NCBI GenBank assembly: GCA_963803805.1
Contig: CAWDOD010000011.1
Span: 288,001-352,000 of the forward strand
Length of the DNA: 64,000 nucleotides
DNA from: an uncultured cyanobacterium
GTDB lineage: Bacteria > Cyanobacteriota > Cyanobacteriia > Cyanobacteriales > CAWCAG01
Direction: 5' to 3'
Below the pieces are notes generated by a model. That model worked only from the letters and a program-made list of their open reading frames with translations. It was not told the origin of the DNA and ran no database searches. Made by a program: the position numbers and the translations under genes. This document shows positions 1 to 64,000 of the stretch, piece by piece. Position 1 is the stretch's first letter. Every line of letters starts with the position of its first letter.

Positions 1-37
1 GCAAATAGCAAATAGCAATTAGCAAATAGCAATTAGC
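1..37. repeat. Heptamer short tandem repeat (TAGCAAA/TAGCAAT), cyanobacterial STRR type
   Basis: About 5 degenerate 7-mers at the window start; same family as 3061-3131. Confidence 0.8.
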
Positions 38-341
38 CTTTTAATTTCTCTTCTTCAACTTCTGCTTGCAGTTTTGCTAGTTCTTCTGGGGACATTTCTT
101 CTAAACGCTTTTGCAAGACGGCATCTTCGTAGTCCTTGATCTGTTGGTTATAAGTCATATTTTTTGTTCCTACCCGAAACAAATAGGTAGAAATCCAACC
201 AAGCAAACCCATCACCAATAATACCTGACTCCAAACTCCTGCCGAGAGGCTATCAAGTCCAGCTATTTGCAAAACCAAGTAAGCTAAACCTCCAGCGATA
301 AAGACACCAAAGGCAATGGCGATCGCATCAATTCTTCGCAT
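33..341 (-). CDS. DUF3007-like membrane protein
   Basis: MRRIDAI start, two TM helices, MTYNQQ..YE..VLQKRLEEM motif; usual ndhL neighbour. Confidence 0.8.
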   Translation of the reverse strand: MRRIDAIAIAFGVFIAGGLAYLVLQIAGLDSLSAGVWSQVLLVMGLLGWISTYLFRVGTKNMTYNQQIKDYEDAVLQKRLEEMSPEELAKLQAEVEEEKLKG

Positions 342-355
342 ACTGAATAAGGCGT

Positions 356-592
356 TTATTGCCTACTAAATCTAGGTTTTGGTCGCAAATTTAAAAAGGG
401 ACTAAGTAGCAGTAATCCTGGGAAGAAGAAGAAGACTAAGAAGTACATAAAAGCCCGCTCAAAAGAAGAGGCTACATACCAGCGTTTTTGCAGGTAAAAG
501 TAAAGCAAACCAGGAAGTACAACTAGATATGCACCGCTTAAGGCTAGGTACAACAATCCAACTAAGAGAGTTTGAGCTTCGGTAAATTCCAT
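356..592 (-). CDS. ndhL: NAD(P)H-quinone oxidoreductase (NDH-1) subunit L
   Basis: [35 protein letters not shown] signature; start at Met10 of the ORF track is a guess. Confidence 0.92.
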
Positions 593-659
593 AGGCTTTT
601 TATAATAATTACCAATCAATAATTTCTAATCACCATACCAGCTTTGATTGTACTACTTT

Positions 660-1808
660 TCAATTACCATCACAAACTTGCGGGTTATAGGGATATGTAA
701 CCTCAACCAAATAAGGGGTAGGTTGAGGATTCTTAGCAAATAGATCTGGAGCCTTCAAGTCTGCTTTGGCTTGTTCATCTAAAATATGATAACCAGAACT
801 CCCTATCAAAAATGGCTCACCACTAATTTTACCTTCAGCATTAACTATAACTCCATAAGTAGCAGCGCCTTGGAGTTGCTCTCCATTAACTTTTTCTCCG
901 AAGCAAGCCTCTTTAGGGTAATTACCACCTGTAGACAAATCTGGTTTTGAGATGTCTGGAGTTATACCTATTTGTTGTTGGACTGATTCTGCCCATTTTA
1001 AGGCTTTCACGTTAGCTTGATTATCTGCGGTGAAAGGTTCTACACGAGCAAGTCGTTCTCTTAATTGTGACGAAACTTCTTGAGTTTCGGGTGCTTCGCT
1101 ACCTGAAATAGCTTCAGGTATGCTCTGCCCATTGTCAAATCCTTGATCCTTTTCTCGATCATTATTACTCGCAACTGGTGTTGTATTTTCAGCAGTGTTA
1201 TCAGTTTTGCTGTCTTGGTTGGGAGTAGAATTAGAGTCTTTACTATCGTTTGGATTTTGTTCAGCCAGCCTTAGTTCTTTCTTTTTATACTCTTCTTGTA
1301 ATCGCTGTTTTTCTGCTTCTAATTCCTGTACATCTTGTTTGCGTAGCTGATTAAAGGTTTTGTTTATATTTTGCTCATGCTTTTTCACTTGCTGACTTGC
1401 TAGTTTCTCAATCTCCTTTATGCTTAATTGCCTCTGTTGCTGTTGCTTTTGAGCCTGAGCAGGATTCTTACTTATTTTTGTCCCTGTAGAACCGCTATCA
1501 CGACTACGGCGAGGAATTCCAGGAACAGTTCTTCCTTGTATCACACCAGGCTTTTTTTGACCAGTTAATTGGTCAGGATCAAGTAAAGCAAGTTCTGGAG
1601 GTCTTTCTAAATTTGGTAAACCACTTTGATTTATTTCAGAAGCATTGAGCAAACCTACAGGTTGAGACTCTTCTACTTCGGGGCTAGAATAAAAGCTAGG
1701 AACCGCCAATGCTGCAATGCCATGAACCCCAACCGAAGCGAGTACAGCAATACTGAAAGGCTGAGCTAAGGCGTTGGGAATACCTTTGATAAAATCAGAA
1801 AAAGACAT
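660..1808 (-). CDS. TonB-like protein (N-terminal TM with SxxxH, coiled coil, TonB C-terminal domain)
   Basis: ASVGVHG TM motif; YPKEAC..G...IVNAEG...SSGY.ILD..A C-terminus. Confidence 0.65.
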   Translation of the reverse strand: MSFSDFIKGIPNALAQPFSIAVLASVGVHGIAALAVPSFYSSPEVEESQPVGLLNASEINQSGLPNLERPPELALLDPDQLTGQKKPGVIQGRTVPGIPRRSRDSGSTGTKISKNPAQAQKQQQQRQLSIKEIEKLASQQVKKHEQNINKTFNQLRKQDVQELEAEKQRLQEEYKKKELRLAEQNPNDSKDSNSTPNQDSKTDNTAENTTPVASNNDREKDQGFDNGQSIPEAISGSEAPETQEVSSQLRERLARVEPFTADNQANVKALKWAESVQQQIGITPDISKPDLSTGGNYPKEACFGEKVNGEQLQGAATYGVIVNAEGKISGEPFLIGSSGYHILDEQAKADLKAPDLFAKNPQPTPYLVEVTYPYNPQVCDGN

Positions 1809-2058
1809 AATAGTTAATTTTTAGTTAGCCGAGGTTAGGTTTTAACGGAATAAGTTTAAGTAGTAATTTATTAAACTCCGTTCTCATTCTAGTAATTGCT
1901 GAGGCTACTGTGTTATTTGGTCGCCATAAATTTAAGATATTTTTCCATTATCTAGCTGATAACTAGCAAAGTTTTGGCCTCGCCACAACCTTGATTCATG
2001 ACGGATAAGTAAGCTTTATGTTGCTTTCAGGTTGACATTTGAGTAACCCCTTGAGTTT

Positions 2059-2310
2059 ATGATTAAACAGACTGCCAGTGCGGATATTTTTGCGGCGATC
2101 GCAAGATCCTCTACACGGCGAGCTTTGTTAGAAAAGTTGCGGCAGGAAGAACAATCTGTCAAGTAATTGGCTAAACCTTCTGCTATTTTGATTACCGGGA
2201 ATTTCCCAATACCTACGCATACTAAAAAATGTCGGCCCAGTGAAGCAGCAACATTTAGGCAAACAACGTAATTTATCTCCTGAATTCTCAACCCTTAAAA
2301 AAATATTACC
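2059..2310 (+). pseudogene. Degraded ArsR/SmtB-family transcriptional regulator
   Basis: Frame-spliced translation MIKQTASADIFAAIA-DP-TRRALLEKLRQEEQSVK*LAKP..LPGISQYLRILKNVGPVKQQHLGKQR-IYLLNSQPLKK; internal stop and several indels. Confidence 0.75.
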
Positions 2311-2324
2311 TAATTATCTAAAAA

Positions 2325-2987
2325 ATGCTAAAACTTTACCATCAACCCATTTCTGCTAACTCCCGTCGAGTTTGGATTGCACTATTAGAAAAAGGTCTTG
2401 CTTTTGAAGAAGTTATCGTCAAATTAGATGGAGATCAATTTGCACCAGATTTCCTTAAAATTAGTCCTTTTCATCGTATTCCTGTATTGATAGATGGTGA
2501 TTTGATTGTAGTTGAATCTTTGGCAATTCTTGATTATTTAGAAGCTAAATATCCTACCCCAGCTTTGTTACCGAAAGAACCTGAATCTTTAGCTAAAGTA
2601 AGTATGGTACAAATGGTGACTATTAATGAATTGTTGCCAGCGATAACAAGGTTAAGCACCGAAGCTATCGGTATTACTCAAGAACCAGAAAAAAAGGAAA
2701 AGGCTGAACATAAAGCAATAGATGTGTTGAACTTTTTTGAGAATTTGCTAGGTGAAAATGAATATTTTAGTGGCGATAGTTTGACTTTTGCCGATATTAC
2801 CGCCGGCACAGTGATACCAAGTTTACCTATGGTTGGTGTACCTTTAGATAATCATCCTAAGTTAGCTATCTGGTGCAATAAACTTTCAAGTCGTGATAGT
2901 TGGCAAAAAACGCAGTTTACAAAAGAAGAAATAGAAGCTTTTATCCCTCGTATGAAGGTTTTAACTAAGGCTTATTGGGATAAGTGA
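2325..2987 (+). CDS. Glutathione S-transferase family protein
   Basis: SANSRRV, SPFHRIPVL, ESLAILDYL, TFADI motifs. Confidence 0.9.
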   Translation: MLKLYHQPISANSRRVWIALLEKGLAFEEVIVKLDGDQFAPDFLKISPFHRIPVLIDGDLIVVESLAILDYLEAKYPTPALLPKEPESLAKVSMVQMVTINELLPAITRLSTEAIGITQEPEKKEKAEHKAIDVLNFFENLLGENEYFSGDSLTFADITAGTVIPSLPMVGVPLDNHPKLAIWCNKLSSRDSWQKTQFTKEEIEAFIPRMKVLTKAYWDK

Positions 2988-2997
2988 AAACATTGAG

Positions 2998-3026
2998 CAT
3001 TTATCGTTTATCATTTATCATTTATC
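2998..3026. repeat. Heptamer tandem repeat (CATTTAT)x4
   Basis: catttat cgtttat catttat catttat. Confidence 0.65.
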
Positions 3027-3060
3027 GAAATAAGCTTCTTATCTTAATTCTAAGACTTGT

Positions 3061-3131
3061 TTAGCAATTAGCAACTAGCGATTAGCAAATAGCAACTAGC
3101 AGTTAGCAACTAGCAACTAGCAACTAGCAAT
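3061..3131. repeat. Heptamer tandem repeat (TAGCAAC consensus), about 10 copies
   Basis: Visible 7-bp periodicity upstream of proA. Confidence 0.85.
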
Positions 3132-3171
3132 TTGATATAATACACTTCTTTAAATTAAGCAGAATAAAACT

Positions 3172-4482
3172 ATGGTTGCCTCACAAACCACCTCTGTTTC
3201 TTTAACAGAAATAGCTAAGAAAACTCGCCAAGCAGCAAGTCAATTAAGTACATTATCCACCGCCGAACGTAATGAAGCTATTGAAGCGATCGCACAATCT
3301 TTAGAAGAGTATACCCCAGAAATTATTGCTGCCAATGAAGAAGATTGTCAGCAAGGGAAAATAGCCGCTATTCCTCAAGCTTTGTTTGCCCGGTTGAAGA
3401 TGGATGCAACTAAATTGCAAGGTGCGATCGCTGGGGTAAGAAATGTGGGCAAGTTAAGCGATCCTGTAGGTGATATTCAAATTAAACGAGAGTTAGATGA
3501 AGGATTAGTTTTGCAGCGTGTTACTTGCCCTTTAGGAGTGTTAGGAATTATCTTTGAAGCCCGTCCTGATGCTTTAATTCAGATTACTAGTTTAGCAATA
3601 AAATCAGGTAACGGAGTTATTTTAAAAGGTGGCAAAGAAGCCCTCAATTCTTGTCAAGAATTAGTTAAAGCAATTCAAAAGGGCTTAAGGAAAACGAAAG
3701 TTAACCCTGATGCGGTACAACTCCTCACTACTAGAGAAGAAATTCGGGCTTTATTAGATTTAGACGAATATGTAGATTTAATTATTCCTAGAGGTTCTAA
3801 TTCTTTTGTTCGCTACGTTCAAGATAATACTCGCATTCCTGTTTTAGGTCATGCTGAGGGAATTTGTCATTTATATGTTGATCAAGCAGCAGATTTAACT
3901 AAAGCAATTGCCATTACCGTAGATTCAAAAACACAGTATCCTGCTGCTTGTAATGCCGTAGAAACTCTTTTAGTTCATCAGGAAATAGCAGCTAATTTTC
4001 TACCACAACTAGCTAAAACTTTGCAAGCTGAAAAAGTAGAATTGCGAGGAGATAAAGCAACTCAAGAAATAATTGATGTGCAACCTGCTACTGTAGAAGA
4101 TTGGAGTACAGAATATAGCGACTTGATTCTAGCTATTAAAATAGTTGATTCTTTAGAAAGTGCGATCGCCCATATTAATACCTACGGTTCTAAACATACC
4201 GATGCCATCGTCACCGAAGATCAAAAAGCTGCTACAAACTTCCAAAACCAAGTTGACGCAGCAGGAGTCTTCCACAACTGTTCTACACGCTTTTCTGATG
4301 GGTTTCGCTATGGTTTTGGAGCAGAAGTTGGCATCAGCACTCAACAAATGCCTCCTCGTGGTCCTGTGGGGTTAGAAGGCTTAATTACCTATAAGTACAA
4401 ATTAACAGGAAATGGTCATCTTGCCGCTACTTATTCTGGACTCGAAGCTAAATCTTTTACTCACAAAGAGTTAGAATTATAG
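3172..4482 (+). CDS. proA: Glutamate-5-semialdehyde dehydrogenase
   Basis: [49 protein letters not shown]. Confidence 0.97.
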
Positions 4483-4530
4483 ACAAAAAAATGCGATCGC
4501 AACATTTTTTCCTAAGAAAAGTACATCAGG

Positions 4531-5388
4531 TTGCTTTCCTTCAAAAAAAGTAAATATAATAAATATTTAATGGTGAATAATAAATTCCCTAGCACCTACT
4601 CTATCTTGTCTCAGACTCAATGCTTGCGAGTTAGCGATGGAAAGACGAGTTCTATCTTTGATAGTTGTTTCCAAGGAAGGCCATTCTCTGTAGGAGATAC
4701 TTCGCGATCGCTGATTCTAATTTGGTCACAACTAGGGGACTTCGACAACCTTGAATATGCTTGGTGGCTACAGAAAGCCCAAGCTAAGCTAGAGGCAGAA
4801 AACATCAATGTTCGTGCTGTTGGTATTGGTGATCGCCCGGCAGGGGAAAAATTTTGTGACTATACTGGATTTCCCCCAACCCAGTTATTTGTAGATCCTC
4901 AAGCAGAGATTCATCATGCTTTGGGGCTGTATCGTGGCTTAACCAGAAAATTCCCCCTCCTCTCAACAGGGCAAAATGCTTGGTTTAACTTAATGTTGAT
5001 GTGTGCAGGAATTGGTAGCCCTGGAACCCTTAAAGAAGTTTTGCGAGGTTACAAAGGCGATCGTCAAGCCCCCCAACTATTTAGTGATGATGAAATCATT
5101 CGTGGTACACCATTACCATCCTTCAAAGCCTCATCTTTTAAGCTAGCAGGGGGAAAAGGCTTTCAACGTCCTTTTGAACTAGCGACTCTGCGTTTACAAA
5201 ATATGACTGAAGTTCTTAGTAACTGGAAAACCTATGTTCCAAACTCAACTTACTTAACCCAAAGGGGAGGAACTTTTCTTTTTGATGGGGAAGGAAATTT
5301 GTTGTATGAACATCGCGATCGCGGTATTCTCGGCTTTGCAGAGAATATGAGTGAGCCTCTCTCTTTTTTATTCAAAGCTAATGGCTAA
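4531..5388 (+). CDS. Peroxiredoxin-like (AhpC/TSA-2 type) protein
   Basis: QLGDFD..EY, GFQRPFELATLRL, TQRGGTFLF motifs; true start may be ATG 4570. Confidence 0.75.
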   Translation: MLSFKKSKYNKYLMVNNKFPSTYSILSQTQCLRVSDGKTSSIFDSCFQGRPFSVGDTSRSLILIWSQLGDFDNLEYAWWLQKAQAKLEAENINVRAVGIGDRPAGEKFCDYTGFPPTQLFVDPQAEIHHALGLYRGLTRKFPLLSTGQNAWFNLMLMCAGIGSPGTLKEVLRGYKGDRQAPQLFSDDEIIRGTPLPSFKASSFKLAGGKGFQRPFELATLRLQNMTEVLSNWKTYVPNSTYLTQRGGTFLFDGEGNLLYEHRDRGILGFAENMSEPLSFLFKANG

Positions 5389-5457
5389 TAGCTAATTGCC
5401 AAAAGTTAAGGGTAAACGAAGCAGTATATTCAAAGCCTACTCCCAAATCCCTGTCTA

Positions 5458-6192
5458 TTACTTACTACGACGGCGCGTAGAAGCAAAAGCACCACCTAAT
5501 AAAGTTAAAGAAATTAAAGAAATTGAGCTGGGTTCAGGTACAGAATGTGATGGTGGCATTGCCATCGTACCAACCTTAAACTGATAAGCCAACTCCGAAC
5601 GTCTAGGACGGTTGCCATCAACCCAAGCAAAATTAGATGTACCTGTGATCAGAAAGTTGTTACCAATATCGGTAATTTTCAAATAGTCAACTGTATCGCT
5701 ATCATCAGAACTGACTGTACCGTCGTAAGCCATACCATCAACTACCAAATTACTAATCTCTGTAATGCTACCGTCTCCATTAGAGCGAGTACGAAGAAAA
5801 ATGCTGTCAATATTGGCTAAATCTTGAACATCTTCTTTCATTAATTCTATACCAGCAACGGTATAGATAACCTTAGACCCATCATATTCTAAACGAAAAT
5901 CAACTGGTTGATTATTGCCCCATTCCAATTCAGCAGTAGGCTTAGGTATTCCTCCTGGGCCGGGAGGCTCTACTTCTTGAATATCGATTTCAAAGTCTCC
6001 GTTACCAGAAATACCAATACGGCTTTCGGCAATAAAATCTTCGGCAAACTTACCTTCTCCTAGAAGCTGATTAAATTCTCCGTCTGTTAAATCAGTTAAG
6101 GGAGTAAAAGTAGCAGCATTAGCTGCCATTGTGCTTGTGACTATCCCTAATGTTGCTAGGGATAATGTAGAAACAACCTTAGTAGTTTTCAT
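5458..6192 (-). CDS. Secreted PEP-CTERM protein
   Basis: Signal peptide ending ANA; C-terminal VPEPSS + TM + RRRSK. Confidence 0.85.
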   Translation of the reverse strand: MKTTKVVSTLSLATLGIVTSTMAANAATFTPLTDLTDGEFNQLLGEGKFAEDFIAESRIGISGNGDFEIDIQEVEPPGPGGIPKPTAELEWGNNQPVDFRLEYDGSKVIYTVAGIELMKEDVQDLANIDSIFLRTRSNGDGSITEISNLVVDGMAYDGTVSSDDSDTVDYLKITDIGNNFLITGTSNFAWVDGNRPRRSELAYQFKVGTMAMPPSHSVPEPSSISLISLTLLGGAFASTRRRSK

Positions 6193-6317
6193 GGTTGTCG
6201 GCTCCTGAAATCTTTACTTGCTTATCTTGAGCTTAAGCCGACTTTTTTCTTTTTTCAATAAAAAACAAACAACTTCACACAAAAAAACCACGAATAATAC
6301 TACACAAACTAATTTAT

Positions 6318-6707
6318 CTAGAAGCTAAAAAAGTTACCGAATGCAGCCAGGGTTCGATATTTTTTGCCTGATAATTCTGTAGTATAGAGACTCAAGAAAA
6401 TTAAGTTTTGACGTTCTGTTACTTGAAAGATAAAGTCCTGTAAAGATTCACTTTCCGTCTTTTTTGTTTTGGCCAGGTTGTTCATTTTTTGGCATTGATT
6501 ATCAGTATTTAATGTAGCAGTAGTATGGTGACAATTTCCAGCTTTAATTACTGCTGCTAACTTAGTTGAAGCATATTCAAGATAAGCTGGTCGATTGGGA
6601 TTAGTTACTACCATCGCAGCAGCAAAAATAGTTATGGCGATCGCACCTTGACTAATCTTCCTTTTTGGCAAGTCGCTACTCAAACCGTAGGGCATATAGG
6701 TTTTCAT
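6318..6707 (-). CDS. DUF4359-like protein
   Basis: TM then TNP...Y.EYA; T.RQNLIFLSLY.T; terminal GNF. Confidence 0.7.
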   Translation of the reverse strand: MKTYMPYGLSSDLPKRKISQGAIAITIFAAAMVVTNPNRPAYLEYASTKLAAVIKAGNCHHTTATLNTDNQCQKMNNLAKTKKTESESLQDFIFQVTERQNLIFLSLYTTELSGKKYRTLAAFGNFFSF

Positions 6708-7130
6708 TTTGTTTAGCTAGCTCTAATTAAATAGTCCTCAAGTAAAAATGTTCGATTCAGGGTAAACTGTTCCGGAAATAATTACTGACCACAGCTAATC
6801 AATGACTTAAGCGAGACAGCCGATTTTCGTTTGTCAGTAGTTATGGCCTTTAGTATTCCCTTATTTTGGGTTTTAGTAGTGCATCCTAACGGAGGCCATC
6901 ATCGGGCGACCTTATAATCTTTATAGTTTGTTTTTTGTTCTTTAAATGTAGTATTGGTGACAGCTATTACAATAGGCAATTCTGCAATAGAGGTAAGAAA
7001 TCGCCATTTTTTCTCAACACAACGACAACCTATTTTCACAACTTTGATAACTCATTAGAGTCACTATCTAGTTGCTATAAAACTAAGTATAGGAAGCACA
7101 AAAGTTGTAACTAAAACTCTTCACCTTATT

Positions 7131-7144
7131 GTATCACTTGATAC
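7131..7144. promoter_or_regulatory. Candidate NtcA box
   Basis: tGTATCActTGATAC = GTA-N8-TAC with extended palindrome; no TAN3T at 22 nt on either side. Confidence 0.5.
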
Positions 7145-7173
7145 TGAAATTCGATTTATATCCCTCACCTCAG

Positions 7174-7575
7174 TCATTCCCCATGGAGCCATTCCCGAAT
7201 ATTTTCCGGTAGAGGAGTTCTCCTTCTGTTAGAAGGATTAATACAAACGTGTCTGGTTAGTGCTTCAGCCAATAGTTTCTCCGCTTCTGTAGCGAAGATT
7301 TGATAAGCGACTTCAAACTCACTTTCCTTTAATTGTTTAGGGGTTAGTTGAACTAATAATCTATCACCACAAAACATCGGGAAGAAAAAGTCTACAGAAC
7401 TATGGACAATAGGAAGTACTGTAGTAGAACTATTAACTAATTCTTGGAAGTTAATTCCTGCATTAACTAAAGACTGTTCGTAAGCTTCATGACACATTAC
7501 CAGGACATTAGCGAAATAGACAACACCCGCTGCATCTGTATCTGATAGACGTACTGTGCGAGGGAGTTTGTTCAC
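7174..7575 (-). CDS. 1,4-dihydroxy-2-naphthoyl-CoA hydrolase (hotdog thioesterase)
   Basis: VRLSDTDAAGVVYFAN..CHEAYE; PIVH..VDF. Confidence 0.85.
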   Translation of the reverse strand: MNKLPRTVRLSDTDAAGVVYFANVLVMCHEAYEQSLVNAGINFQELVNSSTTVLPIVHSSVDFFFPMFCGDRLLVQLTPKQLKESEFEVAYQIFATEAEKLLAEALTRHVCINPSNRRRTPLPENIREWLHGE

Positions 7576-7619
7576 TTTAGATGTTGATTTCCTATTCCAA
7601 AATAATAGCAGCTTTTGGA

Positions 7620-8693
7620 TTAGTTTTGCATCTCCACAGGTTGATAAATTTTACCAAGACTACGGTCTTGATTAATTTCAATAACTATATCTACAAGATG
7701 GGGATTTTTAGTTAACGGAGTAATGAATAGTTCAGGATGAAGAGATTTCCAAAAATATTCCACAAACTGGTTAATTTCCTCATCTCCCATGCCAGCCTTT
7801 CCCGTAGCAATCATTTTGTGTTCTGCTTCTAAGCGCCACTTTTGGCTAAGACGATAATCCACAGGATAAAGAACAATCAAGCGGTCTAGTTTTGCCCAGA
7901 GGGGTAAATATTCCTGTAAGCGAGTATTACTAGCGATGGCAAAATCTCGATCTAGGTTGGTCAAAATAGGATGAGGTGCATTGTTAAACATTTCCTCATC
8001 TATAGGTCTAGCTCCCACAAACCAACCTTCAAATAAAATAATATCTGCTTTCTGGATCTGCTCAGGTTCAGTCCTATCTCCTGCCCCTTGCCACTGAGAT
8101 TTATCAAAACGAGGTACACAAATAGTCTCAGTTGCGTTTCCTTGACGCAATTTATCTAATAATTCCATACCCAAAGCTACATCGTGAGTTCCCGGAGGGC
8201 CACGCCAAATTAAGCGAGGATCTTCTTGCTGCAAGAGTTTTCTATCTGCGTAGGTTTTATAAATATCATCAATAGATACCCCTAAAGTAGAGTAACCTAA
8301 CTTGCCCAAAATTAAATAAATAATGGTGGTAAGAGTTGTTTTACCTGTTCCCTGGCCTCCTAAAATGCCCTGTATTAAAGGACGACCTAGCTTTTCTTTT
8401 TCTGAAGCTAACCATAGGGCTAAAGGCAACCACAAATCCCAGAGAGTTGCGATCGCCGCTTCTTGATTCTGGAAACCTAAATTTTGACAAAGTAGCCAAA
8501 CCTCAGCATATACTTCCTGGAAAAGTTCTACTCTGGTATCAATCTTTTCTTGAGCATTATTAGCATCAAGACCAAAAGCCTGGGCTTTTTGTGGTTGGTT
8601 TAATTCTGTTTGCAAAAGTTCTTGATAAGCTGATTCACTTAACTTTTGCCCCGTAACTAACTGCTGTAATAATTTCTCTACTCGCAAAACCAT
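7620..8693 (-). CDS. D-glycerate 3-kinase (GLYK-type)
   Basis: GGQGTGKTT P-loop, SIDDIY, RGPPGTHD, PRFDKS, FEGW. Confidence 0.85.
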   Translation of the reverse strand: MVLRVEKLLQQLVTGQKLSESAYQELLQTELNQPQKAQAFGLDANNAQEKIDTRVELFQEVYAEVWLLCQNLGFQNQEAAIATLWDLWLPLALWLASEKEKLGRPLIQGILGGQGTGKTTLTTIIYLILGKLGYSTLGVSIDDIYKTYADRKLLQQEDPRLIWRGPPGTHDVALGMELLDKLRQGNATETICVPRFDKSQWQGAGDRTEPEQIQKADIILFEGWFVGARPIDEEMFNNAPHPILTNLDRDFAIASNTRLQEYLPLWAKLDRLIVLYPVDYRLSQKWRLEAEHKMIATGKAGMGDEEINQFVEYFWKSLHPELFITPLTKNPHLVDIVIEINQDRSLGKIYQPVEMQN

Positions 8694-8704
8694 TCACCCA
8701 ATAA

Positions 8705-9055
8705 CTAGGAATTTAGTTTAAATGCTTCCACAAATAAACCATAGGTTATACCAATCTTCAAGTTATTAATTACTTCTACCAACAAAGATGGTTTAGCTAC
8801 TCCATTAACAAGACCCTTTTTAGTACGGCCATAAACAGTTCTGCTAACTATTTCTGTAAACAAAAGTACAAAACCAGCAGCAATAATATCCCAATCAGAA
8901 GTTTGTCCTGCGGTACTAGTAATAGCTGTACCAAGAAAGAAACCTAATAGTAAGCTAATTAAAATCAGAGCGATGCGCCGCCAAGGATTACTGAAAAACT
9001 GACCAATCTGAGTGCTGGTCAAAACTAAGAGATTGTTTAAACGAGTATTTTGCAT
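8705..9055 (-). CDS. Ycf20/DUF565 family protein
   Basis: MQNTRL, NPWRR, KIGI.YGLFVEAFKL. Confidence 0.85.
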   Translation of the reverse strand: MQNTRLNNLLVLTSTQIGQFFSNPWRRIALILISLLLGFFLGTAITSTAGQTSDWDIIAAGFVLLFTEIVSRTVYGRTKKGLVNGVAKPSLLVEVINNLKIGITYGLFVEAFKLNS

Positions 9056-9208
9056 ATTGATTGAGAATATTTTCGACCACAGTTATATCGTACAATTATT
9101 AACTATTTACCTCTTGCTCATAGCTAAAAAGTTGTAAGTCTAGCCACGGTACGATTCTTTGGTTTTCTCTATTAAAGTGGAAAAGGACTAAATAATAAAA
9201 GACTGATT

Positions 9209-9748
9209 GTGAAATATATCTGCGTATTTTGTGGTTCTAGAACTGGTACTAATCCTAGCTACGAGCAAACAGCCCGGAATTTAGGTGAAATTATAGCCCA
9301 AAAAGGTTTTGGTATCGTGTATGGTGCTGGTAAAAGTGGCTTGATGGGGGCTGTAGCGGAAGCCGCCTTAACCGCAGGGGGTAACGTAATTGGGGTAATT
9401 CCTGATTTTCTCTCTACCAGAGAACCTACCCACCCTGGATTAAGCAAACTCCATATCGTTAATTCTATGCACGAACGCAAAGCACTAATGGCTAAATTAG
9501 CTGATGCTTTCGTAATACTTCCTGGGGGTTATGGAACCTTAGAGGAATTTTGTGAAATGCTGACTTGGGCGCAACTAGCTTTGCACCAAAAACCGATAAT
9601 TCTGCTTAATATCAACGGTTATTATGACTCACTGCTCAAATTCTTTGAGCAAGCAGTTCAAGAAAAGTTCTTACTTCCCCAATACCGTTCTTTAGTCCAA
9701 GAAGTTAACTCTCTAGAAGAATTACTGCCCCTAATTGCCCATAGCTAG
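9209..9748 (+). CDS. LOG family nucleotide phosphoribohydrolase
   Basis: ICVFCGS, MHERK, PGGYGTLEE. Confidence 0.92.
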   Translation: MKYICVFCGSRTGTNPSYEQTARNLGEIIAQKGFGIVYGAGKSGLMGAVAEAALTAGGNVIGVIPDFLSTREPTHPGLSKLHIVNSMHERKALMAKLADAFVILPGGYGTLEEFCEMLTWAQLALHQKPIILLNINGYYDSLLKFFEQAVQEKFLLPQYRSLVQEVNSLEELLPLIAHS

Positions 9749-9773
9749 TTTTCATTTCTACTTATCTATTAGA

Positions 9774-10790
9774 TCAATTGACAAAGCTATTGCTATAACG
9801 ACGGCTAGCAACTGTGTATTCAACATTATTTAAAACTGATTGCCAAACTTGATAACCTTGGGAACTTAAGTGAATACCATCAGTAGTTAAATCTCTACGC
9901 ATCTGACCTTGAGAATCCGTAAAATAGGGATGAAGATCAAGATAACTAGCCCCTTCTTCTTGAGCAATATCACGAACTTGTTGATTAAGATAAAGAATGC
10001 GAGAGTTAGGAATAGCCTCAAGGCGAGTAGGCAAAATTGACTGGACAACCACTTCTGCCTGGGGGTGATTTTGCTTAATGCGACGGACAATTAAACGAGT
10101 ATTGTTGAGAATTGTCCAATTAGTTGCTCCTTGCCGCAAATCATTAATCCCCGCCATCACATAAATGGTTTCAGGATTAGTTTGAGCGAAAGTAGAAACT
10201 CGTTGCAGAATTTGAGTAGAATTTTCTCCTGAAATACCTTGATTGAGCCATAACTTCCCCCCAGGTAAAAGCTGACTGGGGAACCAAAGACTCAAAGAAT
10301 CTCCCACCAAAACCCCTAAACGATTAGAACCTTGACCTTTAGATAAAGCCCTAGCTTCTTGCCCTAAAAGTTGTTTCCATTGTTGGTGAGTTGGTTGTTT
10401 TGTTGCCCTAGCCCAATCTGAATAGAAGCTATTGCCATTCAAGCGAGTATAAAGTTTTCCTGCTTTCAAAGCTGCCAGTCTTAACTGATATAACTGCGAA
10501 CCAGAAGTTGGACTAACTTCTGAGAGCAGGGAAGACTGAGAAGGATTTAGTTGCGGTTTCATTAGTAGCTGCGACCTTGATGAGCTAAACTCCGGCTGAC
10601 TATTTTCAATACTAGGAATAGTTTGTTGTTGAGCTAGAGAAAGAGAGACACTAGCTTCACTGACATCAAAAGCGCTCAAAAAGTTGCTTAGGGGGTTTTC
10701 TGGGAGAGGGGGAGGAGGAGGAACCTGTCCTGTGGCTAACAAAGTGATGGCTAGCAAAGAAGGATCGCTCATTTGATGACTCCATGACAA
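9774..10790 (-). CDS. SGNH/GDSL hydrolase
   Basis: GDSL, NQGISG, GIND, DGIH blocks. Confidence 0.88.
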   Translation of the reverse strand: MSWSHQMSDPSLLAITLLATGQVPPPPPLPENPLSNFLSAFDVSEASVSLSLAQQQTIPSIENSQPEFSSSRSQLLMKPQLNPSQSSLLSEVSPTSGSQLYQLRLAALKAGKLYTRLNGNSFYSDWARATKQPTHQQWKQLLGQEARALSKGQGSNRLGVLVGDSLSLWFPSQLLPGGKLWLNQGISGENSTQILQRVSTFAQTNPETIYVMAGINDLRQGATNWTILNNTRLIVRRIKQNHPQAEVVVQSILPTRLEAIPNSRILYLNQQVRDIAQEEGASYLDLHPYFTDSQGQMRRDLTTDGIHLSSQGYQVWQSVLNNVEYTVASRRYSNSFVN

Positions 10791-10965
10791 TATCCTTTTA
10801 CTTTGACAGCGACTTGAAGATGATTTCAGGAATTTTTGTCTGATTAAAATCCGTCAGGAGATGACTTGCACCTAGGGCAGTGTTACTTGATTTCTGTAAA
10901 AAAATTGTAAAGTAATGAGGAAACAGATAAATTTTGCCCAACAAACGGCTTATCTAACTGCCTAA

Positions 10966-12360
10966 ATGAACTTAATTACTTCAAACCCTTACGAACTTTT
11001 CAACCATCACCCTGTTTATACCCTAGCTACAGCAACAGAATCCCCAGAAGCAAATGGAACTCTTGTATTAGCGGGGGTATTGCTTAGTTTAGTGATAATT
11101 TACTTCGCTAGTAAATTAGGGGGGGAAATTTGCGATCGCATCAACTTACCGCCTGTTCTAGGAGAATTAGTTGGCGGTGTTTTAGTTGGTATTTCCGTCT
11201 TTAAGTTACTTGTGTTCCCAGAAGGCGGCACAGAAGCTGGTGACTCCCTACTAATGATCTTCTTGCAGAAAACCGCAGGCATGACCCTAGAAGAAACTCC
11301 TGCTGTCTTTGCTAGTCAGAGTGAAGTGATTTCTGTTTTATCAGAATTAGGGGTAATCATTCTTCTGTTTGAGATTGGCTTAGAATCTGATCTCAAAGAC
11401 TTGATTGAAGCTGGAACCCAAGCGGCTATTGTGGCTGTAGTCGGGGTTGTTGCCCCTTTCACCCTGGGTACAGCCGGTTTAATTTACCTTTTCAATGTTC
11501 CTATCGTACCAGCCATCTTCGCCGGAGCAGCCCTAACAGCAACCAGTATTGGTATCACCGCTAAAGTCCTAGCAGAAATTGGCCGCCTCTCCACCAAAGA
11601 AGGACAAATTATTATTGGGGCTGCGGTTCTAGATGATGTTCTTGGTATCATTATCCTCGCAGTAGTTACTAGTTTGGCCAAAACCGGAGAAGTTCAAGTT
11701 AGTAACATTATCTATTTAATCCTTAGTGCCGGAGCTTTTCTCATTGGAGCAATTTTCATTGGTCGCTTCCTTAATCCTTTTTTCGTCGGACTAGTGAACG
11801 GCATGAAAACCCGTGGCCAATTACTCCTGGTATCCCTGATTTTCGCATTCAGCTTGTCTTACATAGCCACAGCCATTCATCTAGAAGCTATCTTGGGTGC
11901 TTTTGCGGCAGGCTTAGTGTTAGCAGAAACAGAGAAACGCAGGGAATTAGAGGAACAAGTAATTCCTATTGCTGATCTTTTTGTACCAATTTTCTTTGTT
12001 TGTGTAGGAGCCAAAACAGATTTAAGTGTCCTCAACCCCGCCGTACCTAGTAACCGCGAAGGATTAATTATTGCTGCTTTCCTGATCGTTGTTGCCATCT
12101 TCGGCAAAGTTATTACAGGTTTTACCGTAATCGGGCCCGAAAAACTTAATAAGCTGGCTATTGGTGTTGGTATGATTCCGAGAGGAGAAGTAGGGCTAGT
12201 GTTTGCTGGGGTTGGCTCTGCTAGTGGGGCTTTATCTGAATCTACCGAAGCCGCAATTATCATGATGGTTATTTTAACCACTTTTGTGGCACCTCCTTTT
12301 TTAAGATTGGTATTTAAAGAACCATCAACAGAGGAAGCCGTCAGCAAAGAAAAAGCTTAA
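10966..12360 (+). CDS. nhaS3: Na+/H+ antiporter (CPA2, NhaS3-like)
   Basis: Multi-TM; ATSIGIT, AAVLDDVLG, GMIPRGEVGL. Confidence 0.85.
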   Translation: MNLITSNPYELFNHHPVYTLATATESPEANGTLVLAGVLLSLVIIYFASKLGGEICDRINLPPVLGELVGGVLVGISVFKLLVFPEGGTEAGDSLLMIFLQKTAGMTLEETPAVFASQSEVISVLSELGVIILLFEIGLESDLKDLIEAGTQAAIVAVVGVVAPFTLGTAGLIYLFNVPIVPAIFAGAALTATSIGITAKVLAEIGRLSTKEGQIIIGAAVLDDVLGIIILAVVTSLAKTGEVQVSNIIYLILSAGAFLIGAIFIGRFLNPFFVGLVNGMKTRGQLLLVSLIFAFSLSYIATAIHLEAILGAFAAGLVLAETEKRRELEEQVIPIADLFVPIFFVCVGAKTDLSVLNPAVPSNREGLIIAAFLIVVAIFGKVITGFTVIGPEKLNKLAIGVGMIPRGEVGLVFAGVGSASGALSESTEAAIIMMVILTTFVAPPFLRLVFKEPSTEEAVSKEKA

Positions 12361-12380
12361 ATCACCTCTGGTTAACAAAT

Positions 12381-12402
12381 GCCAGGGAGATATTTCCCTG
12401 GC
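12381..12402 (+). terminator. Hairpin after antiporter gene
   Basis: GCCAGGGAGA-TA-TTTCCCTGGC followed by TCTT. Confidence 0.6.
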
Positions 12403-12666
12403 TCTTAATCAAAACATTGAAACTTGATTATTTTTTCCACGTCCGGTGATCTTACACCCTCAAACCCATAGTCACAGGTTGTATGATATCTTTCACAGAA
12501 TAATCCCCCCTACTCCCTGAAATAAGGGCGAGTTTATGAGTATTTCTGATTATCTCTTAGATTGACCTCGAACCCGCCCCCACATTGCCCTAACCTAACC
12601 GATAACTTTTGCAACTAAACACCGATCTGGATATTTAGATACATTTCTATTGAGGAAAGATTAATT

Positions 12667-14493
12667 GTGAGACTTCGCTGGCTAGCACTAACTATTCTGA
12701 GTATTTTAATTTACTGTACTCCTGCTGAAGCAGGAAGACTATTACGTGCAAATTTCGATGCTCGGACAAGACAACTAAATTTTATTACTAACGAAGGGGT
12801 TCAACCTACTGCTAAGCTTATTTCCAATCCGACTCGTTTAATTATTGACTTACCCGGTACAAGTTTAGGAGGAACAACTAAAAACGAGAATTTAGGTGGT
12901 GCAATCCGCAGTTGGCGTATAGGTCAATTTGATGAGGGAACTACTCGTATCGTTATTGAACTGGCTCCTGGCTACACTATGGACCCAGAACAGATTAAAA
13001 TTCGAGGCGCTTCACCAACTCAATGGTCAGCCGAGTTACCAACACCTCAAAGGGAACAAACCCCAACGACACCACCACCAACGACTAATAACCCTAATCC
13101 TCCTGATAATCTACCTCCCAATCCCCCTCCTTCTGACAATGGCACAGCAGGATGGCAAATTTATAATTTTCAAGAAACAGAAAATGGCTTTTTCCTCCGG
13201 GCTAGGGGCAACGAAAAACCCCAAAGACCTCGGATTCTACGCAGTCGTGACCAGCGTAGAATTGAGATTGAAATAGAAGGGGCAACCCTTGATGCTCGCC
13301 TCAAAGACCAAACTTTAAATGTTGGTCGCTTTGGAGTCAATCAAATTCGCTTCACCCAAGAGAATGACAAAGTTCGCTTGACTTTAAATGTAGATCGAGA
13401 TGCTCCAGATTGGATAGCCGTTTATAGCGATTTAGGGGGAGTTGTTCTCGTTCCTAGGGGGGTTTCTTTTTCCGAATCGGAACCAGTTTCTGCCATAGAA
13501 ATTTCTACCTCCGAATCAGAAGTTATTCCTGTTAGGGAAATTCCGACGCAAATTCCTGAAACTCCTACCCAAGAAAAATTAACTACTATTCAAGGACTAG
13601 AACTCAATCTCAGCAACACTCAACTCCTAGTTCTCGCTGATGGCCCTGTACAAGCTAGCAGTCGCTGGAATAGCAGTGCCGGGGTTTATGAAATTACTAT
13701 ACCCAATGCTCAAGTTGCCTCCCAGCCTAATGCTCCTCAATTAGGTTCTAATAGTCCCATCGCTCGCATACGACTGCGTAATAAAGACGAAAAAACCGTC
13801 GTCATTTTAATCCAACCGGCTTCTGACACTCAAATTGGCGAACTTAATCAGCTTAGCGAACAAGTATTAGCTTTAGAGCTACGTTCTGCCCCTATTCGTC
13901 CTCCTAGTAATACTCAACCCCAAATTCCTCTACCCACAGTTCCCCAAGGCACAACTCTGGTTGCTGTCGATCCTGGCCATGGAGGTAAAGATCCTGGCGC
14001 AATTGGTATTAGCGGTTTGCGAGAAAAAGAGGTGATTTTACCTATTGCGAGGGAAATTGCTCAATACTTAGAACAGCAAGGTGTCCGTACGTTAATGACC
14101 CGCTCCGATGATACCTTTGTTAGTCTCCAAGGAAGGACTGATTTAGCTAACCGGGCTGGGGCTGACCTATTTGTCAGTATTCACGCTAACTCCATCAGTC
14201 TAGACCGCCCCGATGTTAATGGTTTAGAAACCTATTACTACAGTAGCGGTCAGCAATTGGCCCAAACTATCCATCGCAGCATACTCCAAAATGTTGATAT
14301 TGCAGATCGCGGAGTTCGTTCCGCCAGATTTTATGTTCTCCGTAATTCTGCCATGCCTTCAGTACTAGTAGAAGTAGGCTTTGTTACCGGTAGAGTCGAT
14401 GCTGACAACCTTTCTAACCCAAACTTTCGTAGTCAAATGGCGGCGGCGATCGCTCGCGGTGTTTTAGAGTACATTCAACAATATCGGCTTTAG
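12667..14493 (+). CDS. amiC: N-acetylmuramoyl-L-alanine amidase with AMIN domains
   Basis: Signal peptide, PTRLIIDLPG AMIN motif, DPGHGGKDPGA, FVSIHAN, LVEVGF. Confidence 0.92.
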   Translation: MRLRWLALTILSILIYCTPAEAGRLLRANFDARTRQLNFITNEGVQPTAKLISNPTRLIIDLPGTSLGGTTKNENLGGAIRSWRIGQFDEGTTRIVIELAPGYTMDPEQIKIRGASPTQWSAELPTPQREQTPTTPPPTTNNPNPPDNLPPNPPPSDNGTAGWQIYNFQETENGFFLRARGNEKPQRPRILRSRDQRRIEIEIEGATLDARLKDQTLNVGRFGVNQIRFTQENDKVRLTLNVDRDAPDWIAVYSDLGGVVLVPRGVSFSESEPVSAIEISTSESEVIPVREIPTQIPETPTQEKLTTIQGLELNLSNTQLLVLADGPVQASSRWNSSAGVYEITIPNAQVASQPNAPQLGSNSPIARIRLRNKDEKTVVILIQPASDTQIGELNQLSEQVLALELRSAPIRPPSNTQPQIPLPTVPQGTTLVAVDPGHGGKDPGAIGISGLREKEVILPIAREIAQYLEQQGVRTLMTRSDDTFVSLQGRTDLANRAGADLFVSIHANSISLDRPDVNGLETYYYSSGQQLAQTIHRSILQNVDIADRGVRSARFYVLRNSAMPSVLVEVGFVTGRVDADNLSNPNFRSQMAAAIARGVLEYIQQYRL

Positions 14494-14560
14494 GTATATT
14501 TTCTTTACTCCCATGCTAGTGTAGCTCTTATCAGTTTTTTACGACCTAAATCCTTATTTT

Positions 14561-15403
14561 ATGAATCAATTGAAACCTAGTCCCATTGGTGTTTTTGACA
14601 GTGGAGTCGGCGGATTGACTGTGTTACGAGAACTTAATCGCCAACTACCTAATGAATCAATTCTTTATTTTGGCGATACTGCCAGATTGCCTTATGGCAC
14701 ACGTTCCCAAGCAGAAATTTTGCAATTTGTGCGGGAGATTCTCACTTGGATGAAGGATGAAGGAGCAAAAATGGTGATTATGGCTTGTAACACTAGTTCT
14801 GCTCTTGCTCTAAATACAGTACGTTCTGAGTTTGAGCTACCAATTTTAGGTATTGTCTTACCAGGTGCCAGAGCCGCTATTGAACAGCAAGGGAAACGTA
14901 TCGGTGTTATTGCTACTCCTGCGACTGCTGCTAGTAACGCCTACCGTAATGCGATTTTAGAAGCTGCTCCTACTACTCAAGTTTGGCAGATGGGTTGTCC
15001 GGAATTTGTGCCGATTGTTGAACAAGGGCGCATCAATGAGCCTTATACCAAAGAAGTGGCAAGAAAATATTTAGCACCTTTATTAGAACAGCAAATTGAT
15101 ACTTTAGTCTACGGTTGTACCCACTATCCTCATTTAGCCCCCATTTTGAGTTCGCTCCTACCTCCTTCAGTTCGATTAATAAATCCTGCTATCTCTGTAG
15201 TTAAAGCGGCTGAACAAGAACTGGAACTCTTAGGTTTAAAAAGCACTCTAACTTCTCCCCCCACTCAATTTTGCGTGAGTGGGGAACCTCAACAGTTTGC
15301 TCAACTTTCTCACCGCTTACTGGGCTATACTCCCTTTGTCAAACAAATCTACCTTACTAAGCAGGCATCAACTATAGCAATGCCTTTAGAAAAGGTAGAT
15401 TAG
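14561..15403 (+). CDS. murI: Glutamate racemase
   Basis: FDSGVGGLTV, ACNTSS, GCTHYP. Confidence 0.97.
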   Translation: MNQLKPSPIGVFDSGVGGLTVLRELNRQLPNESILYFGDTARLPYGTRSQAEILQFVREILTWMKDEGAKMVIMACNTSSALALNTVRSEFELPILGIVLPGARAAIEQQGKRIGVIATPATAASNAYRNAILEAAPTTQVWQMGCPEFVPIVEQGRINEPYTKEVARKYLAPLLEQQIDTLVYGCTHYPHLAPILSSLLPPSVRLINPAISVVKAAEQELELLGLKSTLTSPPTQFCVSGEPQQFAQLSHRLLGYTPFVKQIYLTKQASTIAMPLEKVD

Positions 15404-16287
15404 GTTTTAATTTATTTGGTGAGTAGTTTAGTTGATTAATTAACTAAATTTCGTATCACGAGATGGTGCAGGCGTTCCTTTTAAGGGACGCTGCGCCAAT
15501 GTCAACAGTAAATAAACTGTTAGCAAGTAACCAGATGCAACAACTAGAATCATCACTTATATATCTCCGTAACTCATAGAAGGTGGAACTTTAGATAACA
15601 CAAAATAAGGTAAGTATTTACCTGATATCAGCTCAAATTTAGGTACAACAGCGCTGGCCTGAAAGTATTACTGCTTGCAGGTAACTAAAAAGGTATATAA
15701 GGTTTGAGCTGAAAAACCTGCTGCTATTGCTGAGCTAGCAGATATTAAGAGTTTTGGTATGACTTAATCTAGAACTCCCTAAGAAATGATATTTGAGTTG
15801 TTCCAGTTACTAATTAAACTCAAGGTGTAGAAAAACAACAGCTACTCATCAATGATAAGATTCATAGCAATCTACTCCTGTAGCACAACCAAGATCATTT
15901 TTAGTTCGTCCTGAAGTCTTTTGATCGTAAGCTTATAGACTCACTCTAGCTAAACCCCAAATCTCATAAAACCTATTTTAAGAATTATCAGATATGGGAA
16001 ACATAACTTCAACTTGACTTAGCTTATTTGCGCCAGGTAAAAATACTGACTGCTTTTCTTCTAAATCGCTAATCTATAAACGAACAAAACCCTTACTATT
16101 AAACTAACACAATATTGCTTAGTATTAAAGGGTTTTTGCCAATTAATTTTCTAGATCCATACAATTACTTATGAGATGTTTAGCACTCTATTTCTAGACT
16201 AAGGCTTCCCTCTCAGGAAACCATGGCTTAGAATAAATTAAAGGATATGTAAACTTTCGTAAATACTGCGCCCAATTTGGCTAACCC

Positions 16288-17259
16288 ATGACCTCAGTTA
16301 CCTCTCTTTTTGCCCCTGTTGATGCAGACCTGTGTATCCTGACAGAGAACCTTAAAAAATTAGTGGGTGCGCGACACCCCATTCTCTACGCCGCAGCAGA
16401 ACATTTATTTGGGGCGGGAGGGAAACGAGTCAGGCCAGCAATTGTTTTGTTAGTGTCGCGAGCTACTTTATTGGAGGGCGAACTCACCCAACGCCACCGA
16501 CGATTGGCCGAAATCACTGAAATGATTCACACAGCTAGTCTAGTCCATGATGATGTAGTAGATAGATCAGATATTCGTCGCAGTGTACCTACGGTTAATA
16601 GTTTGTTTGATAACCGCATTGCAGTCTTAGCCGGAGATTTCTTATTTGCTCAATCTTCGTGGTACTTAGCTAACTTAGATAACCTAGCTGTAGTAAAACT
16701 ACTCTCAGAAGTGATTAAGAATTTTGCGGAAGGAGAAATTCAACAAAGTTTGAGTCGCTTTGATATTGGCTTATCCTTAGAAGCTTATTTAGAAAAAAGC
16801 TATTACAAAACCGCTTCCTTAATTGCCAACAGTGCTAAAGCGGCTGGACTTTTGAGCGGGGTATCTGAAGAAATGGCTGATAGTATTTATAACTACGGCA
16901 AGCATTTTGGTTTAGCCTTCCAAATAGTTGACGATATTTTAGATTTCACCGCTTCAACAGAAGTACTGGGTAAGCCAGTAGGTTCGGATTTAATTAGTGG
17001 CAATATTACGGCTCCGGTATTATATGCTATAGAAGAAAAACCTTACTTAAAAGTCCTAATTGAGCGAGAGTTTAGCCAAGATGGAGATATAGAACAAGCC
17101 CTTTCCTTAGTTAAAGAAAGCCAAGGTATAGAACGTTCTCGCGAACTAGCGGCCCATCATGCTTGTTCAGCAGCCCAGTGTATTGCGACTTTAAAACCTT
17201 CGCCATCTCGTGAAACCCTGATCGAAATAACTGATTATATTTTGAGTAGGATGTATTAG
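16288..17259 (+). CDS. sds: Solanesyl diphosphate synthase
   Basis: GGKRVRP, LVHDDVVD, FQIVDDILD. Confidence 0.92.
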   Translation: MTSVTSLFAPVDADLCILTENLKKLVGARHPILYAAAEHLFGAGGKRVRPAIVLLVSRATLLEGELTQRHRRLAEITEMIHTASLVHDDVVDRSDIRRSVPTVNSLFDNRIAVLAGDFLFAQSSWYLANLDNLAVVKLLSEVIKNFAEGEIQQSLSRFDIGLSLEAYLEKSYYKTASLIANSAKAAGLLSGVSEEMADSIYNYGKHFGLAFQIVDDILDFTASTEVLGKPVGSDLISGNITAPVLYAIEEKPYLKVLIEREFSQDGDIEQALSLVKESQGIERSRELAAHHACSAAQCIATLKPSPSRETLIEITDYILSRMY

Positions 17260-17318
17260 AGTAGACCTTTAATTTTCACAACTTAAAATTGTGACTCTTT
17301 TCTGCTCCCTTTACTAAA

Positions 17319-17795
17319 TCAAGCAATATCTGGTGGTAAACTATTAGGATTTGCCCTGAATTGCTTTAACTGGGCTTGTATTAGTTTTTGTAGGTCTGTA
17401 CGACGAACCTCAACTCCAGCAGATAAATTACTTGGTGTTTCTACAAAAACCGTACTATCTGCCTTCTCAATAGCAAACATTTGGAACAAAATGTGAGTAA
17501 CCGGTACTGGGGAAGCTATAACTTGAGGATCACAAGTTCCTTGAAAACTAGCAGCATCTTTGAGGGTTGCAAAAGCATAGATGACGTTTTTTTCCAATGA
17601 TTGTTGGGCGCGATTACTCAAAGTAGTTAATACCCACTCTCCATCTATGGTCTGGAGAACGTAATATTCTAAATGTTTGAGTTGACTAGCAAAAGCTTTG
17701 AGAATGGGAGCAATAGCCACTTCCATAACCTGGGGAGTCAAACCATCAGCGGGGGCATTTTCGACTAAAAGGGCAATTTGTTGTTCTAACTCCAT
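17319..17795 (-). CDS. Conserved cyanobacterial hypothetical protein divergent from hetZ
   Basis: Clean 158-aa ORF; position between sds and hetZ. Confidence 0.7.
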   Translation of the reverse strand: MELEQQIALLVENAPADGLTPQVMEVAIAPILKAFASQLKHLEYYVLQTIDGEWVLTTLSNRAQQSLEKNVIYAFATLKDAASFQGTCDPQVIASPVPVTHILFQMFAIEKADSTVFVETPSNLSAGVEVRRTDLQKLIQAQLKQFRANPNSLPPDIA

Positions 17796-17919
17796 TGTTT
17801 TTCTCTTTTATTAGTTATTGGGACTAAATTTATTGTGAGCCTAAACCAGGTTAAAAGGTTAACCTTCTGTGCTAGTGTCGTTGTTGAACATTAATCCTTA
17901 GAAGGAAATCTGCCAGCGC

Positions 17920-19061
17920 GTGGAGGTAATTTTTCAACTGCTATTCAGTAAATTCCGGCAATCGACTAAAGCTTCAGAGCAAAACTGTCGATCTGTTGCC
18001 GAACGTATTGCCAATGAAGTAGCGAGAATTTGTCAGCAAAGCTCTCGCATTCAAGCTTCTGGCGAAATAGAAAACTGGGCCAAAAATTAGCTAACCATCG
18101 CTTAGAACAGTGCCTGCATTACTATGGCTTAGGTTCTAATCGAGGCAGAATCGAATTACAGAGTACCTTGAGTGCCATTATCTACCGCTACATTTCTCCT
18201 CCAGGTGCGATCGCCAGCTATCAAGCGAGATTGACTTTAATTGAAGACTTTTTACAAGGTTTTTATGCAGAAGCTTTGAATGCTTTTAGGCGAGAGGCAG
18301 AACTTCAAGAACAATACTCTCCTCGTACTCTTTTGGAACTTGGGGAATATATGGCCTTTTGCGAACGCTATGGCAAAAGGCGTATTCCTTTACCAGGGAA
18401 ACGCTCTCAACAGTTAATTATCCTACGGGCCCAAACCTTTTCTCAACAACAACCTAGCGAAGCATCAGTGGATATTGATGCGGCTGGGGATGGAGGGAGT
18501 TTAGACTCTAATCGAGGTTGGAATGACCCCACAGTCCAGCAACTAAGGGAAGTCATGGTAGAACAAGAATCTACCCCTTTAGAGGCGAATTTGCGGGAAA
18601 AGATTATTGAGGAGTTAATTGCTTACCTAGAAGAAAAGCAACAAAACGAGTGTATAAACTACTTTGTTTTGCGCTTGCAAGACCTTAGTGCCAATGAAAT
18701 TGAGCAAATTTTAGGGCTAACTCCCAGAAAAAGGGATTACTTACAGCAGCGCTTTAAGTACCATCTTATTCGTTTTGCCCTTTCCCATCGCTGGGAACTA
18801 GTGCATCAATGGTTAGAAGCTGATTTAGAACGTAATTTGGGTTTAACCCCCCAAAAGTGGGAAATTCTCACCGAGAAACTAAGCCCTACTCAAACTGAGC
18901 TATTGCGACTTAAACAATTAGAAACCCCTACAGCAGAAATTGCCAAGGAACTATCCTTAACAGTAAATCAAGCTGAGAAACAGTGGTTCAAATTACTCGA
19001 ACTCGCTTGGGACATTCGTAATCGTTCAGTATCCGGATCGGACGCATCTCCAGATGAATAG
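17920..19061 (+). CDS. hetZ: HetZ-like protein, frameshifted in the A5 run at 18082-18086
   Basis: GTG 17920 frame gives VEVIFQLLFSKFRQSTKASEQNC..RIQASG; second frame continues LANHRLEQC..GRIELQSTLSAIIYRY..FKYHL.RF; one extra A joins them. Confidence 0.8.
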
Positions 19062-20097
19062 TGACATGAATGAAAACTCGGATTTTCTGTATAACCAAAT
19101 ACTAAGCTGGTTAACTGAAGAATCTAATTCAGACCAATCGTCACCTCAAGGTGGCGAACCAAATCAAGTTGATTCTGCCGAAGAATCAATTGCAGACGGG
19201 GAAATTGAGCAGTTAAATGACCTAGACAGAGGACAAAATAAAGAGCAATCTTTACCTTCTGGTTCCAAAAAACCAACTCAATCCTCTCAAAAACTCGACA
19301 TGGGAGATACAACACAAGTGAAAAACCGTTTCCAATCGCTTTTAAAGCGCAAATTACTAGCCGAAATAGAAAGTCACCCACCTTTGTTTCCTTGGGAGAC
19401 AGAAAATTCTAGCTATGAATCCGAAAGTAGTGACTCTGTGATCAATAACTTAGTTCCTTTCCAAAGATTGTGGATGCCCCAACTAAGTAATTTAGGATTA
19501 CCTAAAAAGATCCTTGTTCAGTTGTTAGATGCTTGTTCAACTGCTATGCAATCCCACAGGCCTGAAGGGGCTAAAATGGTACAAGCTGTTAGTGCTTTAT
19601 TTCCTAAGCAGTTTCAGTCCCTTAACCAAATGGCTGGAATTGTCTTACTAAGCAGCCCTGCTCGCGGTACAGAATTGGATTTACCTTCAAGGGATTATGA
19701 TACAGCGACAACTCAGCAACAAATGGCCATGTCTTTAATTGCTGCTAGGGAAATTATTAATAATCTCACCATTAATCTTTCTCCTAATCAGCCCTCAGTG
19801 GAACGTCAGTGGCAAACTACAGTTGGTTTAGTTGGTTTGGAAGCTGAGTATCAATCTGCAAAAGAAGAGGGTTCTGTCTCTTCTAAGGCATCTTTGAGGG
19901 TTAATGTTAGGCTTCCTAAAGGAGGTAGTGTGACTTTACAGACACCCCAAGAATCGGCCAAGGCTGAACGTACCTACCCTGGACATCTCAGTGTAGAGTT
20001 GTTTGACTGGCAACCAGGACAAATCTACTCCTTAGAAATTCGTTTGTTTGATCCAGACCAAACTCCTTTAAACTTTGTTTTAGCAATTAGTGAATAG
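19054..20097 (+). CDS. patU: PatU-like protein
   Basis: Overlaps hetZ stop; RFQSLLKRKL..EI...PPLFPWE and QQQMAMSLIAAREI motifs. Confidence 0.7.
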   Translation: MNSDMNENSDFLYNQILSWLTEESNSDQSSPQGGEPNQVDSAEESIADGEIEQLNDLDRGQNKEQSLPSGSKKPTQSSQKLDMGDTTQVKNRFQSLLKRKLLAEIESHPPLFPWETENSSYESESSDSVINNLVPFQRLWMPQLSNLGLPKKILVQLLDACSTAMQSHRPEGAKMVQAVSALFPKQFQSLNQMAGIVLLSSPARGTELDLPSRDYDTATTQQQMAMSLIAAREIINNLTINLSPNQPSVERQWQTTVGLVGLEAEYQSAKEEGSVSSKASLRVNVRLPKGGSVTLQTPQESAKAERTYPGHLSVELFDWQPGQIYSLEIRLFDPDQTPLNFVLAISE

Positions 20098-20199
20098 TTT
20101 TCTGGGCAGTTACAGGTTAAAAATAGGGAAGGTTGAAAGGTACGAAGAATAATTTGTACCCTGTAACTTATAGACCTTTTAAAGCTGCAACTGCGACCT

Positions 20200-22530
20200 G
20201 TGAAAACTTTGCGACTACAACATCTACCTCTAGTTAGGAAAATCTGGCAGCGTCTGGAGACAATGCCTTTACCACCAACAGAGGAATCTATCCTGCTACG
20301 GATATTAGTCCAGGGATTGGTAGCTGTAGGCATTGTCGCTACAGATGTGGCTGCGGGTACTCAATTAAGCTTGTGGGCTATACCTTTAAGCTGTGTCGGT
20401 GCTATTTGGAGTTGGTATCGACGGCGTAAGCGCAATGTTATGGTGAAGTTTCTTCTTGCCATAGGTATGTTACTAGCTATGGCTAGTTTTTTTGGGAATT
20501 TATTTTCTAGTTTGAATGATACTCGCCTTGTCCTAGCTGAGTTATTAATTCAACTACAAGTTCTTCACAGTTTTGATTTACCTCGGCGTAAAGATTTAGG
20601 CTACTCCATGATTATTGGGTTAATCCTTTTGGGGGTAGCTGGTACGGTTTCGCAAACTTTAGCTTTTGCACCCCTGTTATTTCTGTTCTTAGTTTTTGCT
20701 CTACCTGTTTTAGTTTTAGATTATCGTTCCCGTTTGGGGTTAGTTGAAGAAAAAAGGAGGAGAAAAAACTCTAGTGAACAGGATTTAAGGGAAGGGGATA
20801 GAAAACTGTCTCTTTCTAGTCTTAAGTCTTCCCTTTTTGTTATTCTTTCTCCCCAACGTTGGCTTTTTTTGCTAGGAACTATTTTGGTTTTAGGGTTGAC
20901 TATTTTTCTTCTGATGCCTCGTTTTCCTGGTTATCAACTCCAAAGTTTTCCTGTTAGTGCGCCAATAGATTTAGATAACAAAAGTTTTGAGCAACAAAAT
21001 CAGGGTATTGTTAATCCTGGTTATGGCAACCAAGAAAATGGTGACGGAGAAGGTAGCGGTAGTGGCGAAACAGAAGCCCCAGGAGAGATAGATGATACCT
21101 TTTACTATGGCTTTAATAGTCAGATTAACCAAAATCTCCGGGGAGAAATGACTCCCAAGGTGGTTTTGCGGATACGCTCCCAAGCACCAGGTTTTTGGCG
21201 GGTAATGGCATTTGATCGCTACACTGGCAAAGGGTGGAAAGTTTCTCGTGAAGATAAGTTAATTCAAATTGAGCGCCCTAGCTGGTCTTATCAATTTTAT
21301 CTTTCTCCTCCCCGTACCACAGCACCAACTAAGCGAGTAATTCAAAGTTATACAACAGTTACTGAGTTACCTAATATTATTCCGGCTTTAACTTATCCTA
21401 AGCAACTTTATTTTCCTGCCAAACAAGTTGCTATAGATTTAGAAGGGAGTTTGCGATCGCCCCTTGGTTTAGTAGAAGGATTGACCTATACAGTAATTTC
21501 AGAAGTACCTATTCGCGATCGCAGTTTATTGAGGAAGGCTTCAGAGGAATATCCAGAGAAGATCGAAGAGTATTATTTACAAATTCCTCCAGAAATCCTA
21601 ACTAAGGTGAAGCAGCGAACAGAAGAACTTTTAGCTAAATCCCCTAATCCCCTAACTTCCAGTTACGAAAAAGCCCTTTATCTTGCCCAAGCTATCAAGC
21701 AAAGTTATGAAGTTAAAACTGATTTACCCTTTTTTGAGAAAGATGAGGATTTAGTAGAGGCTTTTCTATTTCGCCATCAAGGAGGCTACCCAGATCATTT
21801 TGCTACCGCCTATACTATGATGCTTCGTTCGGTAGGTATACCTGCCCGGTTAGAAGTCGGTTTCGCCACTGGACAGTTTAACCCTTTTACTGGACTTTAT
21901 GTGGTTAAAAATACAGATGCCCATGCTTTAACAGAAGTTTATTTTGGTGATTACGGTTGGTATGCTTTTGATCCTATTCCTGGCCATGAAATAGTCCCTC
22001 CTTCTATTGAAGAAGTGGAAACCTTCAGTGCATTACAACAATTTTGGCGTTTGATTGCTGGTTGGTTGCCTTCCCCTGTGACTAGCTTTTTGGGGGAAGT
22101 TTGGCAGCAAGTTATTGTGAGGATAATTCGCTCTATTGCTTGGTTGTGGAGATTTTTCTCTAGTACTTGGCTTGGCTTGTTTACAGGTATTATGGCCGCT
22201 ATTGGCTTTAGTTTTCTGACTTGGTTAGGTTGGAATCAACTGCAAGCTTGGGCCCGTCGTCGTTGGCTAGCTAAGTTAGCGCCTATGGAAAGATTGTATC
22301 AACAAATGCTCAAATTATCTGCTGAGCAAGGATATCCTAAAAACCCTGCCCAAACCCCTTTGGAATATGCCCAAAGTGTACGGGGAAATTTGCAAAGTGT
22401 TAGGGCTGATATCATTGAAGAGATTTGTCAAGGATATGTAGGCTGGCGTTATGGGGATAAGACACAAAATGTTTCCTATTTGCAAGGGCAGCTACAAGCA
22501 TTACGGCGTAGTCTCAGAAGAATCAATTAA
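20200..22530 (+). CDS. Membrane transglutaminase-like protein (TgpA type)
   Basis: N-terminal TMs, FWRVMAFDRY.G..W, GYPDHFAT, GIPARL..GF..G, DAHA..EVYF..YGW..FDP. Confidence 0.85.
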   Translation: MKTLRLQHLPLVRKIWQRLETMPLPPTEESILLRILVQGLVAVGIVATDVAAGTQLSLWAIPLSCVGAIWSWYRRRKRNVMVKFLLAIGMLLAMASFFGNLFSSLNDTRLVLAELLIQLQVLHSFDLPRRKDLGYSMIIGLILLGVAGTVSQTLAFAPLLFLFLVFALPVLVLDYRSRLGLVEEKRRRKNSSEQDLREGDRKLSLSSLKSSLFVILSPQRWLFLLGTILVLGLTIFLLMPRFPGYQLQSFPVSAPIDLDNKSFEQQNQGIVNPGYGNQENGDGEGSGSGETEAPGEIDDTFYYGFNSQINQNLRGEMTPKVVLRIRSQAPGFWRVMAFDRYTGKGWKVSREDKLIQIERPSWSYQFYLSPPRTTAPTKRVIQSYTTVTELPNIIPALTYPKQLYFPAKQVAIDLEGSLRSPLGLVEGLTYTVISEVPIRDRSLLRKASEEYPEKIEEYYLQIPPEILTKVKQRTEELLAKSPNPLTSSYEKALYLAQAIKQSYEVKTDLPFFEKDEDLVEAFLFRHQGGYPDHFATAYTMMLRSVGIPARLEVGFATGQFNPFTGLYVVKNTDAHALTEVYFGDYGWYAFDPIPGHEIVPPSIEEVETFSALQQFWRLIAGWLPSPVTSFLGEVWQQVIVRIIRSIAWLWRFFSSTWLGLFTGIMAAIGFSFLTWLGWNQLQAWARRRWLAKLAPMERLYQQMLKLSAEQGYPKNPAQTPLEYAQSVRGNLQSVRADIIEEICQGYVGWRYGDKTQNVSYLQGQLQALRRSLRRIN

Positions 22531-23453
22531 TCAGGTACATTGACAGCACCATTTTTCTGCAAATATTGTTTCTGTTCTTCTGTCAATCCTTTAGCATCAG
22601 TAAAGATTGCTTCTCTTACCTCAGCATCTGTTAAATCTACTTCAGCTAAAACACTATTTTCAAAGTTAGCATTCTGTAAATTAGCACTTCTGAAATTAAT
22701 TTGTGATAAAGTTGCTCTTTCTAATTTAGCATCAAATAAAGAGGCAGAGGTAAAGTCAATTTGTGTTAAAGTGCTGCCTTGTAACATGGCTTCTGATAAT
22801 TCTGCTTGTTGTAAAATTACCGCTCTCAAATTAGCTTCAGCTAAGTTAGCAGCAAAAAGATTTGCTTGAGTTAAATCAGCTTCAGCTAAGTAAGCATGAA
22901 TAAAGGTAGCCGCTTCTAAATTAGCTTCGCGCCAAATTGTTGCCAATAAATTTGCTCCCTCAAACCGAGCTTTTCTTAAGTTAGCATGGCTAAAATTAGC
23001 TTGGGGAAAGTTAGACATACTCAAATTTGCTTTGCTTAACTCAGCATTACTAAAGTTAGCGGCTTTTCCTTTTGCTTCACGAAAATCTGCTCTTTCTAAA
23101 ACCGCAGCCGTTGCCGCAATATTATCTAAAATAGCGCCGTAAAAGTTAGCAGATTTTGCTTGAATATGGTTCATAATAGCGCCACTAAAATCAGCATTGG
23201 TTAAAGTAGCTTCGTTAAAGTTAGCACCAGCTAAGGAAGCCTGACTAAAGTTAGCAAAAATCAAAGTAGCTTCAGAGAAATTAGTTTCTTGACAAGAGGT
23301 TTTAGTGAAGTTAGATCGACGCAAGTAAGCTTTACTAAAATCGCCTCGGTCTAGGTTTTTACCTTCAAGATCAACTTTACTTAGTTCTGCTTTAGCTAAG
23401 GATTCTCCTTTTTGGATTTTGGCAACTATTTCACTGGCAGTAAATAGAGTCAT
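22527..23453 (-). CDS. Pentapeptide repeat protein
   Basis: Continuous A(N/D)(L/F)xx repeats. Confidence 0.93.
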   Translation of the reverse strand: MTLFTASEIVAKIQKGESLAKAELSKVDLEGKNLDRGDFSKAYLRRSNFTKTSCQETNFSEATLIFANFSQASLAGANFNEATLTNADFSGAIMNHIQAKSANFYGAILDNIAATAAVLERADFREAKGKAANFSNAELSKANLSMSNFPQANFSHANLRKARFEGANLLATIWREANLEAATFIHAYLAEADLTQANLFAANLAEANLRAVILQQAELSEAMLQGSTLTQIDFTSASLFDAKLERATLSQINFRSANLQNANFENSVLAEVDLTDAEVREAIFTDAKGLTEEQKQYLQKNGAVNVPD

Positions 23454-23477
23454 AATGATGCTTTTGAAAAGACAAAT

Positions 23478-24557
23478 TTATTTATTTAACTTATAGTAAT
23501 CTTGCAACCACTGAGTTAAGTCGCTATTAGTTTGAAAATTCCACATAGCTTCTCCTAAATCTTCTAATTCTTGAGCTTCTAAGGCTTCAATAGAAGTAAT
23601 AGCTTCTGAGGTTAATTCTCCAAAACGGCGCTCAATTTGCCGTAATAACAAGCTTCTTTCGCCTTCGATTTTTCCTTCTTCTAAACCTTGTTGCAATCCC
23701 TGTTGTAACCCTTCTTCTAAACCTTGTTGTAACCCTTCTTCTAATCCCTGTTGTAACCCTTCTTCTAATCCCTGTTGTAACCCTTCTTCTAATCCCTGTT
23801 GTAACCCTTCTTCTAATCCCTGTTGTAACCCTTCTTCTAAACCTTGTTTTTTAGCAAAAATCATTGCACCTTGACGATCAGCAATGAACATTTCCTGTTT
23901 ATGTAATTTCTCTAATTCTTCTACACTCAAGCTAGCTTGATTAGCAATGTTCAAGGCTTTTTCTATTTGTGGTATCTGTCCCATTTTTTCTGGTATTACT
24001 TCTAAGTTTTGCGCTTCTTTAATAAAGTAGATCCATTTATCCGTAACACTTTCTAAATCTTCTAGTTTTTTGTTAAACTTAGGCAATTCTACAAATACTA
24101 GCTTTAATTCCTCTTCCTGATAAGCAATTTTTTCTTCTTCTTCTTGAAAATGGAAACGAGTAATTACTTTCTGGCTTGAAGAAAATAAAGTAAAGTCAGT
24201 GATAGTTAAAGCAATTACTGGTGCAAGATCAGAATATCCCTGTCCAGATTTAAGTTGATTACCGTAGGTTTTGCAGAGGTTGTAAACTACTCGTTTTTTA
24301 AAAGCCTCTACGTTCCAGATTTGCATCTCGATGATGACGCTTGTGCCATCATTTAATACTGCTTTAACGTCAAGATAACTATCTTTTAAATCAACGATAT
24401 CACTAGGGTTATAGGGGTCAATAATTTTCAAATCTTCAATGACAGCATCACCGGAGTAAATGGTGGCATTGAGGAAGGAAATGAGAATATCTTTACTTTC
24501 ATCGGAACTAAATATTTTTTTGAAAGCAAAGTCAGTTTTAGGTGAGATGAATCTCAT
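23478..24557 (-). CDS. Rpn family PD-(D/E)XK nuclease / putative transposase with DUF4351-like tail
   Basis: FISPKTDFAFKKIF, LDVKA, IIEMQ, FVELPKF, DKWIYF. Confidence 0.88.
   Translation of the reverse strand: MRFISPKTDFAFKKIFSSDESKDILISFLNATIYSGDAVIEDLKIIDPYNPSDIVDLKDSYLDVKAVLNDGTSVIIEMQIWNVEAFKKRVVYNLCKTYGNQLKSGQGYSDLAPVIALTITDFTLFSSSQKVITRFHFQEEEEKIAYQEEELKLVFVELPKFNKKLEDLESVTDKWIYFIKEAQNLEVIPEKMGQIPQIEKALNIANQASLSVEELEKLHKQEMFIADRQGAMIFAKKQGLEEGLQQGLEEGLQQGLEEGLQQGLEEGLQQGLEEGLQQGLEEGLQQGLQQGLEEGKIEGERSLLLRQIERRFGELTSEAITSIEALEAQELEDLGEAMWNFQTNSDLTQWLQDYYKLNK
23673..23848. repeat. 24-bp coding tandem repeat (QQGLEEGL), about 7 units
   Basis: ccttcttctaa(a/t)cc(t/c)tgttgtaac repeated. 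Confidence 0.9.
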
Positions 24558-24684
24558 TGGGGTGAGGATAATATAGCTAGTTGTTATACACTTATTTTAA
24601 GCCAGCTAGCTTCTGAAACCTGAAGCAGTTGCTTGATAGTTATTGCCCTGCATTTATGGGATAGAAAGACTGGGCAACCACTAC

Positions 24685-24787
24685 TAAGCTGTCAGGCATT
24701 TAATTTACTTATTAGGTTTGATGGGGAGAGGGTTTTAGGGCTTATTTCCTAGTTGAGTAATACACAGTTTAAATGCACATCAGCTTA
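24685..24787. mobile_element. MITE-like element (~100 bp) with imperfect TIRs and TA flanks
   Basis: TA|AGCTGtcagGCATTTAA ... TTAAATGCacatCAGCT|TA, 13/17 TIR match. Confidence 0.6.
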
Positions 24788-24809
24788 GCAGGAAACACTA
24801 TCCTTAAGT

Positions 24810-25259
24810 TTAAGTTGTTTTGACTAAGACAGAACCCTCTTCTTCTTTCACTTCATAGGTTGCTAAAGGTTCTTGGGCAGGGCCTTTCAGTACTTCTCCA
24901 TCGGGGGCAAACTGGGAACCATGACAAGGGCAAACTAAATTTTTAGCCTCAGCATTCCACTCTACAGTACAACCTTGATGGGTACACATTGGGCTAACAG
25001 CAGCTAGACTGTTATCTTCGTTGCGGACTACGATTAAGTCGTTTTTCTTTTGTAAAAGGTAGCCTGCTTCATCTAATTCAGTGGTTGTACCAGCGACAAT
25101 AAAGCCATCTTCGCGAGGGCCTTCAGCAGCAGGAGTTTCTTCCGGGGAGGTTTCCGTTTCTGCTTCTTCGGCTTCAGGACTACAAGCTGCGATCGCAACG
25201 GGTAAAGAACTAGCTAAAATACCAACACTAACCCAACCTAAAAATTTACGACGTTCCAT
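24810..25259 (-). CDS. Small Rieske [2Fe-2S] lipoprotein, PetC3-like
   Basis: Tat motif ERRKFL, lipobox IAAC, CTHQGC and CPCHGSQF. Confidence 0.88.
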   Translation of the reverse strand: MERRKFLGWVSVGILASSLPVAIAACSPEAEEAETETSPEETPAAEGPREDGFIVAGTTTELDEAGYLLQKKNDLIVVRNEDNSLAAVSPMCTHQGCTVEWNAEAKNLVCPCHGSQFAPDGEVLKGPAQEPLATYEVKEEEGSVLVKTT

Positions 25260-25285
25260 AAGTGTTTCTCCTCAATTTTAAGTTA

Positions 25286-27004
25286 TTAATTATCAACCTT
25301 CAACTTTAACTGTCCCATCATATCTGTTTCTGCTGGTTTTTTACGATTGAACCAACCCTTATGACGTACTGTTGCTGCCAAGACAAAGAGTAAATCTAAA
25401 CCCACTAAACCAGCTACCATTAACTCCGAACCCCCCGTACTGAAACCGTAGCTGTGCAAACCAGTACCCAGAAAAAAGTTTACTCCATACCAGGCCATTA
25501 ATACAGCATTGAAACATACTACACTAGCTACTGCCATACCAAAGTTAGTTAGCCAACCAATGAGACGGCCATGTAAGGGGACAATGTAGGAGATTAAGGC
25601 AATTAAGGCCCAGGTTTCTTTTGGGTCCCAACCCCAGAAACGTCCCCAGGAGAAATGCGCCCAGATGCCGCCGAGAATTACCCCTGCGGTGAGAAGTAGG
25701 ACTCCTACTTGTAAAACGCCATAATTCCATTTAGAGAGGTTTTTAATTTTTTCTGTAGCTTGGGGGGCGAAGAGATAGTAGCCCAGGATGATGTGACCTA
25801 AGCCTAAAGCGAGGGCAAAGCTGGCATAGCTTAGGGTGATAGTGGGGACGTGGATGCTTAACCAGAAGTTATCCCGCAAAACCGGAACTAAGGGTTTGAT
25901 GCTAGGATCAAGGACAGCAGGGAGACTGTCGGCTAAAACTAAGCAAACAACGGATAGGGGGGCTGCTGCCAGGAGGTAGTATTTGGCACGATAAATTAGT
26001 TCAAAAACTAAAGCGATCGCCGCTAAACCAAAACCGACCCAAATTACCGACTCGTACATATTGGTAACAGGAGGCCGGCCGGCAATTTGCATTCTTTCCC
26101 AAAAACCGTAGCTATGAATGGCAATACCAACTACAAAGATGCCTATTGTTCCCCAGTAGAAGTTGAATTTCTCTACCCCTACTACTAATAGCATGATTGC
26201 AAAGGCGATCGCATATAGTCGCCAAGCTTTGGCAAAGGGATGTAAGCCGTAGAAGTTAACTTCCCGTTGCAGGAGGGCGTGATTAGGATAAATTTCTGGA
26301 CTAAGGGCGCGGAGTTTATCTTGTAATTTGCCACCAAGTTCACCCAAAACTTGGTAATGTTCAGGGCTAGAGAGATAAACTTGTTTCAACATTTCATAGT
26401 CAGCAAGTACCGGGGCAACCTGTTGGGCTTGGTAATATTGGGTTGCTTGCTTCAAACCTACCCACTTTCCTTTAATATCGCTGGGGTGGGGTACTAAAGG
26501 TAATTTGTTTACCCCCACTGTGTCAACCAGCAAAGCCAATCTATCTTCAATGGTTAAAGCTTCCCTCTCATCCCTAGTTAAGTCGAGGTTGTCAGCTTCC
26601 TTTTGCCTTGCATCGAGGATAACGGAACCTAAACTGGAACTAATTAACTCTTGGAAAGTAAAATACTTACGTTCAGGATCTAGTCCTACTTTCTCTTTGA
26701 GGGGACGGTAGCTAAAGAGAATAAAGGGTTCTTGATTCCAATCTCGGTCATTAAACCACAAAGAAAGGTAGGTTTGCAGATAACCTAATGTTTCCCCATT
26801 TTTGGGGCGATAGTTGGCACGACCATGAATTTGCGCTACAGTTTCCTGGGCTACTGTGGCTAAAGGCTTTTTACGTCCATCTAGTTGCACTGCCATAGTT
26901 TCTAGGGATTCCCAAGAGGAGGCTTGAAACTGGCTAAAGGGAATCAGGATTAAGAAGATGCCTAAACAGAGTCCGATGATGAATTTGAGTGGTTTGTTAA
27001 TCAT
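25286..27004 (-). CDS. ccsA: System II cytochrome c synthase CcsA/ResC with large N-terminal soluble domain
   Basis: WGRFWGWDPKETW (WWD), PV.NMYES, WLSIHV, GLHSY; start at MINKP is my preference. Confidence 0.88.
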   Translation of the reverse strand: MINKPLKFIIGLCLGIFLILIPFSQFQASSWESLETMAVQLDGRKKPLATVAQETVAQIHGRANYRPKNGETLGYLQTYLSLWFNDRDWNQEPFILFSYRPLKEKVGLDPERKYFTFQELISSSLGSVILDARQKEADNLDLTRDEREALTIEDRLALLVDTVGVNKLPLVPHPSDIKGKWVGLKQATQYYQAQQVAPVLADYEMLKQVYLSSPEHYQVLGELGGKLQDKLRALSPEIYPNHALLQREVNFYGLHPFAKAWRLYAIAFAIMLLVVGVEKFNFYWGTIGIFVVGIAIHSYGFWERMQIAGRPPVTNMYESVIWVGFGLAAIALVFELIYRAKYYLLAAAPLSVVCLVLADSLPAVLDPSIKPLVPVLRDNFWLSIHVPTITLSYASFALALGLGHIILGYYLFAPQATEKIKNLSKWNYGVLQVGVLLLTAGVILGGIWAHFSWGRFWGWDPKETWALIALISYIVPLHGRLIGWLTNFGMAVASVVCFNAVLMAWYGVNFFLGTGLHSYGFSTGGSELMVAGLVGLDLLFVLAATVRHKGWFNRKKPAETDMMGQLKLKVDN

Positions 27005-27066
27005 ATTTATTGTAGGTTGCAGGTATTTGGAATTGGGGGAATAGCGTCTAGCAAAAGTAATAAGTT

Positions 27067-27128
27067 GTAGGGGCGATCCGTTTCCCAAATATTGTTGATA
27101 AATCAAGGTTTGAATTGGATCGCCCTTA
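27067..27128. repeat. REP-like inverted repeat
   Basis: GTAGGGGCGATCC ... GGATCGCCCTTA; GTAG-initiated palindrome. Confidence 0.55.
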
Positions 27129-27140
27129 ATCTCCAGTCCC

Positions 27141-28922
27141 TCAATTGACGGTTAGCAATGGCTTGGTTTGTGCTTCTGTTGGAGTTGGGTTTGGCTGTTC
27201 GGTTAGGGCAGGTTTGGGTTTTAGTTTTTTAACTAATACTGGGCCGTAGAACATTACGGCAATGCCTATAACTACTAAGGCTGAACCTATCCAAGTTAAA
27301 GCTGTTACCCAAGCAGGTTCTCGCTTTACCTGTAGGGTTGACTGGCGTAAATCTCCGGGATTCCAGGAGGCTTGGGCAATTTTCCAGCCTTGATACCAAG
27401 TGGGATGATTCATCCAGACTTTGCGTTGTTGAGTTAAGCCAGTTTGAGGATCTTGCAGGCGGATTTGACTTGTCCACATGGCTACAGATTCGCTGCCTTC
27501 ATTCCGTTCCACAATAAAGTCTTCAAGCTGAATATTAAAGGGAAGTTGCAAGACTTTCGGGCTAAAGGCTGCAAAAATATCCCCTGCTGTATCATTGATA
27601 GTGGTTGCTTCTCCCCAAGGCAACCAGGTTTGCGTTCCAGTTTCCGTTCCTACCAACAGGGCAGGAACCCCTTCAAAGTTAGGATTATCAACAGGTACAA
27701 CTTGACGCTTAAGCTGGGCTTGAGGCATAAATTCTTCTAAGGTGATTTGGAAATCTGCCCAACCGGGAGTGATAACTTGACCAACTTCTAAGGAACCAGA
27801 TTTGAAACCACGGGAAGATTGCGCACTGTAAAAAAGTTGCTTGTCTGGGGTGGTTATGACACGGAAATAGTCTTCTGGGGTGGGAGGTTGAACGGTGTAG
27901 CTGATTTTAATTCCTTGGATTGCTTCCCCGGAAACTAAGCTACGAATCGGTTCAAAGTTATTGCCAAAAACAAACCAACGTTCTGTTCCCGTTGCGGTAG
28001 TTAGTTCTAACTGTACAGCAGGGTTGTTGAAGTTTTGGGAAGCGGTGGCTGGTTGGTTGTTGCTATTTAATCTAAAGTCTGGCCAGAAGTCAACCACTTT
28101 AACTTTGAGGTTGTTAGCAAGTTTGCTTGTGTTGCCAATACTTGTTTTAACATCTAAATCTAATTCTTTATCCCCTGCAACTATTTGTAAGTCACCCCAG
28201 GGGCTAGAATCTTTATTTTGGGGTGTGTTTAAATACTTTTGTAGTTCTGCTTCACTAGCAACAGCAATAATCTCTAACTGGGCTGGGCCAATTGTCATCT
28301 GACTGTAACTAGCGGGGGCAACGGCTAAGGAACGTTCTACCGTTTGTCCCATGCGATCGCTAGTTAAACTCAATCTTACTCCAGGATTAACAACCGTTGC
28401 TCCTGGGATAAAGCTAGCGGTTTGCATGGTATTTTCACTATAACTAAGTAAGGAAAGACCTGCAAAGCTTTGAGGATAAACTTTACCGCTAGCTTTAACA
28501 AATACATCGGTTTGTTGTATTTGCCCTTGGGGATTCATTACTTCCAGTAATTCCCCTTCAACACGAATCTGATTATTGGGGCCACTGTCAGTCCGCAACA
28601 GAGTTAAACCTTCTAGTCCTAAATGAATTACGGCTGCTGAACCAGCGATGATAACAATTAAGCCTAAATGAGTTAAAGCAAAACCTACTTTGCGCGGTCC
28701 TCGCCAGGGATAGCGACTTAAAGCAGAAACTCCTAAGTTTATGGCTAAAAGAAACATCAAAGCCCCAAACCAAGGACTTTTATAAACGGCTTGTTGTACG
28801 GTAGCAGAACCAACTTCTGATTCATAAAATGTTGCACCAATCAAAATAGCAGTAATGGCACATAAGAGAGGAACTGCTAACTTAATAGAACCAAGAAAAC
28901 TAAAAGATTTTTTATTCATCAC
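27141..28922 (-). CDS. Cytochrome c biogenesis protein ResB/CcsB
   Basis: GS.KLAV, Y.SPWF, THLG in third TM, LPF.I.L.DF, MNHP..Y.GWK..Q, C-terminal TM. Confidence 0.88.
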   Translation of the reverse strand: MMNKKSFSFLGSIKLAVPLLCAITAILIGATFYESEVGSATVQQAVYKSPWFGALMFLLAINLGVSALSRYPWRGPRKVGFALTHLGLIVIIAGSAAVIHLGLEGLTLLRTDSGPNNQIRVEGELLEVMNPQGQIQQTDVFVKASGKVYPQSFAGLSLLSYSENTMQTASFIPGATVVNPGVRLSLTSDRMGQTVERSLAVAPASYSQMTIGPAQLEIIAVASEAELQKYLNTPQNKDSSPWGDLQIVAGDKELDLDVKTSIGNTSKLANNLKVKVVDFWPDFRLNSNNQPATASQNFNNPAVQLELTTATGTERWFVFGNNFEPIRSLVSGEAIQGIKISYTVQPPTPEDYFRVITTPDKQLFYSAQSSRGFKSGSLEVGQVITPGWADFQITLEEFMPQAQLKRQVVPVDNPNFEGVPALLVGTETGTQTWLPWGEATTINDTAGDIFAAFSPKVLQLPFNIQLEDFIVERNEGSESVAMWTSQIRLQDPQTGLTQQRKVWMNHPTWYQGWKIAQASWNPGDLRQSTLQVKREPAWVTALTWIGSALVVIGIAVMFYGPVLVKKLKPKPALTEQPNPTPTEAQTKPLLTVN

Positions 28923-28925
28923 TTA

Positions 28926-29465
28926 TTACCTATTACCTGCCGTTTTCCTATATCTAAAGTGAGTAACATTAGCAATTGTTTCCCGTAAAGATTGGCTAGA
29001 TTCACCATATAAATCCAACCATTCATAAAAAGTTAGTTCTCCCCCTAAATAGGTATCAGGATTTTCTGCACCTTGTAACATGATTTTACATATTAAAGTG
29101 TAAGCATCTAACCAATTTTGTTCTAATTCTTGTGTCCATTGTGAACCTAAATAAGTAGCGAAAGTTTCTAATAAGGCTTTACCAACTAAAGGATAATGTT
29201 CTGCTACTGTACCAACGGTAACGTGGTGCGCTCCTAAACTTTTTAAAGCTAAAGTTAGTTCTTCAAGGTTACGGAGATTTTCCACAATTAAACCTAAAGA
29301 AGCAACTAGTTTCTTCTCTTGGGCTTCAATACTAACATTTTTAAACATAGGTTCTAGTTCTGGATTGTTGCGAAAGAGATTTTCATAGAAGCTAGCAGAG
29401 AATTGTTGCATTTGAGGTTTAATTGCCTCAAAGGATTTTTCTAGAATTTGAGAATTTAAGGCCAT
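28926..29465 (-). CDS. Single-domain globin with C-terminal extension
   Basis: FY(B10), F(CD1), Q(E7), LGAHH(F8), HYPLVG. Confidence 0.88.
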   Translation of the reverse strand: MALNSQILEKSFEAIKPQMQQFSASFYENLFRNNPELEPMFKNVSIEAQEKKLVASLGLIVENLRNLEELTLALKSLGAHHVTVGTVAEHYPLVGKALLETFATYLGSQWTQELEQNWLDAYTLICKIMLQGAENPDTYLGGELTFYEWLDLYGESSQSLRETIANVTHFRYRKTAGNR

Positions 29466-29548
29466 TTTTAGTTATTAATTTATAAAAATGAAGATAGATT
29501 TTTAATAAGCTAAACAATTGAAACTATTAGCTAATCACCTATTACTTT

Positions 29549-30163
29549 TTACTGATAATAATAAGCCAGAAAAATATGAAATAACAACATCACCAGAAAA
29601 ACACTAACTAAAAGAATGTGAGTAGAAAGCCAAATTGCTCTTAGTTGGCGAATTAAAGTACCTTTAGGAACTCCCGGTAACTTTTTACCACTCTTGCTAA
29701 CAGGAACAGAAACCCAAGCAAAGTATTGGCGAGAAGATTCTAACACCCCAGTTTCGGCCACAACTCCCACTAAAGCAGAAAGAGTTACAGCAAAAAATAC
29801 CCATAAGAAAATAGCATTAAAATTGATTCCTGTCATACCAAAAGTGTGAATTAAAGTAACTCCTAAAAGAGCAACTCCTAAAAAAATATGTAGTCTACGC
29901 CATAACTGTATGGAACCAGGAACCTTTAACTTAACTACCCAACTTCTCCCTCTTTTTCTGGCTGTAAAAACCATTTCCAAAATGACAAAAACTAGGGCCG
30001 CATAACCCGTAATTTGTTTGTATAACTCTCCCTGTAAAACTTGCAAAAATTCAAAGGCTTGTTCCCGCAAAATTTCTACATAAATAGGACTCAAAGCGAA
30101 AGGTGCTAAAAGTGCTGCGGCAACTAAAGTGAGGATAATTAAGGTAATAAATTTAGGTTTCAT
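29549..30163 (-). CDS. Polytopic membrane protein, putative di-heme cytochrome b
   Basis: Only four His in the protein, arranged as two H-X13-H pairs on two TM helices. Confidence 0.65.
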   Translation of the reverse strand: MKPKFITLIILTLVAAALLAPFALSPIYVEILREQAFEFLQVLQGELYKQITGYAALVFVILEMVFTARKRGRSWVVKLKVPGSIQLWRRLHIFLGVALLGVTLIHTFGMTGINFNAIFLWVFFAVTLSALVGVVAETGVLESSRQYFAWVSVPVSKSGKKLPGVPKGTLIRQLRAIWLSTHILLVSVFLVMLLFHIFLAYYYQ

Positions 30164-30228
30164 TGGTTTGTAGATTAGCTATTAGTTTCTCTACAAGGTT
30201 AGGAAATCAATGCTTTTATAATTAAGAC

Positions 30229-30248
30229 AGGGGGCAAATTTGCCCCCT
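30229..30248. other. Perfect 20-bp palindrome inside the cluster
   Basis: AGGGGGCAAATTTGCCCCCT. Confidence 0.7.
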
Positions 30249-30345
30249 TTCCGGGTATCGGCGATCGCACTTTCGTCCTTGGCAGAGGATTATTTAATTA
30301 GCTGCAATAAGCCTACGGCAACGCTTTGCGAAGGCTGATTTTTGT

Positions 30346-31005
30346 TTAAGCATCTCCTAAAGGCAGGTTGATCATAATACCACCCATTACATCATCCATT
30401 TCAAAGGTTTTGTCAGGATAGCGCTCTTTATGAACCGGATGTTCGTTGTGACAGCTAACGCAAGCTTCTGCTACAGCTTTGTCAGGATAAAGGGCAGAGT
30501 AGTATTTTTGGCCAGCAATTTCTTGTTCTGCTTTGAAAGGTTCACCGGTTTCAACCACTTCATCCATGGCTTCTTTTTCAAAGTCGGACTTGGGTGCATG
30601 GTTGTCGTTGATATTCCAGGGAGAAATCAAACCATAGGTGAAATTCCCTTCTTCTGAAGCTATTTCTGCCCCTAAACGAAACATTTGCGCTGGTAAAGGT
30701 ATACCATCAGTTTGCTGCCAAGATTCTGTTGCTTCAGTGGTAACTACACCGTCAGCCTTTTCTTTACCCTCCAATGTCTTTAATCTATTCACAACGTGCT
30801 TTGTATAAGCAGTACGATCAGCTAATAGGACAGTGTGAATGTAGTCAACTACGGCTTCTGGGGCAATGCCACCAGCAGCCCCGGCAGTAGGCGTACCGCC
30901 ACCACCACTACAGGCAATAGCTGTGATACAAATACTTGCTGCTAAGGCAAATAGGGCCATGGTTTTGGCTTTCATTCTCGGTAGCCAAGAATTGGCTGTT
31001 AACAT
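30346..31005 (-). CDS. Monoheme c lipoprotein, DUF3365/Tll0287-like
   Basis: Lipobox AIAC, LPAQM, N..P..DFEK, CVSCH, DVMGG. Confidence 0.8.
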   Translation of the reverse strand: MLTANSWLPRMKAKTMALFALAASICITAIACSGGGGTPTAGAAGGIAPEAVVDYIHTVLLADRTAYTKHVVNRLKTLEGKEKADGVVTTEATESWQQTDGIPLPAQMFRLGAEIASEEGNFTYGLISPWNINDNHAPKSDFEKEAMDEVVETGEPFKAEQEIAGQKYYSALYPDKAVAEACVSCHNEHPVHKERYPDKTFEMDDVMGGIMINLPLGDA

Positions 31006-31062
31006 TTTGTGTTCTCCTTGTTGTAAATTGAAATAGTCAAATAAGTTTCAGCTTGTAAATTC

Positions 31063-31857
31063 TTACTTTGCTGAGGTTTCACTCGAACCTTGATCCCCCA
31101 AAGCGCGAACCATATCTAGGGTTTCTAATTCTTGATTCGGTGGTCGAGCAAAATTTTCTTCTACTAACTCATCGTCGAAGATGCTGTTGTAGGAATATTC
31201 CATACCGTGACAGTTCATACAAACCTCCTTAACTGCGCGATCACGAGGTAAAAGAGTATAGGTATTGTTGTGGTTGACATGGAAGGTTGTACCAAACTCC
31301 TGGCGCGGTAAATGGCAGGTGGCACAGGTGACTGACTCGGTACTAGGCCTTGCTAAATCACCTTCGGCAACGAATAATTTAGCGTGTTGAGAGTTTTTGT
31401 AGTTGAGGGAGTGAGTGTCATTGTGGCAAGTTAAACAAGAATCTACTGCTGCTGTGTAGGTATCAACAGAATGAACATTGTGACAAGTGTTGCAGTTCAT
31501 TTCCTTATCCAAGGCTGACTCCTTCATCGGTAAGTTAGCCATAGCTGGGGTTAAAGGTGAAAGTCCTTCCCCTAAACGAATGCCATGTTTGCCTAACAAA
31601 AAAGTTTCTACTTGGTTTTCATGGCAACTAGTGCAACTTTCATAGTTAGGTTGTGCCACAAATGCTTTGGTTTTGTCATCTTGGTGACAACTAGAACAGT
31701 TAACGTCTGCTAAAGCATGGGCGCTATCTGCCCAAAGTTCATTAATCTCCTTTAGTTCAGCCTGAGATACATTCTGCGCGGTAGCTGCAAAGGGTAGCAG
31801 CAACAAACTAACAACAAACAAGCAAACAACTAACCAAACTCTCTTCTGACTTTGCAT
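31063..31857 (-). CDS. Exported hexaheme cytochrome c
   Basis: Signal peptide ending ATA; CSSCH, CTSCH, CNTCH, CLTCH, CATCH, CMNCH. Confidence 0.9.
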   Translation of the reverse strand: MQSQKRVWLVVCLFVVSLLLLPFAATAQNVSQAELKEINELWADSAHALADVNCSSCHQDDKTKAFVAQPNYESCTSCHENQVETFLLGKHGIRLGEGLSPLTPAMANLPMKESALDKEMNCNTCHNVHSVDTYTAAVDSCLTCHNDTHSLNYKNSQHAKLFVAEGDLARPSTESVTCATCHLPRQEFGTTFHVNHNNTYTLLPRDRAVKEVCMNCHGMEYSYNSIFDDELVEENFARPPNQELETLDMVRALGDQGSSETSAK

Positions 31858-32501
31858 TACCCACCTCCCAAAAACTCTTGACTTAAATCCGGAGTGGGGG
31901 CTTTATCTAGCTTAGTTTCCACTTCTAATTTAGGTAATGCAGGTTTAGGTAACATTGCCGGCTGACCTAAATTATCCTTCAAGAAACCAGTAGAAATTGA
32001 GCGGTGATCATGAAAATTATGGCAACCTGCTGTCCAGCAACCATCGGGAGAAAAGCCGTCATGACTTTTCATATCCCCTTGAATAATGCCCTCATGACAA
32101 GCCATACAGAGGTCTGGTTTGAGGTTAACTCCTCGCCCAAACATATGCACGTGTTCTTCATGGCAAGCAGTACAAGTCAAGACATCTAACCTAGTTAACA
32201 GTTCAGCCCAACGGGGGTCACGAAATTTTTTAGCCCCATGAACATCCTCAGCCATTTCTGCTTCATGACAACGCATACAGGTTTCGTTGCTAACCGGTTG
32301 AAAACTTTCGTGGCAGGAACCACAAGAAGCCTCTACTAAGTAATGCCCATCAGAAGTTGTTCCCGGTAGGAAAACATTATGTTCATCTAAAGCAAAAGCA
32401 GCCGTTAACCAAGCTGCAACAATAACAGCGATACCGATAATGGCGATTTTGGATTGAAAGAACTTACCAGGCTTGAAAATCCTGGCCAGATTGCTAGCCA
32501 T
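31857..32501 (-). CDS. Membrane-anchored or exported tetra/pentaheme cytochrome c
   Basis: N-terminal hydrophobic helix; CGSCH, CMRCH, CTACH, CMACH plus CWTAGCH (CX4CH). Confidence 0.88.
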   Translation of the reverse strand: MASNLARIFKPGKFFQSKIAIIGIAVIVAAWLTAAFALDEHNVFLPGTTSDGHYLVEASCGSCHESFQPVSNETCMRCHEAEMAEDVHGAKKFRDPRWAELLTRLDVLTCTACHEEHVHMFGRGVNLKPDLCMACHEGIIQGDMKSHDGFSPDGCWTAGCHNFHDHRSISTGFLKDNLGQPAMLPKPALPKLEVETKLDKAPTPDLSQEFLGGG

Positions 32502-32510
32502 TTTTCTCCT

Positions 32511-33071
32511 TTAGGCAATCAGGAGTAACAAAATCGTAAGTAAGCCGCCACCACAAAATAAACCACCAGCTAAACCCCAATTAACTTTGGCTTCAGGGGT
32601 AGGAGGGAGGGTGTGAATATTAGCTGGGGTGGTGGGGGTTGATTTTAGCTGTATATCGGTCGAAGAATAATCTGCACCGGAAAGCATTAATTCTGTAATT
32701 GCCCCATAAGCATCTACCCAAGCTTGCTTAACATCTGGTGTCCAATCTTGTTGCAAATACTGCTCAAACGTTGTTAACAAAGCATCACCTACCAATGGGT
32801 AATGTTGTGGTAAAGCGCCATACTTAACGTGCTTTGCCCCTAATCCTTTAAGCGCACCACTGAGTGCATCAGGTTTCCGCAAGTTTTCTACTACTAAAAC
32901 TAAAGAGGCAAGCAACTTTTTCTTTTGCTCTGTCATATCGCTATTAGCAAACAGAGGCTTAGCTTCAGGATGAGCAGTAAAGAGATTGTTGTAAAAAGAG
33001 GCTACAAAATTATCAGCTTGAGGTTTGACTTTTTCAAAACTTTCTTCTAGTAATTCTACTTGCAAAGACAT
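32511..33071 (-). CDS. Single-domain globin with C-terminal membrane anchor
   Basis: FY(B10), F(CD1), Q(E7), LGAKH(F8), HYPLVG; Pro/Thr linker then hydrophobic tail. Confidence 0.88.
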   Translation of the reverse strand: MSLQVELLEESFEKVKPQADNFVASFYNNLFTAHPEAKPLFANSDMTEQKKKLLASLVLVVENLRKPDALSGALKGLGAKHVKYGALPQHYPLVGDALLTTFEQYLQQDWTPDVKQAWVDAYGAITELMLSGADYSSTDIQLKSTPTTPANIHTLPPTPEAKVNWGLAGGLFCGGGLLTILLLLIA

Positions 33072-33268
33072 TAATTGGTTTTACTCCATATATTCAAAAT
33101 ATTTGCTGGCAATTGTTTTGTATTGCACCCAATCTCAAATTAATTTACTAGGAAGATTTATTGACAGCAAAAGCATTGCAAACCCCTAAAGAATCAGCTT
33201 TTTGTATCTCAGCAGAGCTAAAATTGATACATGATTTATAGCTTATTTTGAAGCTATTTAAGTCTATT

Positions 33269-33311
33269 AACTTAGCTTGGCTTGATATTTAATACTGTGA
33301 TTGTTTACACA
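33269..33311 (-). promoter_or_regulatory. CRP-family-like box with class II-spaced -10
   Basis: TGTGA-N6-ACACA (33296-33311); TAAGTT on minus strand (33274-33269) 22 nt from the GTG-N8-CAC core. Confidence 0.45.
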
Positions 33312-33400
33312 AATATTCTCTATTTGTTTTTGTGGTTAAGGTTTGCCTATTGCAGATGTGTAAATTGATTGAGAATAAAGATTAACTTGGTTTCCTGGTT

Positions 33401-33446
33401 AATATAAACTCGTCGAAAACACGGTTTTGTAAATCTCTATACAAAA
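33401..33446 (-). promoter_or_regulatory. NtcA-activated class II promoter of the heme cluster
   Basis: ttttGTAaatctctaTACaaaa (core 33429-33442), exactly 22 nt, then TATATT (33406-33401, minus strand). Confidence 0.75.
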
Positions 33447-33553
33447 AATATTTCTTCGATTTGAAAAAAGCATAATAAATATGCAAAAATCGCATATTTA
33501 GTTAACTAAAAACAGATTACTAGGATATTGCCACCTCTGAACTACCCTAATTG

Positions 33554-33602
33554 TGATAATTGATAATTGATAATTGATAATTGATAATTGATAATTGATA
33601 AT
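33554..33602. repeat. (TGATAAT)x7 perfect heptamer repeat
   Basis: Seven exact copies. Confidence 0.9.
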
Positions 33603-33640
33603 TGACACACTACTAGAATTGCTAGAGTAATTATTAGTAA

Positions 33641-33886
33641 TTATTTTAGGGGCCAATGGTGATCAAAATAAGAAGTAAGTTCTTCTTCTTGGGAGATTTT
33701 ATCTAATTGACGTATAGTTTCTTGGGCTGAACCAACAATTAAACCCATTACAGTACCAATAGTTGCATATTGAGAAAAAGCATTAGGACGCTGATCAGCA
33801 TGGTTTATTTTGGCGATCGCAATTCCCAGAACTAAACCGACTAAAGAAGTAATTATACCTGAGAAGATAATGCGACTAAATTTCAT
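33641..33886 (-). CDS. Small two-TM hypothetical protein
   Basis: 81-aa ORF with two Gly-rich hydrophobic helices. Confidence 0.6.
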   Translation of the reverse strand: MKFSRIIFSGIITSLVGLVLGIAIAKINHADQRPNAFSQYATIGTVMGLIVGSAQETIRQLDKISQEEELTSYFDHHWPLK

Positions 33887-34229
33887 TTTCTTCGCTTAAG
33901 TTAAGTTTGTTAAAATCAATTTATTGGCTGCTGTCAACTCTATTTTGCCAAAATGTCTCTCTAAGGAAGTAGTTGATTTAGACTTTTTAACAATTGATTT
34001 TTTTCTTCATTCCCTTTAAATTCACTAAGAACAAAGGGTAGCGGTGCAAAGGTAATGATATTGCTATAGCATGATAGGCTATTTGCTTAGGTTGATCGTC
34101 ACCTCTTTAGGACTACCGAACAAAGAATAGTCATTTAGAAAACAAAGGAGTCGCTAAACTAAGATTCCTCCACTAAAATTAATAACGGAGGGAATACAGA
34201 GTCAGCAACTTAGTAGTGGGAGTATCTAA

Positions 34230-34634
34230 ATGTTTGGTAAATTTCAACAAAGCAATATGCGTATAGAAGTAGAAGCACCGGCCAAAGTAATTGGTGCTAG
34301 TCTTTTACAACCTGCTAAATTGAGTAAGTGGCTTTTTCCCCAACGTTTAGAGGCGGGAATGCCAGAAAAGTTAGTATCTGGTTTGAATTTTACTAGTTGG
34401 ACAGGACTTATAAGTGTTCAACATCAAGTAGAAGTAGCTAATCATAACTGCTTACGCTTGCTGCTAAGCCAGGGAATTGATGGCTATCACGAATGGTACT
34501 GGGGAGAAGGTTGGGTACAATCTCGTCTAGAAGGAATTTCTTACCTTCCCTTAAATCTTGGTCAAACCCTTAGCTTAGTTAAGTTACGCCAATTCTTAGC
34601 TTGGGAACAGAGTCAGTTAAAAGTTGAAAATTAA
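34230..34634 (+). CDS. Conserved cyanobacterial hypothetical protein (possibly SRPBCC-like)
   Basis: GGGAG RBS; GIDGYHEWYWGEGWVQSRLEG motif. Confidence 0.65.
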   Translation: MFGKFQQSNMRIEVEAPAKVIGASLLQPAKLSKWLFPQRLEAGMPEKLVSGLNFTSWTGLISVQHQVEVANHNCLRLLLSQGIDGYHEWYWGEGWVQSRLEGISYLPLNLGQTLSLVKLRQFLAWEQSQLKVEN

Positions 34635-34650
34635 AAATTAAAAATATCAA

Positions 34651-35283
34651 TTATTGACTTAGCCAGGAAATAGCACTTTTGATCCATTCTTCTGGTTGAG
34701 GATTTTTGAGTAATTGATTGTCCTTACTTAAAGCAGATAATGCTTGGTCAATTTCTTCGTTACTATAACCCAAAGCTAGAAGAGTCATTTCTACATCTTC
34801 TTGAATCTGTGGTGATGGGGTAGCTGCTAAACCTGTAGTAGTAACTCCTGTCATTTGTCGCCATTGAGATAACTTAGTTTTCAACTCTAAGGCGATGCGT
34901 TCAGCAGTTTTTTTGCCTACGCCGGGGGTTTTGGCTAGGGAACGAATGTTAGTTGTGACAATCGCTTGGACTAAATCTGTCAAACCTAAAGTATCAATTA
35001 AGGCGATGGCACTTTGCGCCCCAATGCCATTAACGCTGATGAGATGGCGAAACAAGTCCCTTTCCGAACCTGAAGCGAAACCATAGAGGATAGGTTGTTC
35101 TTCCCTTATTTGTAGGTGAGTAAAGACTTGCACTTCTTCTTCTTTGCCTACTGGTACTTGTCGGGCAAAACGGGAAGTCGTTTGAATCTCGTAACCCATT
35201 TGGTTAACTTCTATAACCAGGATAACTTTATTGGTAGTGGTTTTAACCACCTCTACGGCTTGACCTTTAAGATAGCTGATCAT
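34651..35283 (-). CDS. ruvA: Holliday junction branch migration protein
   Basis: MISYLKG, LYGF...ER.LF..LISVNGIG, PGVGKKTAERI.LELK. Confidence 0.96.
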   Translation of the reverse strand: MISYLKGQAVEVVKTTTNKVILVIEVNQMGYEIQTTSRFARQVPVGKEEEVQVFTHLQIREEQPILYGFASGSERDLFRHLISVNGIGAQSAIALIDTLGLTDLVQAIVTTNIRSLAKTPGVGKKTAERIALELKTKLSQWRQMTGVTTTGLAATPSPQIQEDVEMTLLALGYSNEEIDQALSALSKDNQLLKNPQPEEWIKSAISWLSQ

Positions 35284-35386
35284 TAAAATTTATAGTTAAG
35301 GAACTTACATATTCCTCATTTTTCCAAACATTCAAAGCATTATTATTTATTACTTATTACTTGCACCTCATATCTCTTCACCTAAT

Positions 35387-36163
35387 TTATAACGGAGGTG
35401 GATAGGTTACTTCTTGAATTTGACCAAGTTTACCCAACTTTTTAGCTTTGTTGCGGTTGTAAGCTACTAAGATTCCTCCTGCATTACCAGCAAGAAGAGT
35501 AATACTCTCATTAGCTTTCCAAGTGTGCTTTTTTCCCTTTTGGACTGTTCCCTCAAACTTAGTTTTACCGTCTGCCACCACCCGTAACCAGGATTGATCC
35601 TCAACTGTTACATCTAACGTCACTGGTTGGTTTTGAGCATCTTCTGATTGCTTTTTATCTAGCTTAGACGGCACTGGTATTTTTTTTGTCTGAGTATCCT
35701 TTTGCTTATACCTAGCAGCTTCTTTTTTCTCAAGCTTTCGGTTATCCGCTACAGCTTGAGAATGATCCATATATTGAGATACGCTACTAACTGTACCAAC
35801 TACCACAGCTACATAAAGAGCATACCAATGAACAGGGCGAATTTTTAGCTTAGGAAAGCGTCCTAAAGAAGGCTTGAGGAACTGAAAGTTGTAGTCTTCA
35901 GGAAAATCCTCAGCCATTTCAGTACCATTTATTCCTAAGTGATCGCCAAACTGTTTCAGCAATCCTTGGATATAAACTGATTCTGGTAGCGCTGCCCTAT
36001 TGCCTTCCTCAATCGCTCTCAGCAAACGTTCGGGAATCAAGGTTTTCCTGGCTACATCTTCTAAAGATAAAAACTTCGCCTCGCGAACCTGCCGTAGGCG
36101 AGAACCAAACTGCTGAAGCTTGTCAAGTTGTTCTTGGCAAAGATGAGCTTTATTCTCCTTCAT
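35387..36163 (-). CDS. RodZ-like HTH-TM-DUF4115 protein
   Basis: G..LRQ.RE, L.AIEEG, LPE.VY; SWLRV..DGK, GNAGG. Confidence 0.8.
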   Translation of the reverse strand: MKENKAHLCQEQLDKLQQFGSRLRQVREAKFLSLEDVARKTLIPERLLRAIEEGNRAALPESVYIQGLLKQFGDHLGINGTEMAEDFPEDYNFQFLKPSLGRFPKLKIRPVHWYALYVAVVVGTVSSVSQYMDHSQAVADNRKLEKKEAARYKQKDTQTKKIPVPSKLDKKQSEDAQNQPVTLDVTVEDQSWLRVVADGKTKFEGTVQKGKKHTWKANESITLLAGNAGGILVAYNRNKAKKLGKLGQIQEVTYPPPL

Positions 36164-36166
36164 ACA

Positions 36167-36967
36167 CTAATTCTCCTGGATGTCTGCTGGCACTCTTTGT
36201 GATATTAGATGCACTCTTTTTTGGAGAAAACGAATTTCAAATTCTTTAAGAAAACGATAGTTACCCCTAGATAAAATAGGTTCATTATTATTTTGTAACT
36301 TAATTGGCCCGATTGCTGTACGGTGAAGTTTAATTACTTTAAACCCAAGTTGCTCAGCAACGCGGCGAATCTGTCGGTTTCTCCCTTCAGTTAGGACTAC
36401 TTCTAAAAGAGTTTTGTTACTTACTTGCTTGAGAATTTCTACCCTGGCGGGTAAAGTTTTTTTCCCAGCGAGAATAAGTCCCTTACGCCAAGTGTCCAAT
36501 ACTGATTCTGGAGGATGGGTATCTACCCAAACATGATAAGTTTTGGGTAAATGATAGCGGGGATGAGTTAAGCATAGAGTTAATGCTCCATCATTAGTTA
36601 GCAGTAATGCTCCTGTAGATTCTACATCTAATCGCCCTACTGGATGAATACCTTTTTCATCCCGAAGCTTGGAGGGCAGAAAATCTAGTACAATGGGACG
36701 ACCTTGAGGATCGCTGCAAGTTGCCACAACCCCCATAGGCTTATTGAGTAGAATATAAACTGGTTGAGGACGTTCAGTAAGCTTGATAATTTTCCCATCA
36801 ACCTTAAGCTTATCTTTCCTCAAATCAACTTTTTGCCCTAATTGAACTACCTGCTCATTAAGGTATACACGCCCAGAAAGGATCATTTGCTCCGCTTGTC
36901 GTCGCGATGCTATTCCCCACTGGGATAAAATTTTTTGTACCCTTTCTGCTCTGGGTTTTTCTGGCAT
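36167..36967 (-). CDS. rRNA pseudouridine synthase (RsuA/RluB family)
   Basis: S4 domain ERVQKILS..GIASRR, VGRLD..STG, EGRNRQIRR; start estimated. Confidence 0.9.
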   Translation of the reverse strand: MPEKPRAERVQKILSQWGIASRRQAEQMILSGRVYLNEQVVQLGQKVDLRKDKLKVDGKIIKLTERPQPVYILLNKPMGVVATCSDPQGRPIVLDFLPSKLRDEKGIHPVGRLDVESTGALLLTNDGALTLCLTHPRYHLPKTYHVWVDTHPPESVLDTWRKGLILAGKKTLPARVEILKQVSNKTLLEVVLTEGRNRQIRRVAEQLGFKVIKLHRTAIGPIKLQNNNEPILSRGNYRFLKEFEIRFLQKRVHLISQRVPADIQEN

Positions 36968-37209
36968 ATCTTGTTTTACACCATAAAGGGCAAGTTGCCC
37001 TCGTAATTTAGCTGGAGTTACGATTAACACTATGTAAGAATATTACAAAATCTGAAGAAAAAAAACTAAGGACTGGTAAAAATTATGCTGACTTTGACCA
37101 AAAGACTAAAGTTTCAGGTACTTTCGATTGCTGATTGGTTAGTCTGTTATCGGTATTTTGTTTTACATATAACTTCCTCATTATTCCCTAAGAAATCTCT
37201 ATTGTTTAA

Positions 37210-37932
37210 ATGAAGAGTAAATCTCCCAAGTCTGTTATTAGCCAAGTTCTCTCTCCTGCTTTAAAACTATGGCTAGCAACTCAAGTAGAGAAGATCGAAA
37301 AATTGCAAATTGATATTTCAGGAACCAATCGCCAAATTATAGGCGGTTATATTCCTAGAGTATCGTTAAAATGCGATCGCGCTATTTATCAAGGCTTACA
37401 CCTAAACCAAACAGAGTTACAGGGTGAGAATATTCGCATTAATATCGGTCAAGTTATTAAGGGTAAACCCCTTCAACTACTAGAGCCTATATTAGTTACA
37501 GGAAAAGTATTGTTACAGCAAAAAGATTTACAAGCTTCTTTATCTGCAAACTTACTAGCTACCGCTTTAACAGATTTACTCTTGTTATTGATCACTGCTA
37601 GTCAAGAGCAATCCCAGAAGGATTTCTGGCATGATCAGCAGATTAACTGGCAGGAAATAAAGATAGATGCGGAAAAATTAACCCTGAAAGGCACTTTTAA
37701 GGATGCTGAAGCGCAAGAAATACCAATTTCACTCCGTAGTGGCTTAGATTTAGCAAGTCCTCACGAATTGTCCCTCAGCCCTATTTCCATTGAAGCACCA
37801 GAATCAAGGCGCATCAGTATTAATAACTACACAATTGATTTAGGTAAGCAAGTCCATCTTGAAGAATTAGACCTAACTCCAGGTAGAGTTTCTTGCCGAG
37901 GGAGTCTAACGGTTATACCAAACCACGTTTAG
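37210..37932 (+). CDS. DUF2993-like protein
   Basis: LSPALKLWL..QVE, G.IP.V, AIYQGL, GKPLQLLEP. Confidence 0.7.
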   Translation: MKSKSPKSVISQVLSPALKLWLATQVEKIEKLQIDISGTNRQIIGGYIPRVSLKCDRAIYQGLHLNQTELQGENIRINIGQVIKGKPLQLLEPILVTGKVLLQQKDLQASLSANLLATALTDLLLLLITASQEQSQKDFWHDQQINWQEIKIDAEKLTLKGTFKDAEAQEIPISLRSGLDLASPHELSLSPISIEAPESRRISINNYTIDLGKQVHLEELDLTPGRVSCRGSLTVIPNHV

Positions 37933-37979
37933 TTGTATAGATTATTTGTGAGGGAAGGGAAAAGAAAAATGATATGACA

Positions 37980-38435
37980 TTAATCCTCTTGATACTTTGA
38001 TTCTAGTTCCTCTTTCTCTCGCTTAAAACTTTCTTCTAGCTCCTGCATTTGTTCTTCACGAGTTTCTATTTCTAAAAGACGGCGAGTTAAATCCTGGTTT
38101 TTTAAAGTTAATTCCTGTCGCCATTGCTCAATCTTGACTTTTTCTTCTTCCATTGAGCCAGAAGAGTTTGTATTATTACTCAGAAATTGATTGACTAGAC
38201 CTAAAACCCAATCTTGAGCTTCTTCGGTACTAATAATTATGCCGTCCTCGTCTAGATCAACTAATACTAAATTACCTTCACCTATTACAGGGCCTTTGGT
38301 AAGACTTTCTTCAGAGAGAACGACTGCTTTTTTGTTGCCCAATGACCATTTACCATCAGCTTCCTGACGAGCAAGAAGTTGTAGTTCTATCTTGCCTGAA
38401 ACGGTATTGTTTTGCACTTTCGCTAGGTGTAACAT
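37980..38435 (-). CDS. Coiled-coil protein resembling the HmpF N-terminal region
   Basis: MLHLAKVQ, ELQLLARQ, G.LVLV.L, IEQWRQELT. Confidence 0.55.
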   Translation of the reverse strand: MLHLAKVQNNTVSGKIELQLLARQEADGKWSLGNKKAVVLSEESLTKGPVIGEGNLVLVDLDEDGIIISTEEAQDWVLGLVNQFLSNNTNSSGSMEEEKVKIEQWRQELTLKNQDLTRRLLEIETREEQMQELEESFKREKEELESKYQED

Positions 38436-38560
38436 TTAATTTGTCAGTGGTCAGTGGTCAGTGGGTTAGAGGCTGTAAGTTTAAGCATCTTGATCTTCAA
38501 ATGAGCGGAATAGTAAGTTTAAATCTACAACCTGTAACCTGCAAATAGTGACAACAAGTT

Positions 38561-41500
38561 TTACTGCAAACGCCCTAGACGTTCTTGTAAAATTTCTGAT
38601 TGTTTTTTTGCTTCTGCTAGGTTATCCCTTGCACCTTGCACCACATCAGGAGGGGCTTGGTTAATAAAGCCAGGATTATCAAGACGGTTGGTTAAAGATT
38701 TTACCTCTTTGTCCAATTTACTCAAGTTTTTCTCTAGCTTAGCTTGTAAAACTTCCACATCAACAATACCAGTCAAGGGTATCAGTACTTGTACAGTACC
38801 AACAACCCCAGCAATGGCTTTTTCTGCTTCTTGGTTAGTTTCTTTGGTAATTGTTAAGGATTCTACTTTCCCTAAATCTTGAATATAGTCTTTGCCTACT
38901 GTTAAAACACTTTCTTCAGTGGAGTTTTCGCTTTGTAAAACAACCGGGGTTTTTTGATTTGGTTTTATATCTGCTTGGGCCCTTAAGTTACGAATTGTAC
39001 GCACTACACCAAAAATCAGTTTAAAGGCTTCTTCTAAATTTAGTTCGGTAGAGAGATTATCTTCGGTGTTAGTAGCCGCAGGAGAATCATTCGCTAAAGA
39101 AGGAGCAATCTGAACTTCTTGCTTTTTGAGTTGAGGTGAAGCTTGAAAATCAACATTACCAAGAATTTGCTCAGTTATATTTCCAGATATTTTCTTTAAC
39201 TCTTGGCGAGTTTGGGATTTTAATAAATAACGAATCACAAACCAAATTGTGTAGCCGACACCAATTAGTTCAAAGGTTGGTAGCACTAAAGGAATTCTGT
39301 TAATGCTATTTAATGCACCGCCTATGGCTTGTAAGGCAATAATTGTTACAGCAGCTAACCCCAACCAAACAAGAGGTTTTTGATAATTACCAAGAAATTT
39401 AGCTGAGGTAGTGGGGAACTCCACGAGGAAATTCATTACCTTGCTGCCAATTTGTACGAGATCGTTTCCTACGGGTTGAGAAGGAGGAACGGTTTTTTCC
39501 GGTTGACTTTTCAGGCTAACTTGAGAAGATGGCGACAAAGATAAAGTAGCAACATTTGCTAAATCAATTGCCCCAACTTCTGGATAAGTCTGTAAAGCTA
39601 AAGTATCTCCTTGTTTTTGAGTTAAAGTATGCCAAATTTCTTCGGTAATGTGGGGCATGAAAGGATGAAGTAGTTTCAGGATGCCTTCTAAAACGTAAGC
39701 TAAGGTTTGTTGAGAAACTCGACGAGAAATTGGCGCAGCATCTTCCCGTAAGCGAGGTTTAACTAGTTCTATATACCAGTCACAAAAGTCTCCCCAAATG
39801 AACTCATAAACGCCCTTAGCAGCCTCTCCTAAACCATAAGTATCTAAATAGTCTCTAGTTTGCTTAACCACTTTATCAAAGCGAGTTAAAATCCAGCGAT
39901 CGCTTAGTTCCAAAGCCTCTAATTTCGGCATTCCCAAAGCTTCGGGAGTTTCTCCTTCAAGGTTCAACATCACAAACCGAGAAGCATTCCAAAGTTTGTT
40001 GGCGAAGTTGCGAGATGCTTCAACAGAAACTGATTCTTGGTTTTTGCGATCATATTCTAAACGAATATCTTGCCCTGCCCCTGCTACTTCTTTAATTAAG
40101 GTATAACGCAGAGCATCTGTACCATATTTATCAATTAGCAGCAGGGGATCAATACCATTACCGGCACTTTTCGACATCTTCTTGCCATTTTCATCCCGAA
40201 CTAAACCGTGGATATAAATGTCTTGAAAAGGTATTTTATCGGTGAAATGACCAGACATCATTGTCATCCGGGCTACCCAAAAGAAGATAATATCAAAACC
40301 CGTTACCATAATGGCATTAGGGAAATAGGTTTGAAAATCGGCTGTTTCTTCTGGCCAACCTAAAGTAGAAAAAGGCCACAAACCGGAAGAAAACCAAGTA
40401 TCAAGGACATCAGGATCTTGCTCAATCTTTACCTCTTCCCCAAACTTAGCAACCGCCTTTTCTTTCGCTTCAGTTTCATTATCCGCAACCACAAAAGGGG
40501 TTTCATCGGTAATTTCTCCTGCGGTTTCGCTAACGGCATACCAAGCGGGAATTTGATGTCCCCACCACAGTTGCCGAGAGATACACCAGTCTTTTAATTT
40601 AACTAACCAATCCCGATATACTTTTGCCCAACGTTCTGGGATAAAATTAGGCGCACCTTCGTCATCTAAACTAGCTAAGGCTTTATCGGCTAGGGGGCGA
40701 ATTTTGACAAACCATTGGGTAGAGAGTAATGGTTCGATAGGGACTTTGCCGCGATCGCTATAGGGAACTGCGTGGCTATAGTCTTCTACCTTAACTAAAA
40801 ATCCTTCTTCTTCTAACTGCTTAACAACATTTTTCCTGGCCTCAAAGCGATCTTGTCCAGCAAAATGACCAGCATTTTCATTAAGGCTACCATCTTTGTT
40901 CATAATATTAATGAACTCTAACTGATGGCGTTTTCCCATTTCAAAATCATTGGGATCATGGGCAGGAGTTACTTTAACGCAACCTGTACCAAATTCTTTA
41001 TCCACCAACTCATCAGCAAAAATCGGGATTTCTCGACCTACAATTGGTAAAATTACTGTTTTGCCAATCCAATCTTGATAGCGTTGATCATCTGGGTTAA
41101 CAGCAACCCCAGTATCCCCCAGCATGGTTTCTGGCCTTGTGGTTGCCACTTCTAAGTAACCATCACTATCTTTGATAGGATAACGAAAATGCCAAAGATG
41201 CCCCTCTACTTCTTCGTTTTGCACCTCAATATCAGAAACTGCTGACTGGGAAGCAGGACACCAGTTAACCATATATTTCCCGCGATAAATCAGCCCTTCT
41301 TCATAGAGTTGTGAAAAAGCTTTCCTAACAGTTTTAGATATGCCTTCATCAAGGGTAAAACGTTGTCGTGACCAATCTGCTGAAAGACCCAAACGTTTTA
41401 GTTGATTGGTAATATTATCCCCAGACTCTTGCTTACATTGCCAAGCTAGTTTGAGAAATTCTTCTCGCCCTAAATCATAGCGAGTTTTCCCTTCTTCCCT

Positions 41501-41803
41501 CAACTGCCTTTCAATCACCGCGTGTACAGCTATGCTGGCATGATCAGTTCCTGGGAGACACAAGGTATTTTGCCCTAGCATTCTGTTGTAACGCACCAAG
41601 GTGTCAATTAAAGCTGCTTCAAAGGCGTGTCCCATATGCAAGCTACCCGTCACATTAGGAGGAGGGATAACAATACTATAGGGTTGACCCTCATTTTGGG
41701 GATCGGACTCAAAGACGCGATCTTCTTCCCAGTATTTTTGCCACTTCGCTTCAGCAGCGGTGGAGTCATATTGTTTGGGCAAGCTGGGTATATTTGCAGT
41801 CAT
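38561..41803 (-). CDS. valS: Valine--tRNA ligase with CAAD membrane-anchor insertion
   Basis: [30 protein letters not shown]; two-TM insert near 39180-39450. Confidence 0.97.
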
Positions 41804-42079
41804 AGAAAGAATCTGATTGACAGAAGCAGAGGTCTGATGTTCTTTTCAAATTTTGCCACACTGACCTACGCTTTTACTTATTACTCTAAGGGCTGTTGAG
41901 ATATTTTCTCTTTTAACCACCAATTTCGATCTCTAATTTTTTACCTTTCAGGGAAACAAGATGGTGAAATCTGCTCAACTTCTACAGCCTTTATTTTCTT
42001 GCACCAGGATGATTTATGATCTTAAATTTGTAAATTTTTGTAAAGAGCAGGGAACTTTGGTTATACACAGAGTAAAAAG

Positions 42080-42781
42080 TCATTGATTATCGAAAATATT
42101 GTTAACAAAAGAACTAATTACGGTTAACACTTCTGGTTTAATTTCGTGTCCCATCTCAAACTCACGATAATCTACTTGCACTCCTAATTTATTTAACTCG
42201 TCTCTAGCTTGTTGAGCCAGCTTTAAAGGTACAACTTGGTCTTGTTTACCATGAACAATCAAAGTAGGAGGACTATTTTCTGTACCTTGGGGTAGGGAGT
42301 GAAGATAACCGCTTAAGCTACAAATTCCGGCTAAAGGCAAACTTGATCCTACATCTAAAGCCATAGCTCCTCCTTGAGAAAAGCCAGCTAAAATAGTTTG
42401 AGAAAGAGGAATACCAGTCTGATCTTCCAAAGATAAAAGCCAATCAGTCAGCTTTTGCTGACTCTCGGACAAACCGAAATAGTCCGACTTTTCTAAAGCA
42501 TACCAAGCCTTTCCTCCTGGCGCTTGAGGGTGGGGAAAGGGGGCGTCAGGAAATACCATTTGGTAATTGGGAAGTTGTAACATAGGTGCTAAAGAAGCTA
42601 AATCTCTAGCATTTGCTCCCCAACCATGTAAACCCACAAGTAAATGAGTAGGAGAATATCCTGATGTCGGTTTAAGGGAAATTGCTTGTAAAGACAGAGT
42701 TTTTCTCCTCAGAATTAGGATGTAAGTAACGAGAGTTTCTTTAATTTTAAAGATTTCATGTAGATTAGCCAAATTAGCCAT
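42080..42781 (-). CDS. Alpha/beta hydrolase (phospholipase/carboxylesterase)
   Basis: LHGWGAN, GFSQGG, HG..D.VV, MGHEI; true start probably near 42700. Confidence 0.88.
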   Translation of the reverse strand: MANLANLHEIFKIKETLVTYILILRRKTLSLQAISLKPTSGYSPTHLLVGLHGWGANARDLASLAPMLQLPNYQMVFPDAPFPHPQAPGGKAWYALEKSDYFGLSESQQKLTDWLLSLEDQTGIPLSQTILAGFSQGGAMALDVGSSLPLAGICSLSGYLHSLPQGTENSPPTLIVHGKQDQVVPLKLAQQARDELNKLGVQVDYREFEMGHEIKPEVLTVISSFVNNIFDNQ

Positions 42782-42918
42782 TTTAGTGATGGCGGCAAGG
42801 GATAGTTATTTGTTATCTTTGCCTAGGGTAGTAATCCCCACAAATAGATTTTGTTGTCATAATTTCAGTTTTTTAAATTGACCATTGTATCTCTACAAAG
42901 TTTCAGGAGAAAACTATC

Positions 42919-43317
42919 ATGGTAATGTCTCAAGAAGTTGCCCAAACTAAACCACTATCTTTCCCTTCCCTTGGCACTCCTACAGAAACTCGTCCTTGGG
43001 GGTCTTTTACTACTTTAGAAGAAGGAAGTGGCTACAAGATCAAACGTATAGAAGTAAAGCCAGGGCATCGTCTTAGCTTGCAGATGCACCACCATCGCAG
43101 CGAACACTGGATTGTTGTTTCTGGTACTGCCAAGGTTGTTTGTGGAGACACTGAAGAGATTTTAGCTAGTAATCAATCCACCTATGTTCCTCAATGTACT
43201 TCCCATCGTTTGGAAAATCCTGGGGTCATTAATTTGATTTTAATTGAAGTACAAAATGGCGAATATTTAGGAGAAGATGATATTATTCGCTTCCAAGATG
43301 ATTATGCTCGCGAGTAA
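42919..43317 (+). CDS. Cupin, mannose-6-phosphate isomerase type II C-terminal domain
   Basis: RPWG, LSLQMHHHRSEHW, EVQ.GEYLGEDDI.R. Confidence 0.9.
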   Translation: MVMSQEVAQTKPLSFPSLGTPTETRPWGSFTTLEEGSGYKIKRIEVKPGHRLSLQMHHHRSEHWIVVSGTAKVVCGDTEEILASNQSTYVPQCTSHRLENPGVINLILIEVQNGEYLGEDDIIRFQDDYARE

Positions 43318-43401
43318 TTATTAATATTTCCTATCTCTAGGACTTAAAAACAGTCAATTTTAAGTACAATTCAAGCCAGACAAATCTGAATTAATTTTCC
43401 T

Positions 43402-43731
43402 ATGATTAAGCTTAGCCAGGCAGCTTTAAAAGAAATAAAGAGATTACAATCAACTCGCCATCAAGCTAATAGCAAGTTGCATCTAGGAGTGAAGCCTGGA
43501 GGTTGCGCTGGCTTATCTTATACTTTGGATTTCGATAAGAGCGTCAACCCAGAGGATCGTATTTGGGAAATTCATGGTATCTCTATCGTTGTAGGAAGTA
43601 AAAGCCAACCCTATCTTCAAGACCTAACTCTGGATTTCACAGAAGATTTAATGGGAGGAGGTTTCCGCTTCCGCAACCCTCTAGCTTCTCATAGCTGCGA
43701 TTGTGGCTATTCCTTCTCTACTAAAGTCTAA
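43402..43731 (+). CDS. HesB/IscA family Fe-S assembly protein
   Basis: GGCAGLSY, GGGFRF.NP, CDCG.SF. Confidence 0.92.
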   Translation: MIKLSQAALKEIKRLQSTRHQANSKLHLGVKPGGCAGLSYTLDFDKSVNPEDRIWEIHGISIVVGSKSQPYLQDLTLDFTEDLMGGGFRFRNPLASHSCDCGYSFSTKV

Positions 43732-43835
43732 ACTTTCATCTGAGACAATTTTATTGACATAGGTGGTTTTAGAGCCTATGATTAGAGTTTGTCAACTGTG
43801 GCAAATCTATGACTATCCTGGCTACACATTAACTC

Positions 43836-44207
43836 ATGCCTACTATTCAACAACTTATTAGAGACGAAAGATCCAAAGCCAAAAAGAAAACTAAATCCCC
43901 TGCCCTTAAGCAATGTCCTCAACGCCGTGGAGTTTGTACAAGAGTTTATACAACCACGCCTAAAAAACCAAATTCAGCATTGCGCAAGGTGGCTAGGGTT
44001 CGCCTAACTTCAGGCTTTGAAGTAACTTCTTACATTCCAGGTATTGGTCATAACTTGCAAGAACACTCAGTAGTTTTAATACGAGGTGGCAGGGTTAAAG
44101 ATTTACCAGGGGTTAGATACCATATTATCCGTGGGACCCTAGATGCCACCGGAGTTAAAGACCGCCGTCAAAGTCGTTCCAAGTATGGCACTAAGAAGCC
44201 TAAATAG
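43836..44207 (+). CDS. rpsL: 30S ribosomal protein S12
   Basis: [26 protein letters not shown]. Confidence 0.99.
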
Positions 44208-44438
44208 ACTGTCTAATCAGCTTCGGATTTGTGTTTAGCTGGGATTATTATCGCAGAGCCAAATATAATGCTGTAGCAGTAATATCTTCAATAATCTTCA
44301 GCACTCTATATATTGCTTTGATGAAAAAGGATATTCTGCTTCCTGAGAGTTTTTCAACAGTGATATAGCGAAACCCTAAACAACTAATTTGGTTGCAAAA
44401 AAATAGATAATTATAAAATCTAAGGATAAATAGCTACT

Positions 44439-44909
44439 ATGTCTCGTCGCACAGTTATCAAAAAGCGCCCTGTTCCGCCTGACCCAGTTTACAATAGCCG
44501 TTTAGTCAGTATGACTGTTCGGCGAATTATGAGCGATGGCAAGAAATCTCTTGCTTCTAGGCTCTTTTATGATGCCATGAAAATCATTGAAGAGCGTACA
44601 GGTAGTGAACCTCTAGAAACTTTTGAAAAAGCCATTAAAAATCTCACTCCTTTGGTAGAAGTCAAAGCTCGCCGTGTAGGTGGTGCAACTTATCAAGTAC
44701 CAATGGAAGTGCGTCAAGGTAGGGGGACTACCTTAGCCTTGCGGTGGTTAGTTAAATTTTCCAGAGCCAGAAGTGGTCGTACTATGGCTATTAAACTTGC
44801 TAACGAAATCATGGATGCTGCCAACGAAACGGGTTCCGCTATTCGTAAAAGGGAAGAAACTCATCGCATGGCAGAAGCAAATAAAGCATTTGCTCACTAT
44901 CGTTATTAG
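44439..44909 (+). CDS. rpsG: 30S ribosomal protein S7
   Basis: [24 protein letters not shown]. Confidence 0.99.
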
Positions 44910-45109
44910 TCTTTGCCGCAAGAAAGTTGGTTTTAAGCAAACAAAAGCAATTAGCGAGGTAATCTAAACCATGATCGACCTCCAAAAACTTTGAGTGCCA
45001 AAATTAACTACAAAATAGTACAAAACATTATGAAAAAGTATAGAATTGTAAAAAGTGTAAATATATAGCAACATAGAGATAATTTTTCTGCTATACGAAG
45101 GAGGTAACT

Positions 45110-47185
45110 GTGGCACGTACCATCCCGCTGGATAAAGTACGCAACATCGGCATTGCTGCTCACATAGATGCGGGCAAGACAACAACAACAGAGCGAATTC
45201 TCTTTTACTCAGGGATTGTTCATAAAATAGGTGAAGTTCATGACGGTACAGCCGTTACCGACTGGATGGAGCAAGAGCGGGAGCGTGGTATTACAATAAC
45301 TGCCGCAGCTATTAGCACGAACTGGCGCGATCATAGAGTCAACATTATTGACACACCAGGACACGTTGATTTCACTATTGAAGTTGAGCGTTCCATGCGA
45401 GTATTAGATGGCGTTATTGCTGTATTTTGCTCTGTAGGAGGAGTTCAGCCTCAATCTGAAACTGTCTGGCGCCAAGCAGATAGATACAAAGTACCTCGAA
45501 TTGCCTTCGTAAATAAGATGGATCGCACTGGCGCCAACTTTTTCAAAGTTTACGAGCAAGTTAGAGAGCGCCTTAGAGCTAATCCTGTGGCAATTCAAAT
45601 ACCTATCGGTAGTGAAAATAACTTTCAAGGGATTGTCGATTTAGTTCGGATGCGAGCCAAAATCTATAAGGACGATATCGGTCAAGAAATTGAAGATACT
45701 GAAATCCCTGAAGATATCTTAGAAGTAGCTAAAGAATATCGCACCAAGCTAATTGAAGCGGCAGCCGAGGCAGATGAAGAACTACTAGAGAAATACCTAG
45801 AAGGGGAAGCATTCACTGAAGAGGAAATCATGACCGCCTTGCGTAAAGGAACGGTAGAGGGTTCAATTATGCCCTTTCTCTGTGGCTCAGCTTTCAAAAA
45901 CAAAGGAGTTCAACTCCTGCTAGATGCCGTAATTGATTACTTACCTGCTCCTACCGAAGTACCTCCTATCAAAGGGACTTTACCAGATGGCACAGAAGTG
46001 GTGAGGCGTTCTAGTGATGAAGAACCTTTTTCAGCTTTGGCTTTCAAGATTTCTTCTGATAAGTATGGGCGAATGACCTTTTTGAGAGTTTACTCTGGAG
46101 TCTTAGAAAAAGGCAGCTATGTCTATAATTCCACCAAAGATGAAAAAGAAAGAATTTCTCGCTTAATCATACTGAAGTCTAATGATCGCATTGACGTAGA
46201 CGAATTGCGGGCAGGAGATTTAGGTGCGGCTTTAGGGTTGAAAAAGACTATTACTGGAGACACCCTTTGTGATGAAGATAACGCTGTAATTCTTGAATCT
46301 CTCTACATCCCTGAGCCAGTTATTTCAGTTGCTGTAGAGCCGAAAACCAAGCAAGATATGGACAAGCTTTCTAAAGCTCTACAATCTCTTTCTGATGAAG
46401 ATCCTACCTTCCGTGTCAGCATAGATTCAGAAACAAACCAAACTGTAATTGCTGGAATGGGGGAGCTACACCTCGAAATTCTAGTAGATAGAATGTTACG
46501 GGAATTTAAGGTTGAAGCAAACGTAGGGCAACCTCAAGTAGCTTACCGCGAAACTATTCGTCAGCCTACTAAAGCAGAAGGTAAATTTATCCGCCAAAGT
46601 GGTGGTAAAGGTCAATACGGTCATGTTGTCCTAGAAGTAGAACCAGCAGAAACCGGCAAAGGATTTGAGTTTGTTTCTAAAATCGTTGGTGGTGCTATTC
46701 CTAGAGAGTACATTTCTTCTGTAGAAAATGGCATCAAAGAATCCTGCGAATCAGGTATTCTAGCAGGGTATCCTGTAATTGATCTCAAGGTAACTTTGGT
46801 AGATGGGTCTTACCACGAGGTAGACTCTTCTGAAATGGCCTTCAAAATAGCAGGTTCAATGGGTATTCAGAATGCTGTTAAAAAAGCATCTCCTGTTCTA
46901 TTAGAACCAATGATGAAAGTAGAAGTTGAAGTCCCCGAAGACTTCCTTGGAGATGTGATCGGTGATCTCAACTCCAGAAGAGGACAAGTCGAAGGAATGA
47001 ACTCCGAAGATGGCTTAGCAAAAGTCTCCAGTAAGGTTCCCTTAGCGGAGATGTTTGGTTATGCCACAGATATTCGGTCAAAAACCCAAGGTCGAGGTAT
47101 ATTCTCAATGGAGTTCAGTAACTACGATGAAGTTCCTCGCAATGTCGCAGAAGCGATCATTGCCAAAACTAAAGGGAACGCATAA
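45110..47185 (+). CDS. fusA: Elongation factor G
   Basis: [23 protein letters not shown]. Confidence 0.99.
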
Positions 47186-47209
47186 CTAGGAAAAGGAACA
47201 GTTAAATTA

Positions 47210-48439
<1,230 letters not shown>

Positions 48440-48466
48440 CCCTACTTACTCTTACCAGAAATTGGC

Positions 48467-48494
48467 AAAGGAGCGTCTTAGGCGCTCCTTTATT
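48467..48494 (+). terminator. Intrinsic terminator-like hairpin after tuf
   Basis: AAAGGAGCGTC-TTA-GGCGCTCCTTT then ATT. Confidence 0.7.
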
Positions 48495-48562
48495 CTGTTA
48501 TCATCAATGGGGACTTAAAGTCTCCCCAAAAAAAATTAAACACTGAACCTTGAAAATCAAAC

Positions 48563-48880
48563 ATGGCAACTATTCAACAACAAAAAATTCGTATTCGTCT
48601 CAAAGCCTTTGATCGTCGTCTTCTCGATACTTCTTGCGAAAAGATCGTCGATACAGCTAACCGTACTAATGCCACCGCTATTGGACCAATCCCCTTACCA
48701 ACTAAGCGTCGAATCTACTGTTTATTGCGTTCTCCCCACGTAGATAAAGACTCACGAGAACATTTTGAAACTCGTACTCATCGTCGCATTATTGATATTT
48801 ATCAACCATCTTCTAAAACTATTGATGCTTTAATGAAACTCGACTTGCCCGCTGGGGTAGATATTGAAGTTAAGCTATAA
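48563..48880 (+). CDS. rpsJ: 30S ribosomal protein S10
   Basis: [28 protein letters not shown]. Confidence 0.99.
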
Positions 48881-49036
48881 AAGTATTAACAGGGGATCTT
48901 TTGGTTTTGTTTATTGTCACCAAAGGATCTACCCACAATTAAAGTGATAAATAAGGGTAATTGTTGTTTTAAGTTCAAGCTCACTATCAAGAAATCCGCT
49001 AAAGTATAAGAAACATACCGTTTTGCAAAAGAAATA

Positions 49037-49678
49037 ATGGCACCCTCTTCCTCAATTGCTGTAAGAGAAATTCCCCTGTTTCCTCTACCTGACGTTGTTC
49101 TTTTCCCTGGGCGTCATCTTCCTCTGCACATCTTTGAATTCCGCTACAGAATTATGATGAATACAATTCTGGAGAGCGATCGCCGTTTTGGAGTTTTAAT
49201 GTTTGATCCGGTTAAAGGTCAAATCGCTCCTGTGGGCTGTTGTGCGGAAATCATTCACTTTCAGCGTTTACCAGATGACCGTATGAAGATGGTTACTCTA
49301 GGACAACAAAGATTTCGTGTCCTAGAGTATGTTAGAGAGAAACCCTACCGTACTGGTTTGGTGGAATGGATTGAAGACTATCCTCCCGAAGAAGACCTTA
49401 GACCTTTGAGTAAAAAAGTAGAACAGTTATTGCGGGATGTGGTGCATCTTTCTGCTAAATTAACTGAGCAGAAGATTGAACTCCCTGATGATTTACCAGA
49501 CTTGCCCATTGAGTTGTCCTACTGGGTGGCTAGTAATTTACATGGTGTAGCTCCAGAGCAGCAAGCTCTTTTGGAGATGCAGAAGACCTCTGAACGCCTG
49601 AATAGGGAAGCAGAGATACTTTCTTCAACTCGCAACCATTTAGCTGCCCGTACAGCCCTTAAAGATGCTTTAGAGTGA
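49037..49678 (+). CDS. Lon protease N-terminal (substrate-binding) domain protein
   Basis: PLFPL..VVLFPG..LPLHIFE.RY. Confidence 0.9.
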   Translation: MAPSSSIAVREIPLFPLPDVVLFPGRHLPLHIFEFRYRIMMNTILESDRRFGVLMFDPVKGQIAPVGCCAEIIHFQRLPDDRMKMVTLGQQRFRVLEYVREKPYRTGLVEWIEDYPPEEDLRPLSKKVEQLLRDVVHLSAKLTEQKIELPDDLPDLPIELSYWVASNLHGVAPEQQALLEMQKTSERLNREAEILSSTRNHLAARTALKDALE

Positions 49679-49693
49679 GCAAATAGCCTATAA

Positions 49694-50548
49694 TTAAATG
49701 TCTTTAAGCTCAATGGGTAGAAAATCATAATGACCAAAAACCTTGAGTATCTCTGTATGGATAGCTAGCTCTTCTAGGGTATCCTGGATACAATGAGGAG
49801 ATGAGTTTTCTTCCAAGTCGATAAAAAATAAGTATTCTCCTAAAGAGCGTTTGGTTGGGCGAGATTCAATACGACTAAGATTTATTTGGCGGTGTGCAAA
49901 TACCTGCAAAGGTTTGACTAAGCTTCCAGGTATATTAGCCGCCACACTGAAAGCCAGGGAAGTATGGCTTCCCTTGGTGGTAGGTTTTAAACCCACGACC
50001 CAAAAACGGGTACAGTTATCAGGATAGTCGTTAATTTCAGGTACTAATATTGGTAAGTTATAAAGTTTTGAAGCCCTAGGGGAGGCGATCGCCCCTGCTG
50101 TTTTATCATTGGAAAGATATTGCAATGCCTCTGTAGTGGAATTGGTAGGTACTAATTGAACCAAAGGAAGATGCTTTTCTAACCAAACTTGGCATTGAGT
50201 TAAAGCTTGAGGGTGGGAGTAAACAGTCTTAATTTCTTGGAGAGATGAGGCTTGGGAAAGTAAAGTATGGGAGATCGGCAAAATAAGTGCTTGTTGAATT
50301 TGTAGCTCCTCTAGTTGCCAGAGAGTATCTAGGGTTGTTGCTACACTCCCACCAATAGAATTTTCTACCGGAACTACGGCAACCTCAGCTTCTCCTTGGA
50401 TTACACTCAGCAAACTCTGAGCAATGCTAGGATAAGGACATAATAAAGATTCGGTATGATATTTTTGATTCAGCCAGCGGGAATAGCCGATGGCTGCTGT
50501 TTCTGCATTTGTTCCAGTAGGACCTAAATGTGCTATGGATATTGCCAT
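49694..50548 (-). CDS. pheA: Prephenate dehydratase
   Basis: LGP.GT, PVENS, SHPQAL.QC, NCTRF, IESRP; start at MAISIAH assumed. Confidence 0.95.
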   Translation of the reverse strand: MAISIAHLGPTGTNAETAAIGYSRWLNQKYHTESLLCPYPSIAQSLLSVIQGEAEVAVVPVENSIGGSVATTLDTLWQLEELQIQQALILPISHTLLSQASSLQEIKTVYSHPQALTQCQVWLEKHLPLVQLVPTNSTTEALQYLSNDKTAGAIASPRASKLYNLPILVPEINDYPDNCTRFWVVGLKPTTKGSHTSLAFSVAANIPGSLVKPLQVFAHRQINLSRIESRPTKRSLGEYLFFIDLEENSSPHCIQDTLEELAIHTEILKVFGHYDFLPIELKDI

Positions 50549-50745
50549 AAAGTATGAGTTGTTTTGTTGTTTCAATAAATATTAGTTTGCCTATACCAAT
50601 TTTTATGACTAAAGGTAAAGATAATTTTGCCTATCTCAGATAGTAAATCTATCTCGCTACAGTTTTATGAAAGTATTGGCTATTTTATTAAATAAATGTA
50701 AAGTAAAATTAACTAAGAAGCCTAACGAAAAATTCCGATACTTTT

Positions 50746-51339
50746 ATGAATATAAGTTTTAGTGCCTCAGAAAATTTGCAGCTAGCTGTACCAGAAAAGT
50801 CTGTTTCTATTAAGCATTACCTGCGCCAACCCCAGCGTTTAGTTAGGGCAATCGCTAACCCTAGATTAATGACTCAGCTTGAAAAAGAGCGCTTTGAGCT
50901 AAGAATGAATCCCTTGAACTTCATGGAAATGTATCATTTTCAGCCTGTTGTTGTCCTAAAAGTTTGGTCAAGTTCAGGGGGGACAGTTTATTTAAGATCA
51001 GAGTCTTGTAAAATCGAAGGAAATAATTATATTAATGAGCGCTTTGCTCTTAATGTGACAGGCAAATTATCTCCTCAAGAGCAGAAAGGGAAAACTTGCT
51101 TAGTGGGGCGTGCTGATTTAGAAGTTCAAGTTGATTTGCCTCCTATGCTACAGTTCACACCAAATATGATTTTAGAAAAAGCTGGTAATGGCTTATTAAA
51201 GAGTGTTTTGTTGAGAATAAAACAAACTATTAAAAGTCAGTTGCTCCAAGATTATCAACAGTGGCTTAGTGATAATAGCTTTAGTAAAAATAGCTCTAAT
51301 TCTTCTAATTTATCTATTGTTAAACATTCTACGATTTAA
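50746..51339 (+). CDS. DUF1997-like protein
   Basis: HYLRQPQRLV, L.G.ADL.V.V.LPP, GNGLL..VL..IK. Confidence 0.8.
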   Translation: MNISFSASENLQLAVPEKSVSIKHYLRQPQRLVRAIANPRLMTQLEKERFELRMNPLNFMEMYHFQPVVVLKVWSSSGGTVYLRSESCKIEGNNYINERFALNVTGKLSPQEQKGKTCLVGRADLEVQVDLPPMLQFTPNMILEKAGNGLLKSVLLRIKQTIKSQLLQDYQQWLSDNSFSKNSSNSSNLSIVKHSTI

Positions 51340-51360
51340 CTTAATTAAGTAAGCTTTTTT

Positions 51361-52734
51361 CTAAGAAGCTACTGCAAATTGATGAGGATAATTTACTGCT
51401 AAAACAGGATTTAAAGAGCTTTGCTGTTGCAGGGGAATTTGTATAACAACTTGAGTTCCTTGCCCAGGCTGTGAATGGCAAGCCAGCTTACCACCATGTT
51501 TTTCTACAATAATAGAGTAGCTGATTGCCAAACCCATGCCAGTCCCTTTACCAATAGGTTTTGTTGTAAAAAAAGGATTAAATAACTTACTAATCAAATC
51601 TTGGTTGATTCCTACGCCATTATCAGAGATAGAAATTTCTAGCCAGTAAGAGTCAATTGCTTGGGTTTGTATCCTAATTTGCGGTTGCTCAAGAATACTG
51701 TCAATCAAACCAAACTTTTCTTCTATTGCATCAATAGCATTAGCCAGAATATTCATAAAAACTTGGTTCAATTGTCCCGGATAACACTCTACTAGTGGCA
51801 ATTTACCATAATCTTTAATTACTTCAATCTTGAAGCAGTTTTGCTGAGATTTAAGGCGACTTTTAAGAATCATTAAAGTATTGCTGATACCTTCATGAAT
51901 ATCCACATCTTTAATCTCTGCTTCATCCATATGAGAAAAATTCCTTAAGCTGAGGACAATTTCTCGAATACGCTCTGCCCCTACTTGCATTGACTTAATA
52001 GTTTTTGGTAAATCTTCAATAGCAAAATCCAAATCGAGTTCGAGCATTTTTTTGGCTAGTATTGGGCTAGGCTGATTATGTTCATCTTGATACAGCTTGA
52101 GAACTTCTAATAAACTTTGAGTATATTCTTGAGTGTGAACTAGATTACCAAAAATAAAATTCATTGGATTGTTGATTTCATGAGCAACCCCTGCAACCAA
52201 TTGCCCTAAGCTAGACATTTTTTCACTTTGTATTAAGTGAGTTTGCGCCCTTTTTAACTCTTGTAGGGTTTGATCCAATTCTGCGGTGCGTTCAGAAACT
52301 CTTTTTTCTAATACCTGGTTTTGTTCTTCGACTTTGTTGGTGAGGTGATGAACTTTAATATGAAGCTTAACCCGTGCTAGAACCTCTTCTTGTTCAAAAG
52401 GTTTAGTGATATAATCTACTGCTCCCGAATTAAGCCCTTTAACTTTATTATCAGTATCACAAAGAGCTGTCATGAAAACGATGGGAATATTCTGGGTAGC
52501 AGGATTGCTTTTGATCTGACGACAGGTTTCAAAGCCATCTATACCTGGCATCATTACGTCTAAAAGGATTAAATCTGGCAAAGCAAATTTTACTCTTTCG
52601 AGGGCAATATCCCCAGATTTTGCAATCCAAACTTCAAACCCTGCTATATCTAAAAAGTCTGAAAGCACTCCTAAGTTAGCCGGGTTATCATCAACAATCA
52701 AGATAATACCTTGATGCTGCGATCTAGTACTCAT
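51361..52734 (-). CDS. Receiver-histidine kinase hybrid (REC-HisKA-HATPase)
   Basis: LIVDD, LLDVMMP; AGVAHEINNP; NAIDA, DNG.G, G.GMGL. Confidence 0.93.
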   Translation of the reverse strand: MSTRSQHQGIILIVDDNPANLGVLSDFLDIAGFEVWIAKSGDIALERVKFALPDLILLDVMMPGIDGFETCRQIKSNPATQNIPIVFMTALCDTDNKVKGLNSGAVDYITKPFEQEEVLARVKLHIKVHHLTNKVEEQNQVLEKRVSERTAELDQTLQELKRAQTHLIQSEKMSSLGQLVAGVAHEINNPMNFIFGNLVHTQEYTQSLLEVLKLYQDEHNQPSPILAKKMLELDLDFAIEDLPKTIKSMQVGAERIREIVLSLRNFSHMDEAEIKDVDIHEGISNTLMILKSRLKSQQNCFKIEVIKDYGKLPLVECYPGQLNQVFMNILANAIDAIEEKFGLIDSILEQPQIRIQTQAIDSYWLEISISDNGVGINQDLISKLFNPFFTTKPIGKGTGMGLAISYSIIVEKHGGKLACHSQPGQGTQVVIQIPLQQQSSLNPVLAVNYPHQFAVAS

Positions 52735-52926
52735 TGCTCAACTCCTATAATATGTCTGGGGTACATAAATTAGTTATAGTTTTATTGATTAGTTGAATAT
52801 AATTTAGATAAATGTTAATAGATTAGCTTTCCCTTATCTCTATAGTTAACTAGGTATGTTTGATTTCTTGTATATTTTTGAGAATTGTTTGTTTAATTTT
52901 CTCTACACTGAACAACAAAGCTATCT

Positions 52927-55900
52927 CTAGGGAGTTTTATAAACTGTAATCATCTCTAAAATCGCTTCATCTTGAAAAGTCTTAGCAAGTTTCTGTAATT
53001 TCTCTGCAAAAGGAGCAAACTTATAATCAACTTGCACCAAAGTTTTTGTTTGTTGAACAATACCCTTCATGTTCCCCTTCATGGCTAAATCGTAGATAAT
53101 ATTTAGTTGTTCTAACTCAGGTATCACTAAATCCTGAACTTGCTCAATATCTTTCTGTTTGTGTTGTTGTTCCTGATAAAGCCATTGCAAAGCAAGATGC
53201 TTTTGTATCTTATGGAGTAACTCACTCGCCTGCACCGGCTTAGGCAGAAAATCATCTCCACCCGCTTCATAACTCTTATATTGATCCGACTCAAACACAC
53301 TTGCTGAAGAAGCAATAATCTTCACACCTTGAAGTTGTTGTTGTTGACGCAACTGTCTCATCAACTCAAACCCATCTAAATTAGGCATCAACAGGTCAGT
53401 AATAATTAACTCCGGTTTCAACAAGAGTGCTTTTTCTAACCCTTGTTGACCATCTATAGCCTCACTCACCTCAAAACCAATGGGTTGCAACAAGCTCTTA
53501 ATCACCGAACGATTCTCCCACTTATCATCCACCACCAATACCTTCACTTCCCCTGCCGATTCGATACCAATAATTTGCCCCTGAGAGTCTGCTTGAGAAG
53601 CTTGCACCCATTCTGAAGCCGAAGGTAAACTTACATCAAAGTGGAAGATACTTCCTACTCCTTGTTCACTCTTCACTTCTAGAGTTGAACCCATCATCTC
53701 TACTATTTTCTGTGAGATAGCTAATCCTAATCCTGTACCTTCTGTTTGTCGTTTTCCTTCTCCTACTTGTTCAAAGGGTAAGAAGATTTGTTCGAGGTGT
53801 TCAGGATTCATGCCGATACCTGTATCCCTTATTTCAAAGCGAATTTTATCTACTGAAGCAAAACTAACTTGGAAAGTTACCCTACCTTTATTGGTGAACT
53901 TAATGGCGTTGTTAAGTAAGTTTAGTAATACTTGACGTAGACGCTTTTCATCGATGTAAACCGCTACTGGGAGTTCTGGGGTTGATTGGTAAAGGAAGTC
54001 AATGCCTTTAATTTCAGCACGAATACGACACATTTCCGCCACCCCTTGTAAGAAAGCGAGGAAATGGAAGTCAGTGGGGTTGAGTTCCATTTTCTGAGCT
54101 TCAATTTTGGAGATGTCGAGGATGTCATTGATGAGAGTGAGTAGGTGGGAACCACAGTTGTAGATGATTTCGATGCGGGATTGGTCGTCAGAAGTTATGT
54201 GGGTGGAGCGTTGTAGTACTTGAGCATAACCCATGATGCCGTTGAGGGGGGTACGGAGTTCATGGCTCATGTTGGCGAGGAATTCGCTTTTGGCGTGGTT
54301 GGCGGCTTCTGCTTTTTCTTTGGCTTTTTGTAGGGCTATTTCTGTTCGCTTGAGGCTAGTTATGTCTGTGACAACACACAATACCTGATCCATTTCGCCA
54401 CTCTTTGACAGTAGGGGTTTTTTAATAGTTTTATAGTATGATGTTTCTCCAGTTTCATCAGTGAAAGCTTCTTCTACTTCGCTGATTTGTCCAGAACTAA
54501 TGACTTGCTGATCTGTAGATAAATAGCTTTCTGCTTCATTGGTATTCGGGTGAAAATCAGCATCAGTTTTACCAATGAGCTTCTCTACTGTAGTTTTGTA
54601 CATCTGTGCTAAAGGCTGATTAGCGAGGATATACTTACCTTGTTGATCCTTAACAGCGATGAAGTTAGGAGCTGTATCAATAACATTGCGTAAGAATTCT
54701 TTCTGTTGAATCAGAGCAGTTTCTATTCGCTTGATATGGCTAATATTTGTGGAGACACCCAATACCTGACGAGTTTTGCCATCACTAGATACAAAGGGCT
54801 TTTTGATGCTTTGATAATATAAGACTTCTCCATTACGCAAAGTGACTGTTTCTTCTAGTGAAACCGTTTCTCCTGAGAGCATCACTTGACGGTCAGATTG
54901 TTGATACTGCTCTATTTCAAAAGTTTGAGAATTAAAATCAAAATCCGTTTTACCAACTATTTCTTCAGTAGTAGTTTGATAAAGGTCTGCTAAAGCTTGA
55001 TTGGCAAGAATGTATTTACCTTGCCAATCCTTGACAAAAATAACATTGGGGTCTGTATCAATAATCTTGCGTAAAAATTCCTTTTGCTCTTTCAGGGCAG
55101 CTTTTGAGCGCAGCAACTCTTCTTCTACTGTCTTGCGTTCTGTAATATCACGGGTAATAGTTCCCCAAGCTATACCTTCTCCTGTATCTGAATCTTTGAG
55201 AGCAAAGATGCTGTAATCCACAGGAATTGCTTTACCCGTTTGTAAATTCCGCAAGCGTAACTCTCCTCGCCAGTAACCTTTTTCCTGTGCTGTCGGTAAA
55301 ACTTCTTGAGTCACTTGCTCAATATCTTCAGGCCAGAAAAGGTCTAAGATGTGTTTAGAGCGAGCTTCTGCTAGGCTTTTAAAGCCTAGCATTTCTAAAC
55401 CGGCAGAATTAACAAATATTGGTTTTCCTTCTTGATCAGTAAAACCTGCCAGGTCAGAAGTATTCTCAATAACAGAGGCTAATTTCTGAAGCTCTTGTTC
55501 TGCTAGTTTGCGTTCAGTGATGTCGCTAGTCGTCCCCGTGGCCCCAATAATCTTACCTTGGGCATTTCGCAAGGGTACAGCATTTAATAAAGAATAAGCC
55601 TTACGACCATCCGTTGTTAGGTGACTAATTTCATGTTGAGTATAGGTTTTTCCCTGCAAAATATTAGCAAAAATTTCTTGATGTTCTTCTTTTTTGTCTG
55701 GAGGAATAAAATCTCTAAAAGAACGACCAATTAATTCTTGCGGTTTGCAGCCAAATGCCTTTTCGGCAACTTTATTTGAGAAAGTGTAGCGTCCTTCACG
55801 ATCTAAAGTCCAAATCTGATCTTGAGATGTTTCTACTACAGTACGATAATTTTGTTCATGCAGTTGTTGTTTTACTCTAATCCTGGCTAGCCAATAACAA

Positions 55901-56934
55901 ACAATTGCAATTATTACTACGACAACTCCATAAAATGTCACTAACCAGACAGAAGTTAGACCAGAACTGTAGTTTAGAACTTCAGGAGGTATATAAGTAA
56001 CAATCTTCCAACTATAGTCAGTTTCTCCTGAGCTAGTTTTGATTTGCTGATTTTTTTGCCAAGGGTTAACTGTAGCGAAAGTAAATAATCCTTCTTTAGT
56101 GTGAAGCTGTCCCTTTTGTTGAGTAGCTATTTTCCCCCAAGCTTGAGGGAAAGTTTTCTCAAAAGTACGTCCTTGATGAGAAGGGTACATAAAACCCCAT
56201 TCGTCTTCCGCTTTTAATCCTTTGAGCCAATAACCTTGATTATTAATTAAGAGTACTTTACCTAAAGAAGTATGATTTTTGACTTCTAAATTATCAAGAA
56301 ATTGTTGACCTGAATAGTTAAGGATCAGTAAACCTTGTTTGCGACCAGAATTATCAAATATAGGGGCAGCGAAGCGGATTACAGGCTTAATAGGTTTCTC
56401 AATTTCTCCCCATTCAATACTCAAATCAAGCTGAGAAATATAAATCTCTCCTGGCTTTAATTTAATGCTTTCTTGAAACCAATAACGCTCGGCTTTGTTT
56501 TGTAATTCATCTGGAGGTACGACCTCTAGTTGCAGTTGATTATGGTTGATTCTGATTATTTCTTGACCTGCGGTATCTAAAAAGCGAATTTGGTCATATA
56601 GTTCTTTATGCCGAGCAAAAGATAGATAAATTTTAATTAAGCTATTTGCTTGATTAGGATTAAGCGGCGATATAGACTGCAATTCATTTTGCTCTGCCAA
56701 AAACTTCAAGTCTGAGATAATCGCTTTAAAATCACTAGCAGCAATTTTCTCCTGTTGTCCTACACTACGAATTTCATTAAGTTCTATTTTTTGTTGTTGA
56801 AGTTTATGATTTCCTTGATAAATCAGACCAATAAATCCGCCGATTAAGAGAATTATGGGGACAAGAAGGGAAAGAAAATATTTCAGAGTCGCTATGTTGC
56901 TAACTTTATTTACCTGAAGAGAAGGATAGGACAT
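52927..56934 (-). CDS. Hybrid sensor histidine kinase (TM-Cache-TM, 4 PAS, HisKA, HATPase, REC)
   Basis: Four PAS/PAC units ending (D/N)I(T/S); [28 protein letters not shown]. Confidence 0.93.
52960..54369. repeat. Direct repeat copy 1 (~1.41 kb kinase-receiver block)
   Basis: Matches 57123-58532 (offset 4163); one mismatch noticed (53446 T vs 57609 C). Confidence 0.9.
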
Positions 56935-57092
56935 GAGCCAACAAAACTATAGCGTGATGTATATACTGATTCTTCTACTATATTCAAATATAAATGTTTA
57001 CGCTTATGTATATTTTCGTGTTCTTTTTGCGAAGAAAGAGTTAATTAATCCGTAGAAACCAACGTGGTTTTATACTCGAAGAAAATAAAATA

Positions 57093-60000
57093 TTAACTTC
57101 TATATTGGAAAAGAAAACTAACAATCGCTTCATCTTGAAAAGTCTTAGCAAGTTTCTGTAATTTCTCTGCAAAAGGAGCAAACTTATAATCAACTTGCAC
57201 CAAAGTTTTTGTTTGTTGAACAATACCCTTCATGTTCCCCTTCATGGCTAAATCGTAGATAATATTTAGTTGTTCTAACTCAGGTATCACTAAATCCTGA
57301 ACTTGCTCAATATCTTTCTGTTTGTGTTGTTGTTCCTGATAAAGCCATTGCAAAGCAAGATGCTTTTGTATCTTATGGAGTAACTCACTCGCCTGCACCG
57401 GCTTAGGCAGAAAATCATCTCCACCCGCTTCATAACTCTTATATTGATCCGACTCAAACACACTTGCTGAAGAAGCAATAATCTTCACACCTTGAAGTTG
57501 TTGTTGTTGACGCAACTGTCTCATCAACTCAAACCCATCTAAATTAGGCATCAACAGGTCAGTAATAATTAACTCCGGTTTCAACAAGAGTGCTTTTTCT
57601 AACCCTTGCTGACCATCTATAGCCTCACTCACCTCAAAACCAATGGGTTGCAACAAGCTCTTAATCACCGAACGATTCTCCCACTTATCATCCACCACCA
57701 ATACCTTCACTTCCCCTGCCGATTCGATACCAATAATTTGCCCCTGAGAGTCTGCTTGAGAAGCTTGCACCCATTCTGAAGCCGAAGGTAAACTTACATC
57801 AAAGTGGAAGATACTTCCTACTCCTTGTTCACTCTTCACTTCTAGAGTTGAACCCATCATCTCTACTATTTTCTGTGAGATAGCTAATCCTAATCCTGTA
57901 CCTTCTGTTTGTCGTTTTCCTTCTCCTACTTGTTCAAAGGGTAAGAAGATTTGTTCGAGGTGTTCAGGATTCATGCCGATACCTGTATCCCTTATTTCAA
58001 AGCGAATTTTATCTACTGAAGCAAAACTAACTTGGAAAGTTACCCTACCTTTATTGGTGAACTTAATGGCGTTGTTAAGTAAGTTTAGTAATACTTGACG
58101 TAGACGCTTTTCATCGATGTAAACCGCTACTGGGAGTTCTGGGGTTGATTGGTAAAGGAAGTCAATGCCTTTAATTTCAGCACGAATACGACACATTTCC
58201 GCCACCCCTTGTAAGAAAGCGAGGAAATGGAAGTCAGTGGGGTTGAGTTCCATTTTCTGAGCTTCAATTTTGGAGATGTCGAGGATGTCATTGATGAGAG
58301 TGAGTAGGTGGGAACCACAGTTGTAGATGATTTCGATGCGGGATTGGTCGTCAGAAGTTATGTGGGTGGAGCGTTGTAGTACTTGAGCATAACCCATGAT
58401 GCCGTTGAGGGGGGTACGGAGTTCATGGCTCATGTTGGCGAGGAATTCGCTTTTGGCGTGGTTGGCGGCTTCTGCTTTTTCTTTGGCTTTTTGTAGGGCT
58501 ATTTCTGTTCGCTTGAGGCTAGTTATGTCTGTAGCAACACACAATACCTGATAAGTTTTGTCATCCCCAGATAGCAAAGGCTTTTTGGTACTCTGATAAT
58601 ATAAGACTTCTCCATTAGGCAAAGTTACTGTTTCTTCTAATATGAGTGTTTCTCTTGAGAGAATCACTTTGCGGTCGGCTTCTTGATACTTTTCTACTTC
58701 AGCTAAGTTAGAATTATAAGCTAGTTCAGTTTTGCCAATTAAGTCCTCAACAGTAGTTTGGTATATATCTGCTAGAGCTTGGTTAGCTAATGTAAATTTG
58801 CCCTCTTTGTCTTTGACAAAAATGACATTGGGGTCAGTATCAATAACGCTGCGTAAAAACTTCTTTTGCTCTCTCAATGCAGTTTCTACTTTTTTAATAG
58901 GAGTAATGTTGGTGGAGACACCTAATACCTGGCGAGTTCCACCGTTACGGGAAATCAAAGGTTTCTTGATAGTTTGTAAATAAATTAACTCTCCAGTAAC
59001 CTTGGTAAGAGTTTCTTCAAAAAGTTGCGATTCTCCAGAGGTCATTACCTGGCAATCTGCCCATAAGTAACTTTCTACTTCCAGGGTATTGGGGTTAAAA
59101 TCAGCATCACTTTTACCAACCATTTCTTCAGTAGTAGTTTGATAAAGTTCTGCTAAAGTTTGATTGGCAAGAATGTATTTACCTTCCCAATCCTTAACAA
59201 AAATAAGATTGGGGTCTGTATCAATAATCTTACTTAAAAACTCCTTTTGCTCCCTTAAAGCAGCTTCTGAATGTCGCAAGGCTTCCTCTGCTTGCTTACG
59301 TTCAGTTATATCTTCAGAAAAACAGAGCAAGTATTCTGGTTCACCATTTTCGTCATAGGTAGGTATCTTAACTGTATGAAGAATCCTTTCACCTAATCTG
59401 CGACTATGGGTAATTTCTTCGGGAATATCTATAATTTTGCGGTTCTTAAAAGCTTCTTTGTCAGTTTGAAAAAAGAAGTCAGCTTTTTCTTGAGAAAAAA
59501 GCTCATGGGCAGTTTTTCCTAGTACTTCCTCTGCTGCTAAATCAAAAAGTAATTCGCTGGTTTTATTCCAAAGTTTAATTTGAGAAAATTTCTCTTGATG
59601 TCCATCTTTGACAAATACAGCTACTGGTAAGTAATCAATCATTGCTTGGAGAAAATTACGAGCTTGACGCAACTCTTCTTCTGCTTTTTTGCGCTCTGTA
59701 ATATCGCGGGTAATGCTTCCCCAAGCTATAGCTTCTCCTGTATCTGAATCTTTAAGAGCAAAGATGCTGTAATCTACAGGAATTACTTCCCCTGTTTGGA
59801 AATGTCGGAAGCGCAACTCTCCTCGCCAGCAACCTTTTTCCTGTGCAGTCGGTAAAATCTCTTGAGTTACTCGGTCTACATCTTCAGGCCAAACATAGTC
59901 TAAGATGTGATTAGAGCGAGCTTCTGCTAAGCTATTTAAGCCAACCATTTTTAAAGCCGCAGGATTAGCAAATAAAGCTTTTCCTTCTTGATCAGCGATT

Positions 60001-61538
60001 CCTACAAAATCAGAAGTATTTTCTACAATAGAGGCCAATCTCCGAAGCTCTTGTTCTGCTAGTTTGCTTTCGGTGATGTCGTTGGTTGTACCTGTAACTC
60101 CGATAATCTTGCCCTGAGCATCTCGAATTGGTGCAGCGTTGATTAATAGATAAATCCTATTACCATCTGCCGTTAAACTGCTAATTTCATATTGACTATA
60201 AGATTTTCCTTGCAAAACATTAGCAAAAACTTCTTGATATTCTGCTTGTTTTTCTTTTGGGGTAAAATCTTTAAAAGAGCGACCAATTAATGTTTGGGGT
60301 TTACAGCCTAGGGCTTTTTCAGCAGCTTGATTTACGAAGGTATAGCGCCCTTGGGTATCAAAAGACCAAATCAAGTTTTGGGATGTTTCTACCACATTGC
60401 GATAATTTCGTTCGCTTTCTTGGAGTTGTTTTTCTACTAGCTTCTCTTTAACTTTAGTTTTAGCTAACCAAGCACAACCTATAGCTATTAAAACTACTGC
60501 TCCTCCATAAAATCCTACTAGCCAAACCAAGATTATCGTTGATTTCTGATTAAGGACTTCCGGAGGAACATAGGTGACAATCTTCCAGCTATGATCAGTT
60601 TCGGGTGAACTAATATTAATTCTCTGTTTTTGCTGCTGGGGTTGAATAGTGGTGACAGTAAATAATCCTTCTTTTGTTTGGAACTGTCCTTCTTTTACCC
60701 CAGCTATTTGCGCCCAAGCTTGAGGGAAAGTTTTCTCAAAAGTAAGCCTTTGACGCTCAGGATAAATAAAACCCCATTCATCTTCTGCTTTTAATCCTTT
60801 GAGCCAATAACCTTGATTATTGATTAAGAGTACTTTACCTAAAGAAGTATGGTTTTTAACTGCTAAATCATCAATAATTCTTTGCCCTGAATAGTTAAGA
60901 ATAACTAAACCTTGTTTACGCCCAGAATCATCAAACACAGGGGTAGCGAAGCGAACTACAGGCTTGATAGGTTGCTCGACTTGCCCCCATTCCATATTCA
61001 AATCAAGTTTAGATACATAAATCTCTCTTGGCTTGAATTCTTTGCTTTCTTGAAACCAATAGCTTCCTATTTTATTTTGCAGTTGTTTTTGAGGTACTCT
61101 AACTGCTTTACCTCTTTTTTGATTATATTCAACTCTAAAAACTTCTTGACCTGTATTATCAAGAAGACGAACTTGGTGATAATTTTTTTTAGCTTCAGCA
61201 AAAGAAATATACTCTTGAGCAAATGCAACAGAAATTTTTTCTATTTCTTGCGGTGAGAGATTATCTCTGTCTAAAATTAAACTTAATTCTTCATGGTCTA
61301 CTAAATGTAATAAATCTGAGGTAATGACTTCAAAATTACCAGCAGCGATTTTTTCTTGCTGCTCCACATTACGTAATTCATTAAGCTCAATTTCTTTTCT
61401 GTCTAATTTAACTTCTCCTTGGTAAAATAAAATTAAGAAACCTCCAACGATCAAAGTTAGAGGTACAAACAGAAGTAAAAAATATCTTAGTACGGCTATT
61501 TTGCTGATTTTAAGTACTTGGGAAGAAGGTTGAAACAT
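57093..61538 (-). CDS. Hybrid sensor histidine kinase (TM-Cache-TM, 5 PAS, HisKA, HATPase, REC)
   Basis: Paralogue of 52927-56934 with one extra PAS unit. Confidence 0.93.
57123..58532. repeat. Direct repeat copy 2 (~1.41 kb)
   Basis: See copy 1. Confidence 0.9.
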
Positions 61539-61759
61539 GAAGCAGCTAACTGAGAAAGTCGATTACTACTTTCATCATAGTTACTTACAAATATTTGCGT
61601 TTATGTATATTTTAGTGTTTGTTTTGAAAGAATAGGACTTATAGGAACTGAGGAAAGCAAAGCACAATTTTAATTCAAAAAAGAAAAGAAAAATATACTT
61701 TTTTGTTGGAAACCTACCCTTATGAAATTCTCTAATTCCCTTAGTTGTTTTTTTAATTT

Positions 61760-62358
61760 TTAATTTTTAGTTTTTAATTTCCCTTGACAAGGACGGAAAG
61801 ATTGTCTGTGTTCAACAGAAGCACCGTATTTTTGTAAGGCTAAGCGATGCTGCTTTGTGGGATAGCCTTTATGGGTTTCTAAGCCATATTCTGCATATTG
61901 TGGAGCAAGGTTTGTAATTAGGCGATCGCGCCATACCTTAGCCAAAATACTCGCTGCAGCAATAGCGATGGAATGGCGATCGCCTTTAATTATGGTTTTC
62001 TGAGGTAGTTCTAACCCAGGAATTTTATATCTGCCATCAATTAAGCAGAGTTCTGGGGTTATTGTAAGTTGATTTACCGCCCTTTTCATGGCTAGTAAGG
62101 AGGCTTGTAGGATATTGATACTGTCAATTTCTTGAGCTGTAGCAGAGCCGATTTGATAATCTAGAGCTAATTTTTGAATTTTAATAACTAACTCAGAACG
62201 TCTTTTCGCCGATAGCTGCTTGCTATCTTTCACTCCTAATGCTGCCAATTCTACCAGAATAGAAGGAGAAGTGACCACAACTGCGGCCACTACAGGGCCA
62301 AATAAGGCCCTCTTCCCACTTCGTCTACCCCAGCGACTAATTGATGATTATTAGTCAT
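61760..62358 (-). CDS. rnhB: Ribonuclease HII, frameshifted at 62308-62310
   Basis: ATG 62358 gives MTNNHQLVAGVDEVGRG; one extra G restores ALFGPVVAA and joins DSK.L, IDG, IAAASILAKV.RD, HKGY. Confidence 0.9.
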
Positions 62359-62373
62359 TAATCAAGATGATAA

Positions 62374-64000
62374 TCACTCAGAAGAATCAGCAATAACCGC
62401 AGAAGAACGACGACGGCGACGGCGAATAACTGGACGATCATTATTTTCTACTTCTGATTCTTCTTTGCTATTACTATTTTCACCATTATTCTGATTAACC
62501 TCTACTATTGTCTGCTCTTCTGAAGTATCTGTGGTTACTACACTTTCCTCTTCCACATCATCTAATTCTTCAGTCTCTTGTTCTACTTCCCCTGGAAGCT
62601 TAACAGAAACAATTAAAGGCTTAGAATCTTTGCCGTCACGATCTAGACGAACTTTAGGAGAAATACCCATCAAAGCATACATATTCTGTTCTAGTTCGCT
62701 CATTTCTACCAAAACTTCCTCTGGCGGTTCTTCATCTCGTCGGGAAATTCGATTGATTTGTGGTCTTTCGATTCTATCTGAGGCACTATCATACCCTGTT
62801 TCTAAATCCGATTTAGGATCTTTTAAGGAAATGGTACGTTTAACTTTAGGAGGGGTTTCCTCTTTACCTAAAGCATCGTTAAGACGGCGACTGGTGCGAC
62901 GACGACGGCGATTGTTGTTGGCAGTATTTTGTTCTTGATAGCTAGGATGATTGAGGAGATCGATATCTTGCTCTTCTTCTTCGTTAGCTAAGTCAAAAAG
63001 TGCTTCTATTTCTTCTGAGCGATTCTCTACTGGCTTGATAGTATTAACAGTAACTACCGGAGTAATTACATCAGGAATTTGTTGTTGGGTTTCTCCAGGA
63101 AGTTTGACTAAATGTCCCATACCACTACAGGTAGGGCAAGTTTCACCAAACAATTCATAGATGTTTTTGCCTTGGCGTTTGCGGGTTAATTCCACTAAGC
63201 CTAGTTCCGAAAGTTGAGCAATTTGTGGTCTAGCTTTATCGGCTTTTAAGGTGTTGTTAAAATGTTCTAACAGTTTAAGCTGATCACGGCGAGAGTCCAT
63301 ATCGATGAAGTCTACGATAATGACACCGCCAATATTTCTGAGGAGTAGTTGGTGAGCGATTTCTGTGGCGGCTTCGCAGTTAGTCCAAAGGACTGTCTCT
63401 CTAGAAGTAGCAGAACGAGTAAATGAACCGGAGTTAACATCTATTACCGTAAGGGCTTCTGTTGGTTCGATGATGACGTAACCGCCAGAAGGCAAGTCTA
63501 CTCTAGGTTTCAGGGCTTCTCTAATGGCAGCGTTAACCCGGAAGTATTCTAAAATGGGTAGGCGTTCTTGATGGTGATCAATTAGTACTCCTTCAGGAGC
63601 CTTACCGCCACTCCAATTCATCAATTGCTGCTTGACTCGCTTTAAACCAGTGTGAGAGTCAACTACGATGCGGTTAACGTCCGCTGTATAAATGTCCCGT
63701 AAAACCCTTTGAATGAAGTCGTCATCACGATTTAACAGGGCAGGAGGACGGGTGGAGTTGGCTTGTTGCTGAGTAACTTCCCACTGAGTTTGGAGAGATT
63801 CCAAATCTTCCATGATAGTTTCTTCATCTTTGCCTTCGGCTTCTGTTCTTACCAATAAGCCCATACCAGCAGGTTTGATTAAGACAGCTAATGCCCTTAA
63901 GCGACTGCGTTCCCCTTCGTTTTTGATTCTTCGGGATAAGTTAACTCCTTTACCATAAGGCATTAAAACCAGGTAGCGACCAGGTAAAGAGATATTCCCT
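62374..64000 (-). CDS. rne: Ribonuclease E/G, 5' end lies outside the window
   Basis: LPSGG..IIEPTEALTVIDVNSG, IIVDFIDM, C..C.G.G, Arg-rich C-terminal RRRRRRSSA. Confidence 0.95.
   Translation of the reverse strand, partial: GNISLPGRYLVLMPYGKGVNLSRRIKNEGERSRLRALAVLIKPAGMGLLVRTEAEGKDEETIMEDLESLQTQWEVTQQQANSTRPPALLNRDDDFIQRVLRDIYTADVNRIVVDSHTGLKRVKQQLMNWSGGKAPEGVLIDHHQERLPILEYFRVNAAIREALKPRVDLPSGGYVIIEPTEALTVIDVNSGSFTRSATSRETVLWTNCEAATEIAHQLLLRNIGGVIIVDFIDMDSRRDQLKLLEHFNNTLKADKARPQIAQLSELGLVELTRKRQGKNIYELFGETCPTCSGMGHLVKLPGETQQQIPDVITPVVTVNTIKPVENRSEEIEALFDLANEEEEQDIDLLNHPSYQEQNTANNNRRRRRTSRRLNDALGKEETPPKVKRTISLKDPKSDLETGYDSASDRIERPQINRISRRDEEPPEEVLVEMSELEQNMYALMGISPKVRLDRDGKDSKPLIVSVKLPGEVEQETEELDDVEEESVVTTDTSEEQTIVEVNQNNGENSNSKEESEVENNDRPVIRRRRRRSSAVIADSSE

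Follow-up and report, generated by a model that had tools for sequence, protein, structure and literature searches.

What function could bring globins, multihaem cytochromes c, a membrane protein, a Rieske protein and a cytochrome c synthase pair together behind a promoter of the NtcA type? In the 64,000-nt stretch of cyanobacterial DNA analysed here (the window), nine co-directional open reading frames (ORFs), g1 to g9, occupy positions 24810–33071 of the minus strand, where an earlier note on this DNA had placed them; all features described below lie on that strand. The intergenic gaps from g1 to g9 are 9, −1 (a TAATG overlap), 57, 182, 83, 3, 34 or 136, and 26 nt. These reproduce the values given before, provided that for the seventh gap g8 begins at ATG 27004 (136 nt) and not at the first TTG start (34 nt); the ATG is likely the true start, since homologues span just ~0.9 of the long g8 ORF. 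In the 182 nt that separate g4 from g5, a consensus scan alone picked up a G+C-rich hairpin of 8 pairs (6 G-C) at 30229–30248, which may act as a partial terminator or processing site. Among the nine products, Pfam and NCBIfam searches matched Globin twice (69 and 59 bits), Cytochrom_c3_2 twice, Tll0287-like (71 bits), ResB (60 bits), Cytochrom_C_asm (105 bits) and Rieske (58 bits). Together with leader motifs, these matches agree with the two globins and the Rieske lipoprotein that had been claimed, and the motif count gives the same 12 haem-c sites (five in g2, six in g3 and one in g4).

The NtcA-type promoter (33442–33401) consists of the box GTATAGAGATTTAC (GTAN8TAC; 33429–33442), a 22-nt spacer and the −10-like hexamer TATATT (TAN3T; 33401–33406), the ATG of g1 being located 371 nt downstream of the box start. 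By itself the box found by the motif scan is weak evidence, because the whole window holds 14 GTAN8TAC sites against 10.6 expected. The comparison of orthologous promoter regions makes the case strong: NtcA boxes occur in 48 of 61 such intergenic regions versus 36 of 502 intergenic regions elsewhere in these loci (1.86 versus 0.27 per kb, about a sevenfold enrichment), and in 31 of the 61 the box is followed after 20–24 nt by TAN3T. The host genome carries an NtcA gene (386 bits, above the cut-off). Judged from these promoter sequences, the nitrogen link of the module in cyanobacteria is regulatory; nitrate-assimilation-type genes were found neither in the window nor in the sequence flanking the module in the 61 cyanobacterial loci that span 12 kb or more.

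The gene-neighbourhood survey suggested by the earlier note was carried out on a comparison set of 80 related cyanobacterial loci. Both g2 and g3 are present in all 80, g4 and a globin in 79 each, and g5 in 75; 71 loci show the colinear order globin-g2-g3-g4-g5, and 75 keep g2-g3-g4-g5 colinear. With such co-conservation, the clustering is far above chance. The exact nine-gene colinear layout of the window recurs in 0 of the 80. The Rieske and ResB/CcsA genes are frequent, inconstant neighbours. The module is not confined to cyanobacteria either. Among 33 loci from other phyla that span 12 kb or more, 16 have NrtA/B-like, ANTAR, cyanate lyase, NIR_SIR or Mo-enzyme genes next to it, so that nitrate/nitrite-assimilation genes are often its neighbours there. 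No description of the module, and no expression or biochemical data on any member, was found in the literature searched.

The c-type haems are concentrated in g2 (31857–32501), a pentahaem cytochrome with an N-terminal membrane anchor, and g3 (31063–31857), a secreted hexahaem cytochrome, as assigned from Pfam, haem motifs and alignments. The former has four CxxCH motifs and one CxxxxCH (CWTAGCH), the latter six CxxCH, and the start of g3 overlaps the stop of g2. According to the alignments, the two are the N- and C-terminal halves of a single 11-haem protein, which other phyla have in fused form. There are 35 longer homologues of 463–569 aa, and in one of them (P0250) residues 6–222 align to g2 (E 1e-34) and residues 222–448 to g3 (E 4e-60). 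Eleven haem motifs and 11 non-motif His are common to the cyanobacterial alignments (79 and 81 sequences) and the fused one (16 sequences). Because a second His is conserved for all 11 haems, the g2–g3 cytochrome reads as a wire and not as an enzyme, and the distal His at every haem leaves no open catalytic site evident. Weak sequence similarity connects g3 with 6h5l, which is HAO-like (E 2e-4), and with 3sxq, an octahaem nitrite reductase (E 9e-4), and g2 with HAO (4fas); against the NrfH model g3 scores 20 bits with a cut-off of 134, and g2 gives no hit. Besides these weak matches, the pairing of a small anchored multihaem subunit with a soluble one and the link to nitrogen recall NrfH/NrfA, octahaem nitrite reductase, HAO and epsilon-Hao. 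The g2–g3 cytochrome differs from them all in its 11 haems, in the distal His on each and in the absence of CxxCK, for which the motif scan of the cluster's haem proteins found no instance.

The remaining c haem belongs to g4 (30346–31005), a stand-alone Tll0287/sCache_haem lipoprotein that matches PF11845 with 71 bits (cut-off 24) and has a conserved CxxCH at residues 182–186. It is exported like others of its class. Its Cys residues are confined to the signal/lipobox region and the haem motif, so none is available in the mature protein to act as axial ligand; this and its being locked into the module (79/80 loci) set it apart. Stand-alone Cache-haem proteins have been described as having a distal ligand that can be exchanged and a potential of about +123 mV, with weak binding of NO and O2 by the characterised protein; the Discussion of that preprint reports no gene-neighbourhood pattern for the class (bioRxiv 10.64898/2026.02.01.703092), in contrast to the fixed module here.

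From its twin-arginine leader (RRKFL), lipobox (AIAAC) and CTHQGC and CPCHGS boxes, the small Rieske [2Fe-2S] protein g9 (24810–25259) is predicted to be a Tat-exported lipoprotein. Of the 80 loci, 34 encode a PetC3-like Rieske protein beside the module and 52 have ResB or CcsA there, many loci being cut by contig ends. Here g7 (27141–28922) is a ResB/CcsB-like System II cytochrome c synthase subunit and g8 (25286–27106) a long CcsA-like subunit, as assigned by Pfam/NCBIfam and genome searches. The pair deserves the word private used for it earlier, because a canonical ResB and a second CcsA are encoded elsewhere in the same genome, on contigs C2 and C3 respectively. Wolinella NrfI/CcsA1 is a dedicated System II synthase encoded beside its substrate. 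Similarly, this second ResB/CcsA pair adjoins unusual multihaem substrates, one with a CX4CH site; the differences are that ResB and CcsA are separate genes here and that CcsA has an extra region of ~230 aa between its first and second hydrophobic segments.

How could electrons cross the membrane? The 204-aa product of g5 (29549–30163) has no match in Pfam or NCBIfam, including any cytochrome b family in Pfam. Its four His, already noticed as such, form two HX13H pairs (H92/H106 and H182/H196) that are invariant in 75 cyanobacterial sequences and retained in 14 of 14 fused forms. By the positive-inside rule, the loop charges fit five helices with the N-terminus inside, a topology that would put one His pair near each membrane face. 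Among natural folds, the g5 model fits best to CybB, the superoxide oxidase of E. coli (5oc0_A; Z 9.8, 137 residues aligned, rmsd 3.7), where helical bundles with Z below ~13 may share just their arrangement. Weak Foldseek matches include two cytochrome b subunits, those of hydrogenase-1 and of formate dehydrogenase-N. From the His spacing and the weak fold match, we infer that g5 is a trans-membrane di-haem b protein.

The g5-like domain forms the C-terminal end of a 646–683 aa protein in other phyla, and among 309 representatives many have the g5 match at the C-terminus of proteins of 630–700 aa. The N-terminal part of the fusions matches Pyr_redox_2 (14/14), Fer2_BFD (11/14) and Rubredoxin_C (9/14; E ≤ 1e-8), which identifies it by family as a cytoplasmic FAD/[2Fe-2S] pyridine-nucleotide reductase; tblastn detects this part in 45 of 80 loci from other phyla. 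On the basis of these fusions, we propose electron exchange between the g5-like domain and a redox partner in the cytoplasm. The flavoprotein domain occurs in 0 of the 80 cyanobacterial loci, and tblastn found no orthologue in the host genome, just generic hits of 24–30% identity; because it is absent, no cytoplasmic donor is identified in cyanobacteria. NOX/ferric-reductase-type systems and Fre–MsrQ are flavin-to-di-haem-b trans-membrane electron exporters. The fused relatives would follow the same logic, from a cytoplasmic flavoprotein through two b haems (HX13H) to an extracytoplasmic acceptor. They differ in the additional [2Fe-2S] domain and in having the 11-haem cytochrome as acceptor, and g5 is unmatched to the Pfam families concerned.

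On the cytoplasmic side, g1 (32511–33071; 186 aa) is a single-domain globin of the FHb/Vgb class. Its closest solved relatives are 3s1i/3ubc (E 1e-23), Vitreoscilla haemoglobin (1vhb) and flavohaemoglobins, and Y27, Q49 and H81, aligned to the distal and proximal sites, are invariant. Since it has no signal peptide and carries a hydrophobic C-terminal tail (residues 165–186) after a Pro/Thr-rich linker, it is read as cytoplasmic and tail-anchored. The second FHb-class globin, g6 (28926–29465; 179 aa), has a conserved C-terminal extension in place of a tail, and its type occurs in 14 of 80 loci. Among 71 globin hits adjoining g2, the ORFs of 56 have the hydrophobic tail and those of 15 do not; most tailed ORFs contain 2–5 fused globin domains. 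Outside cyanobacteria the globin is soluble and was found in 32 of 45 loci having at least 2.5 kb of downstream sequence. The top NCBIfam model for both g1 and g6 is NO-inducible flavohaemoprotein, at 78 and 70 bits versus a cut-off of 432. They share the class and the invariant Tyr, Gln and His with Hmp and Vitreoscilla haemoglobin, and lack the fused FAD/NAD domain of Hmp.

A functional parallel is found in Bradyrhizobium, where a single-domain haemoglobin and a reductase within a nitrate-assimilation operon detoxify NO (PMC4724949). Bjgb–Flp resembles the present system in its single-domain FHb-class haemoglobin, co-regulated or co-located with nitrate assimilation and needing an electron supply; the non-cyanobacterial module likewise adjoins nitrate-assimilation genes and carries a pyridine-nucleotide flavoprotein. 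The cyanobacterial module differs in having no flavoprotein and in its tail-anchored, often 2–5-domain globin. To our knowledge, Bjgb–Flp includes no membrane b-type cytochrome, multihaem cytochrome c or Cache-haem protein.

We tentatively favour, at somewhat under an even chance, a haem relay across the membrane in support of the globins, which would handle NO while nitrate is being assimilated. The nine genes would form one NtcA-controlled haem-protein module moving single electrons across the membrane. Outside, in the periplasm or thylakoid lumen, there would be the all bis-His 11-haem wire (g2 anchored, g3 soluble), the Cache-fold monohaem c lipoprotein g4 and the Rieske lipoprotein g9, their c haems attached by the dedicated g7–g8 synthase; in the membrane, g5 with one b haem near each face; and inside, the FHb-type globins, with g1 tethered by its C-terminal helix. 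Contact between g5 and the tethered globins would join the exported haem/Rieske chain to them, ferric globin would be re-reduced, and the globins would dioxygenate NO arising in nitrate/nitrite assimilation. The electron wire imagined in the earlier note is kept here in its exported multihaem proteins, membrane cytochrome b, cytoplasmic globins and nitrogen control, and its membrane-to-cytoplasm architecture agrees with the reductase fusion and the tail-anchored globin; what changes is that the multihaem proteins appear to be pure wire and two halves of one protein. Several observations speak against a relay to the globins. A cytoplasmic reductase would suffice for a globin, so that neither the 12 c haems exported nor the passage through the membrane is explained; the flavoprotein/[2Fe-2S] fusion elsewhere points to outward flow, and inward flow would oppose the membrane potential. 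Tail-less globin ORFs (15/71), the soluble globin outside cyanobacteria, cyanobacterial flanks free of nitrate-assimilation genes and a host genome free of a flavoprotein orthologue count on the same side.

Might the electrons run outwards instead? Leaving the cytoplasm, they would be carried by the di-haem b protein and then the 11-haem wire to a periplasmic catalytic end, either g4 or a haem whose His is labile, and there NO, nitrite or hydroxylamine would be reduced or scavenged outside the cell, with the globins as a co-regulated cytoplasmic NO scavenger in parallel, unwired to the relay. We regard this as possible though doubtful. The g5-like domain joined to Pyr_redox_2 and Fer2_BFD (14/14 and 11/14) has the layout of an electron exporter, and the weak likeness of g3 to 6h5l and 3sxq, the nitrate-assimilation neighbours in other phyla and the exchangeable distal ligand and potential (~+123 mV) reported for stand-alone Cache-haem proteins fit it. 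However, a second His is conserved at each of the wire's 11 haems and CxxCK is missing, the characterised Cache-haem protein bound NO and O2 weakly according to the same source (bioRxiv 10.64898/2026.02.01.703092), the flavoprotein is absent from the 80 cyanobacterial loci and the host genome, and it would go unexplained why the globins are tethered to the membrane and their domains multiplied.

Less probable, and in our judgement unlikely, is that g5 serves as a quinol-oxidising or quinone-reducing di-haem b anchor like small cytochrome b subunits, with the Rieske protein and c haems as a periplasmic, quinone-coupled branch of the respiratory or photosynthetic chain for electron disposal or uptake and a nitrogen link that is regulatory alone. 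The CybB match, the weak hydrogenase-1 and formate dehydrogenase-N matches and the PetC3-like Rieske protein in 34/80 loci are consistent with this, as are the host taxa, which we take to be largely mat-forming marine cyanobacteria. Yet a bundle match at this Z may show common arrangement alone, g5 matches no cytochrome b family of Pfam, the fusion supplies the b haems with a protein partner and not a quinone, and a globin in 79/80 loci is left unexplained. Oxygen management, in which tethered globins bind or reduce O2 via the relay, shielding for example nitrogenase, or act in oxidative stress, seems very improbable. NtcA does govern nitrogen fixation genes in diazotrophs, and globins of the FHb/Vgb class do bind O2 tightly; but no nifH scored over the cut-off in the 97% complete genome (best 217 bits versus 394), and the neighbours elsewhere are nitrate, nitrite and cyanate assimilation genes, not nif. 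The relay serving the globins remains our preferred reading.

The neighbour survey also showed a pentapeptide-repeat family adjoining the module in 38 of 80 loci. In the window, an Rpn-family nuclease/transposase-like gene stands between g9 and the member of this family (308 aa; 22527–23453).

All nine open reading frames that the earlier note had placed at 24810..33071 were recovered at their positions on the minus strand, and the close spacing described for them holds, with intervals of 9, -1, 57, 182, 83, 3, 34 or 136, and 26 nt. The 136-nt interval is obtained when the CcsA-like gene (g8) begins at ATG 27004, a start that we favour because only ~0.9 of the longer frame is covered by homologues. 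By Pfam and NCBIfam the products comprise two globins (g1 and g6), two c3-type multihaem cytochromes (g2 and g3), a Tll0287-like protein (g4), ResB (g7), a cytochrome c assembly protein (g8) and a Rieske protein (g9). The haem-motif counts agree with those first reported: four CxxCH and one CxxxxCH in g2, six CxxCH in g3, and one in g4. The globin g1 lacks a signal peptide, and a hydrophobic helix that follows a Pro/Thr-rich linker forms its C-terminal end. The N-terminus of g2 is a helix and that of g3 is signal-like, while g4 and g9 possess lipoboxes, accompanied in g9 by a twin-arginine motif. A G+C-rich hairpin is located at 30229-30248, within the 182-nt gap between g4 and g5; it may mark a boundary between two transcripts or a processing site.

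Relatives of g3 number 541 at E ≤ 0.001, and among the best 120 of these 541 every named one is cyanobacterial. A scan with one genome per species gave 98 relatives, from which 80 loci were kept, cyanobacterial where named and otherwise from metagenome-assembled genomes; Acaryochloris marina MBIC11017, Moorena, Symploca, Hyella, Spirulina and Prochloron are among the hosts. When the nine window proteins were compared with these loci by tblastn, g2 and g3 were found in all 80, g4 and a globin in 79 each, and g5 in 75. The gene-neighbourhood survey that had been proposed as a check thus finds the core genes kept together, with the order globin-g2-g3-g4-g5 colinear in 71 of the 80 loci. Chance adjacency of the nine genes is ruled out by this conservation. 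A ResB or CcsA gene is present in 52/80 loci and a Rieske gene in 34/80, many of the misses being contig ends. These genes are mostly located upstream and divergently transcribed (CcsA is upstream on the opposite strand in 23 of 44 cases), and none of the 80 loci has the fully colinear nine-gene layout of the window. The module is sparse across the phylum, a g3 homologue at E ≤ 1e-20 being found in 3 of 400 other sampled genomes.

Several further genes accompany the core. An exported thioredoxin is encoded directly 3′ of g5 in 53 of the 80 loci, a pentapeptide-repeat protein adjoins the module in 38, and a ChaN-like haem-binding protein in 12. The thioredoxin is absent from the cluster of the window; its best homologue, with 60% identity, lies ~165 kb away on the same contig (G000:C11:485716-486141, G000 being the genome of the window). 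The pentapeptide-repeat gene is present at 22527-23453. Between it and the Rieske gene lies an ORF of the Rpn family of recombination-promoting nucleases/putative transposases (23478-24557, 170 bits) with an internal QQGLEEGL repeat, which may be an insertion.

The two multihaem cytochromes correspond to the halves of a longer protein. A search among longer proteins returned 35 homologues of 463–569 aa, the named ones belonging to Planctomycetota and Gammaproteobacteria. One of them, P0250, is colinear with both halves, its residues 6-222 matching g2 (E 1e-34) and residues 222-448 matching g3 (E 4e-60); the stop of g2 and the start of g3 share one base in the window (TAATG). Alignments of 79 and 81 cyanobacterial sequences conserve the 5+6 motif histidines and 6+6 further ones, and 11 non-motif histidines, one per haem, are common to the cyanobacterial set and the invariant columns of 16 fused proteins. 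No open or special distal haem position, such as the CxxCK lysine or missing distal His of NrfA, octahaem nitrite reductase and HAO, was found. Since CxxCK is absent from the cytochromes of the cluster, we read the 11-haem protein as an electron wire with no obvious catalytic haem. Its sequence bears a weak likeness to solved chains (HAO-like, E 2e-4; octahaem nitrite reductase, E 9e-4; HAO, E 0.065), and the model of the fused protein, with a mean pLDDT of 52.9, is too poor for a fold comparison with HAO or NrfA. Assignment to the NapC/NirT/NrfH family also fails: g2 has a helix but five sites and no match to TIGR03153, and g3 gives 20 bits against the NrfH model cut-off of 134. The module is therefore set apart from NrfH, NrfA and HAO by its failure of the family models and by the lack of an open haem.

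The membrane protein g5, of 204 aa, has no match in Pfam or NCBIfam, including any cytochrome b model. Two HX13H pairs, H92/H106 and H182/H196, do not vary among 75 cyanobacterial and 14 fused sequences, and the members of each pair are 14 residues apart on a single predicted helix. The protein has four histidines on two helices, spaced as for two haems, as in a di-haem trans-membrane cytochrome b with a b561/CybB-like four-helix core. The loops at residues 69-89 and 143-175 are rich in Lys/Arg and lie in alternation with neutral loops, a pattern that fits an N-in protein of five helices with one His pair predicted near each face. The g5 model has a pLDDT of 67.7, and no PDB entry was matched by Foldseek at E ≤ 0.001. 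With VIA-align, the best natural match is the E. coli superoxide oxidase CybB (5oc0_A) at Z 9.8, which is within the chance range for helical bundles. In the ESM Atlas g5 matched unnamed clusters only, in which the commonest phylum is cyanobacteria for two and Nitrospirota for one.

A g5 profile search of 1.84 billion representatives returned 309 relatives, many of them 630–700 aa long and matched at the C-terminus. With the fused cytochrome as query, 80 loci of the non-cyanobacterial form were obtained from metagenome contigs, and in these the usual gene order is g5-like gene, 11-haem cytochrome, Cache-haem protein and globin. In all 14 loci scanned with Pfam, the gene preceding the fused cytochrome encodes a protein of 646–683 aa with a Pyr_redox_2 domain and a C-terminal g5-like domain; at E ≤ 1e-8, Fer2_BFD is found in 11 of the 14 and Rubredoxin_C in 9. 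All 14 proteins share the four histidines and four basic residues without exception. Six of the fused flavo-cytochromes were inspected, and they show a CxC...CxxC motif, a Rossmann-type N-terminus and no signal. The domain order of the flavoprotein/[2Fe-2S] part presumably resembles that of the N-terminal part of NirB. By virtue of this architecture the b-haem domain is joined in those organisms to a redox partner on the cytoplasmic side, and the fusion is the strongest evidence that the g5-like domain may conduct electrons across the membrane, with which the fold searches on predicted models are only compatible. No flavoprotein gene was found in the window or in the 80 cyanobacterial loci, nor any orthologue of the flavoprotein domain in the genome of the window with the protein of one metagenome locus (L100) as query. 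In the non-cyanobacterial form a monohaem cytochrome c gene (Cytochrome_CBB3) is located between the Cache-haem gene and the globin, as at L093:12148-12492, L099:11954-12406 and L120:12025-12441, and was found by tblastn in 18 of the 80 metagenome loci; its product may stand in for the Rieske protein of the cyanobacterial form.

Both globins belong to the FHb/Vgb class. The nearest solved structures are 3s1i/3ubc (E 1e-23), followed by 3wfw, Vitreoscilla Hb and flavohaemoglobins, and the PF00042 scores are 69 and 59 bits. Y27, Q49 and H81, the distal Tyr/Gln and proximal His of FHb-class globins, are invariant in 12 tail-anchored globins and occupy what we take to be helix positions B10, E7 and F8. 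With 186 aa (g1) and 179 aa (g6), the proteins consist of the globin domain only; the C-terminal FAD/NAD(P)H reductase domain is absent, and the NF009805 model, with a cut-off of 432 bits, gives them 78 and 70. They share the class of flavohaemoglobin (Hmp) but differ from it in lacking the reductase domain. Across the 80 cyanobacterial loci, the ORF for the globin adjacent to g2 is usually a fusion of 2–5 globin domains (322–784 aa), and a hydrophobic tail ends the ORF in 56 of the 71 globin hits adjacent to g2. The window carries a single-domain tethered globin together with an untethered second globin with a C-terminal extension, a type present in 14 loci. Non-cyanobacterial loci with enough downstream sequence encode a globin in 32/45 cases and the Cache-haem protein in 54/57; we read these globins as untethered because the listed ORFs are short (137–141 aa). 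A complex prediction for the tail-anchored globin with g5, run as a single job, scored 0.00 (mark 0.32) and speaks neither for nor against binding. Elsewhere in the genome, G000:C3:486073-486966 encodes a second untethered globin of two domains and 297 aa; it is 42–48% identical to g1/g6 and adjoins a large sensor-protein gene and a pentapeptide-repeat gene, not any cytochrome.

The 219-aa g4 has a lipoprotein signal and is a stand-alone Tll0287/sCache_haem protein (PF11845, 70.9 bits against a cut-off of 24.1) with no signalling domain; its C182, C185 and H186 are conserved in 76 sequences, and nothing among the PDB sequences matched it at E ≤ 0.01. The Rieske domain of g9 gives 58 bits, and the PetC models, whose cut-offs are 250 and 154 bits, give 71. 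The cluster cannot be assigned to the Rieske/cytochrome b complexes (bc1, b6f), since a Rieske protein is present but g5 matches no cytochrome b model. Both subunits of a System II synthase were recognised (PF05140, 59.8 bits, cut-off 24.6; PF01578, 104.9 bits, cut-off 29.9), and the pair is divergent in that its TIGR03144 score of 153.6 bits is under the cut-off of 187.6. The description of this ResB/CcsA pair as private to the cluster is borne out: a canonical ResB is encoded on contig C2 and a second CcsA on contig C3 of the same genome, so the pair in the cluster is an extra copy.

A link to nitrogen is suggested from two directions. The canonical NtcA promoter described in the earlier note was found again as a predicted box at the canonical spacing, ~22 nt upstream of TAN3T (33442-33401, minus strand), and such boxes are enriched in the orthologous promoters. 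The intergenic regions 5′ of the first globin hold 65 GTAN8TAC sites in 34.9 kb, with at least one in 48 of 61 regions; other intergenic DNA of the same loci holds 41 sites in 151 kb (36 of 502 regions). The pattern of box, spacer and TAN3T occurs in 31 of the 61 promoter regions versus 6 occurrences, both strands counted, in the 151 kb of other intergenic DNA; the genomes in this count are related and not independent, but the boxes vary from lineage to lineage in both position and sequence. An NtcA gene is encoded in the genome of the window. In other phyla, genes for an NrtA/NrtB-like transporter, ANTAR, cyanate lyase, NIR_SIR nitrite/sulfite reductase or molybdopterin oxidoreductase adjoin the module in 16 of the 33 loci that span 12 kb or more. 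With non-cyanobacterial query proteins, none of these genes was found in the flanks of the 61 cyanobacterial loci that reach this length. The window likewise holds no nitrate-assimilation genes, its other genes being housekeeping ones, and NrtA-like genes and two NIR_SIR genes are found in its genome away from the module. The nitrogen link in cyanobacteria is thus the predicted NtcA box and not the operon location. The boxes in cyanobacteria and the putative assimilation neighbours in other phyla are two independent lines that point the same way.

Links to nitric oxide synthase and to nitrogenase were ruled out for this genome, which has no PF02898 match and no nifH above the cut-off. A HetZ homologue (552 bits, cut-off 550) is encoded at 18030-19061. 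Just upstream of the NtcA-type promoter, at 33553-33610, stand about seven tandem CAATTAT heptamers, within which a promoter scan gave several plus-strand promoter-like matches.

What is shown is a conserved set of haem proteins on both predicted sides of the membrane, with a probable di-haem cytochrome b between them, a wire-like 11-haem protein, and a regulation or location linked to nitrogen. By analogy, the best-supported function for this module would be the handling of NO during nitrate/nitrite assimilation, proposed on the precedent of the Bradyrhizobium Bjgb-Flp pair as given in the available part of PMC4724949. The cyanobacterial module differs from that pair in having no NAD(P)H flavoprotein and in not lying in a nitrate/nitrite assimilation (nas) operon; a haemoglobin with a flavoprotein is found only in the non-cyanobacterial relatives, where the flavoprotein is a different, membrane-fused one.

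In cyanobacteria the tethered globins are the sole redox proteins that the module is predicted to have in the cytoplasm, and the model that we adopt, although somewhat less likely than not, is that the relay supplies them with electrons. The fusion of the g5-like domain to a flavoprotein in other phyla suggests instead an outward flow that terminates in the periplasm, perhaps at the Cache-haem protein. This is the main rival and itself a doubtful one; against a Cache-haem terminus, a characterised stand-alone relative (123 mV, His/OH- ligation) binds NO weakly, according to the accessible part of bioRxiv 10.64898/2026.02.01.703092. A branch coupled to quinone is unlikely, and oxygen management as the role of the module very improbable. 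For inward delivery to the globins, a fuller scheme can be drawn, which we offer as speculative. Photosynthetic or respiratory electrons from the outer side would pass through the Rieske protein and 12 c haems to two b haems and on to membrane-tethered poly-globins, acting as an NAD(P)H-independent NO dioxygenase (or O2 reductase). Such a haemoglobin-terminated trans-membrane wire, with the flavoprotein-fused conduit of other phyla, would make up a new and widespread class of trans-membrane electron conduit built into nitrogen assimilation.

By sequence, the module draws its parts from the globin, sCache_haem, Rieske and System II synthase families. No published description of the module was found by a full-text literature search, the scope of which excluded subscription journals and preprint supplements. 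The portions seen of PMC7344198, PMC7005843, PMC9230427 and PMC8940962 do not treat it, and the 'uet' undecahaem cluster of Tenderiales, as it appears in the part available of bioRxiv 10.1101/2022.05.06.490989, is a different, extracellular system.

If the proposal is true, bacteria of several phyla have an undescribed means, within nitrogen assimilation, of wiring a long chain of periplasmic haems to haemoglobins in the cytoplasm and to a flavoprotein. Cyanobacteria are thought to hold mostly monohaem cytochromes, and a role would be given to the multihaem ones; small PetC3-like Rieske proteins would gain a candidate role, and mat-forming marine cyanobacteria a testable route of NO handling. 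A physiological context would also be provided for the stand-alone Cache-haem proteins, whose function is called open in the accessible text of bioRxiv 10.64898/2026.02.01.703092. The existence of split and fused forms, and of culturable hosts, makes the module directly testable; these hosts are Acaryochloris marina MBIC11017, Synechococcus sp. PCC 7335, Pleurocapsa sp. PCC 7319 and Thalassoporum mexicanum PCC 7367 and, for the longer homologues, Aliikangiella maris and Roseiconus nitratireducens.

Elsewhere in the window, two adjacent and similar hybrid histidine kinases (1335 and 1481 aa) that contain several PAS domains are encoded at 52927-56934 and 57093-61538, followed by a response-regulator/kinase gene at 51361-52734.
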